Positions 1 to 64,000 of a stretch of 64,000 nucleotides of DNA are shown here, piece by piece. The position numbers were made by a program, and so were the translations under genes. How positions within the stretch are numbered: the stretch's first letter is position 1; each line of letters opens with the position of its first letter. The stretch covers positions 21,420,281 through 21,484,280 of the forward strand of contig NC_088861.1 in the NCBI RefSeq assembly GCF_963853765.1, written 5' to 3'. The notes under the pieces were generated by a model that had not been told where the DNA came from, ran no database searches, and saw only the letters and a program-made list of their open reading frames with translations. The DNA comes from Magallana gigas (lineage: Eukaryota).

Positions 1-199
1 AAATTTATCCCCCAATTGTTGCCCCACCCTACCCCTGGGGACCATGATTTGAACAAACTTGAATCCCCTTTACCTAGTGGTGCTTTGTGCCAAATTTGTT
101 TAAGATCTGCCCAGTGGTTCTTGATTAGAAGATGAAAATGTGAAAAGTTTATGATGACGACAACGACGATGACTACGCCGACAACAACAGACAACGGAC

Positions 200-231
<32 letters not shown>

Positions 232-310
232 TGGCTCAGGTGAGCTAAAAAGATCCTTAACAATTGTTTATATATGGGATATAAAGCTACATCAAACTCT
301 GAACCTTCTA
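1..310 (+). mobile_element. Family-A composite element, 3' tail truncated by the window start. Ends in the hairpin AGCTCACTTGAGC..GCTCAGGTGAGCTAAAAA and is followed by an arm-like piece (GATCCTTAACAATTGTTTATATATGGGATATAAA).
   Basis: Near-identical to the tails at 1440-1644, 16810-17120, 44420-44695 and 53290-53560. A GTGAAAAGTTTA..(GACG/GACA)n block precedes the terminal palindrome. Confidence 0.6.
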
Positions 311-1203
311 AATTGTGAGGCAAAAGAATTGTCCTGGAGACAAAGTCTTAAAGCTGACATGAATTCACAAATACGCATTACTTCCCTTTTCTCTCTGACT
401 ACCGCCATATAAGTTGTCGATTTTTATGTTCTGCTCATCGCTACACACCCCCTATATAAGGCTGAGAGCCCTCGTCATGCTTCACCGCATTCAGGAATTT
501 CATACACCCGAACACCTTACCTTGGACGAAAAGACTCGTGAAACGTGTTTTGAACAAAAATAATATGACAACCACTTCACTGGCAAGATATATCCAATAA
601 ACGACGAAACAAGACAGACTGATATCCAGGCGCAGATACTTCAGAAATTCCTCGATAATTGTAGACTGTTTTCTTGTGTATGTTATAACATCGCACATGC
701 GCAAATAACACACTGTGACAGATCGAGCAATGTCAATTATCGCATGGATTTTATAAACGGGGAGTTTTTGTAGGAACGGATAGAAACGTTGTTACTTTCT
801 TGGATTTACTATCATTTAGCTACTGTGTTGGATGTAGTGTCGCCAGAGTTTTCAAGAAGATGCAGACGTTATGCACTCTGTATGAACGACACACGTGTTC
901 GATGTGCATGCTAGGTAAGGCAGCACTGTCTGTGCAAAATAATACAGATACCTTGGACATCCTTTCTAAGAATAAAATATATTTGGTTTTTCATTGATTG
1001 TTGTTTTCTTTATTCTTTATTACTACATTTTACTACATAAACAATGTGTAGTTCATGCATTTAGAAGTCCGTGCAACGTGAATGCCTCGATCGGAAAGCA
1101 ACCGACCGTAACTTTCTCAACCGGTATATATACCCCAGTGGCAGTAGAGAAGCGATCGAAACTAATATGGCGACCAAATGCTTTTATGAATTCATGTCAG
1201 CTT

Positions 1204-1515
1204 TAACAATTATAAAGAATCATCTGGCTGAATAGTTTCTGAGAAGAAGATTTTTAAAGATTTACTATATATATTCCTATGTAAAACTTTAACCACCCCC
1301 TCCCCCAATGTGGCCCCATCTTACCCCCGGGGGTCATGATTTTCACAACTTTCAATCTACACTACCTGAGGATGCTTCCACACAAGCTTTCCTGGCTTTA
1401 TGATTCTTGAGAAGAAGATTTTTGAAAATTTCTCATTAATTTTTAATTATCTCCCCTCAAAAAAGGGCATGGTCCTTAATTTTGACAACTTTGAATCCCC
1501 TTTGCCTAAGGATGA

Positions 1516-1547
<32 letters not shown>

Positions 1548-1644
1548 AGTTCTTGAGAAGATGTGAAAATGTGAAAAGTTTACAGACGACAGACAAAATA
1601 TGATAAGAAAAGCTCACTTAAACTTTCAGCTCAGGTGAGCTAAA
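1204..1644 (+). mobile_element. Family-A short copy with a 5' junction motif, about 1.3 monomers and a full 3' tail with hairpin.
   Basis: Shares TTAACAATTATAAAGAATCATCTGGCTGA..TTCTGAGAAGAAGATTTTTAAAGATTTAC with other copies. The tail ends in GCTCAGGTGAGCTAAAA. Confidence 0.65.
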
Positions 1645-3116
1645 ATATACATTATTTTTTGTCACATGTGTCTTCTGGGTTTTTTCTTCTAAAAATATGC
1701 AATTTGAGTCATTAAATTTAGGTTTGTCTATTAAATCACCTACTATAATAATAGGGCCTATTTAGCAAAACAAGCACAATGCAAAAAGGAAGCACATGCG
1801 AGCACACCATAATGCATATACCTCAGGGGTATACCACCTTAAAAAGGCTTAGTAAAGGGGCAAGGCCACAAGGCAAGCTGACAAGTACTTCAAGGTCAAC
1901 ACAGACATCGCTTTGTTCAAAATGATGTTATATTATGTAAAAGGGTAAAATGGTAGTTCTGTCTAATCTTTCACATGCTTTCGCTGCCCCCACCCCCGGG
2001 ACACCACTTAACATGACTGCTAAATGTATCGCCTTTAATTTCAATTATTTTTATGAAGTTTATAGGTGAGGTAAAATTCTATGGGGGTCAGTTTTCAACG
2101 TGTGGGGGTTGTAGATCTACAGGTAAGGAATGGTTTTCTACTGTAGAAAAAGGACCCTACTAGTCATAGAATACAATAACTGACCCTGGGTCAGTTTTCT
2201 CCGTAGAAATTTGACCCCCAGATCAATATTATACGGGAGTCACTTTTTGTCCGGTTACACCGAAACCAAATTCCAGCCTGTATATTAATAGGATACATCC
2301 ATACATCAAATCTGAGTTGGATGTGTGTAACGGTTTATAGATAATGATTTATAATGATCGGAAAGTGAATGATGACGGAATGATGGAATGTTAGAATTTA
2401 ATGGCAGGGGCATAAAAAGTGTGCACTGTGAACTTAAAATGTGACTAAACCTCATAATATTATCTCATTTTGTAGATCAGATATAAACTGTAATTGCCAA
2501 CATTAAAATAACTACCTCAAAATGATTGTTAAATGCCACTTGTATTCTTAAACGTGCATGGTCTGATGTTTCCACCTGCATAACAAGAATTCATCTCATT
2601 AACACATTTCAAAGTTAAAAAGACATTTCAAAACATATATTGAAAGTTTTCCACATTTTTTTGTTTGGAAAATCGTGTTCAAAATGAAGTTTGTTTTAAA
2701 TAAACATGTACCTCTAAAATATCTGTTATGAAGTCAGGTCCCAACATAAGACAAAGGGTTTTCAATGAATTGGATCTTTTTGGTTTACCAGCTAAAATGA
2801 AAACAATTTATTTTGTTATCTCCATGTAAATCATTATGAGAGAAATTGCAGGAACTAAGCAAAATCATTATGAAAGAAATTGCAGAAACAAAGCAAAAAG
2901 AAAGGGAAGGGCAAATCGCCCCCCCCCCCCCCCCAAAAAAAAATCAGAATTCAATAAGAAATAAACATTCAAATATGCATTTTGTTATTTTAGAATTGCC
3001 GATTTGAAATAATTTAGGGATCATTTCTACAATATTATGAACGCCTAGTTAGGTAAAGATCTAGTTAATGAATTTAAACTGTCTTTTTGGTGCTAGATCC
3101 CCCCCCCCCCCCCCCC

Positions 3117-3312
3117 CCCTTGTAGCCAAACCTACCTCCGGGGATCTGATTTTTACAACTTTGAATCTACACTACGTGAGAATGCTTCCACACAAGTTTA
3201 AGCTTTCCTGGCTGAATAGATTCTTAAAAGACGATTTTTAAAGAATTACTCTATACGTTACTTTGTAAAACTTCAACATCCCCATTGTGGCCCAACCCTA
3301 ACCCGGGGATCA
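3117..3312 (+). repeat. Family-A solo monomer (~165 bp unit) preceded by a C21 tract.
   Basis: Contains the GATTTTTACAACTTTGAATCTACACTAC.TGAG.ATGCTTCCACACAAGTTT motif shared by all family-A monomers. Confidence 0.6.
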
Positions 3313-3464
3313 CGCAGCAATGTTAAGGCGTCCCGATGCTAAAATACGGCTTGAAAACGATATTATTTGAATCATCACAAAAAAACTTTGACCGGGAGTA
3401 TTTCTTAAAATCTATGTTACGTTTATTGACACCGATGTTAAACATTATTATTTGATGCATTTTG

Positions 3465-4135
3465 TGACGTCATATGTTCTTTGTAATCACGTGACGGGCG
3501 AATCCTAGTATTGCAAATGATCTTTTTAAATCGCATCGGCGCAGGTGATCAATGACATTAAATCAAACATATTTTTAAGAAAAATTCTTTGTTAAGTCAT
3601 ATACTTTGAAGTTATTGCTCAGGAAAGAAATAGATATTTTGTTTATCGAAGATATTGTTAAAACATTCCAGAAAATCATCAAAATAATGCACATTTTTAC
3701 TAATCAAAAGCGATTTACAAAAAATTGGGGTTAATCCGTAGGTTTCCGTAGCACAATTCACATTGGTACTTATATTCTCTACCAATTTTACGTAAAATAT
3801 TCTAAAATTATGTTGATCTTTCACCTGCGCCAAGCTGTTTTTACATGCATTAAAATTTCTTTATTCAGTTGTTTACACGTAGCAGGGAGAGTCTCCAAAC
3901 CACTAGTTTATAAATTGTCTTTTACTTATAACGAAGCTTTACAACTGCCGATTATTTGATACTGGTTTTTAATATGAATGAATTCTGTACGTCCAGCATT
4001 AACGGCGGCATCTATGTAAAGGAAACATGCGGTTTTATAGTGGTTTGATGTAATTCACTTTTAACGTTGAGATACATTCCCTGGGAACTATCGACAGGAA
4101 TGCAGATCGTGACGTCAAAGTTAATTATGACGTCA
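3465..4135. promoter_or_regulatory. Cluster of three perfect CRE palindromes (TGACGTCA at 3465-3472, 4110-4117 and 4128-4135) plus an E-box CACGTG (3488-3493), in a unique island between family-A arrays.
   Basis: Exact 8-bp palindromes read directly from the sequence. Only about one is expected by chance in 64 kb of this base composition. Confidence 0.3.
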
Positions 4136-4206
4136 TATCGTATGAAGTACAGACAAGTGACTTTCTACACATCGCTGTAAAATCCATCGGGAAGCCTTAA
4201 CATACC

Positions 4207-5590
4207 CGCGCAAGATTTTTACAACTTTGAATCTACACTACCTAAGGATGCTTCCAAGTTTCAGCTTTCCTAGTTTCTTAGAAGAGGATTTTTAAAGATT
4301 TACTCTACATATTCCTAATAAGTATGTTAAACTTCAACACCCCCATTGTGGCCCAACCCTAACCCGGGGATCAAGATTTTTACAACTTTGAATCTACACT
4401 ACCTGAGGATGCTTCCACACAAGTTTCAGCTTTCCTAGTTTCTGAGAAGAAGATTTTTAAAGATTTACAATATATATTCCTATGTAAAACTTCAACCCAA
4501 CCCCCCCCCCCCCCCCCCCAATTGTGTTCCACCCTACCTCTGGGGATCATGATTTTAACAACTTTGAATCTACACTACCTGAGGATGCTCCCACACAAGT
4601 TTCAGCTTTCCTGGTAAAATGGTTCTTGAGGAGAAGATTTTTAAGGAGTTACTCTATATATTCCTTTGTAAAACTTTGACCCCACCCCATTGTGGCCCCA
4701 CCCTACCCCCACGGTCAGCTTTCCTGGCTGATTAGTTTCTGAGAAGAAAAGATTACTCTATATATTTTTCCATGTAAAACTTAACCCCCCCCCCCCATTG
4801 TTGCCCCACCCTATTCCCGGGGGTCATGGTTTTCACGACCTCCTGAGAATTCTTCCACACAAGTTTCAGCTTTTCTAGCCAATTGGTTTCTGAGAAGATT
4901 TTCACAGATTTACTCTATAAATTCCTATGTAAAAATCGATCTCCAATTTTGGCCTCACCCTACCCCTGGGGGTCATGATTTTTTTCAACTTTATATCTAA
5001 ACTACCCGAGAACTCTTCCACACAAGTTTCAGCTTTCCTGGCTGACTAGTTTTTGAGATGAAAATTTTTAAAGATTTATTCTACATATTATATATCTTAA
5101 ACTTAGACCACCACCATTGTGGCCCAACCCTACACCTCGGGGATCATGATGTTATCAACTTTAAATCTACACTCCCTGCGGATGCTTCCACACAAGTTTG
5201 AGCTTTCCTGGCCTAATGGTTTCTGAGAAGAAGATTTCTAAAGATTTACCCTATATATTCCTTTGTAAAACTTCAACCTCCCCCCCCCCCATTGTGGCCC
5301 TACCCTACACCTTGGGGGTCATGGTGTTATCAACTTGAAGCAACACTACTTGAGGATGCTTTCACACAAGTTTTAGCTTTCCTGGCTGATTAGTTTTTGA
5401 GAAGAATATTTTTAAAGATTTACTGATCTATATATTCTTATGTAAAACTTCGACCCTCCATTGTGGCACTACTCTTTCCCCAAGGGTAATGATTTTCACA
5501 ACTTTGAATCTACACTACCTGATGATGCTTCCACACAAGTTTCAGCTTTCCTGGCCTAATGGTTTTTTAGAAGAGTTTTTGAAAATTTCT
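4207..5590 (+). repeat. Family-A tandem array, about 8.4 monomers of ~165 bp. Internal poly-C tracts of variable length (C4 to C20) lie next to the ATTGTGGCCCCACCCTACCCC motif.
   Basis: Head-to-tail periodicity read directly. The track ORFs of type MLNFD.PLWP.PTPGGHDFH are translations of these monomers. Confidence 0.85.
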
Positions 5591-5960
5591 CAATTTCTAG
5601 AGAGAGACACTGGATGAAATATCTGGTTTCAGCGCTGCGGAAACCCTTTGGAAACTCTGCGGAAACTTAAGGTTACTTTAAGTTTCCGACAGGTTTCAGC
5701 ACGGAAACTTCAAGTTTCATTAAGTTTCCGCAGTGCTGAAACTTAGGCTGTCCATGAATCCAAATGGTTTCCGCAACGGAAACTTACTGAAACTTGATGT
5801 TTCTGCATAGTTTCAATCTCCATATACGTTTGGGATACATATTGTTTACAAATGGTTTCCGCGACGGAAACTTACTGAAACTTGAAGTTTCTGCATAGTT
5901 TCAACCTCCATATACAATTGGGAAACATATTGTTTACAAAGGGTTTCCGCAACTGAAATT
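5590..5960. repeat. Family-E palindrome-rich tandem repeat (GTTTCCGC..GCGGAAAC motifs, ~125-130 bp unit), directly abutting the family-A array.
   Basis: Repeated GGTTTCCGC(A/G)(A/T)CGGAAACTTACTGAAACTTGAAGTTTCTGCATAGTTTCAA units. Related to the array at 11040-11526. Confidence 0.6.
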
Positions 5961-8900
5961 TACTGAAACTTTTTATATTTTTGCTTTCACAAAAGCTGAG
6001 CAAGGTTTCTACTTTATGTAAAAACAAAACAATTTCAAACAGTTCCAAATTTATTTTGTTCAAAAATCTGAAATTGTTTCCAATAATAAATAAAATACAG
6101 CCAAGATACAATAATGGAGAAACATCCATATGGCAATTCCCTTATTAGGGACTTTTATTTAAAAAAATGATAAAATTGCACAAGAAAAAAAACTCCCATA
6201 GAAATCTTTACATTTGTATTTTTTTTCATCTCGATTAAATGCCTATCAAATCTCCCTTTAAAAATGCATCAAAGATCTTACTTTTAAAAAAATATGAATG
6301 CAATTTACAAAATAACTGCACGTACATGAATAAACAAAGAAAACTTCACTGTTACATGAACATGATACACTTGTCTCAATTTGTTTTGAACTACAATGAA
6401 TATGTACACCATAACATATTTTTGAAAAGTCTAAAGTATCCATCTTTTAAAAAAAAAATACACTACAAGATAGTAGTTGACTATAGAGGTTTGACCCAGA
6501 TTTGATTTGAATATGTCAATAAATTCCAAAATGAGGTCAAAGTGACCCACTTACAAGTTGGGATAAACCTTTTCTTTGTTAGTAATATAATCTAATGTTT
6601 TACAATAGAACAGGATTTGATATCATTTTTTTGATAATCCATTAAGTCAAAAGTGAACTTTTCATTTCCACCCATGATGTACCAACTGATCAGATTTTAA
6701 TATCATAAGCCTGTCAGTATTTAATAGATGACCCAGAGGGAGATATGAAAAGCTTGTTGGCCAATAAAAAGCTAACAATGGAGCAGTCTGTCAAATCATG
6801 TGCAAAAATATGATGTACACATTTAATAAATTATGCTGATTGCAACACACTTCATTCCTGATGAATATTCTTCTTTACACATGGTTTACCTTCCTACATT
6901 TCACTACTTTACCTACATTAATATTTTTAAATCCAAGACATGAAGTAAAATATGCATTGTTTATATATGACAAGTATTACTACATGTACATGTACTTGCT
7001 TTTTGTAGCATGAATGTATAAAATACAAAGTATCACACAGATCATTCACCTTACAATTCTCATCAATACCAGCATTTTACTTATGATATAAAAGCTAATT
7101 CCAATTATATATTAGTTACATAACACAGTTTAAAATAAAACCCACATGGAAACAACTTTCCATCCAAGTAATTTTGTTATATAAAAATTGTAATACATGG
7201 GGTATATGTTGTCTTTATATATTTTCATATACGACATAATTGAATATTGTTTGGTGTATTTTATCATTTCTATGACCCATGCATTCATCTCCTAATGCAG
7301 TGTTTTTACATTTAAGATTGGTTTCTTAATTTTTCATATATTGCTGCAAATAAAATTCAAGTTATCAAGAAATGTTTAAACAAAGAAAATGGAAAAAAAA
7401 GTAGTTAACACTTATCAACTTGGAGGTGTGAGGATATATGTTACATGGAGTCTAATATTTTATGCAATATTTGCAAATATAACAAATTATTTAAGAAAAT
7501 GAAAGTTAATATCTGCAAGGTCTAATCAATCATTTAATAAGTCAAAACCATGTGATTTTCTAAGATTCTAGCTTACAGACAGACATTGTAATATACTGGT
7601 ATTTGATCATATAAGAAAAGTACTTTTATAGTTTATAGGTTTTTTGAAATGAGAATACTTTACAGTTAAAAAGTCTTGTTCTGCAGAGGTTTAGTCGGGT
7701 CGTAGAGATGTGTCCATTCGAATCAATAAGGAGTGTCCTTGGCTGTTGTTGATGAAACCCGAGTCGTAGTTTATGGAAATAGGCCTTTTTGGGGGACTTT
7801 CGAGCATTGTCCAGACCGGTGAAGCACTCATATGATCACATCATGGCTACAGCAGACTTAGTAGTTCTGGACAGTGGTAGCATTAAAATTCTTCTTCTTG
7901 CGATGAACTTGTTCCTCTCACTGGGCTGTACTTTATGTCTGTTCTATTTATCTTAAACATGAATAATAAAGTTTCATTTAGATTTGTAAACAATAAACAT
8001 AAGTCATTCAGCCTAACATGTAATAAAAGCATTCTGAATAAAATTCTGAATAAAGAAGCTACTATGCAGTTGCCAGTTGCTGTTTAAACTATGTCATATA
8101 ATGACTACAGTAGTATCTGGTCTCAAATGTTTCATTTTATGTTTGAAGCTATGTTATTTTCATTTTGATTCAATTATTGTCTGTTGAACAATGGAAAAAC
8201 TTATCAACAATAAGTGTGTTTCACCCCCCCCCCCCCCAATCAACCTCCTTTTCAAGAACTTAGACCTGGATTTCCCAAAAATTACTACAGTAAATTATAA
8301 ACATCCAACACATGTATAAGTTAATGGTGAAAATAATCAATTTCAAAGCAATACCTTGCGTTCACATCGTCCAGCTGGTCAAAACATTCACCCGAATCAC
8401 CGAACAGAGGATGCAACTAATCACCGGAAACATTGACTTTGTATGCTGTCAATACTGGAAAAGATAAACGTGAAAGATTTCATTTTCCGGATTTAATAAT
8501 AAATTTTTTTCGTTACATTTAGAGTTTGTAAATCGTAAAATGTGCGAAAGATTCATTGTTCGTATTGTTTACCAACCAAGCATTCATATATTAGGGACGT
8601 TTATATAATTATATATGTGTATACCCTGGATAATCTTGATCATCATGCATATAAAGTTGGTTAATGGTTAACTTGGTCAAAACGTATATTTAAAAGAGAT
8701 ACGGTAATAAAAATTAAAACGCCGAACCAAGTTTGAAAAAATGACGCCATCTTGATTTGATGGCGCGAGATCTCGTTTACAAATGAGAGATAAATTAGAG
8801 CCTTGAAAATGTTATTGGGAGTATCTATGTTGTGAATTAAGTTACCTTGACATGAGTTCTTCGTTCCTGCATTATCTCCTTGTTGTAGAGGCTATTAATG

Positions 8901-10005
8901 CTTCTCAATTCTCCATTTTACAACAGCACCTTCTTGTCCATTTTAACCTTCGCTCGGAATCATAAAGTGCGCCAATACTGACCAATCAGAACCCGCTAAA
9001 TCTTGGAAAAGTGCATCTTTGGATAGTTTAAAATGAATAATGTTTAATCAAAATTATCATTTTTTACCGAATAGTATACTTTTTACATGTATACTTATTT
9101 TAAATAAGAACTGTCGGAGTCAGTATTTCCTGGTTAAATACGACAAAGTATTGGCGTGTGTTTGTATTTGTAACACGTGATTAACCAAAAAAAAATGGCC
9201 GACCGTTTGTTTACAAATGTCTAATGAAATTAAACAAGTTTTAATGAGACATATGTATCAGATTTTGTCTTTAACTATATTAAATTATTTACATGTACTG
9301 ATGATTTTGCCAAACTAAATATGATAGAGCCATATATAGTTGACTGACAAGTAAGTCTTGACTTGTCCAATTTTCACCGCGATTCTAAGCACGGTCATAT
9401 TCTTATTCAAAATATAGAGGTGTGAAAAATATTATGTTTATCACAGAGCAGGTTCTGCATGAACACACAGAAATCACAAATATAATTAGATGCCGATCAA
9501 TTAACGGGGTCCGGTTAACAGCGTTCACCCGTACGGTGAATTTACAACTACGATGAATTGATGGCAATTATTTTACAGTTACACATGTGCACTGATTGGT
9601 CATGCGATGAACAGTACGTTAAGAATACTTATGAAATTAAGATACAAACGCGTTAAACAAGCCGGGAAGTAAGACGTACACGTCGGACTGATATATAAAC
9701 AAAATATAATTTTAATTATTTGGTATACTTTCTACATCAAATGTATACGAATGTATAATCAAATTTTAAAAATGGGATTAAAATCACGTGCACCACATGG
9801 CTAGTGCTGGATTTTAAACTGATTTTGTAATATAACGTATAACTTCAGTAAAATTATAAATAATGCTTATTATATCTTATAACAGAAACATGTGCATGTT
9901 TCATAAACATGTACATGTTTCATAAACATGTATCAATATCTGTGTTTACAGTACAGAAAGTAAATACAAAGTATAGAAATGCACGAATCACATAGGCGTC
10001 GAACC

Positions 10006-10175
10006 GGGGGGGGGGGGGGGGGGGGGTTAGTGCAAAGTTAGACTTAACCAATAGGCATATAGCCCCCCCCCCCCCCACTTTTTCTCGCCGGAAATGTAAT
10101 TGTTCCTAAATTTACCTTGAAAGATTGAGAAGTTGGAGTAATAGGCATACTAGCCCCCCCCCCCCCCCCCCCCCC
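10006..10175. repeat. Homopolymer-rich duplicated segment: G21 (10006-10026), C14 (10063-10076) and C22 (10154-10175), each next to AATAGGCATA(T/C)(T)AGC units.
   Basis: Read directly from the sequence. Confidence 0.8.
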
Positions 10176-11039
10176 ACGGATTAGGATTTTCATGATTTTG
10201 GGAATTAGGGTTTTTTCTCAATATTTCTGAGGATTAGTCCAGCCCCCCCTTTCAATTTGCTTTCGACCTCAGTGAATCATGATACAGTCATAAATTATTA
10301 TATTAGACTCAAACTCCAAGTGGGTTTTACTTGTTATTATCAACTGTAGACTTTTTTACAAAAAAATTCCTGTGTACATGTGTTGGCGTGGTATTAAAAA
10401 AGAAATAAATTAGCTCTAAACTTCAGGCTGTACGAATATTTGGTACGATTTGTAAAAATTTACAACGACTTTACCTTAATTTGTTTGCTTAATTAGTTAC
10501 TGTACCTCAGGTTCATTCAAATGATAACTAAATGATTTAAGAAGGAGTGTTACAAAATAGGTATATTAATTTTACTAAATAATTATGATTTACTTATCAG
10601 TTTTACTAACTCAGGTACACACAAATTGAAAAAAAATTCCCGCCGGGCTCCAGTTATAAACTCGCGCTTCGTACTGTGTATATGTTATGTAACAGTCTTT
10701 TGTTCACTCCTGACAGAAAAAACCCTGCAATCCACACAGAATATACAGGAAAATCACAGAGGAGGTCACCTGGACAAAGAATGTATACACATGTATACAC
10801 GTGCCCGAGTACCTAAGATTAATGATTTCATCATATGCATTAAACAAGATCGGACATCAGTTTTTCTTTTCAAATTCAATTAATTACTTAGTAAGGTTCT
10901 TAATCGCCTTATTTGCCACATTTGAAGATAGTTACATGTTTACATATAGTTTCAGTCACGATGAAACCTTACTATACATTTTAGTCTGTACGGATTCATT
11001 ATCATTAGGCTAGAATTAAACTTAAACCTGTTGAAAATA

Positions 11040-11524
11040 AATGATATCACTATTAAACTCAAATCAATTTTAGTAATAGTTTCAGCAATGCGTAAACCAT
11101 TTGGAATCTTAACTTAAAGTTTCAGCATACTGAAACCTAGCGGAAATGTTCTGAAACTGATTGATATTTCCATAATAATTTACACAACTTTTCACATGAT
11201 TCAATTTTAGTTTCCGCATTGCGGAAACCATCAGGAATCTTAACTTAAAGTTTCAGCATACTGAAACCTAGCGGAAATGTTCTGAAACTGATTGATATTT
11301 CCATAATAATTTACACAACTATTCACACGATTCAAATTTAGTTTCCGCATTGCGGAAACCATCAGGAATCTTAGACTAAAGTTTCTGCTGACTGAAACCT
11401 AACGGATACTTGCTGAATCGATATAATGGTTTCCGCATTGCGGAAACTATACATGAAACTTCAACTTCAAGTTTCAGCAAGGTTTCCATATAGTTTCAGT
11501 TTTGCTGAAACTTGATTTTTCATC

Positions 11525-11526
<2 letters not shown>
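11040..11526. repeat. Family-E tandem array, about 3.5 units of ~128 bp, carrying the GTTTCCGCATTGCGGAAACC palindrome.
   Basis: Three near-identical units: ..AGTTTCAGCATACTGAAACCTAGCGGAAATGTTCTGAAACTGATTGATATTTCCATAATAATTTACACAAC.. Confidence 0.8.

Positions 11527-11559
<33 letters not shown>
11527..11559. repeat. (GA)n microsatellite terminating the family-E array.
   Basis: Direct observation. Confidence 0.95.
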
Positions 11560-11561
<2 letters not shown>

Positions 11562-12039
11562 TAAAAATTATTTTCAAACGGGTAATAATACTGGATGATT
11601 ATTTTCAAGCTTTCAGAGAGCATGGTTGGACAGTGCATTAGTTTTAATGCATTCTTCTTTTTTTTTTTTGCTTTTAAGGGTGTATGTCTGTTCTCTATTC
11701 TAATGGAACACAGCCAAGAGAAGGGTGGTTATTGGGGGTGTTTAGCACCTCTTCAAACAATGGAATGTTTTGATACAACTTAGATTGTCCTGGGGGCAAG
11801 TAAAGTAAAGAATTCATTCAATGCACAACTAATTGAAGTAAATTTTCCAAATGATATAAAATTCTTAATAATACACTCTTAAAATGTTATGAAATTGTGT
11901 TGTTACAGCTAGTTATATTGACAATTTAAGATACAACCAAAATATCTTTATCTCAAGAATGACTTTTTCTTCTTTGGAACAATTTTTTATCAAATACCAT
12001 TCATTATTCAATTCATCACAATTTTAAAAATGAACATGC

Positions 12040-12230
12040 ATAGAAAAGCGTAGTAATGCAAAGTAATGCCATGTAATGCCAGCATTACACTAGGTTTTGG
12101 AAAGTAATGCATTACATTACCATTACTTGTAATGCTAAATTTGTGGCTTAACACATTACTAGCATTACTTTGAAAACATCAAATGCATTGCAATGCATTA
12201 CCATTACATTTAGAATTACCCCAAGCCTGC
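12040..12230. repeat. Cluster of GTAATGC / GCATTAC half-palindromes, including the perfect 12-bp palindrome GTAATGCATTAC, and (CCATTA)n.
   Basis: At least 8 occurrences of GTAATGC or its reverse complement within 190 bp. Confidence 0.6.
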
Positions 12231-12485
12231 TGTATGCAATATTTTGCCAAAAAATAACTAAGTTCAAAAGCTGGTATTTTTTTTTCATAAATTATCAGAA
12301 ATCCAAATCCTAGCAATATGCACGCTACTGATATATATGCAATTGATCTGCAAAAGAACTTCATATCCTGTAGGAGGAGTTATCCATATAATGAGGGTAC
12401 CCTTTTGGAAGCAGCCCGCCCACCCGCCATTTTCACCATTTCAATAACCGGATTTTTCCGTTGGAAAACCCGGTTAAAAATTCTC
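12225..12485 (+). mobile_element. Family-D element, truncated copy with about 1 monomer plus a 3' region ending in the hairpin AACCGGATTTTTCCGTTGGAAAACCCGGTT.
   Basis: Matches the monomers and 3' region of the copies at 20466-21130 and 21237-21725 (TATGCAATATTTTGCC..ATGAGGGTACCC..GCAGCCCGCCCACCCGCCATTTTCAC). Confidence 0.6.
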
Positions 12486-12897
12486 ATCCTCATCTTACAC
12501 CTTTCAAAAAGTCTTGAAAATCTTTGCTGCATTCACTTTCAATTTTGTTTTTAATTTTAAACATTTTCTCTCCTTTCCCTCCGCAGAGGTCTGACCAAAT
12601 CTCCCGATCTTGACACTGCCATTTTATTCTGCTCCAGACACAACATGGTGCACATGACATAGTTTCAAAGGGCAACTACTCTAATTTTAAAGTCATTTCA
12701 AAGGACAACTTCTCAACAAAAAGAACATTTACAGAGCAGTCATAGTATTAAATAATATGAAATGTTGATAAGTATGTCAAACGCAGTGCTGAATATAAAT
12801 TCTCACCAGCTGGACATAGAAATATCTCCGGCAGTCAAGTGTCCTGTTTTAACCGCTTTTTAATTAATTTTAATTACTGTTAGTAGTAACATGACAT

Positions 12898-12900
<3 letters not shown>

Positions 12901-12976
<76 letters not shown>
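12901..12976. repeat. Compound microsatellite (TA)21 followed by (TG)16.
   Basis: Direct observation. Confidence 0.95.
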
Positions 12977-12977
<1 letters not shown>

Positions 12978-13033
12978 TAACATGAATTTTTTCAAATTTG
13001 TACGGCTAAGAAGATTTTAAATCCCTTGAAATT

Positions 13034-13258
13034 TTACTTTAAAAGAAAATTTTCATTTACACCACAATAGATATTAGTTTTGCAAAGAAACCTGACTGAT
13101 TTACCACTGAGACTGAGGACATTAAAATTTTCATGTGGTCCCAATATGATTAGATCAGGACCAAACACCACTCGTGCAGTTTTCTCCAGGTAATTATAAA
13201 CTTGTACAGCTGTGTTACATGGGCAACGGTAAGTCACGACCCTTGTCTTATCTCTTCC
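13034..13258 (-). CDS. Putative terminal coding exon of a minus-strand gene. Translation: [74 protein letters not shown]. Function unknown.
   Basis: A 74-codon open frame is preceded by the acceptor GTTTATTTACAG| with a polypyrimidine tract. It is phase-0 compatible with the upstream mini-exon. Confidence 0.4.
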
Positions 13259-13445
13259 CTGTAAATAAACAAAAATATTACCTTGAATATCAAATGAAAA
13301 AAGTTAAAACCTAAATATCATACTTAGTCTATTACATTTGTTCTTATGACTTGTATTCATAAAAATGTATTTTCATTTGATAATATCCTTGTAGTTACCG
13401 AAAGGTTTTGAGGATCAATTGATTGTTCAAAGTAAGCCATCTTAC

Positions 13446-13477
13446 GTATATCACCTGTTCCCAATCCACCTCCATTT
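13446..13477 (-). CDS. Possible upstream exon, AG|AAATGGAGGTGGATTGGGAACAGGTGATATAC|GTAAGA, encoding MEVDWEQVIY with a Kozak-like AAATGG start. It may be the start-codon exon of the 13034-13258 gene.
   Basis: Flanked by AG and GTAAGA, and in phase with the downstream exon. Short, so weak support. Confidence 0.25.
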
Positions 13478-13854
13478 CTACAAAATTAAAGTAGATAGAA
13501 CTTTCCTAATGGGACTCCCACAAGGCAAATTTCAAATGGAACAAATATGAATTAAAGTAACTAAAGTTGTTGAATCATAAATCTTTCTGATTCAAATTAA
13601 ATAATAATCTAGAATATTGTAAAAACAAGAGGCCAATAGGCATGAGTACCATAGCCCATACATGAAACTGTGGAGGAGTCTCATAAATGCATTTAATTCA
13701 GTTTCCCCCTGTCTGAATTCATTTGGAAAGGACTCTTAATCCTATAGTTTAGCACAGTACCTATGGCTGTTTCAGAGTTTATGACATACTACTGAAAAGG
13801 TGCACAGCTTCCATACAAAGTATTTTCCCCCAGGTATGTTAACTTTCAACAAGA

Positions 13855-14140
13855 GGCCCATGGGCCTCATTGCTCATCTAAGGAACAATAGATATGATAA
13901 AATCAGCTTAATGTAGTCTAAATACAAACTATCTAGTAAACAATTTAGTATAATACATGTAAATCATGTATAAAAAAAATACATTTTTCCTCTGGATATC
14001 CTTATGTTTATTATCATTATTCCCTTTTCTAACAAGATGATTTTTTAGTCATATCACATGTTGAGCATTGCAGTTCTCAAAAAGATCCTAAACAATTGTT
14101 TATATATAGGATATAAACCTTCATCAAACTCTGAACCCCT
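13855..14140 (+). repeat. Copy of the family-A 5'-arm segment (ACAAGAGGCCCATGGGCC .. GATCCTAAACAATTGTTTATATATAGGATATAAAC).
   Basis: ~280 bp aligns with 42451-42745, which is the 5' arm of the complete family-A element. Confidence 0.6.
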
Positions 14141-14279
14141 TGTGAGGTCCCAGTATTGTCTAAGAGCCAAATTCTCAACAAATGTCAAAATGATTGCATA
14201 TATTAAGTAAAAATATATAATATAACATTTCAGCTTTTGTGAACATTTAAAATGTGTTCCTTTGTAATACTGGATTCCA

Positions 14280-14525
14280 AATATGGCCCTACCCTACTCA
14301 AAATTTTGATTTGAACACAATCTGAGATTGCTTTCAATTAAGTTTCAGCTTTCTTAGGAAAATATTTTTTTTAGAAAAAAGATTTTTAAGGATTTTCCCC
14401 ATATATTCCTAAATAAATTTTTGCGTCTCCCCCTGGATCTTGTGACCCCACCCTACCCTCAGGGTCATTATTTGAACGAACTTGCAGCTACCCTACCTGA
14501 GAATGCTTCCACACAAGCAGGGATG
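14280..14525 (+). repeat. Diverged family-A monomers, about 1.4 units.
   Basis: Retains CCCACCCTACCC..GGGTCATTATTTGAAC..CTACCCTACCTGAGAATGCTTCCACACAAG. Confidence 0.5.
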
Positions 14526-14529
14526 AGGT

Positions 14530-14700
14530 CAATTACAATGGAAATTAATTAATTAAATTACAATTACTTGCTTAAATTCTTCAATTAAATTACCATTACC
14601 ATTACCATTACAAGAGTTTTCAAATGTAATTAATTAAATTACAATTACTCTGCAGATGTAATTAATTAAATTAGCAATTACATTTTGAAATTCATAAAAA
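14530..14700. repeat. AATTAC / CCATTAC motif cluster (AATTAATTAAATTACAATTAC repeated, (CCATTA)3).
   Basis: Direct observation. Shares (CCATTA)n with the 12040-12230 cluster. Confidence 0.5.
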
Positions 14701-15396
14701 TTTAATAAAACTATGATTTATCTACAACACATAAACATTTAAGGAGGTATGTCTATAATGTTAATAAAATTTCGTCATAATCACAATACTTTCACTGTTT
14801 GATAATTTGCTAACTACTCTGATAATTAACAATTTTTGGAAAGAAATATAGTGTTGGTTTTACTGTTTATTTCAAAAGGCAGGTACCGGTAGTCACAATA
14901 TGAAGGTGTCCCATATCACCTTGATATTCAATAAACATTTGAAAGTCATATCCCCTAACCTACACCTATCATGTCAATAGAGAATAATACATACCCTTTT
15001 CCATATCACAGCTAGTATCAGCCTGAAACTCCAATATCAGCCCGAGGGATGACATTGGTCGATGGCTGATACAGGCTTTAATATGGAAAAGGGTATTTTA
15101 TTTTATATTTATTACATACTTAGTAATAAAAATTTTAAACAGCATCAACTTGAACAAATTGATATCAAATATTATTTGAAAATAGTCTGTACATGTCTTA
15201 AATGAAAATATGAGATCTTACTGTTTTATCAAACATGCAGCTACAGAACCAGAATTTCCTCGTGTTTTGAAATCAACTGCTCTAAAACAAGTTTTCAACT
15301 GCATTTAAAAATGTCCACTGTAAGAAATGTTAAATTTTTTTGTCTGTTAACATGCAGAAACGGAAAAAGGCAGAGGAGTTCGACATGGAGTGTGAC

Positions 15397-15561
15397 ACAA
15401 GTTTCAGTCTTCAAGTCAATTGGTTTCTGAGAAGAAGATTTTTAAAGATTTATTCTATATATTTCTATGTAAAACTTCAACCTCCCATTTCGGCCCCATC
15501 CTACCCCTGGGGGTCATGATTTTCAAAACTTTAACTCTACACTACCTGAGGATGCTACAAA
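15397..15561 (+). repeat. Family-A solo monomer.
   Basis: Full-length match to the monomer consensus. Confidence 0.7.
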
Positions 15562-16809
15562 TTAGGTTCAAAAACAGTCAAGGATCACATGTACAGTAGG
15601 AGTAATAATGACGAAAAAATGTTAAGTTTACAATACAATAAGTTGTTAAAGTTGGTTTCTGGAAGAACAGACTTTGAAAATTTTCTTAATAAATATTGAC
15701 AAATTTTTTACTTTTTTAATCTTTAGTTTTAAAGATCTGTGTACAAACATAGAATCGTGAGCAAACCTCTGTATCTTGCTTATAATTCAAAGCTTAACAC
15801 TCAAATATGGTTAGTAAATAGAAATTGTAAACAATTAAACACAAGAAACATGCACTATAACAAATAAAGAACACAATTTATTTTTTCGAAATGAATCATA
15901 TATATACATGTATATACCTACATATTTCCGTCAGCGATATCAAACTCTATTTAAACTGAATAAACTCAAGAAAATGCCGAGCATCTCAACAAAACCTATT
16001 GCATTAATCTACCATTACGCAAAAGATAATGCCGAATTACCGATAGAATGAATTGTATTTCAGTACTTTTTTGATACATCAGATTTTGCTTAATTTATGC
16101 AGGTAAACAGTTAACTCTTTGATTTACCGAAGTCTCTGTTTGATTTGATATGTATAAACCACGAAATACAAACGATAGTTCCCAGGTTACAAAGCATAAA
16201 TAATGAAAATGAAACGAAAATCAGAACAAGCTAACACCAATGTCATGTGTGAAAACTATCAACGCATTGAAATATTTAGCTTCAATTTACTTCACAAAAT
16301 CGGCACCAATATATTTTGCATGTTTCAAAAATTTCCCTTCATACGCGAACTGTTGCACAACAAGCAAATTCATCATAGTCAGATCGACCCTTTTTCATAT
16401 AATGTCATGGCTGCTTTAAACAAAGAACCTCGTTTTAGAAGTATGGAATACCGAGTCTTGGTAAAATGGGTATGCAAACCCGAGCCGTGGCAAAATAAAA
16501 GCCGGGGCAGATCGGCAATCGTCAATTCCAAATACGCATTATTTTGCAGCAATATTTACAGCAAATACAAATATACTGGTCCATCAAATATTCTAAAATT
16601 TAATGAGATTGGCAGATTAATAACTGCCAATCTTTTGTTTTGCCCAGGCCAAGTCTTGCCTATCCATTTTACCGGATGCCACATCCAAAGCTATTAAACT
16701 GATTGAAATACGCCTTTCCTTTATTATTATTTTCGTAATAACTCAGATTTGAAACAGAATTAGCTCTTAATTTTTGCAATTTATATTTTCCTTCCCATAA
16801 GGATAATTT

Positions 16810-16961
16810 ATGCTAAACCACTTTGAATTGGACTCTGTGAGTAGTTCTTGAGAAGAAGATTTTTAAAAATGCACCCCCCTTTTTCTACAGTTTATAGGTT
16901 TTCTCTGCTTTGAATGCAGAACGGACTTTTATTTCTGCAATTTATATTTGCCCTCCCATAA

Positions 16962-16993
<32 letters not shown>

Positions 16994-17070
16994 ATAAGCG
17001 GTTTTATAGAAGAAGTTCAAAATGTAAAAAGTTTACAGATGGACAGATGGACAGACAGACGACGGACAAA

Positions 17071-17120
<50 letters not shown>

Positions 17121-17315
17121 GGTTTAGCTCTTTATTTTAAACAATTTAAAATTCCTAATCCATAAGGCTGCTTTGTAATAAGTTTGGTTGAATTTGGCCC
17201 AGTGGTTATAGAGCAGAAGTCAAAAGTTTGAAAAGTTTACAGACAGAGGGACAGACAGATGGACGACACACAACAGGTGATCAGAAACGCTCACTTGAAC
17301 TTTGAGCCCAAAAAT
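16810..17315 (+). mobile_element. Two tandem family-A 3' tails without monomer arrays. Each carries a (GACA/GATG)n block and a terminal palindrome.
   Basis: GGTTGAAATTGG..AAAGTTTACAGA(T/C)GGACAGA..GATCAGAAAAGCTCACTTGAGCTTTCAGCTCAGGTGAGCTAAAAA, followed by a more diverged second copy. Confidence 0.6.
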
Positions 17316-17862
17316 ATAATTAATAGGTGAGAGCAAATATCAATCTCTTCTTTATAAAATTATATTTTAAAAAATATTACTGTACAGATCCCAAATAAGA
17401 ATTAGACATATATATAAATATGTGTCTAGCCATCTTGAAGGGGCACAAACATTTTCATTTTTCAGATTTTATTTTTTCTCGATTAATGTTTACTCTGATA
17501 TGTGGTAAACTATGGTACAGTATTTTTAATGTTTAAACAAATTTTGAGTAACAAGTAAGATTCAGTGAGAGTTCAGATTTCTTATATATAACAAGTCCGC
17601 AAAATGTTCTTGTTATTTTTCCATATAAAGATATTTCAAATATAATAACTAGTTACAAAGTTAACATTTTTGTTTGATAAATATGTTTCATGTTCAGAAA
17701 TGACTTTGAAAGTAGAAAAAATATAATTTTAAATGAAAATTTTACTTCTTAAATTTAAATTTTTAAAGTGAATTCACTGATTTTCTCTATTATTTTCAAC
17801 AATCATTCATTCTGAACATATAAAATAATACTGCATCCATGTATATAGAAAATCTTTTAAAA

Positions 17863-17961
17863 TTACTTAAGCAGCTCTTCAGTGATATCTGGCAGACTTT
17901 TTTCCCACAATTCTTCAACTTCCGACAGCATGTAAGACTGTGGTCCCATTTCTGCTCTTAC
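17863..17961 (-). CDS. Terminal exon of minus-strand gene B: VRAEMGPQSYMLSEVEELWEKSLPDITEELLK*.
   Basis: Acceptor TTTTTATTGCAG| on the minus strand. A 32-codon frame ends in TAA and is phase-0 continuous with exon 21994-22054. Confidence 0.55.
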   Translation of the reverse strand, partial: VRAEMGPQSYMLSEVEELWEKSLPDITEELLK

Positions 17962-18257
17962 CTGCAATAAAAATATACATTTTTTTCTTCATCCTTAAAC
18001 TTCTAAAATTATGAAAGTTTAATTTTCATCAAATAAAGAAAATCCAAGGAGAAATAATTAGGAATGAAAATTCAATCTTAAAGGAAACTTCACTTGACAT
18101 GGGTCTGATTTGTTTATTCTCCACCTCTCTTTATAGAATCTGATGTTATCAACATTTGTAAGTCTTTCAATATATGGTGCATTGATTATTAACGGCATTC
18201 AAATTCCACCCTATATTTTAGCTTGTTAATAGAAATGGTAGTGCCCAGTGATATTGT

Positions 18258-18290
18258 GTGTGTGTGTGTCTGTGTATGTATGTATGTATG

Positions 18291-18330
<40 letters not shown>
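18258..18330. repeat. Compound microsatellite (TG)n(TGTA)n(TA)n.
   Basis: Direct observation. Confidence 0.95.
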
Positions 18331-18331
<1 letters not shown>

Positions 18332-18906
18332 TGTAAACGTGGTTATATTGACGAGTTCAAAATTTGACGATTTTTTCGTAAGAGACAATTGGCGAGTTTT
18401 AATTTTGACGAATTTTTGAATAAGAGTAAGAGTTATCTATCTTTGATTTCTTTGCGAACTCTTTTACAAGCGTTGGTATTAATAAAAGTTAACTTTGATT
18501 GAAAAAAAGTCTGTACAGATTTGATGGAATAAAATTGTTCTGTGTATTTTGTTTTTATTCACTATACGATATTGCCTGAGGTAATAAAGTAGGTCAAACA
18601 CGGCATGATAATTACGCACAAAGTTATTATAGTATGTTGTGACGATTGAGTGATAATTGCATTTAAAACATGCTTGATCAGATTTTATGGGTTTTTTAAA
18701 TGCTAATATTACGTGTTTTTATAGCTATTTACATAAATGAATCATTAACTTTGATGAAGTCCTAACGGGATAATGCCGATAAAAAATTCTGGTATTAATA
18801 CGTTCTATATATGATGTTAAGTTTGGCGAGTGGAAATTTTGACGAGAAAATAAAAATCGCCAACATAGTCAAAATTAACACATCGTCAAAATTTCCACGT
18901 GTACAG

Positions 18907-18936
<30 letters not shown>
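18907..18936. repeat. (TA)15 microsatellite.
   Basis: Direct observation. Confidence 0.95.
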
Positions 18937-18939
<3 letters not shown>

Positions 18940-20465
18940 CACATGTATTTCTCAATATACGGTGGATTTCACTCATGGGATAAAGGACTATGTGCGGTGT
19001 GGTCAAATACGAGGGCTGTCCCAAAATAATGTAGACAGGACACATAATTTATAATCTGTTCACTGGAATTTCATTAGACTTCTATGTTTTCTTCAATGAC
19101 CCTTTGGCAAACAATGCTGAAAAGTTCAAATCTGTACTTTATTTATTTCTCGAGAAAATGAATAATTAGTAACAACAAGTTTTGTCAGGCGGCGCGATGT
19201 GCGACGTCAAAAATTTCCAGTTTTACGTTGTTGATAAACCCTCCACATCGTTCACGATAACATTTACGTTTTATTTCCGAAAATGTCTTAGAAAAATATT
19301 ATCTTTGAACATGTACTCTGCATGCACATTCAATATATATTTCTAGTTTTGTTTTGTTTTTAAATATTTTCTAAGTACAAACGATCTGTCGGCTCCAAAC
19401 TTGCCCTGTATTACTTGTTGTCTAACGTCCGTCCTACCAAAATGTGTCGTTCAACATTTTGACGTCCATTGATATCGTTCGGGGTTTCTTTTTTCCACTT
19501 ATTGTCTTCATACTTGTTCAAATATTTTCAATGTTGTTTAACTACTTATTCACAAAACGCATTTCTCATCGATTTTGTTAATTTCGTTTACTTCCAAAGC
19601 CGCTTAGGATTTATTTCATGGTCTTTACAAAATTGTATCAGTTACTGCTGCGCCGCCTTAAACGCTGAAAACGTCATTTTATTACCACTTAACTTTTCAA
19701 CTTGTCACAAAACGCGCTATAAAATATTTAAAAGTTTTGTTATAGCCAAAACATTTTTTGAGTAAATAATAGAATTATTATCAAATATCGGTGTATGTTT
19801 TATTTGAATTTTTTCATTCGAAAAGTACTTTTCCGCCCAATTTTCAATTCATTATGTTGATTTTAACTTTTTGTTTTTGACATTGCGCCGCATGTAGAAT
19901 TTCTGATCTAACATGCTTTCATTACACTAATTTAATCTCAAACAATATTCGATTTTAAAACATTATTTGAATGCAAATTTCTTGAACCCTTTGTGGCACA
20001 AATTTCATCTTCTTTTGTCTTCGCTTAACTGAATAACACCACTTGTCTACGCTATTTTGGGACAACCCTCGTATCTGCCCCCGATTTCAACCAATTTTTA
20101 AATAGTATTGTATAACAATCAAATCTTCATAAATCATTGTACAGAGGATGCCTATCACTTGAATCTTGATTTAAGTCATCATTGCTCATTTGCTGTTTAT
20201 CTATGACGTCATCCAAATAACCCAATTCCCCAAAGCAAACAAATGAAATTATTCTCATATTTGCTCTATATTTTGCATTCAGAAGTATGAATAGTCTTCC
20301 TGTAGTATTTCTCGAAGAACATGACTTACTCTTCTTGGGACTTCAAGCCAGATCACGACCTGATATTATACTTACGCTGATTAATATTTCATTGATGTAA
20401 ACATATTTTAACAATAAAATGATTTCAATAAATTAATTTCTTAGGATTCCAAAAGTAAATTCATC

Positions 20466-21130
20466 ATTTATGTGAACTGTATCCATAATCCATGTCAACT
20501 CGTATCCAGTGAAATGGAGTACCCTATATGCAATATTTTGCCAAACAATGACAAAGTTCAAAAGCTGGTATTTTTTTCATTAATTATTAGAAATCTAAAT
20601 CCTAGCAATATGCACACCTCTGATATATGTGCAATTGATCTGCAAAAGAACAACTTCCTATCTCGAAAACTGTAGGAGGAGTTATCCGTACCATGAGGGT
20701 ACTCTATATGCAATATTTTGCCCAAAATGACAATGTTCAAAAGGCGGTATTTTTTTCATAAATTATCAGAAATCAATATCCTAGCAATATGCACACCTCT
20801 GATATATGTTCAATTGATCTGCAGAAGAACAACTTCCTATCTTGACAACTGTAGGAGGAGTTATCCGTAAAATGAGGGTACCCTATATGCAATATTTTGC
20901 CAAAAAATGACCAAGTTGAAAAGCTGGTATCTTTCTCATAAATAGTCGGAAATCAAATTCCTAGCATTATGCACACTTCTGATATATGTACAATTGATCT
21001 GCAAAAGAACAACTTCTTAACTTGAAAACTGTAGGAGGAGTTATCCGTACCATGAGGGTACTCTTTTGGCAGCCGCCCACCCACCCGCCCGCCCGCCTGC
21101 CATTTTAATAACCGAATTTTCATAACGCGC
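20466..21130 (+). mobile_element. Family-D composite element: 5' arm (TTATGTGAACTGTATCCATAATCCATGTCAAC), about 3.5 monomers of ~180 bp, and a GC-rich 3' region (GGCAGCCGCCCACCCACCCGCCCGCCCGCCTGCCATTTTAATAACCG).
   Basis: Tandem periodicity with conserved ends. The second copy starts 107 bp downstream. Confidence 0.7.
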
Positions 21131-21236
21131 TAGATTGCATTATTCAATTTGTATGCACACACCATTACAGTTATAAGACCACATCTTTCAAAAAACTAGT
21201 GAAAAGCTGTCAATGTGACAGCAAACCAGGTTTTCT

Positions 21237-21725
21237 TTTATGTGAACTGTATCCATAATCCATGTCAACCCTGAATTGATAAAAAATACCTACCGTTTCC
21301 AGTGAAATGGAGTACCCTATATGCAATATTTTGCCAAAAAATGAGCTTGTAGCTTTTTCATAAATTATCAGAAATCTAAATCCTAGCAATATGCACACCT
21401 CTGATATATGTGCAATTGATCTGCAAAAGAACAACTTCCTATCTCGAAAACTGTAGGAGGAGTTATCCGTACCATGAGGGTACTCTATATGCAATATTTT
21501 GCCCAAAATGACAATGTTCAAAAGGCGGTATTTTTTTCATAAATTATCAAAAATCAATATCCTAGCAATATGCACACCTCTGATATATGTTCAATTGATC
21601 TGCAGAAGAAGAACTTCCTATCTCGAAAACTGTAGGAGGAGTTATCTGTACACTGAGGGTACCCTTTTGGCAGCCGCCCGCCCACTTGCCATTTTCACGT
21701 CGGAAAACCCGGTTAATAAAGATTC
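21237..21725 (+). mobile_element. Family-D composite element, second copy: the same 5' arm, about 2 monomers and a 3' region ending in GGAAAACCCGGTTAA.
   Basis: The 5' arm is identical over ~35 bp to that at 20466. Confidence 0.7.
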
Positions 21726-21993
21726 AACGCTTAAATATCAAGATTGCATAGTCTCTCTAAAAACAGCTTTTTTAATTTTATTTATATATCCTTAATCAAA
21801 GTACTCAAAGTATTGATATCCCGACTCATTTGATGTTTATTGAAAATGTTTTTATGACATGGCATTATTACAGATTAATAAACACACTGAGTCATTATTA
21901 ATGAATTAAATGAGTTTATAACCATTTTAATACATATTTATATTGATATCATAATCATATTTTTCATATTCAACATGCATTTCAAAGCAATAC

Positions 21994-22054
21994 CTTTCCA
22001 GTCTGAAAATCTTGGATGTAAATACCCTCATTCTTGCTCAAGGGAATCTTACTT
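21994..22054 (-). CDS. Internal exon of gene B: (R)SKIPLSKNEGIYIQDFQTGK.
   Basis: AG..GTATTG boundaries. The single leading base pairs with the two trailing bases of exon 24212-24299, and the exon ends in phase 0 to match the terminal exon. Confidence 0.5.
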
Positions 22055-24211
22055 CTACAAAAACAAAAGTTATTAATAAGTATTATCGTTCATTAAGAGT
22101 ATAATACACAAAGAAAATCACATTTTAAATTTGTTCTTGGACCTGGGATAGCCCTGAAAGGCTGCAGGTCCACTAGATGGGCCTAGAAGAAGTCAAAAGT
22201 CAAGTGTTTTGTTGAAGTCATCCACCTAAAACATATTCATATTCATGCCAACTCTATTCTTGGGTTTTTTTCTGGATATACCCACGTATTCGTCTCCTTT
22301 CCTTCTTATTCCAGTATACTAATATGTTTGACACTGTAAGAAGTGTAGGACTTTGTTCATATTTGTCATGAAGTGGGTTTGTAGATGATCCTTATATATT
22401 CCAAAATTTAAAACTATCAAGAGAAAACTTCGGACTGTGTCACGTTACTTCACAGAAACATTTCTTGTATGCTTTGCATTAAATTCAAAACTGTCAGGCC
22501 AATTGTAGAAAACCATGAATATGTACATCCTGTGATGTTGACTAATTATTGCCTATTAAATTCTTTAAGCAGCATATATTACTGATCAACCCCTTTCTTA
22601 CTGCTATGCTAGACCAATTTTTAAGTTTCAGGAAACATGCAATTCACTTTTAATCAAATTTGAAAATAGCAACCTTTTAAATTTGATAAGTATTTTGTGC
22701 CAATTTGTCCAGCAGCTGTTGTAAAAAAGTAACCTTTGTATGATAAATCCTCTCACTTGATTAAACTGTGATTCAGAAGTTTAACACAAGTGCATGTGTC
22801 ACCTTAAATTGTTAAACAAACATTAACCATGCAATGAGTCAGCAGGTTGCTGATTACGTAACGGCGAATACACTGGCAATAAGAACAATTTAATGCAAGT
22901 AATAATTGGCCAAAGATGCAAAAACAGTAAGAATCAAATATTCATAATTGAATTAGCTACATGTGAAAGTGTATCTCCATACAACCTGCATTTCACTCAA
23001 AATCATATTGCTATCTCACTCTATAGCAGTCTCTAGAGACACGCTATCTTTCTTTCATTTATGGGGCAAAATTTTGCTCCTATGTATGATACCTCAACCC
23101 ACCCAACTCTTGATCTTATTTTGGATGAAAGATTGTGTGTTATTACAATACAAAAACCAACCTCATACTTTACCTTCATTATAATCTGGTCAAAACAAGA
23201 CTTTAATATTTAACTAAAAACCCAACAAACTATATTATATCAATACTAGTAATTTAATTGGCATAAAAATGTCTTATTGTTGAATGGTGGACATGTACAG
23301 GTTTATTGATTTATTATTTTAGTGTCAACAAGGGCACCGCAAAGCTAATTAGCATTCCCTCGCAAAATGAAAATATTGTGCAGGGAAATGTATTATTTTA
23401 GAATAAACATGTAATTAAAGAGACTAAATATTTAGCTTGTTAAAAACCACTTTGAATTAAAATATTTTGTTTATTCCTATCCCCTTGCATGCTTTGGGGT
23501 GTATCCTAGGGGATGGGTGTATTCACTTGGTTGTACAATTCCTCCCATTACTAGCGAAAACACATCCAAAACGTGTTAAACTTTAGTTTTATAGTTTTAT
23601 AGATTTTCTATATATAGTGACATATATTACGCATTTAGACAATTAGTGTTGGCAAATGTAAGTTTCATCTTGAAAATGGAACGTAACTAATATCTGGTGA
23701 TTTATTGTCTGCTTTATGGGAAAATTCAAGATAATGTCGTAATTTTAACCCCAATATTTTAAAAAGAATAATGTATCTACAGCAATATACATGAAATGAT
23801 TTTCCGGTTAATCCTGTTAATGGTATTCTTCAAAGTCTCTTCTGACTTATGAATGTGTTCTTCTCTAAGTAATTTGTTAAATATAGCTGGAAATTCACTT
23901 TGGACATCCTTCCAACTCCCCATTTCTTAAAAATGTTTGTTTCTTACCTTTACAGGGCCTACATCCAACAAAATATCAAGTTGCTAATTTGAAATGTTTA
24001 CTTACACAAACTGGAAGTCGTACATAAAATTTCTAAGTGTTGTAATTTTAACGATATTTAAAAAAATATATTAAAGAATTCCTTGTAAATGAATATGGTT
24101 TGTCATTAACCATGCTTATGAAGTGTACGAAGTTTGATAAACATGCATTTGAGGGTTTTCTTTGAATGCGCAAGGGGATAATAAAAATATAAATTGCTTA
24201 TGCATTGTTAC

Positions 24212-24299
24212 CTTGTTTTGATGACATTGACCTCAATGGGAGGTACATACTCCTGAGGGCCCCTCAACATCCATACATCACCAGGTCGTCTTCTTTTAC
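24212..24299 (-). CDS. Internal exon of gene B: [28 protein letters not shown]. More 5' exons were not found.
   Basis: Acceptor TCGCTAG| and donor |GTAACA. Its phase is consistent with the two downstream exons. Confidence 0.5.
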
Positions 24300-24671
24300 C
24301 TAGCGAAATAAAATAACAATACGCCAAAGGTCAGATTACTCAACTGATTTCCACAGCTCTAAAGTAAATATTTGTATCACCTTATTAAATTTACTCAAAG
24401 AAAACTTTGGAATGGAAAGGGGGATTACAAAATTTGAAACAAGAGGCCGGCTGGCCTAAATTTGGTCGCATGCGACAGTTTTTGGGAGTTGATTTTAATC
24501 AACTCTCCTATGCAGCCACTCGGACAAACCGAAAGTGAAACAGTGTTTGGACCTCACCACAAATCATCGCTGCAGACAAGACTTAGTTCTTGAAAATAAT
24601 TGATAAATTCGATGTAATGTATGCTAAAGCATTGTTTTTTAAGGAAACTTATTTATAGATACCTTGAAAAT

Positions 24672-24862
24672 AGTCAGATTTTAAATGGTACGAACAATTT
24701 AGATATTTCTTGTAGTCGTATGTATTCCTACGCCAGAGTTCAATATAGTCTTGTTCAACTCGACACTCGGCTGTCTCCGTAAATCTCCAACAAGCAGAGA
24801 GTCTCTCTTGCTTGTCGGAGATTTACGGTGTCAGCCGAGCGTTTGGTTGAACGAGACTTGAG
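24672..24862. mobile_element. Palindromic MITE-like element with a central near-perfect palindrome (CGGCTGTCTCCGTAAATCTCC.ACAAGCAGAGAG|TCTCTCTTGCTTGTCGGAGATTTACGG.GTCAGCCG).
   Basis: A second copy in reverse orientation lies at 63793-63978. Confidence 0.6.
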
Positions 24863-25804
24863 TTCAATATTGCTTGGATCCATACAATTTTCGAGAAATA
24901 TTTTTTTTTACTGATACATAGTTTGATTGAATTAATTTTTATCTTTAAATTTTATTTAACATGTTTCATATGGGGGTTTCTCGACATTGTTGTCGAAAAT
25001 ATTATAATTCGAAAATTCATATTATAGAAATGTGCGTAATTCAAATACAAATTAGAAACTACATGTTCTTGTCATGCAAAATAACATATCATTGATTTTA
25101 AGATAAATAAACATCGACAAAATCAAGTCCCGTCAGTTCTTCAGTACTTTGATTTTTTAATACAACTCACTGTAGCTAGGAATTAATGTCTTTGAAACTC
25201 TGTAACTAGAACTTCCTCAGTTCACATTCAGCTCAGCACTAAGTCTTATACCTTTAATTCTCTCCTCATTAGGCCAGTCACCAATTTCTGTGGAAAATTT
25301 CTAGTCTGAATGTGTTAAATTTTCTACGCAGTGGTTTTTCTGAGATTTTGACAATTTCATTTCACCCTTTTTTCATTACATTTCAGCTTTTTAGACCTCC
25401 ACAAGCTAATATTTCCTGCAAAGGGTTGACCTTCTGTACCATGTGCATGTTGTACCATCACATGTCAGAAACTTACCGATGTATAGTTTACAATGTCCCA
25501 CCCACCTCCTTTTGTGTTATTTTACCTCCCACCTGTAACTTCCAATTTCACAGTGTGAAGTCAAAACAACAGTCATAGCAGCAAGTTTCGCATTTTACTT
25601 AATTCCCCTGATTCTCATGTATACTCTAATCATAAGGGGCCTACATACTGCATATCAATTTCAACAAAAGACATCCCTCCAGCTAGTGATAATCATTAAA
25701 AGGCATTTCATGAATTTTAGCAACACTGCGTAATAACCCTTAAAGTACAGCAACTCTAAATTTAACAAAACAAGATATCTGTGAGCCAATGCTCACTAGT
25801 TATA

Positions 25805-26011
25805 CTGTGGAATCATTAAATTTCGTGGGGGCCAATTTTCGTGGATTGCTTAAATTTGACAGGTTCGTGGGGACGTACTTTCGTGTATTTTCTTAAACCT
25901 ACAAAGGATATATGACTTTATTACCCTAATTCATTAATTCGTTGAGGATGTTAATTCGTGGATGCGAGGTACCCACGAATTCAACGAAAATTGAGCCACC
26001 ACGAAATCTAA
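25805..26011 (+). mobile_element. Tc1/mariner-type (Stowaway-like) MITE with ~24 bp TIR CTGTGGAATCATTAAATTTCGTGG, subterminal (A/T)TTCGTGG repeats and a TA target-site duplication.
   Basis: Perfect TIRs flanked by TA on both sides. The second copy at 47694-47911 is also TA-flanked. Confidence 0.75.
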
Positions 26012-26065
26012 TGATTCCACAGTACCCCCGCTCTGATGTGAATATGCAAAATCAGCAAAGTCAAC

Positions 26066-26775
26066 ATTTAACAGATAGTTGGCATCCAATTGGTACAGAA
26101 ATATATTCCACAATATGGCATGCCTAAACAAATAGTGTGTTAAAATTTCAAGCATCTGCGATCAATAGGTGCTGAGAAATCTTTGAGGAAAATTTGTTTG
26201 AAAATTTTTGCTAAAATAAACAAAGTACTCATTTAACAGGAAGCTGACGTCCGATTGGTACAAAAATATATCCCACGATATGGCATGCCTAAACAAACAC
26301 TGTGTTAAAATTTACAGCATCTGCGAGAAATAGCTGCTGAGAAATCTTTGACGAAAAATTTTTTGAAAATTTTGGCTAAAAATAAACAAAGTCATTATTT
26401 AACAGGAAGTTGACGTCCGATTGATACAAAAATGTATCCCACAATATGGCATGCCAAAACAAAGTGTTTAAATTTCAAGCAACTGTAATAAATAGTTGCT
26501 GAAAAATCTTTGACGGAAATTTGTTTGAAAATTTTGGCTAAAAATAAACAAAGTACTCATTAAACAGGAATTTGATGTCCGGTTGGTACAAAAATACATC
26601 CCACAATATAGCATGCCTATACAAATACTGTGTTGAGAATTCTTTGACAAAAATTTGTTTGAAAATTTTTGTTAAAAAAAACAGAGTCGTCATTTAACAG
26701 GAAGTTGATGTCTGATTGGTACAAAAATATATCCCACGATATGGCATGCCTATAAAAATACTGTGTAAAAATTTA
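26066..26775 (+). repeat. Tandem array of about 4.5 units of ~165 bp (AACAGGAAG.TGACGTCCGATTGGTACAAAAATATATCCCACGATATGGCATGCCTAAACAAA...).
   Basis: Periodicity read directly. It lies between the MITE and a family-A array. Confidence 0.8.
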
Positions 26776-26782
26776 AAACTTA

Positions 26783-27300
26783 ATATATTCCTATGTAAAA
26801 CTTTAAACCCTCCCCCATTTTGGCCCCACCCTACCCCAAATAGTCATGATCTTCACAACTTTGAATCTACACTACCTAAGGATGCTTCCACACAAGTTTA
26901 AGCTTTCCAGGCTGATTAGTAACTGAGAAGAAGATTTTTAAAGATTTACTCTATATATTCCTATGTTAAACTTTAACCCCCCCCCCCCCCCCCCTTTGTA
27001 GCCCAACCTACCTCCGGGGATCTGATTTTTACAACTTTGAATCTACACTACCTGAAAATGCCTCCACACAAGTTTCAGCTTTCCTGGCTGATTAGTTTCT
27101 AAGAAAAAGATTTTTAAAAGATTTACTCTATATGTTACTTCGTAAAACATCAACACCCCCATTGTGGCCCAACCCTAACCAGGGGATCTTGATTTTTACA
27201 ATTTTGAATCTACACTACCTGAGGATGCTTCCACACAAGTTTCAGCTTTCCTAGCTGATTAGTTTCTGAGAATAAGATTTTTAAAGATTTACTCTTTATT
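26783..27300 (+). repeat. Family-A array, about 3 monomers.
   Basis: Monomer consensus, including an internal C17 tract. Confidence 0.8.
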
Positions 27301-28129
27301 TTCCTACTAGACTTTCAATGTTGTGGTTTCAATGTAACCATAAATAAAGAAAGGGGTCGAACTCTGAACCAAATAAAAAAAACTACCAGCTCGCTTCAAA
27401 AGCCTAATAAATCAATTATTTTTTACAACACTTGCAATATGCATGTATTTTTCAGAAAAGTAATGTCTAAGATACACTTATGCCAAATTTCAAGTTGATG
27501 GGTCTTAAAATAGCGGAGATACACATCATTATTCTCTCAAAGTCGCCAGTTTATTTTTACTCGAACATTTACCGGTCCAGGGCTAACGATGGGATATTGC
27601 CTATGACAACAGCAGTATTGCAACAAGTCGAGAAACATTCGCACTAATCTCACATTAAACACACGATACTTACATCCTTAAATTCCAATAAAATTCCTTA
27701 AATACTCTCCAAACTGAACTTTTATTCTGCAGCCACATCAACTTCTGACCAGACCAACCATTGTGATAGAATTAAATGTTTAACTCAATTTCATTAGTTA
27801 ATATTCCTGATGGTCCAACCAGAATCAGTCTTTCTCGAAGACATCAAAATGGCTGGCCCTGTGATTAGCATGAATGTGATGCGCATGCGCAAAATTGTAA
27901 AAAATCCAAATAATCCAGCTGATTTCCGGACTTTTTTAAAGGAATTTTCATTGACTATTAATTAGAGAATTGATTGAGAAAAAATAAAAACTAATTGGTA
28001 ATCTTCAAGTACCAATGATGTTTAAAATATATTATTAATAAAATATATAAAACAGAACACAGAATTCTTCCAATTTCTCGGTATTAAAGCCCAAAAATTC
28101 GAGTCTATTAATTTTAAAATAGTAGTATA

Positions 28130-29060
28130 GATGTAAAACTTCAACTCCCCTATTGTTGCCCCTCTCCCCCCTCCCTCCATTGTGGCCCCACCCTTCCCCC
28201 AGGGGGTCATGTTTTTCACAACTTTGAATCTACACTACCTAAGGATGCTTCCACACAAGTTTAAGCTTTCCTGGCTGATTAGGTTCTGAAAAGAAGATTT
28301 TTAAAGATTAACCCTACATATTTACACATGTAAAATTTTTAACCCTCCCCCCTATTTTGGCCCCATCCTTACCCCAAAGGTAATGTTTTTCACAACTTTG
28401 AATCTATACTACCTGAGGATGCCTCCAGACAAGTTTAAGCTTTCCAGTCTAATTAGTTTCTGAAAAGAAGATTTTGAAAGATTTACTCTATATATTCCTG
28501 TTAAACTTCCCATCCCAACCCTACCCATGGGAGTCATGATTTTCATGGGATCATGGATCATGATCATGGATCATGGGATCATGATGGGTGATCAGGGGAC
28601 GGTATTGGATATGATATCAGACATTTACGAAATAGATACATCAACACACCGTATTGTTGACATTTACATAGGCCTTCAATAATTCCTATGTTAAACTTCT
28701 GATCCCCAATTGTGGCCCCACCCTTCCCCTGGGGATCATGATTTTCACAATTTCGAATCTACACTACCTGAGGATGCTTCCACACAAGTTTTAGCTTTCC
28801 TTGCTGATTAGTTTCTGAGAAAAAGATTTTTAAAAGATTTACTCTATATATTCTTATGAAAAATGTCAACCCCCCCCCCCATTGTGGCCACACCCTACCC
28901 CCAGGGATCATGATTTTTACAACTTTTAATTTACACTACCTGAGGATGCTCCCACACAAGTTTCAGCTCTCCTGGACAAATAGTTCTTGAGAAGTTGATT
29001 TTTGAATATTTCTCAAAAATTTTCATTAATTTCTAATTGTCTTAATATGACACTCAAATT
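28130..29060 (+). mobile_element. Family-A array of about 5 monomers plus the start of the 3' tail, interrupted at 28543-28600 by an (ATCATGG)n microsatellite.
   Basis: Monomer consensus. The tail begins at ..TTCTTGAGAAGTTGATTTTTGAATATTTCTCAAAAATTTTCATTAATTTCTAATT and then diverges. Confidence 0.7.
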
Positions 29061-29779
29061 TTAGTTGCCTTTTGAAAATGCCTTACTGAAGCATTGTAAA
29101 CATTTAAATCGAAAATATAATTTTTGACCAAAATCGTGACCATGCCCCTTTAAAAGAAATTGTACCATATGGCCCCTCGGTAGAATAACAAAAAATAAAT
29201 ATTGGAAAGTATTCGATTTTTACACTTATTTTTGTATACACTTAATCTTTGACCTTTATGGAGTACCATTTTTACCAAAAATAAGAAAATCCTATGCAAG
29301 ATATAAAACTAAACTTTTTGTAGAGGTACATTGCTAACTTTCAATTCTTTATATTTTGTCTTGGTCTTCCAAATCATAAACGGCTGTTGTTTACCTGGCG
29401 TAAACTCCCATGACTTTTTAACCTTACTCACTTGATTGATGAATACACTCAAATGAAAAATGTTGTTAGTGACATATGTTAGGGAGTTATTATAGTCAGT
29501 GTATTGACAGGCATATCACTGTAATTTATTAAGACCCATCCATTATTTTCATCTTTATTCAAAAACAACAAATGGCTACAAACCAGGATGTTTTTATGTG
29601 GTAGAGTGCTATTTTTAATTTGTTTTTATTTAAATGATTAAATATCAAATGCACCTAATAATTTCTACAATTTGCGTTTTTGAATATCCGCGATGTTTTG
29701 ACTTTCCGTAATTAATAAAAGCATACAATACTTTTGGTTTTTATTATACTTATTTATATAAGTCCTGAGGGTAGGATCC

Positions 29780-32700
29780 CTTACAGAATTGCAGCATATA
29801 TGCAGTACATATGCAGCACATTATCAGTATAAAATCCCAGTAGACTATCAGTAGAGCTACAGTAGTGCTGCAAATGTACTGCAGAGCTTTTAAATGGAAA
29901 AATACAATGAAGCAGCAGACTTGCAGTATGTTTCAAATATGTTAATTAAGACTGCAATTGTACTGCAAATAAGACTGCCAGGCAGTATATACTGCCAGGC
30001 AGTATATGCTGCCCTGCAGTAGAATTCTTGAATATCTCTACAGTCTACTGGCCTGCAGTACTAAATAGCGCTGCTAAGCAGTAGACCTGTTGCAGTGGGT
30101 TTCAAATATCTACTGCACAGCAGTACTGTACACCCAAATATGGAGGCTTTGGTTGGCAGTAGAGTTGCAGCATGTTTCAAATATTTAAATTAGTACTGCA
30201 CTGCAGTACTGTATACCCAAATATGGAAGCTTTGGTTGGCAGTAGAGTTGCAGCATGTTTCAAATATTTAAATTAGTACTGCACAGCAGCATTGTGTATC
30301 CAAATATGGAAGCTTTGGTTGGCAGTAGAGATGCAGCTTGCTTCAGATATTTCATGTACCCTGGCCGGTAGGACAGCAAAACTACTGACATATAGTGATA
30401 TACTATGAATATGGTTGGCAGCCTTTGTAGAATACAACAACTATTCATAACAACTAAAGTAATATCTTCAGGTTTAATTACTCTAGATACATGTACACTT
30501 AATTACAAATAATTTGAAAATATATCTATATTCGCAATACTCATGATATTTGTATAAACGTTACAAAACTTTCAGGTTATTTCAGTTACTACAGTTATTA
30601 CAGTAAATCTATCTATAGTATAAGCAGTAATTTATAATGTGTAATAGTCAGTATATACACAAGCCTTTATGAACTTTCATTGCTGTGCTGCACAGTTAAC
30701 TTTCCCGCTTTTGGTCCTTTGGTCAATTTCACCGCCACTGCTTGGTGAAGGTCCCCTCTTGTAGCGCAAGACTTCTCAGTTCTGCGCTGAAAAATCTGCA
30801 AACAAATTAATGAAAATAATATATCTAAATTAAAACATCATTAATTTAAAAAATGTTAGGTCTAATTAGGTGTTTCTTAAAATGAATGCAGGCCATTTAA
30901 AAATTGTATTTATACAGAGAGATAAAAAAATGAAAATGACAGATGGAACTCTTTTATAAATGCATTGAAGGAGGTATAAAAAGCGTTAGATTTACATTTA
31001 CATACAGTCTTTTATAATTCCATAGATTCTTTAAAACCAATAGAATTTTAATAACTATAAAATGAAAGTTATGAAAAAAAAATAAGGTGCACAATTTTAA
31101 TATTTAAAATGAACAGGTCAAAACTTAAAAAACCCTTAAAAAAATGTATTTTAAATAATTTATAACTTAAATTTGACTTGTACAATTTACAGAAAAAATT
31201 TGCATTGATATACAATTTGAAATGATTAATCTATTAACTAACTGCATTTTAGAATGTCATTTTCTTTAATCCATTCTGCATATTTCACCTCCGGTTGTCT
31301 CGCAGGGCTTTTTGAGCCAGGTATTCTGCCCTCAGCATTCACTTGTTGAACTGGCAAGTCCCTATGGATACAATTTCATACTTTGCTACAGAAGCATAAA
31401 AAAATTTTTAATTTGAATTAAGCCTTTGATACTGAGGATAAATTACAATTATTACTCAAATTCAATGTACCTAATGGAATTTTTATTATCTTTTGTTAGA
31501 ATATAATAACATCATATTAAAATAGCACTCATTATTTAGGCGATTTAATGACTCAACCCTCTTTTGATGCAAACTCAGATTTTTAACAAAGCTTAAATCT
31601 AATACAAATGTGAAATCATTTATTTTGCTTACCTTAAAACAATCAATATTCAGCATCAAGTGCATCTTCCTCATGATCATGCAGTCATTAGTTCTAAAGG
31701 GAAAAAAAGAGAGAATGATTTTACTTATTGTGTTTACTTTCTTTTCTTTTTGTACACATGTATCCATCCATCGTTGTAGCTATAGTATATAACTTTGTAA
31801 CTTTATACAATATAAAAGAATTTTACTGCCATAAATCTAACTTTAAAATCGCCATTTTGAAATGTTTGACAAAAACTGTTCATTTGTTCCATTAAAGTAA
31901 CTACATTTATCTCATATACACTCAAGGTGATATCAACATAAATAGTTTACCTTTCTTCGCTACAACTGCTGCAACATTGTGATTTTTTAATGTTCCATAA
32001 CACATGCTGAAGATCCGTCTGCTTCGTTTAAAAGTGCGTAGTGATAGGCGGAAATGACGTTATAGAATCAAACAACACGGTGACAATATATTCTGATAAA
32101 TTGGGACTTTTCGATTCGGTTTGATATGAACATATATAAAACATACAAAACATTAATTGATCATAATGAATTGATTCTTTTCAATTAGACTGAATTTAAG
32201 GTACTAACGATGTCATTAATAAATATTCAGAATCAAACCATAAGAATTGAAGGAACGTACGAGTTGTTTAGTACGCAGCTTACACAAGTCGTGTCCGTAT
32301 AATTTTAACCCCTTCATGTTTTGAACCTGCAGTCTTTGAAAACTATCAAATAATTGGAACTCAAATAAATATAATATCGTACTTTGTTTCTTAAACTATG
32401 CACTATTTTTGTAAGTAGTATCTTCATTTTAAATTTTACTTTAAATTAAAGAATTAAGTTTTTTCCATCTTAAAGATCGTATTCATTTTGTATTGGCGAC
32501 GAATTGACTTGACACCTTATAAACAATGGCGGACTCTTCGAATAAGAGTGTAACTGCTGGAGTTTCAATCGCTTCTAAGCTAATGCATTCGCGACAGTGG
32601 TCATAGAAATATTCTCCAAACAGATTGATAACGTCTTTGAGGTTAATTGTGTGCTACAGTGATGCCGTTCACTTATAAATATTATTTCGCGACGGAGTTC

Positions 32701-33425
32701 AAATTCTAACGGAATGCATCTTTCGATCTCGAAGGTTGTACATAAGCTACTGACTGACCATGTTTTTACTAACGTGTTAATATGAACTTAAAGATTTATA
32801 AAAATTTATTATTATTGAAACATCGATCATGTCTATTAGTATATTTTTTCAGTGTTGGAACAGTTTTTTTACACATGTATTTTGCATTTCCCACAAACCA
32901 TCAGATTATAGTGTACATGAGCTGTAATATTTGCGGAATATGGTATACCTTCAGAATCTAAGTGATAAAGTTAATGCAGTACAAATGCAGTACCTTTGAT
33001 GCCTGTATTTAAATGATAAAGATAATGCAGTACAAATGCAGCACCTTTGATGCCTGTATCTAAATGATAAAGATAATGCAGTACACCCATATGGCAGTCA
33101 TGTGAATGATAATGATAAGGCAGCAGAAATGCAGTATACCTTTAATACCAGTATCTCTTAATAAAGATAAAGCAGTAGAAATGCAGCCTATTGGCAGTAC
33201 AAAAGCAGCATATGTAATTGTGTGTCACTAACAGAAAGTTTTTGCAGCACATTTTCAGTATATTTACAGTAGATTATCAGCATATACTGGTGCGCAGTAC
33301 ATTATGCTAATAAGTACTGCAAATATACTTCATTTTTGCAGTAGATATTAAGTATAATTGCAGCACTGTTGCAGCATATACTGCCTTTGCAGTATCTGCT
33401 GCAATTCTGTAAGGGATATAGATCC
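29780..33425. mobile_element. ~3.6 kb segment bounded by inverted repeats (CCCTTACAGAATTGCAGCA at both ends), with subterminal arrays of GCAGTAC-type motifs (29790-30360 and 32950-33420).
   Basis: The 29784-29806 sequence is the reverse complement of 33401-33424. The interior holds several short GT-AG-flanked open segments on the minus strand. Confidence 0.35.
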
Positions 33426-33989
33426 TTGTTTTTCATTGGTTGAGAGGGTTTTCCAGCGAAGTTCTTTGTGCTGGTCAGTAATAGATCAATAGTTTTTTAA
33501 GCCAGTCGAGATATTTTGACCTCCTGACTATTTTCATTAATTAATCACGAAAGACTTCAGGACATCGTCTGTAAGTTGACCTTGGTTTTCTTACTAATTC
33601 CTTAATTTCCATTAATTAATCTGTTTCTTACTTTTAATGTAATTTTAATGCAATATACTGAGTTTCAATTAATTAATGATCAAATTAAGCTTTGATTGAA
33701 TCAAAGTACATGTATATGAAGGTTTCTATATCAGTTGTATATCTCATATAATTATTATTTATAAATGTGTATGTGAACTCATTAATGTTCAAGTTCTGGT
33801 ATAAACTTTGATATAAGGGAAATAACTTATAGTTCTTTTGCATTTACTCAGTATTTATTGTAAACTTTTAAATGAAATTAATTCATGTATACTTCTTTGA
33901 AAATATCATTGTATTACTAGAAAACTGACCAGTCAGGAAGAGCCCCGCTATGACAATTAATATACCGAAGTGAAAAACAATTTGAATTC

Positions 33990-34151
33990 CATCCTCTTTA
34001 TATTAGGCCAAAAAAAAAAATATGTGTGTTTCCGGTTTCCCGACCGACCCCTTTTTTTCCCGGCCAAATTACCGACCCTAAACTTTTTTTTCGGATTTTA
34101 CCGGAAAAATTTGTCTTCTGCGTCTCCGGTTTCAACATTTACAAAATCAAA
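33990..34151 (+). promoter_or_regulatory. Putative TATA-less promoter / 5'UTR of gene A, with multiple CCGGAA/TTCCGG (ETS-like) motifs and an AAAATGGCGGCG (YY1/M8-like) motif overlapping the ATG.
   Basis: TTTCCGGTTTCCCGACCGACC, CCCGGCC, TTACCGGAAAAAT and TCTCCGGTTTC all lie within 130 bp upstream of the start codon. Confidence 0.35.
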
Positions 34152-34564
34152 ATGGCGGCGACTGTAGCTGCAACGAGTCTGTTAGCGATAAGAGTTAAAA
34201 AATGCAAGCACATTTCAGAGAAGAACGCAATTTTGTGCCTGGAAAACCGTAGAACTCTTCTTGATATTTTTATTGATTTACACGGTGATTTGCCAAAAGA
34301 CTCGAGACTTTCAATCGTTTGTAACAACTCGACAGATCCATCTAAAGGAACATCGTTCGACGTATACCCCAATATGCTGGTAGGCGATCTTGTTGGGACT
34401 TTTGCCATTAAAAGTATTGAATATTCCTGTTCAAAGGAAGAGCAAACAGTAGCATTGGGTGAAATCATAAATAATGCAGCTGAGGCGGCCACCAGTAAAA
34501 CGGTCGATGCATTTCAAGTCCTCATGGCGGGAGGCAGAAAGAATGTTTCATTGAAGACATCAAG
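34152..34564 (+). CDS. Gene A exon 1: MAATVAATSLLAIRVKKCKHISEKNAILCLENRRTLLDIFIDLHGDLPKD...KNVSLKTS(S).
   Basis: ATG in Kozak context CAAAATGG. Donor AAG|GTTTGT, with phase 2 matching exon 2. Confidence 0.6.
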
Positions 34565-35088
34565 GTTTGTATTAAAAGAGAGCTAGTTGTATAATTCATG
34601 GCATGTATAAATGAATTTTACCAGCTCCTTTAATCAGGCAGGGAAGTGTTAAATTATGATTGTCAATGTACACTGAATAACATAAGGTCATTGGACATAT
34701 AATTTTGTTAATCTACTAGAATATTTACAATTTTAGAAAGCATATGCCTTTATTATTTTCATTCTATAGTCTGTAGTTTTCATATCTTGCATCTAAATTT
34801 TGAAAATTTACACTTCCAAATTAAGTAATTGAATATGAATGGTACAGTTGATTTTAAACATTTTTATTATTTATACTGAACAAATGGTGTTTTATTTAGA
34901 AATTGAAGTTTGAATAAAATGTGTGTGTCTGAGGCCTGACAGATATATGTCAATCTGTCCATCCTTTTTTGGCTGGTTTTAAACTGTCTCTGTATTGCTT
35001 TAATATCATTAATAACAATAATTAATGTCTCAATGGTGTGTACTCAAGATTTACAAGGCCTAAAGAATGTTTATGTATCTTTTTTCAG

Positions 35089-35218
35089 TTGCGGTGTTAA
35101 AGATGGCATCAGTAGAAAGGATGAAATTTATAATAAGCTGGTTGAAAACTTTTTCAATTCAAGAAACCTAGATTTTCCAAGAGCTTCCTGTGAACAAGAT
35201 GGATCATACTTTGTACAG
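35089..35218 (+). CDS. Gene A exon 2: (S)CGVKDGISRKDEIYNKLVENFFNSRNLDFPRASCEQDGSYFVQ.
   Basis: Acceptor TCTTTTTTCAG| and donor CAG|GTCTTT. Phase is consistent at both junctions. Confidence 0.6.
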
Positions 35219-37021
35219 GTCTTTATGCTTAATATGTTATTAACTTTCAAATTTTAGAAAACAAAACAGTTTTAACATGACAAACAAGGATTCTTAAGGT
35301 CTGATAGTTTAAAGTCAAATACACTGTGTTTTTAATTGTCATTCTGTATAAAATAAATGTGTTACTCGGTATTCCAATGCCAAAAAGTTTTTTAAATGTT
35401 TTTCCCATACCATATAAGTTATATTTTACTTTTATTTTTAATATTAGAGCAGGAAAAAAGGTATACATGATATATATATATATATAGCTCTTACTTACAC
35501 TAGTATGCTATGCACTGCAGCACGTCAAAACTATAACATGTACAAATAATAGATGCTTGCTTAATATTAACCTACAAACTAGTATAATTTATAACACTTG
35601 TAGTTCTGTGGTCTTGTCTTGATACTGTATCCAGCTTACACACCTTTTATTAGGTCTTTCCACCTTTCAGGTGAAAGACCTATTGTATTTCTTATGTTTT
35701 TTATTATTCTTATTTTTTTTCTTCTCTTTTTTTCCAGGGACAGCTTTTTTATTTCAAGAGATATTGAAACAATTTTTTCTTTATGTTAATGGCCATTAAA
35801 AGTTATGGTACCAAATGACCCTTTGCTTGATAATTCCTAGAACTTACAAAGTTATTGCCCTTGTGTACGAAAAGCTTGTTATCGTTACTCCTCTGAAACC
35901 ATAAGAGATAGAAACTTGGAACTTTTACCAATGTCTTCAGTACACATAGAGGGTTCTTCAATCTATTCATATTGAAAGGATCTGAGCCCCCCTTCTTGTA
36001 GTTATTGCCCCTGAAAGTATTAAGGTTTCCAAAAAATCACTTCAAATTTTTTTATTATTTGACTTAGAGACTTCGGACCACTTGGGATGGAAGCGTCTAC
36101 CTTGGCCGAACAAAATGACATAAAGGTCAAAGGTCAAGGTCATCTGAAAATCTCTTAATTAATGAGTTTTTAGATCTCTTTTGTTTAGGGTGATAGAGAA
36201 AAACTTTTTCATGGATGTAGTAGTACATCATAAGACATTTTAAAATATAACCCTTTGACCCTTTCCATATTACAATTATAGAGTTATTGCCCCTATTGCA
36301 CAAAATGCTTGTTATCGCTACTCCTCATTAACCGTTAGAGATAGAGACTTCAAACCTTTACTAATGTATTCAGTACACTTGGACGCTCCTTCAATCTATT
36401 CATACCGAAAGGGTCCAAAGTCCCTTTATAGCAGTTATTACCCCTGAAAGTTTCGAACATTCATTAAAAACACAAATAACTTTTGAATCAATAATCATAG
36501 ATACATCGGATCACTTGGTATTGAAGCGCCTACATTGTCAGATCAAAATGACATAAAGGTCAAAGGTCAAGGTCAAGCAATACAAATTTGCAAACTTAAT
36601 CGTTTGACACTTTTATATGAAGTAACGCAGAAAAAATACTTCATTGTATTGAAACAATCTTATTTTAAACATAAAACAATGAGGTGGAAAGACCTCTAAT
36701 TGTTCGAGAACAATTAGTCTACTAGTTTAACATGGCGTTCTGGTGATATCCACTTTCAATTCTATTTATACTTAATGTTCTCCTCTAGTATAGAATATAG
36801 TATATTATATATTTTCCATTTTTGTAAAAACATTAGTGTTGCCTTAATCTATACCTTGCACAAACTATAATATTTATATCAAGCAGCACCGATAAGATTC
36901 TGTGATTTGTTTATAATAAGATTTGTACCCTGTTTGATTCATATACCAGTATCAGACTCAATAAAAATTTATATTTAAGGCCCTAGTATATAAAATTATT
37001 CATGTGTTCTACTTATTTCAG

Positions 37022-39382
37022 GTTCTCTGCAATGCATTGTGGTACGTCACTAATCATCATCAAACAATAAATGATGCCTCACTAAGGAAACAAACTCTAC
37101 TGCCAGTTCCAAATATCTTTAATGACTACGATGGATATAACGAAGTAAAAAGGAAAAAACTAAAATCCTGTCCATTGTCTGCATCACTTCTTGATAGCCA
37201 TGCCCAGGCTCTATATTCTTTACTGATGAAGCCTGTGGTCAATAGTTCAGTCTCTTGGAAACAAGGTGCAGAAGATATTAAGCAGTTAGCAGAATGTTTT
37301 ACTGCTTACAAAGAATATCTAGTTGTTCAGAATAAAACTGCCCAGGAAAATCAGAGTAAGTTGTATCCTGTTCGGACCATTGACAAAGAAGCCACCATTG
37401 AACACAGATATGGTAATTTGTCAGGTCAAATTAGAGAGAAATATGTGGACATAAATGAAGCTGTAACCAGTGCTGGAATTATGGCACCAGTGGTTTTTGA
37501 CGAATACAAACATTTGGATAAGCCTTTTGAAAGTAACTTGGAGCGATTCCGCTATTTTCAAGATCTTCAGTTGAAATGTCCTGTTGATATCATTCGTTTT
37601 AGTCCTGGTGGATCGTCAGTCTCAACAGTCTGTATAGTCCAAGTTTCCAATCAAAATAGATCAAACGCTGAAATGTTGACACAAGGTGCTCGATTACTAC
37701 AAACTGTCAGACCAAATTTGAAAGAATATCATACACGAGCTCAGAGACGATTGTTTAAAGAAAAACTGAAAAATGTTGCTTCTGTATTACCATCTGTTGC
37801 AAATCTCATTTATCAAGAGCTGGCATTGGATTTTTCTGCAGCAGAACACCCTGTAACCCAAGAGAGACTTAGACTTATTTTTCTTGGTCAGAATGACCTC
37901 ATTCCTGATTTAAGAGTGCTCAACCCAGGAAGACCAAACAACAAATTTGATGTTTTCTTTGAAACCTTATCAAAAGAGGTAGAAAAGATTACAGCTGCAG
38001 ACGATAGACGGCATGGGACAGCACATTTATCAGAATTTATCTCATTGGAAGAAATGGTTGAGAAAACAGCCAAATCTTGTCCAGAGGGCACTGATATTCC
38101 ATCAAAAAGCTTGGTGAGGTTACAATTTGCCCCTAGGAACCCTTATGCAAGGTCTGCATTGAACTTTACAGGAAAGATTGATGTGCAGTATAAAGTGCAA
38201 AGAAGACAGCTTCGCATTGACCATCCAGATGATCACTATTGCAATGCACAATTCAGATATCTTAAAGAGATGGCAATTGAGATGAGAGAGCATTGTGCTT
38301 TATTGTTCTGTGACGATAAGGCAAAAGTGAGTATTGGAGAACCTGGAAGTCCAGTTTCAACAGGTGTGAGGGGGAAGAAAACCATAGTGCCATCAAGTTC
38401 CACTTTAGTATCTTTAGATCATGACATGACTAAAGCATCCTTGACCCCCTCAGTTATTTTGCACTGTAAAATTCCTGGTAGCATTAATGACTCATTTGTC
38501 CGTGGTCAAGTAACAGTGACAGTTAATGATTCTGTTTTTCAAATGTCATCTCCGTTTCGTCATGCAGTTTCCATTATAAAAGCCTTTGAACAACAGGGAC
38601 ATTTTCCTTATACATTGCTTAAATTCACAGATGGTGGAACTGATCAGAGAAATACACTTGAAAGTGTGAAGTGTGCTTCAATTTGTGTATTTAAGGAAAT
38701 GAATCTTGACATGATGATATTGGCAAGATGTGCACCCGGTCACAGTTATGTTAACCCTGCTGAGAGAGTTATGAGCATTCTAAACTTGGCTCTGCAAAAT
38801 GTAGCATTAGAACGTAAAGAGTCAACAGAAAAAATGAATAAAGTTCTGAAAAGCTGCAACAGTATGGCAGATGTAAGAAATCTTGCTGAGAAGACTCCAG
38901 AAGTAAAAACTGCATGGATAGAATCAGTTGAGCCAGTTGCATCAGTGCTCCGTAACCGTTTCTTGAGATTGAAGTTAAAAGATGATCCAGTAAAGGCCCT
39001 AGATCCAGTTAGTGACCAAGAAATTGATATTTTGAAGCGCCATCTTAGAGAACTTTTCCCAAATCTTGATTTGAAAAAATTACAAAAAGTGCACACAAGT
39101 AAAGTTGAGAGTTATCAGAAGTGGATTGAAACTCATTGTAGAAGTAGACAATACACGTTTCAAATAAGAAAATGCAGAGATGAGAACTGTTGTCTTCCTC
39201 CACGCTTGAGAGATGAGCAAATGCAGTGGTTACCTGATCCAGTTCTAAATGAGACTAAAGATCATTACAAATCCTACAATGAAGTCAAAGGAACAGAAAC
39301 AAATGAATCAGACAGACCTTCTTTAAAAGCAAAACCGATCAAAGAAAAGAAACTGAACCTTAGAGCTACTGTGAATGTATAA
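37022..39382 (+). CDS. Gene A exon 3, a long intronless exon of 786 codons + stop (VLCNALWYVTNHHQTINDASLRK ... NLRATVNV*). Spliced product is about 967 aa with no recognisable domain; Cys-rich near the C-terminus. Possibly TE-derived.
   Basis: Acceptor CTTATTTCAG| at phase 0. It is the only long ORF in the window (792 codons in the track). Confidence 0.7.
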   Translation, partial: VLCNALWYVTNHHQTINDASLRKQTLLPVPNIFNDYDGYNEVKRKKLKSCPLSASLLDSHAQALYSLLMKPVVNSSVSWKQGAEDIKQLAECFTAYKEYLVVQNKTAQENQSKLYPVRTIDKEATIEHRYGNLSGQIREKYVDINEAVTSAGIMAPVVFDEYKHLDKPFESNLERFRYFQDLQLKCPVDIIRFSPGGSSVSTVCIVQVSNQNRSNAEMLTQGARLLQTVRPNLKEYHTRAQRRLFKEKLKNVASVLPSVANLIYQELALDFSAAEHPVTQERLRLIFLGQNDLIPDLRVLNPGRPNNKFDVFFETLSKEVEKITAADDRRHGTAHLSEFISLEEMVEKTAKSCPEGTDIPSKSLVRLQFAPRNPYARSALNFTGKIDVQYKVQRRQLRIDHPDDHYCNAQFRYLKEMAIEMREHCALLFCDDKAKVSIGEPGSPVSTGVRGKKTIVPSSSTLVSLDHDMTKASLTPSVILHCKIPGSINDSFVRGQVTVTVNDSVFQMSSPFRHAVSIIKAFEQQGHFPYTLLKFTDGGTDQRNTLESVKCASICVFKEMNLDMMILARCAPGHSYVNPAERVMSILNLALQNVALERKESTEKMNKVLKSCNSMADVRNLAEKTPEVKTAWIESVEPVASVLRNRFLRLKLKDDPVKALDPVSDQEIDILKRHLRELFPNLDLKKLQKVHTSKVESYQKWIETHCRSRQYTFQIRKCRDENCCLPPRLRDEQMQWLPDPVLNETKDHYKSYNEVKGTETNESDRPSLKAKPIKEKKLNLRATVNV

Positions 39383-50324: not shown

Positions 50325-50470
50325 TACACTACGGCCAATGCGGATCCCGTATTTTCCCGCGACACTGTGATGGTGTTTTAATCTTTTCCGCGATACACCG
50401 TTGCGGTGTTATCTTTGCGGTGATCGCGGAGCCACGATTTTACCGCAATGGTGTAAGACACCGTAACAGG
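50325..50470 (-). promoter_or_regulatory. Candidate promoter region for minus-strand gene C: CCAAT box (ACGGCCAATGCGG), two E2F-like motifs (TTTTCCCGCG, TTTTCCGCG) and several short palindromes (ACACCGTTGCGGTGT, GGTGTAAGACACC).
   Basis: Motifs read directly. The segment lies ~450 bp upstream (minus sense) of the most 5' gene C exon found. Confidence 0.25.
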
Positions 50471-52171
50471 TGTGTGTTTTGTATCTGTGATTAAACCACA
50501 AAGAAGAAAAAAGTGCTGTTTTAATCATTGTTAGAATTTAGATATAGGTATTATTAGAAGAAAAAATCATTATTTTTTTTGAATTGTTTTTAACAAAAAC
50601 TTCTAGAAAACTATTGCTACATGCATTTTGTACATATTGTACAAGAGCTCCAAACAAAATAATGAAATCAAAGGCCGGAACGGCCACAAAGGCATCAAAC
50701 TGACATTTTCTTTTATATAGAATGATATCAATAATTTGAATTTCTGTTAATTTAATAGTCGTATATCAAATAATTTTAGACATAGAATAGAGAAGTATAT
50801 GAATTATGTTTTGTGCTGCTTTAAAAACAAGAATAAGTTTATTTTCTTTTAAAATAGGTATTGGTGCTTTTATAATTCAGTAACTCATTATGGTTACAAA
50901 ATTTGAAGAAATTTCAAAGTTCAAAAATAAATTATTTTCTTTAAACAATTTTCACAGGTTCATGATTTGAATACATTAACAGCATATGTCCCTAATTATA
51001 ATAATAAAACATACTTTTATTAATTTCAATTCCCGTTTGTAACAAGATTCCCTATGGTACGGTTGTTTACAAACAAATCCACAACACGTGCTATCTAAAA
51101 TGCTCGACCAGACCAACTACATAATCGTGCTTATTTTTAGCAACAAAATCACTAGATACGTTTATCGCTTACATTCATTTTGGAAACCGTGCCCGATAAC
51201 AAATAAATTTACGTCGCAAATTTTATTTCTATCGGGCACGCTCTCCAATTAAAATGTAAGCGATAAACTAAAATAATATTTAGTGAATTTTTACACCTGA
51301 TTGTATTCATCCGCCATTTCTAGATTAAGCAAATTTATACTTATGCAATGAGTTGTCAATAACCAGGTAGGCAAAGCTGGTTTTTTTGTACACAAACTTA
51401 TTTCTTATGCGCATTTAAAAGGCGATGCAGAGCATGAATTTGGACGATTGCCAATCCAGACGATTGCTAGAAGGCTGTCGAGCATTAGCTCGACGCCTTA
51501 AAAATGACAATAACAAACTGTCAACCATCTCAAAAATCCATAAAACGAAATACAAATTCAAAGCAGAGCAACATTGTATTACGCAAATCATGCATAAACA
51601 TGTACTTGAAAATTAGTTAAGTATTATTTTTTGGCATATGGTGAGTTGAAAATATGCCACTGATTTTATGAAGATAAATATTACGCAATGTACTATTATG
51701 AGGTCACTACCGTATGCATCAACTCAACTTGTCTGTTTCCCCCTCAATCTGACTCTTATTTAACTCATTAACTAATTTCTGCCCCCCCCCCCCCCTCTCT
51801 CTCTCTCTTGTTTTTAATAAATAAGATTTTATCTACATTTAAGACGGTCGGTGTTAATTATTGTTTATGCAACGGTTATGGTCAATCATTAAACAATTGC
51901 CACCTTGCAGGACAAGCGTCACCTGAATGAACATCCCGTTCACAGGTCACCCGTCTAATGCCTTGGGCCATTTAAATGATGAAGTAGGTGTTAAAATTAG
52001 GTAACGCTTGCATATACACAGCCACTTCTAGGTATCGAGAGTAAAAAACAATAGATTATAAATAACCGGACTGCAGTTTGACTTCAAGGGATCAAAGGTT
52101 TTGAGTGATCAATATTGTAACCTGCTAAGTTATTTTGGGAAAAAATTCAGGACCGGAGACTCACTTTGAGA

Positions 52172-53398
52172 GGGGTCATGATTTTCACAACTTTGAATCT
52201 ACACTACCTGAGGATGCTTCCACACAAGTTTCAGCTTTCCTGGCTGATTAGTTTCTGAGAAGAAGATTTTTAAAGATTTACTCTATATATTCCCATGTTA
52301 AACTTTGACCCCCCCCCCCCCAATTGTGGCCCAACCCTACCTCCGGGGGTTATGATTTTCACAATTTTGAATCTACACTACCTGAGGATGCTTCCACACT
52401 AGTTTCAGCTTTCCTGGCTGATTAGTTTCTGAGAAGAAGATTTTTAAAGGTTTACTCTATATATTCCTATGTTAAACTTCAACCCCCCCCCCCCCCCCCC
52501 ATTGTGCCCTACCCTACCCCCGGAGGTCATGATTTTCACAACTTTGAATCTAGTACACTACCTGAGGATGCTTCCACACAAGTTTCAGCTTTCCTGGCTG
52601 ATTAGTTTCTGAGAAGAAGATTTTTTAACAATTTACTCTATATATTCCTTTTTTAAACTTCGACCCCCCCCCCCTCATTGTGGCTCCTCCCTACCCCCAG
52701 GGGTCATGATTTTCACAACTTTGAATCTACACTACCTGATAATGCTTCCATACAAGTTTCAGCTTTCCTGGCTGATTTGTTTCTGAGAAGAAGATTTTTA
52801 AAGATTTATTCTATATATTCCTACGTAAAACTTTGACACCCCCCCCCCTTGTGGCCCCACCCTTCCCCCGGGGGTCATGATTTTCACAACTTTGAATCTA
52901 CACTACCTGAGGATGCTTCCATACAAGTTTCAGCTTTCCTGGCTGATTTGTTTTTGAGAAGAAGATTTTTTAAGATTTACTCTATATATTCCTATGTTAA
53001 ACTTCGACCCCCCATTGTGGCCCCACCCTACCCCCGGGGGTCATGATTTTCATAACTTTGAATCTACACTACCTGAGGATGCTTCCACACAAGTGTCAGC
53101 TTTCCTGGCTGATTAGTTTCTGAGAAGAAGATTTTTAAAGATTTACTCTGTATATTCATATGTAAAACTTTGACCCCCCCATTGTGGCCCCACCCTTCCC
53201 CCGGGGGTCATGATTTTCACAAGTTTGAATCTTCACTACCTGAGGATGCTTTCACACAAGTTTCAGCTTTCCTGGTCTTATGGTTCGTGGGAAGAAGATT
53301 TTTGAAAATTTCTCGAAAATTTTCATAAATTCCTAATTATCTCCCTTTGCAAAAGGGCGTGGTTCTTAATTTTTTACAGCTTTGAATCCCCTTAAGCT

Positions 53399-53436
<38 letters not shown>

Positions 53437-53560
53437 ATGGTTCTTGAGAAGATGTTGAAAATGTGAAAAGTTTACAGACAGACGGACAGACAGACGGACG
53501 ACAGACAAAATGTGATCAGAATAGCTCACATTGAGCTAAAAGCTCAGGTGAGCTAAAAAG
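52172..53560 (+). mobile_element. Family-A element without a 5' arm (it starts mid-monomer): about 7 monomers plus a full 3' tail with (GACG/GACA)n and the terminal palindrome.
   Basis: Monomer consensus. The tail ends at ..AAGCTCAGGTGAGCTAAAAAG. Confidence 0.8.
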
Positions 53561-53639
53561 TAAAACATTAAAGGAGTTTGATTTATGCAATAACGCGTTA
53601 CTATATAAGGTTGACAATAAATATCGTACGCACTTTAGG

Positions 53640-53781
53640 TAGACCGTCTATATTCGAACACAAACAATGCATAATTCAGACAGGTACATTGAAAAATTCC
53701 TGTGTTTACAGGTGTGTAACTATTACATAATACTTTCTGTCTGTGACTGCACTCGAGCTCTGACCACATGCCGTGAGACAC

Positions 53782-53827
<46 letters not shown>

Positions 53828-54240
53828 ATTCATATCAAATAACTAATATTTTATGTAATCTGGTAAAATAGTACATGTAGCCGTAACGGCATTCTGGTTG
53901 AAACGCAGATCTCTACATAAGCACATATGTTGTTGTAACGGGCGTTTTTGGAAATATATCATACCATGGACGTATATTTAAGTCCCTGAAAATATATACG
54001 CTTCTATCTTTACAGCATGAAGATAATATAATGCACGATTCAGACATGTATATAGAAAATCACAAGTACAGCAAAAATTTTAGAAAAGATATCCATGTGT
54101 TTTTGGTTGTGTATAACTATTACATAACTCTTCCTGCCTATGACAGCATCCGTGCTCTGTCCACGTGCCGTGAGAAATCTTATCAAATGTTGAGACACCT
54201 TTTCTCTCTCTCACTCACTTTCTTTCTCTCTTTCCCCCTA
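53640..54240. repeat. Local tandem duplication. Two ~190 bp units (53640-53830 and 54040-54240) each end in a (CT)n microsatellite, e.g. (CT)22 at 53785-53828.
   Basis: Shared ..GTGTAACTATTACATAA..CTGTC..GCTCTG.CCAC.TGCCGTGAGA..(CT)n. Confidence 0.6.
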
Positions 54241-54254
54241 AATCAAAATACATA

Positions 54255-55039
54255 CAGGGCTCGACATTAACGCTTGTCCGCTTGTCCGGTACCAGTTAAA
54301 AAAATATACGGACAAGTGAATATTGCTTGCCCCTTGTCCAGTCAAGTGCATTTTTATGTAAAGAAGTCTCCAACATAAAGAGTAAAGAAAGTGTTGTGAT
54401 AGTCCCGTTATAAGTTTATCGATTAGTTATTTTGATTTTCGATCCCGACTTCAACTTGATCGGGATTGAAGTTCACTAATTACAAACAACTTTCAATATT
54501 GAACTGTAAAGGTGTGGATCTTAGTTCTTACACAGTACCAAACACACGTTATCAACAAGAAAGGAAGAACAGGTAGCAAAGATAAACTTCAGGATTATGG
54601 AAAGAAATGTAATTTATATTAGGTTTCATTCATCATTGATAGACTATGATGACTTTCCATGTTTAGTTTAAAAAACAGATGAGAAATCAATATAAGAGTT
54701 ACATGTATTTTAAAACCTGATGCTAAATTTAAAATGGCTTGTAATTTGCCATGACAAAGCCACAGCTGACAAATCATGTTTAATGCTATATGGAACCAAT
54801 ACATTTAGGAAAGACGTCACTTTAAGTTTCCATTTAAGAAGTCAGGTTATTAATTATGGCAAGAATAATCAATAAATGACTTTATTTTAGTAATACAGAA
54901 CTGTAGTTTTCAAGTTGACAATATTTGATCTTTAATATTGAAAAGTTTTTGGACAAGTGAAGTTGAAGTTCGGACAAGTAAATATCTTGGTCACTTGTCC
55001 GAATGGACAAGTAGGAAAAAAAGTTAATGTAGAGCCCTG
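54255..55039. mobile_element. Non-autonomous TIR element (~785 bp) with TIR CAGGGCTC(G/T)ACATTAAC, subterminal CTTGTCCG / CGGACAAG repeats and a putative 3-bp TSD, ATA.
   Basis: 54255-54272 is the reverse complement of 55022-55039 with one mismatch. ATA lies at 54252-54254 and 55040-55042. Confidence 0.6.
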
Positions 55040-57564
55040 ATATAAAATTCCAAGAAATTTGAAAATTAAAACTTTCTTAATTTTTAACATGGCTAGAGGA
55101 ATAGATAATGTATCACATATCTTTTAAAAAAATTTTTTACTTATTCACACAAACACACAAATCGTATGTTCATATAATGATTCCTATAGTGATTCAAAGT
55201 TTACATTCATTCAAACAATCACATTTTTACCATTTTGAAAAGTACAATTACTAGATGTATGTATAAAAAATTACTGTAACTGTGTTCTCGATTACTATCT
55301 CCAGTCCTGATCATTATAGTCTGTTTGTTAATTGTATTTTAATCGAGTGTTAAGTATATCATTAAGAGGTTATTTCATAGATGTATTTTGTAGACATTGT
55401 GTTATAAATACGCAGAAGAATTTTTTTTTTAATATAAATTTAAAAAACAAAATTTTCATTTGGTTAAAATTAAATTATTCTATCAAGAAAATTTCGCTGT
55501 TTGTAAAAACAGACTATATACTTCTATTTAGCATACCCCAAGTCACACCAATTGCTGCAGGGCACCCACCCCGACGGCAGCCACACAAATTTTGTATACA
55601 CATACTGTACACGTAATGTTACACAACTCCCCATCCTCGGTTGGTCAACTATCACTGCGAAATTTTAACATGTGATGGATTCCCCAGAATATATAATCAT
55701 TTGTATTTTTAAATCCCGGGTTTTGAACGACCAACATAAGTATTGGGTGACCCGTTGAACATCATACTTTTGCCAAATCGGAGAGGAATAAGTCAGTTTT
55801 TAAATACAAACGACGTTAACATTAACATTTTCTTATACAGACTGAACCTTATCTATTTTACAACGATTGATAAACAGGTTCTAGTGTACAGCTTATATTC
55901 ATATATCTTTTGATGTCATGGATGTTAGCGCGAGGGGGTCATTGATGTAGGAAGAAGCCGGAGTACCCGAAAAAAACCATGAGTCCAAGCGGGCGACCAC
56001 CATACCAATTCACATAAAACCGCTGTCGATTGCAGGGATCGAAACTCGGGTTGTAGCGTTGATAAGCAAATGCATTTTAAAACATTTTACCTCTATTTAC
56101 CCTACATGTATTTTGCTATTCAATAATTCTATAAACGTATTTAAGAGAAATTACCAAATGTAAGGAATGTTTGATGGTAAGAACTAATTATGAAAGATTG
56201 TAAATGGAACGCCATTTAGTATCCCCTTTCCCGAGGCTAAATAGGATATTTTGGTGAAATGGTTACTAATTGAATTAATTGATAACTGATAATTATCAGC
56301 GTTGAATGTGCAAAAATTAAATTATATGTAATAATGCTATCGAGCATACAAAACAGTATAAAATATTTTGAATAAGCATAATTACATATGTTCCTTTTAT
56401 TTCTCTATTTTTTTTTAAATAATAATTATTTGTAACAATCAACTCCATTTATAAAATAAATGAATATGAACTAATATTCATTAATACCAACAATCACATT
56501 TCCCATATAAGAAGAAATTGGGGGAGGTAACTCGCGTTAAAAACAAGAACAGTTTTCACCTGAGACTCAGGTTCCACGGTACCGCGAAGGTGTGGACAAG
56601 GTGAGAAGCTGTACCACGAGGATGCCTGGTTTTACCTGAGTTACCTGTGCTAAACCGCAATCAATTTTTTCACACCACGAGGACTTGTGGTAAATACGCA
56701 AACCGCGTTGGCCGTAGTGTATCATAATGAATTAAGCAGATAAAGAACTTTTATTTATTGTTTAAAGAGACAGTACAGCTGAAAACACATGTGTGAATAA
56801 CTTTAGATTTATAGAGTTGAAATACATGAAAATCCCTTTCACATACTTAATTAACGTAATTATGAACTTCCGGAAATTCAAGGGTCGTACAAACCAGAAT
56901 TATCTTAAATCGTTTATTTGTACCATGTGGACTTTGATTGACAGTAATTGACACGTGCTGAAAACTACAAGATCTTTGTCCCACTACTGTCATCATGGAA
57001 AACGAGGTTAAAGCGATTCTCTAAATGAAACACATCCTTTCTTACTTGATAATTTATAAATGGTTTACCAATTCAGGTTCATTTTAAAATGAATAGACAT
57101 ATATATGTCAAATAACCCCTCAAGGGGCCTCATTTATAAAAATAAATTTAGGTTGTAGCAACTCCTATACTAAACACGAAAAATACATGCTAACAAAATA
57201 ATAATTGTGGTGATTTTAAAAACTTTGAACAGTTATTACCTATGAGAAGTAGAAAAGACATATTTTTATCAACAAACCTGTCCAGGAGATTCTTCGCGAG
57301 CCCTGCATGTGTTTTGTTTACGGTAAATACGCATCTGTAATAGTATAGAAGGCTGAACCCCGAACACGTTGCGATGTATTTATGTGAAATATAATTTTAC
57401 TTAAACTTTCAGAAATATTGTATATATTTCTGATCGGACATCAACACTATTCTTGTAGTTAAAGACCTGCTCAATAATGTGAACTTTAAATATATGGATT
57501 AAATTTTGATTAAAGTAATGTTTCAGTTTCCTTCCAATTCATACTTTGGTGTTCCAAGTCAAAA

Positions 57565-57720
57565 TAAATTAAAACAGACTGAACGATAAGTGAACGCTGA
57601 ACGAACGGTAAGCACAATATGTATGCTTTGTGAATGCACAGTAAACGCACAATGAACGGTGAGCGCAAGCTGAGCGGAAAGCACAAGTGAAGGCATGGTG
57701 AGCACATGGTAAAAGCACAG
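57565..57720. repeat. Second locus of the TGAACGGTGAGCGCA-like minisatellite.
   Basis: GAACGATAAGTGAACGCTGAACGAACGGTAAGCACAA..AATGAACGGTGAGCGCAAGCTGAGCGGAAAGCACAAG. Confidence 0.6.
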
Positions 57721-58573
57721 AAAAATGGGAAAGTAGAACATTTCAAGGACTGTAATATCCTTATCATAATTTAACTGATCCCTGCATTTTGATTTTTCTT
57801 GCTGAAAAACACTTGCAAACTATAGCCTAAACAATAAAAACAAGCATTCTGAGAGTATTTCATAAGCAATACACGTCCCCTACCGGTTTATGAAAATTGT
57901 GAAAACAATGCATTGTTATGCAGAATATCGAACCCGAACATTAAAAAATTGGAATATAAAACATTAATTTTCTGGAAAATATGTCAACCAGATGCTACAA
58001 AAGTGTAAACTTGATCTGTAGTTTGACATTTTCAAGCTGTTCAGCAAAAATATTATTCCTCAAACGCATAAAGAAAAAAGTGTGGAAAACTGAAGTGGGA
58101 CGGAGGGACGGACGCAGAGGAAAGCTATAGTCCCCTCCGGTGAAAACCGGTAGGGGACTAAAAACATAGGTAATCACAGATAATGACACTCATCAAGACG
58201 GAGCATCACCTTTATGAGACTACTTTATTCATTTTATATGAAAATCATAGTAAATGATCTTGGATATTAATGGATACTGTAGTGTGGTTTGACACTATAT
58301 CGTATATCATATGTTAGAAAATTGAAAAATGTGAATTTCATACAGTATTATAAAATACATTATTATACTTTCATGCTAAATACTGAAATCTGATAGGTTT
58401 ACACACAGTTGATAATCCGTTCTATTACCCTCAGCGTTAGATACACACTTAGCAACAGGTAACACAACGAATTGTTACATGCGCGTAAATCATGCGCATA
58501 CGGTTCGCCGTAGAATTCATGTCATTTCTATATAAAAGCAGTAAAAAATTCTCTAAAATTAAGACATTCAGTA

Positions 58574-59190
58574 TAACAAGAATAGAATTCCTGGGTCCCC
58601 AGCCGGTCAAGCAGTATACTAGTATCGAGTCTATCGACCAAGGCTGATTTAGGAACTTGACCAAGGTATTAGTGGTATAAACATTTGGTATAAATTTAAT
58701 GAAAATCCGTCAAAATTTGTAGGCATGAGAGCGCTTACAAGGTCAATTTTTGGATAAAACGGAGTCATTATTGTGGTCAAAGTCCCATAACTCCAACAAA
58801 AAGTATCCTCCAATGCTGGTTTTCGAACTTGACCAATGTATTAGTGGTATAAACATTTGGTATAAATTTAATGAAAATCCGTCAAAATTTGAAGGCATGA
58901 GAGTGCTTACAAGGTCAATTTTTGGATAAAACGGAATCATTATTGTGGTCAAAGTCCCATAACTCCAACAAAAAGTATCCTCCAATGCTGATTTTCGAAC
59001 TTGACCAAGGTAATAGTTGTATAAACATTTGGTATAAATTTAATGAAAATCCGTCAAAATTTGTAGGCGTGAGAGCGCTTACAAAAAAGTGTGACGTACG
59101 GACACACGGACGCACGGACACACAGACCCACAGACCCACAGACGGACGCCCGGCATTTCTATGTCCCCGCTCCGCGTTGCGGCGGGGGAC
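58574..59190 (+). mobile_element. Family-B composite element, second copy: 5' arm, about 3 monomers, a (GGAC/GCAC/CACA)n block and the GC hairpin GTCCCCGCTCCGCGTTGCGGCGGGGGAC.
   Basis: Collinear with 39757-40917. Confidence 0.8.
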
Positions 59191-59194
59191 AATA

Positions 59195-59330
59195 AAATAA
59201 ATAGTGCCTGTTTGGGAGGATAACAGTTGAAATTGACACCCCTCGATAACCATTGTCAAACATTGTCAAACAATGGCTTCCTTGGGGTGTCAATTTCAAC
59301 TGTTACCCTAATAAAACAGGCACTATTTAT
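59195..59330. repeat. Hairpin-forming inverted repeat (AAATAGTGCCTGTTTGGGAGGATAACAGTTGAAATTGACACCCC .. GGGGTGTCAATTTCAACTGTTACCCTAATAAAACAGGCACTATTT).
   Basis: A third copy of one arm lies at 59515-59585. The ~200 bp segment 58360-58560 is duplicated at 59335-59510. Confidence 0.6.
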
Positions 59331-59676
59331 ATATTGTTATACTTTCATGTAAAATACTGAAATCTGATTGGTTAAGACGCAGTTCATAATCCGATCTATT
59401 ACCCTCAGCGTTAGCAACGCACTTAGCAACTGGTAACATTACAAATTGTTACATGCGCAAAAATTATGCGCTGTAGAATTCACATTATTCCTATAATAAA
59501 AGCAGTAAAATTTTCGGTTGACAATGGTTTTCTCGGGATGTCAATTTCAACTGTTACCCTCCCAAACAGGCACTATTTATATAATGTTAACCAATACAAT
59601 AATATAAAGTTTGATATTGCATCCTATAATACCATACAATGTTGAGTCATAAGATATATCATATGATACAATACAA

Positions 59677-60114
59677 CAGATGTTTGTGAAACACTAAAAT
59701 GCCCCCTCCTTTGGTAAAATGAATGTTAACTGCAAATAATTGAAATTTTTCAATATCTAAGTGCATAACTCTGCCAAAAATCAACCTTGACCTATATATT
59801 ATTAGGTAAATCTGCATATTAAATTTCATTTCAATATAATCATCCTCTGCAAATGCAAAAAAAATGAGTGGAAACTGCAAATAATTTGGAATTTTTCTAT
59901 GTCCAAGGGGCATAACTCTGTCAAAAATTGCTCGATCATACCCAGTATCGAACTTGATCTAGATATCATCATGATAAAGCTGTATACCAAATATCATTAC
60001 AATATCCCTGAAAATGAAAATGAACGGAAATTGTTGGTCAACCGACCGACAGACAGACGGACAGACAAACAGCAGCAAAGCAATATTCCCTCCTTTCTTC
60101 GAAGGTGGACATAA
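59677..60114 (+). mobile_element. Family-C composite element, third copy.
   Basis: 5' end AGATGTTTGTGAAACACTAAAATGCCCCCTCC. (GACC/GACA)n then 3' end ..CGAAGGTGGACATAA. Confidence 0.65.
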
Positions 60115-60129
60115 TAATACTGTAATACA

Positions 60130-60720
60130 TAATGATTCAATATGATATTGCTACATTTAACATTATATCAAAAAGTGATATTGTTTCATATAAAATGATA
60201 TGGTATTTTATCATGCTATACAAATGATATGACATCATACAATATTCTAGTGTATGATATTGTATCATATAATAATTATATGATACGTAATATGAAATTG
60301 TAATATATGATACAATCATGTGATAAAATATTTTATTATATAATACAATCTTGTATGTTACAATATTATATTTCACAATATCATATGATACAATTTCATG
60401 TGATGCAATAATATACAATACAATATCATATTATACGATATCATTTCACATGAAACAATATATATTATTAGTTATATATATGTACGGGATATACATCGTC
60501 CCCACATGACTGCTGTTAACAAATAATTTCCTTAAAGTTTAGCAAGAGGTAAGATTATATAATTATACAATATGGTATCATATAATAAAATATTATGTAT
60601 TTCATTATCGTATGATAAAATATTATTCATTTCATTATCATATGATATAATATTATGTGATTCAATTATACATGTATATTATATCATACAATATCACATT
60701 ATACAATTCTGGACTTCATT
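60130..60720. repeat. Low-complexity AT-rich region built from ATATCAT / ATGATAT / TGTATCATAT motifs. The overlapping track ORFs are spurious.
   Basis: Direct observation of short motif reiteration on both strands. Confidence 0.6.
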
Positions 60721-62506
60721 ATAGGTCGATATGTGGTTATATGGACCCAATTAACTGTCAAGTGATATCGACTAAAGACACAGAAAGTGATATCAACCCA
60801 GCTTGCGAGTCAATATCTCTTTCTGTGTCTGAGGTTGATATCACTAAACATGGGCCCATATAACCACATATCAACCTATAATAAAGTCCATAACAGTTAT
60901 ATTATATAATCAATTGCAGCACTGTTATGCCTGCAATGAAATTCATTTATAGACAAAAAAGATAGAAAATTGCACATCAAAATGACATGCAATCCTTTAA
61001 AATAATTTAAATATGCATCAATTAGCTGTTAAAATATCCTTATTCTAATAATAACTACCAGCATAATTCATTATTTACAGCGCTGTCATCAATTAAAAAA
61101 AATCCTACACTCTCAGAATAAAAGCGAAAGGCCAGTCTCGCTGCACAGCTTACTACAACGTCATCTGCCTCTTGATGACGCACAAAGTGAACAGATAAAA
61201 AGCTAATAAGAACAGTTTTAATCAATGAAAATTAGAGATTACTGCAGTATAGCTAAACAAACTAGACAACATTGAGATGGTGACCATCTCAAAGGGCCCC
61301 ACTTAAATAGTGGACATAAGGATGAAAAGAATTTTTGAGAATTTTGTTTGACCTTGACATATAACTTTGTTGGATCTCAAATGACCTTGACATTTGATCT
61401 ACTAACTTCAAAGTCACTGCATACCCTTTGATTAAAGGCACCATGTAGTATGAGCCAGATTGGATCATAGGGAGAAAAGATGTGCTCCAGACAAAGATTT
61501 TTAATAAATTCTCCAATGACCTTCACATTTGACCTTGAAATTGGTTCATAGTCACTACACACCCATTATTCATAAGCTTTGTTTATGTGAAGTATTAGCC
61601 AAATAGGGCTAAGTAGAAAGTAAATATATACTTTGAAAAAAGGATTTTTGCATGGTCCTATATGACCATGGCCCTTGACCTACATGTACAAACTTCATTC
61701 AAGGTCACTGCAAACCCTTCAACCGTAGACACTCTGTGAATGAAGTATTACCTAGACTGGACAAAAAGGAGAGAAGATATGACCCGCAAAAGAATTGTAT
61801 TTATAATTCTGCTATGACCGTAACCTTAATTCTAGAAATATGGTTCAAGATCATTACACACGTATTACCCAAAGGCACTCTGTAGGTGAAGTATGAGCCA
61901 GATTTGGCAAGGAGAGAGAAGATATCCTTCAGACAAGCAATCTTGGATGGACAGATGGATGGAAGGACCAAAAGACGGAAGAATGGATGGATAGACTGAT
62001 CCCTATAGGGCGCCTGCAGAGCGGGACACTATAATTATGATTGAAGAATATTTTGCATAATATTATTTCTAAATTCTAAAGATGCACCATCCTTGCAAGT
62101 TTGGTAAGTTATGACCAGTCATAACTATAATCATCAAAAGGCACCTGCTCCATAAGCTTTCACCAGCTTCAAAAACCTTAACCTCCTCCAGCATCTGAAA
62201 CCTTTGACTCAGATTTAGCATTTCAGCCTGTCAGGTGCATCAGTAGCATAAGACGCATCATCCATGCAAGTTGGTGAAGTTAAGACCAATGGTAACTTAG
62301 AAATGGCTAATAAAGGGCACCTGCTCCAAAATCTTTAACCTGCTCCAAAAACCTTTGCTTCCTCCAGCATCTGAAATTCATGGCCAAAATTCAGCATCCA
62401 AGTCTTGTAAAGTCCATAAGTAGGTCCAGATGCATTATCCATGCAAGTTTAGTGAAGATAGGACAAATATTAACTTAGATACAGGACCTGCATCAAAAAC
62501 ATTAAC

Positions 62507-63060
62507 CAGTTTAGCTGCAGAACTGTAGCTCTCCAGGAAAAAAATATTGACAGACCGGAGAGCTACAGGGCCACCCATTGAAAAATTTGTATATTTATTG
62601 CGCAGAAAAACGTGCGCTAGTTTTCGACTAATTTACCTTATTTATACGCAAATTCTGTGAAAACAATTAGTACCATTAAATTCTTCATGCAATTTACTAC
62701 TGATACCGCCTCTTTATTTGCCTCAGACTTTCTCCGAAATACGCTACCGACCTCGGAAAATCAAGTATGTTGAATTTACATCGAGAACGAGAGTCGCCAT
62801 TTTTACATGTAAACAAAGTGCACCATATGAATTTACGGGACTGGTGATGGTGTTTAAAAGACTATCCGAGGCAAGTGAAGAGACGATATCAGTAGTAAAT
62901 TGCATGAAGAATTTAATGGTACTAATTGTTTTCACAGAATTTGCGTATAAATAAGGTAAATTAGTCGAAAACTAGCGCACGTTTTTCTGCGCAATAAATA
63001 TACAATATTTTTTTCCCCGGAGAGCTACAGTTCTGCAGCTATAACCAGTTCTGGGTGCCA
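62507..63060. mobile_element. Foldback element with inverted arms of ~190-230 bp that are near-identical, apart from a ~45 bp insertion in the left arm, around a ~170 bp central loop.
   Basis: 62590-62715 is the reverse complement of 62890-63010. The outer arms GCAGAACTGTAGCTCTCC / GGAGAGCTACAGTTCTGC are also inverted. Confidence 0.65.
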
Positions 63061-63792
63061 ACATCGGGGCTATAGCATAAGCTCCCTCCGACTTTGTCTC
63101 AGTGAGCTAAAAACGCAGCATTATAGGTAGAAATGTCTTACTAAACTCATATCTTTTTGGTAAATGTAGGTACATGTTCTATAGAGAATACATTATTTCT
63201 AACCTCCTCATATACATCTGGCAGGTAAGCCCCTGGTTGATTGATCATCCATTCTTCACCTGTAACATGTTTGCTATTAAAAAAGAAAAAAAATAATGTG
63301 AAACAAAATTACACTAAAACAAGCACTCTGAGAGTATTGAATACTGTGGTATCATCATTGTCATGGGTAACCCTTAATTGCCAATGAATTTACATCCATA
63401 CGAACTTATATATACAAGTATTTGTTAAATATTTAATTACAAAATAGAACTACCAACTACTAACGAAATACACCCCCAAGAGCCAGGAAATTTTTAGCTA
63501 CCTACAAACATTGACTCCCACGAATAATCAAAGTACCTAAGTACTGATGGGAGTTGATTTTATCGATTATCATTTATTTTAAAATCAACTTATCTTGCAT
63601 GGCAATTAGTTTCTAGTCTGTATTTGAATTACGCACTTTTTTATAATATGAATTTTTATACTTTTCCAGCAAGAATTTCATGAAACCCCATATGACTCGT
63701 GTTGTGTAATATTTAAAGATAGATTGCAAACTATGTATAAGTAATTGAAACAATTCTAAAATTTGTATGCATCCAAACACTATTGACATCGA

Positions 63793-63978
63793 ACTCTAGT
63801 CTCGTGCAAACAGACACTCGGCTGTCTCCGTTAATCTCCGACAAGCAAGAGAGCCTCTCTGCTTGTCAGAGATTTACGGAGGCAGCCAAGCGTTTGGTTT
63901 AAGGAGACTTTATTAAATTCTGGCGTAGGAATACATGAGACTATAAAAATATCTAAATTGTTCGTATTATATAAAATC
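63793..63978. mobile_element. Second copy, in reverse orientation, of the palindromic MITE-like element seen at 24672-24862.
   Basis: Central palindrome and both ends match the reverse complement of the first copy. Confidence 0.6.
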
Positions 63979-64000
63979 TTACTATTTTCAGAGTGTTTAT

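Follow-up and report, generated by a model that had tools for sequence, protein, structure and literature searches.

The segment at 29776-33417 (3,642 bp) of the 64-kb window, that is, of the whole stretch of DNA analysed here, is probably a class II DNA transposon of the cut-and-paste (TIR) type that is non-autonomous, or else a relic of such an element that no longer moves. A preliminary description of this DNA had suggested a large non-autonomous DNA transposon, and the suggestion is supported by a sharp 25-nt inverted repeat, by motif arrays confined to the ends, by an interior unrelated to them and by the lack of a transposase ORF. No transposase gene was found in the element, whose longest ORF has 93 aa, and there was no significant match in Pfam, in the protein database or among PDB sequences. 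The features on which this reading rests are collected in Table 1.

Table 1. Features of the putative element and its interior (positions within the 64-kb window)
Feature	Position	Strand	Description
Left terminal inverted repeat	29776-29800	+	ATCCCTTACAGAATTGCAGCATATA; perfect core 29778-29796
Left subterminal array	29776-30360		26 GCAGYA in both orientations; one CpG only
Left-array run phased at ~11 bp	29791-29865		
Left-array hairpin	29801-29883		
Palindromic tandem repeat	29974-30021		17 nt, 2.8 copies; left array
Tandem repeat	30111-30352	+	83 nt, 2.9 copies, 92% matches
Interior	30361-32949		2.6 kb; G+C 30%; not related to either array
Terminal-exon-like frame	30667-30795	-	acceptor TTGTTTGCAG|, then IFQRRTEKSCATRGDLHQAVAVKLTKGPKAGKLTVQHSNESS, stop
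Exon-like segment	31633-31693	-	61 nt; acceptor TTTTTTTCCCTTTAG|, donor AAG|GTAAGC
Weak candidate first coding exon	31951-32005	-	ATG at 32005, MCYGTLKNHNVAAVVAKK, donor AAAG|GTAAAC
CpG-undepleted island	32000-32800		0.8 kb, 32 CpG, observed/expected 1.5
Right subterminal array	32950-33417		19 GCAGYA; one CpG only
Tandem repeat	32956-33085	+	51 nt, 2.5 copies, 93% matches
Right-array 11-bp phased run	33244-33282		
Right terminal inverted repeat	33393-33417	-	reverse complement ATCCCTTACAGAATTGCAGCAGATA; perfect core 33397-33415

The terminal inverted repeat is 25 nt long and complementary at 24 of its 25 positions (96%), 19 nt of it being perfect. This core, CCCTTACAGAATTGCAGCA, lies on the plus strand at the left end and on the minus strand at the right end, and these are its sole occurrences in the 64-kb window at up to 3 mismatches, where 0.02 would be expected. 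The reverse-complementary ends noticed previously are therefore real and non-random, but the arms had been placed at 29784-29806 and 33401-33424, which is shifted by ~8 nt and overlaps the true arms only partially. Beyond 25 nt the two ends have motif content in common without alignable sequence, as is expected of arrays of binding sites rather than of a duplicated arm.

Just inside each end, 470-585 bp are occupied by an array of short motifs that stops exactly at the inverted repeat. The hexamer GCAGYA is present in 45 copies in the two subterminal regions (~42 per kb). In the interior its density is 1.5 per kb (4 copies in 2.6 kb), and outside it is 0.58 per kb, so that the enrichment is ~70-fold; beyond either inverted repeat, 2 kb of sequence contain 0 copies. 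Likewise, 12 of the 13 TGCAGTAC sites of the window fall in these two regions, with ~1 expected, and both counts bear out the earlier observation of subterminal motif arrays at both ends. Spacing between same-strand hexamers is dominated by 11 bp in each array (9 pairs in one and 8 in the other), other hexamers pair as palindromes 8-9 bp apart, and those of the right array are mostly opposite in orientation to those adjoining the left end. Each unit of the 83-nt tandem repeat contains a GGCAGTAGAGTTGCAGCA dimer and the palindrome GTACTGCA(C/G)(T/A)GCAGTAC, with a partial fourth copy at 29912-29956, and the 51-nt repeat, each unit of which carries a TGCAGTACAAATGCAGCA dimer, runs on in degenerate copies to 33188. 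A tandem repeat of ~60 bp had been reported before; it is real, but with a period of 83 nt, and the unit quoted at the time was itself 81 nt long. A search of Rfam gave only a sub-threshold mir-15 match, produced by a hairpin of GCAGCAC motifs.

We infer both the mobility of the element and the function of the GCAGYA hexamers as transposase-binding sites. A transposase encoded elsewhere would recognise the hexamers within ~500 bp inside each end, many of which, being 11 bp or one helical turn apart, would be exposed on the same side of the double helix. It would then bring both ends together, cut at the 25-nt inverted repeats and reinsert the element at a new place. The interior would consist of non-coding filler and one CpG-rich, promoter-like island adjoining the right array, from which the exon-like pieces would extend leftwards. 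We know of no autonomous partner of the element.

Further copies were sought in all accessible sequence. Neither BLAST of the element against the remainder of the 64-kb window nor the core pattern revealed a second copy there, and none was found by BLAST in ~59 kb of related mussel DNA around homologues of the neighbouring gene, ~50 kb of which came from Mytilus galloprovincialis and M. edulis. An 18-nt terminus pattern occurred at 9 loci in the JGI metagenome contigs and IMG/VR, all of them chance 18-20-mers with no extended similarity; among the chance pattern matches, one extended to 27 nt at 93%. A 19-nt pattern run against 185,579 prokaryotic genomes, in case of host contamination, gave 3 chance matches. 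Six-frame translations of the subterminal arrays, used as protein queries for ORFs of related copies, gave 0 matches, and an exact look-up of 10 element ORFs and 8 flank ORFs in a 15-billion-protein collection found none of them, the locus being absent from the protein-indexed assemblies. It should be noted that the absence of further copies from these collections is not a negative result for the host genome, because they were without mussel genome DNA.

The element junctions read GGTAGGAT|CCC and GGG|ATATAGAT. The dinucleotide AT is the sole sequence common to both flanks, and an unambiguous target-site duplication is lacking. The AT at 29776-29777 and 33416-33417 could be a 2-bp target-site duplication instead of repeat bases; AT being palindromic, such a duplication is indistinguishable from an inverted repeat longer by two bases. 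Without the element, the site would be expected to read ...GAGGGTAGG(AT)ATAGATCCTTG..., and searches with reconstructed patterns and flank sequences found no paralogous empty site in the window or in the fetched mussel loci. The single copy, the missing empty site, the lack of an unambiguous duplication, of a related translated ORF and of a known autonomous partner, and the imperfect fit of termini and flanks to every named superfamily were counted against the transposon reading.

The interior is not featureless, as is shown by one exon-like segment with strong boundaries and by the CpG-undepleted island. The preliminary description had raised the possibility that the element carries or has captured a fragment of a host gene. 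Under such a gene-capturing (Pack-type) scenario, the interior would be a host-gene fragment with its promoter and exons lying between transposon ends. This would agree with the sharp change of composition inside the element: the CpG observed/expected ratio of the island is the second highest in the window, whose median is 0.55, and it is at most 0.6 in the rest of the element. It would also agree with the 61-nt segment, a candidate exon by sequence with a single open frame, TNDCMIMRKMHLMLNIDCFK; no other acceptor/donor pair of the 64-kb window, on whichever strand, matches it in strength, and no equally strong pair appeared in 30 shuffles. The good GT-AG boundaries and the donor had been recognised earlier, but at 31640-31700 instead of the position in Table 1. 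The terminal-exon-like frame, which likewise speaks for capture, is present as described, but with bounds other than the 30670-30790 first given. The candidate first exon does not join the 61-nt segment in phase. It had been stated that no phase-consistent chain of exons could be assembled; such chains do exist, but they are short, the longest spliced ORF amounting to 70 aa in a scan and 58 aa when read by hand.

Homology argues against capture. Six-frame stretches of the interior, concatenated as protein queries, had no match at E<=0.01 in a database of 5.8 billion proteins that includes Mytilus proteomes. Pfam searches with single frames and with the concatenate yielded sub-threshold noise only and nothing credible, and PDB sequences gave 0 matches. 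The sole weak matches came from the terminal frame: a HMMER search with the frame 30670-30837(-) returned two internally repetitive proteins whose scores were sums over 6-7 repeats, and both were judged spurious. The interior shows no similarity to the rest of the 64-kb window, which contains no parental locus. Like a Pack-MULE, the element has transposon ends around a sequence of other composition with exon-like pieces; unlike one, it has no demonstrable homology to a host protein or a parental locus, has no 9-bp duplication and its termini are not MULE-like. With a best spliced ORF of 70 aa and no convincing homology in any of these searches, the carriage or capture of a host gene fragment is not supported and appears unlikely. 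The arrangement is at least as compatible with a remnant, reduced by internal deletion, of a spliced gene belonging to the family itself as it is with captured host DNA. A promoter, or an unmethylated region adjoining the right array, may account for the island, and, judged from the sequence, a spliced transcription unit, probably non-coding or truncated, is possible inside the element.

The same central features could belong to a local, non-mobile, single-copy structure, in which a short inverted repeat and arrays of transcription-factor-type motifs surround a regulatory region or a unit of non-coding transcription; alternatively, local inversion-duplication would have produced it. One copy only was seen in all accessible sequence (the window, the fetched mussel loci and the collections of metagenome, viral and prokaryotic sequence), a clear target-site duplication is lacking, and the CpG island and exon-like pieces sit at the centre. 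However, the single copy reflects the make-up of the collections, which lack mussel genome DNA, and is not a genome-wide negative; an inversion-duplication should leave long alignable arms, whereas the alignment here ends after 25 nt; and arrays that end exactly at the inverted repeat, with 0 copies in the next 2 kb, are the signature of transposon ends. We therefore consider this structure quite unlikely.

If the element were of Tc1/mariner/pogo type, it would begin and end further inside, as TA|CAGAATTGCAGCA...TGCTGCAATTCTG|TA (29784-33409), with a TA duplication in the palindromic target ATCCCT-TA-AGGGAT. Tc1 and pogo elements have TA next to CAG as their standard junction, and both junctions can be read in this way (TA|CAG...CTG|TA, 29782-29786 and 33407-33411); TA duplications are general in the IS630/Tc1/mariner group (PMC10045372), and binding of subterminal repeats by the transposase is possible in pogo-like elements, the repeats of Lemi1 being reportedly bound by its own transposase (PMC1636448). 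Nevertheless, this reading requires six outer bases per side to match as complements without error by mere coincidence, ~1 in 4,096, the palindrome is absent elsewhere in the window, the flanks beyond contain no further inverted repeat, and five-hundred-bp hexamer arrays are atypical of the superfamily. Ends of this type are, in our judgement, improbable.

Bivalves commonly contain Helentron-derived non-autonomous elements (HINEs) and foldback elements, in both of which inverted-repeat ends enclose tandem repeats; the 83- and 51-nt repeats would correspond to these. The window also has an abundance of dispersed satellite-like arrays of ~166-172 bp that resemble those carried by HINEs (PMC7492417). 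A HINE is recognised by subterminal inverted repeats that measure 11-15 nt, by a palindrome at the 3' end, by T-rich boundaries and by its insertion at TT (PMC7492417, among other sources), whereas here the repeat is 25 nt long, the left boundary is GGTAGG and not T-rich, and the sole hairpin that follows the right end is not significant (z = -0.9). A foldback element requires two long arms, each an inverted copy of the other and composed of subrepeats, whereas the arms here align for 25 nt only, and on these defining features both types were rejected as hardly credible.

The host genome is a transposon-rich bivalve genome. If the reading as a non-autonomous DNA transposon is confirmed, it would add one more family to the poorly catalogued mobile DNA of bivalves, with phased hexamer arrays that offer a clear candidate binding site for tracing the autonomous partner. 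The CC..GG termini and the possible AT duplication match no superfamily cleanly, and a survey of the family could refine the classification of bivalve DNA transposons. The exon-like segment and the CpG island matter only if transcripts show that an expressed unit is carried. Significance beyond annotation is little.

The termini and flanks taken together correspond to the full definition of no named superfamily. Elements of the hAT group have 8-bp duplications and YARNG termini, and CACTA (CMC) elements have 5'-CACTA (CAC) termini and 2-3-bp duplications. A hAT assignment was rejected for ends at CCC, where the flanking 8-mers GGTAGGAT and ATATAGAT agree at 3 of 8 positions, and for ends at CAG, where the flanking 8-mers are reverse complements and not direct repeats; CACTA was rejected on termini of CCCTT and 3-bp flanks of GAT and ATA. 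TTA/TAA (Harbinger) and CAG/CTG (NuwaI) duplications were set aside because the two sides are reverse-complementary rather than directly repeated. Kolobok, with its TTAA duplication and 5'-RR..YY-3' termini (PMC9587614), was rejected as well, since the termini here are YY..RR and TTAA is absent. An undescribed animal cut-and-paste lineage, defined by termini of CC..GG type in the absence of TTAA, by an AT duplication or by none, and by GCAGYA arrays in helical phase, and carrying in its interior a CpG-island promoter and a mobilised spliced non-coding or micro-ORF transcript as functional cargo, is an outside chance.

With piggyBac the element shares CC..GG termini (CCCTTACAG...CTGTAAGGG; CCCTT..AAGGG) and internal repeats that are asymmetric between the ends. 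PiggyBac elements combine such termini with 4-bp duplications (PMC10045372); in the present case the flanks are GGAT and ATAT, with neither TTAA nor a 4-bp duplication, and piggyBac was rejected despite the termini. The AT flanks at both ends recall the ISL2EU (PIF/Harbinger-ISL2EU-Spy, PHIS) group, which is animal-only and whose THAP-domain transposase could read a short repeated motif. The coding part of ISL2EU comprises a DDE/THAP transposase and an ORF with a YqaJ domain; the present element has no coding part. ISL2EU duplications are AT within an A|AT|T target, and the inverted repeat usually begins with GG (PMC4482050). The target context here is G-AT...AT-A instead, and the inverted repeat starts with CC (CCCTTACAG).

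In overall architecture the element resembles Ac/Ds (hAT) and En/Spm-dSpm (CACTA). The mechanism proposed above has its models in Ac transposase, which works through subterminal AAACGG repeats in Ds, and in TnpA, which does so through 12-bp repeats in En/Spm. The motif of the present element is GCAGYA, with binding putative, and its termini are CCC..GGG rather than YARNG or CACTA, without the 8-bp duplication of hAT or the 3-bp duplication of CACTA. The subterminal repeats of Ac/Ds are reported to be bound by the transposase (PMC3260210). As in both of these systems, short TIRs are followed by a few hundred subterminal bp dense with a short motif in both orientations, and, as in their non-autonomous members, these ends enclose an interior that is unrelated or deleted and carries no transposase.

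Most likely, the element is a cut-and-paste transposon that is non-autonomous and shares its architecture with Ac/Ds or En/Spm. It is bounded by a 25-nt terminal inverted repeat with one mismatch; scanning the 64 kb for the perfect 19-nt core of this repeat, CCCTTACAGAATTGCAGCA, with up to three mismatches allowed, gives exactly two sites (0.02 expected). The preliminary description had recognised this repeat correctly, with arm coordinates displaced by about 8 nt, and with such corrections its overall observation is largely right. Past these 25 nt the ends cannot be aligned with each other and have only motif content in common, and a foldback origin is rejected for lack of alignable arms.

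The common motif is the GCAGYA core hexamer, present in 45 copies in the two subterminal arrays, a density of about 42 per kb; the interior has 1.5 per kb and the sequence outside the element 0.58 per kb, with zero copies in the 2 kb beyond each inverted repeat. That such arrays mark both ends had been proposed from inspection and is borne out, 12 of the 13 TGCAGTAC sites of the window lying inside them. In both arrays, hexamers on the same strand show a sharp preference for 11-bp spacing. Opposed GCAGYA-type pairs spaced by 8-9 bp form palindromes, e.g., GTACTGCAGTAC, and the local hairpins that result are very stable (z = -5.3 and -7.2). A tandem repeat previously put at about 60 bp exists with a period of 83 nt, and further subterminal tandem arrays have 51-nt and 17-nt periods. 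Because each long unit carries one GCAGTA-N5-GCAGCA dimer, the tandem repeats can be regarded as amplified putative binding-site modules. Each array contains one CpG. A stable hairpin of opposed GCAGCAC/GCAGTAC motifs near the left end (z = -5.3) resembles Rfam mir-15 below threshold (22.5 bits, gathering score 57.3), most likely because the motif happens to coincide with the miR-15/16 seed.

By analogy, a transposase acting in trans would bind the hexamers cooperatively, the 11-bp phasing would set the sites on one helix face, and the bound protein would join the ends and then cut at the inverted repeats.

The element is of an ordinary type, and its single unusual aspect is that termini and flanks fit no superfamily definition cleanly. 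Since only palindromic dinucleotides can serve as inverted repeat and direct duplication at once, two readings are left, with AT or TA duplicated. Under an ISL2EU-type reading the ends are AT|CCC...GGG|AT, and AT, the duplication of these elements (PMC4482050), stands at both ends; however, ISL2EU repeats usually begin with GG, the present one with CC, and the bases flanking AT are G and A where an A|AT|T target would have A and T. The Tc1/pogo junction TA|CAG...CTG|TA can likewise be read at both ends, but only if a further six bases per side are complementary by coincidence (about 1 in 4,096). Termini of the form CC..GG are a piggyBac signature (PMC10045372), yet the flanks are GGAT and ATAT instead of TTAA. 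Kolobok, defined by 5'-RR..YY-3' termini with TTAA (PMC9587614), is ruled out together with hAT and CACTA, as the element lacks their defining features; those of Helentron/HINE are also unmatched, the sole 3' hairpin being insignificant.

The longest ORF of the element is 93 aa. An exon-like segment earlier placed at 31640-31700 (-) was recovered at corrected coordinates, and by a simple splice-site score its acceptor/donor pair is the sole one that strong anywhere in the window, both strands included, with no equal in 30 shuffled controls; the segment probably is, or once was, a genuine exon. Its single open frame does not join in phase to the candidate first exon. Phase-consistent chains, which the preliminary description had failed to assemble, exist as short ones only, the best spliced ORF in the scan being 70 aa; joining the segment by hand to the terminal frame gives 58 aa. 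A 0.8-kb CpG island shows the second highest observed/expected ratio of the window (1.5, median 0.55). Other CpG-undepleted islands (ratio >1.3) may represent promoters free of methylation or recent insertions.

The proposal that the interior carries a captured host gene fragment was examined by translating 30360-32960 in six frames and concatenating every stop-free stretch that reached 28 aa (1,964 aa in total). Zero matches at E<=0.01 were obtained among 5.8 billion proteins, a database that does yield Mytilus proteins for the neighbouring ORF, and nothing credible appeared in Pfam or PDB sequences; protein-level evidence thus lends capture no support. The terminal frame, queried as one contiguous frame in an exhaustive HMMER search, gave two weak matches (E = 2e-5 and 2e-4), judged spurious, as the targets are internally repetitive and the scores are summed over 6-7 repeats. 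The CpG island adjoins the right array, and exon-like pieces extend leftwards to the terminal frame, close to the left array; we infer that this layout would be expected if the family had a spliced gene of its own and the present copy had lost internal parts of it.

Structure supports the transposon reading well; copy number gives no proof. Nothing similar to the element was found in the remainder of the window or in the related mussel loci that surround homologues of the neighbouring gene (about 59 kb). No paralogue of the flanks or of a reconstructed empty site was seen in the window or these loci. Terminus-pattern scans of metagenome, viral and prokaryotic collections, from which mussel genomes are absent, returned only chance 18-20-mers; no protein matched the translated arrays, and neither element nor flank ORFs were present in protein-indexed assemblies. 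The copy searches covered no mussel genome, and their failure reflects unsuitable data, not a genome found empty.

Coordinates (window positions) of features in and around the element
Feature	Position	Strand	Remarks
Inverted repeat arms	29776-29800 / 33393-33417		
Subterminal arrays	29776-30360, 32950-33417		
Hairpin	29798-29886	-	
83-nt tandem repeat	30111-30352		2.9 copies
Terminal frame	30667-30795	-	
Exon-like segment	31633-31693	-	61 nt; acceptor TTTTTTTCCCTTTAG|, donor AAG|GTAAGC
Candidate first exon	31951-32005	-	
CpG island	32000-32800		
Other CpG-undepleted islands	3200-4200, 9000-9900, 18100-20200, 50000-50900		
Neighbouring unit	34001-41377		transposon-like
ORFs of neighbouring unit	34026-34586, 37004-39382, 39397-39831	+	match protein of ~949 aa
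Extra blocks of neighbouring unit	35651-36726, 39763-40918		
~166-172 bp satellite-like arrays	~3100-5650, 26700-29070, 42800-44550, 52130-53400		dispersed, short
172-bp tandem array	39817-40803, 58632-59103		
tRNA-Thr gene	48561-48635	-	anticodon GGT; sole Rfam match in window at gathering threshold
162-nt inverted repeat	62581-62742 / 62850-63011		91% complementary, 107-nt spacer
Third relative of 162-nt repeat	24707-24868		39 kb distant
179-bp tandem repeat family	20384-21643, 12281-12359		

The window is eukaryotic, repeat-rich and about 33% G+C. The element is followed, 0.6 kb downstream, by the neighbouring unit. The large ORF of this unit (37004-39382) is identical (100%) to a protein of a public sequencing run and, in a protein database search, shares 87% identity with a hypothetical protein of Mytilus galloprovincialis, with 50-65% relatives across many marine invertebrates. 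From these matches the analysis assigned the window to a mytilid mussel. The ~949-aa protein has 155 homologues (mussels, clams, scallops, priapulids, amphioxus, acorn worms, starfish) and no match in Pfam or PDB. Against a public contig of 99.7% identity (L011), two extra blocks stand out in the window copy, one mostly filled by a 172-bp array, which yields artefactual repeated ORFs ('FVSALMPTNFDGFSLNLYQMF...'). On the left side of the element, about 700 bp separate it from the end of one satellite-like array; these arrays resemble satellite-like repeats borne by Helentron-derived elements in bivalves (PMC7492417). The 162-nt inverted repeat may be another hairpin-forming or MITE-like repeat.

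The likeness of the element to Ac/Ds and En/Spm lies in its short, sharp inverted repeat, in the arrays of ~500 bp, where a short motif recurs in both orientations right up to this repeat and no further, and in an interior that is non-coding and unrelated to the arrays.

Follow-up and report, generated by a model that had tools for sequence, protein, structure and literature searches.

Positions 34006-41376 of the window, the whole 64,000-nt stretch of Magallana gigas DNA that we analysed, are very probably one copy, now decayed, of an autonomous Zator-type cut-and-paste (class II) DNA transposon, an assignment that rests on homology to PF07592/ISAzo13 through family members and on published descriptions of Zator. 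The original prediction had treated 34152-39382 as the unit, but the element is larger: it spans 7.4 kb in the window and is bounded by terminal inverted repeats (TIRs) and a target-site duplication (TSD). The window copy is an ordinary mobile element, dead or dying, and not a host gene. Its features are as follows.

34003-34005, plus strand: left TSD, TTA; an identical trinucleotide lies beyond the right end (41377-41379)
34006-34033, plus strand: 5' TIR, GGCCAAAAAAAAAAATATGTGTGTTTCC; perfect over 28 nt and extending to 34039 at 94%
34034-34151, plus strand: 5' subterminal region and 5' UTR, with the conserved motif CCCGACCGACCCC at about 34040-34052
34152-34564, plus strand: exon 1, aa 1-138; N-terminal ubiquitin-like beta-grasp domain
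34565-35088, plus strand: intron 1, GT..AG, phase 2
35089-35218, plus strand: exon 2, aa 138-181; kept in L003, L004, L006 and L007
35219-37021, plus strand: intron 2, GT..AG, phase 0; shared by genomic copies L001 and L002
35652-36727, no strand assigned: nested insertion of 1.08 kb in intron 2; Helitron/Helentron-like, non-autonomous
37022-39379, plus strand: exon 3 up to the window's stop, aa 182-967; codes for a helical region, the DDE core and the first Cys cluster
39380-39381, plus strand: 2-bp TA insertion (frameshift), which creates a TAA stop at 39380-39382
39382-39759, plus strand: the ancestral CDS goes on here for 126 codons with a +2 shift; includes the beginning of the C-terminal Cys-rich domain (CxxC..C..C..CxxC)
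39760-40917, no strand assigned: nested insertion of ~1.16 kb that splits the CDS; missing from L001
40919-41014, plus strand: final 31 ancestral codons (KKQYKTILPLCKTCEGNGRVPFIQRPYGKKN) and stop, with codons to 41011; located by tblastn with P0001, P0008, P0012 and P0029
41015-41348, plus strand: 3' UTR and subterminal region; contains A-runs, a (CT)n run and, at 41316-41326, the conserved motif CCTACCTACCC
41349-41376, minus strand: 3' TIR, the exact reverse complement of 34006-34033
41377-41379, plus strand: right TSD, TTA, matching the left flank at 34003-34005

The gene and its product

The three exons of the window gene, with their splice sites and phases, are real, as had been predicted. 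The segments 34152-34564, 35089-35218 and 37022-39382 join in a single frame of 2,904 nt (967 codons plus a stop), both introns have GT..AG boundaries, and relatives of the element in Mytilus edulis (L003), in Ptychodera flava (L007) and on a bivalve-like ENA contig (L004) have introns at the same positions and in the same phases. Homologues align to exons 1 and 2 as well as to exon 3. The window holds an open run of 792 codons; at a stop frequency of 0.062 per codon, about 1e-17 such runs would be expected per window by chance. The predicted product of ~967 aa stands only in part: the 967-codon frame is present in the window, but its stop at 39380-39382 is secondary, and the intact product is ~1,124 aa long.

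Although the product was said to contain no recognisable motif, it does carry a conserved DDE triad, set in an RNase H-like fold; a Pfam search with the window protein returned zero matches. The AlphaFold model contains a compact RNase H-like DDE core (aa ~585-775) with the catalytic residues D612/D613 (38312-38317), D718 (38630-38632) and E762 (38762-38764), spaced roughly as D-105-D-44-E, and all of these are intact. The solved structures nearest to the model are those of Mos1 and SETMAR. The modelled fold has no insertion domain, strand b5 (745-750) leading directly into a4 (760-772). N-terminal to the core, the model shows a ubiquitin-like domain, while the first Cys cluster in exon 3 comprises H886, C899, C904 and C905.

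The family is multicopy, with 56 close homologues; the wider family numbers at least 8,725 clusters at 50% identity (E<=1e-3). Its distribution is patchy across phyla. One Mytilus copy sits antisense within an EP400-like gene. NCBI and UniProt gene models exist for family members; public models that rest on the window locus, for example the chimeric UniProt entry A0A8W8JTD6, are transposable-element artefacts.

Termini and target sites

The search for TIRs and TSDs around paralogues that accompanied the original prediction was positive at the window locus itself, and this result is decisive. The 28-nt TIR sequence has exactly two matches in the window, one per strand, where none would be expected, and it is conserved in mussel, Mya and Ptychodera elements. 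GGCC...GGCC termini are common to the window copy and four others (two mussels, Mya and Ptychodera). Conservation across phyla extends to about 45 nt at each end in the oyster, mussel, Mya and hemichordate copies, and the 3' subterminal motif is kept in the mussel, Mya and Ptychodera copies. The 5' subterminal region may serve in transposase binding or as a promoter. The Priapulus copy, when examined, had no TIRs.

Matching 3-bp flanks, the length expected of Zator, were found in all five independent copies: TTA in the window, in Mytilus L003 and in Ptychodera L007, TAA in L004 and AAA in Mya L006. Duplications of the TWA type (TTA or TAA) thus occur in four of the five, AAA in Mya L006 being the remaining one.

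Relationship to Zator and ISAzo13

The Zator superfamily of eukaryotic DNA transposons, reportedly described by Bao et al. in 2009, comprises the eukaryotic relatives of the bacterial ISAzo13/TP36 insertion sequences. Homology of the window protein to ISAzo13/PF07592 appears to be established transitively, through family members 38-41% identical to it in sequence. Two such members, P0062 and P0085, share 38% and 41% identity with the window protein over 500-780 aa (E 7e-177 and 4e-135, respectively) and match PF07592 (DDE_Tnp_ISAZ013, the ISAzo13/TP36 transposase family) with 30.9 and 33.6 bits (E 1.8e-7 and 2.8e-8), both exceeding the gathering score of 26.9. The segment of P0062 and P0085 that gives the match is homologous to the window DDE core. 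PF07592 was matched by 5 of the 63 divergent members and is the sole recurrent Pfam family among them. For the window protein and its 36 closest relatives, neither PF07592 nor the NCBIfam ISAzo13 model gave a match.

An HMM built from bacterial ISAzo13 sequences only detected P0062 with an E value of 2.6e-6, the best value on reversed sequences being 1.1, and in its alignment the bacterial D, D and E fall on D612, D718 and E762. Comparison of the family core with ISAzo13 by hhalign gave a P value of 0.0099 and a score of 29.6 over 243 columns (controls, 14-20). The motifs HPD..AQF, DxKxK, DHD, DGGxD and PGxSxxNxxE are collinear over >240 columns. The reciprocal search, with the family HMM against bacterial ISAzo13 ORFs, was not significant (best E, 0.1). 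Published work describes Zator as related to ISAzo13 and reports 3-bp TSDs for both (PMC10045372, PMC5718144), and Zator has been recorded in bivalves, including Repbase entries for C. gigas (PMC10294476).

Decay of the window copy

The window copy is decayed because of the TA frameshift and two nested insertions, all of which can be read against L001, a 99.7% identical copy. At the frameshift site (39380-39381), the window reads GTGAATGTATAACCACG and L001 reads GTGAATGTAACCACG; L001 lacks the TA insertion, and its frame runs on to ~1,124 aa. P0001 and all full-length homologues are likewise open across the position of the window's stop. It is through this frameshift that the window protein ends at 967 aa and loses the C-terminal Cys-rich domain, part of which can still be read downstream: the translation of 39382-39759 is 97.7% identical to residues 792-920 of P0001.

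The insertion at 39760-40917 consists of a 172-bp satellite repeated 5.6 times and an (GACGCACG)n run, with GC-rich inverted 11-mers at both ends. The insertion in intron 2 is foreign to the ancestral transposon: in L001, 35651 is joined straight to ~36726, and the inserted segment carries AGGTCTTTCCACCT as a 14-nt inverted repeat, as well as a 3' hairpin after which comes CTAG. The TIRs of the window copy are intact, and intact copies could therefore at most mobilise it in trans.

The ancestral element is ~5.1 kb long, with a single three-exon gene encoding a transposase of ~1,124 aa, in which a ubiquitin-like domain is followed by a helical region that is probably DNA-binding, the RNase H-like DDE core and the C-terminal Cys-rich modules. 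The transposase would bind the TIRs, each of 28 nt, together with the conserved subterminal motifs and would then excise the element. Reinsertion would occur at a staggered 3-bp cut, usually in TWA, repair of which would leave the 3-bp duplication. We infer the excision and integration chemistry, the binding of DNA by particular domains, and the transcription and splicing of the gene.

Host-gene interpretations

The long terminal exon had been taken as typical of a retrogene or a transposon-derived (domesticated) protein, and of this proposal the derivation from a transposon survives, while neither the retrogene nor the domestication does. A processed copy of a multi-exon gene, to which only the 2.36-kb exon would point, has a negligible chance of being correct and is refuted by the way the locus is built: it keeps two spliceosomal introns conserved across phyla, and TIRs with a 3-bp TSD stand at its ends instead of a poly(A) tail and a long or variable duplication. 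It is also very improbable that the locus is a domesticated host gene whose 967-aa product, or a longer spliced one, has a cellular function. The long open ORF with its conserved introns, the intact catalytic residues and the gene models of family members in NCBI and UniProt would suit such a gene; however, the gene still lies between perfect 28-nt TIRs and an intact TSD, it belongs to a high-copy, phylogenetically patchy family with homologous copies in unrelated contexts (for example, the EP400-like gene in Mytilus), and in the window its ORF is disrupted by a frameshift and a CDS insertion relative to the nearly identical L001.

By analogy with the KP-type repressors of the P element, the truncated 967-aa product could conceivably be expressed and regulate transposition by competing for TIRs. 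Exons 1-3 are open, the splice sites, 5' end and DDE core are intact, and the loss is confined to the C-terminal Cys-rich domain, as might be expected of such a regulator. The same pattern is, however, indistinguishable from neutral decay, and the two further nested insertions represent damage building up, so that we regard this function as quite unlikely.

Implications

Genome annotation should mask the locus as a Zator-type DNA transposon and not retain it as an orphan protein-coding gene. To our knowledge, Zator is among the least characterised DDE superfamilies: none of its structures has been solved, and Pfam covers it very poorly. In the family described here, full-length members are available, the TIRs and TSDs are defined, the termini are conserved between phyla, and the structural model has a ubiquitin-like domain at its N terminus, which was unexpected; its members could seed a better Zator profile or serve as a candidate for a transposition assay.

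As a tentative and rather speculative extension, these elements could form a very large clade of Zator-like transposons in metazoans that has yet to be described, possibly, with intact copies such as L001, still active in oysters, and possibly spread horizontally among marine invertebrates. Such a clade may comprise at least 8,725 clusters at 50% identity, nearly all missed by Pfam; it would be marked by the N-terminal ubiquitin-like domain, the two conserved introns and the ~45-nt termini that are nearly identical between mollusc and hemichordate.

Comparison with other transposon superfamilies

It is unlikely, in our assessment, that the element is a genuine TIR transposon of the PIF/Harbinger (PHIS) or an undescribed superfamily whose likeness to PF07592 reflects a general kinship of compact DDE cores. 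The window element does resemble PIF/Harbinger in its compact DDE core and in the classical signature of TWA 3-bp TSDs and GG- or GGCC-initial TIRs (PMC4482050), but the 3-bp length is common to Zator and is therefore not discriminating. A superfamily other than Zator would also agree with the lack of a direct Pfam match to the window protein, the nonsignificant reciprocal HMM search and an hhalign P value of only 0.01; against it, two members pass the PF07592 gathering threshold and motifs are collinear with ISAzo13 over >240 columns. As to PIF/Harbinger itself, neither DDE_Tnp_4 nor Plant_tran was matched by the window protein, by 36 close members or by 63 divergent ones at thresholds as permissive as E<=10 or 0.01; IS5-type and other transposase Pfam families gave zero matches as well, PF07592 alone recurring. 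A second ORF, for a Myb/SANT DNA-binding protein, is absent from 34006-41376, where the ORFs of at least 85 aa other than the transposase exons are only antisense or inside the nested satellite. The window-family transposase, at ~1,100 aa, is also much larger than the PHIS transposases of about 400-500 aa.

Two further superfamilies were considered and rejected. The Tc1/mariner (ITm) group does not fit a TSD of 3 bp in place of TA, and the window protein has no IS630/Tc1/mariner Pfam match. Its likeness to IS630-like proteins (Mos1, SETMAR and Sleeping Beauty) is at the level of the fold only; the window transposase differs from them in D-D-E spacing and in the domains at both termini. AcademX elements, like the window family, have a TSD of 3-4 bp, a length of ~5 kb and a large transposase (at least ~1,000 aa) in which a Cys-rich region resembles zinc fingers, and they too are abundant in bivalves (PMC7165386, PMC10294476). 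They are defined, however, by Y...R termini, fusion to an XPG nuclease and an alpha-helical domain inserted between b5 and a4 (PMC7165386), whereas the window element lacks a Pfam XPG match, passes directly from b5 to a4 and has GGCC...GGCC termini (G...C, not Y...R).

Most window-family members, including the window protein, lie below Pfam detection. Compared with bacterial ISAzo13, the window-family transposase is ~2.7 times longer (~1,124 versus ~400 aa) and adds the N-terminal ubiquitin-like domain and the C-terminal Cys-rich modules. In common with Zator and ISAzo13, the window family has the 3-bp TSD, a single gene lying between TIRs, and a DDE core that is compact and free of an insertion domain.

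Gene structure and damage to the reading frame

The original prediction placed a three-exon gene at 34152-39382 and assigned it a protein of ~967 aa. Its exons and splice sites were right: intron 1 (phase 2) and intron 2 (phase 0) each begin with GT and end with AG, and the exons join in frame over 2,904 nt, or 967 codons plus a stop. Oyster, mussel, and hemichordate elements share the positions and phases of both introns. Exon 3 lies inside a 792-codon open run, the sole ORF of such size in the window; at the observed stop frequency of 0.062 per codon, ~1e-17 such runs would be expected in the window, which rules out a chance origin.

Features of the window element
34006-41376, whole element, adjoined by TTA at both ends
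34006-34033 and 41349-41376, inverted repeat GGCCAAAAAAAAAAATATGTGTGTTTCC, perfect over 28 nt
34152-34564, exon 1
35089-35218, exon 2
35652-36727, nested element in intron 2, ~1.08 kb
37022-39382, exon 3
39380-39381, 2-bp TA insertion
39760-40917, insertion splitting the coding sequence, ~1.16 kb

Searching proteins with the window product gave 56 strong homologues, which come from Priapulus, the hemichordate Ptychodera, and bivalves of the genera Mytilus, Mya, Pecten, Saccostrea, and Ruditapes. Full-length homologues measure 1,100 to 1,200 aa, cover all three exons, and run ~150 aa past the window stop. A near-identical protein, P0001 (>99% identity to the window ORF), has no break at this position. 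Its genomic contig L001 (Logan assembly; intron 2 retained; 99.7% identity to the window) lacks the TA dinucleotide that produces the TAA stop at 39380-39382, and also lacks both the intron 2 element and the ~1.16-kb insertion. Downstream of the stop, the ancestral frame is found in another frame at 39382-39759, with the final 31 codons at 40919-41011. Since the frame continues past the stop and L001 is free of the TA and of both insertions, the intact product is ~1,124 aa and the window copy is damaged; neither the predicted 3' end nor the predicted length was correct. The window copy codes at best for a C-terminally truncated 967-aa protein without the Cys-rich domain. We considered an intron at the frameshift or over the 1.16-kb insertion and rejected it, since there are no GT..AG boundaries; such an intron is also countered by L001, which is genomic, carries intron 2, and has neither feature.

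The intron 2 element looks like a nonautonomous element of the Helitron/Helentron type. It carries a 14-nt inverted repeat (AGGTCTTTCCACCT at 35652-35665, with the reverse complement at 36682-36695), two ~400-bp internal repeats, and a 3' hairpin (CTAATTGTTC/GAGAACAATTAG) followed by ..CTAG, and it is inserted at A|T (or T|T). In the insertion at 39760-40917, 5.6 copies of a 172-bp satellite occupy 39816-40784 and (GACGCACG)n repeats occupy 40792-40880. The GC-rich inverted 11-mers GTCCCCCGCCG and CGGCGGGGGAC bound this insertion; no clear target-site duplication (TSD) was found at its ends. It resembles the satellite-carrying mobile elements known from oysters. About 350 bp beyond the right end of the transposon is a tandem repeat (41729-42072; 161-bp unit, 2.1 copies, 90% matches).

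Terminal repeats and copies in other genomes

The 28-nt terminal inverted repeat (TIR) has two matches in the window, one per strand, where none would be expected. Homologue loci were retrieved and their ends and flanks read, and the same architecture was recovered in four further copies. TIRs were also sought at the Priapulus locus, where none were found.

Copies of the element and their flanking 3 bp
Oyster (window), element 34006-41376, TTA
Mytilus edulis (L003), element 9802-16728, TTA
ENA contig (L004), ends read, no fixed coordinates, TAA
Ptychodera flava (L007), element 5902-10850, TTA
Mya arenaria (L006), element 7787-14662, AAA

GGCC-A(9-12)-..TGTGTGTTTCCGGTAAC describes the termini of all five copies, and the conserved ends also include subterminal CCGACCGACCC/CCTACCTACCC motifs. 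About 45 nt per end (window 34006-34052 and 41316-41376) are nearly identical across oyster, mussels, Mya, and Ptychodera, whereas the transposases of these copies are only ~55% identical; such ends across phyla reflect either very strong cis constraint or horizontal transfer. The M. edulis copy (CAJPWZ010001115.1) is an intronic insertion: an EP400-like gene, represented by SNF2 and EP400_N/HSA parts, runs on the opposite strand with exons to either side of it. The transposase gene model at this locus has an additional third intron, at 15272-15812, near the position of the oyster frameshift. In public data, a profile search found at least 8,725 clusters at 50% identity (E≤1e-3). The family is large, mobile, and multicopy.

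Catalytic core and status of the window copy

The window protein had no match in Pfam at E≤1 or among PDB sequences, four full-length members had none in NCBIfam at E≤10, and the catalytic core had none in plasmids (tblastn, E≤10). Pfam searches returned only noise for the 36 closest members, including one rve_2 match at E 0.12, and only sub-threshold PHD and zf-CW matches for seven long members searched for extra domains. The original prediction had likewise reported no motif; this did not hold, as the family alignment contains near-invariant motifs (C-D612-D613-K-A-K; L-D-H-D; T-D718-G-G-x-D; A-P-G-x-S-x-x-N-P-x-E762-R), and in the AlphaFold2 model (mean pLDDT, 75.7) these are predicted to sit on a canonical RNase H-like core. 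All DDE catalytic residues are present in the window copy.

Predicted core of the window protein (AlphaFold2 model, residues)
606-613, b1, ending in D612/D613
following b1, b2, b3, and a1
712-717, b4, then D718
745-750, b5, preceded by a2
760-772, a4, bearing E762

The model lacks an insertion domain at the b5-a4 junction. In structural comparisons, the Mos1 catalytic domain scored 9.3 (164 residues aligned), the SETMAR transposase domain 9.0, Sleeping Beauty 8.0, and retroviral integrases 7.9 to 8.3. In the PDB, Foldseek found weak matches only (Mos1, E ~2e-3); its top match, FERM, is spurious, due to an N-terminal ubiquitin-like domain.

Each element has one gene, TIRs, and 3-bp TSDs. By analogy with DDE cut-and-paste systems, the transposase would bind the TIRs and subterminal motifs and excise the element, which would then integrate at a 3-bp staggered cut, preferably at TWA. 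The window copy, with its intact TIRs, could be mobilized only in trans. It had been proposed that the gene was typical of retrogenes or of transposon-derived, domesticated proteins. The transposon origin stands, while retrogene and domestication do not: the gene encodes the transposase of a transposon that still resides here and is decaying.

Superfamily assignment

The family motifs resemble those of ISAzo13 transposases, a lead that was put to the test. A back-translated PPGTSKWNxIEH pattern yielded 120 bacterial and archaeal loci, whose ORFs (~400 aa) match PF07592 (DDE_Tnp_ISAZ013) at E ~1e-135. An HMM built from the bacterial ORFs detected the family members P0062 (E 2.6e-6) and P0085 (E 3.9e-4), with a best E of 1.1 among reversed control sequences, and its D, D, and E align with the DDKAK, DGG, and NPxE motifs of the family. 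Both proteins also exceed the PF07592 gathering score of 26.9 (P0062, 30.9 bits, E 1.8e-7; P0085, 33.6 bits, E 2.8e-8), and two further members match below threshold. By sequence, the window protein has unambiguous relatives in P0062 (38% identical across 782 aa, E 7e-177) and P0085 (41% across 502 aa, E 4e-135), both alignments spanning the DDE core. When the profile of the family core was compared with that of ISAzo13, P was 0.0099 over 243 collinear columns, and controls scored lower; the reciprocal search, in which the family HMM was run on bacterial ISAzo13 ORFs, gave no significant match.

PF07592 is the sole recurrent Pfam family in 63 divergent members, yet it recognizes only 5 of these and none of the 36 closest, which is why most eukaryotic Zator-like proteins of the family are labeled "uncharacterized." One public model, A0A8W8JTD6 (Magallana gigas; "DUF6589 domain-containing protein"), is a chimera: exons 1 and 2 and part of exon 3 of the transposase (window 34152-37543; 95 to 98% identity) account for its first ~290 aa, and the remainder is an unrelated DUF6589 protein. 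This match also points to Magallana/Crassostrea gigas, or a close relative, as the source of the window. The poor Pfam coverage of a very large family, the ubiquitin-like N-terminal domain, the conserved introns, and the striking likeness of the termini across phyla are of minor, specialist interest.

A 3-bp TSD leaves PIF/Harbinger, Zator, AcademX, and CACTA as candidates. AcademX was considered for its abundance in bivalves and its 3- to 4-bp TSDs and ruled out by architecture and termini: AcademX elements have an XPG domain, a helical insertion domain, and Y...R termini (PMC7165386), whereas the window family lacks both domains and has G...C termini. PIF/Harbinger shares the TWA target and TIRs beginning with GG (PMC4482050) and was considered for TWA and GGCC; it was ruled out by sequence and coding capacity, as no member searched matched an IS5-type domain and the element has no second Myb/SANT ORF. 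Zator elements are the eukaryotic relatives of ISAzo13, with 3-bp TSDs in both (PMC10045372, PMC5718144); they occur in bivalves, with C. gigas entries in Repbase (PMC10294476). Because the family links to ISAzo13 and the literature pairs ISAzo13 with Zator, we file the element under Zator, a probable, transitive placement of the window protein. The element is an ordinary copy of a known, obscure superfamily already catalogued in the oyster genome.
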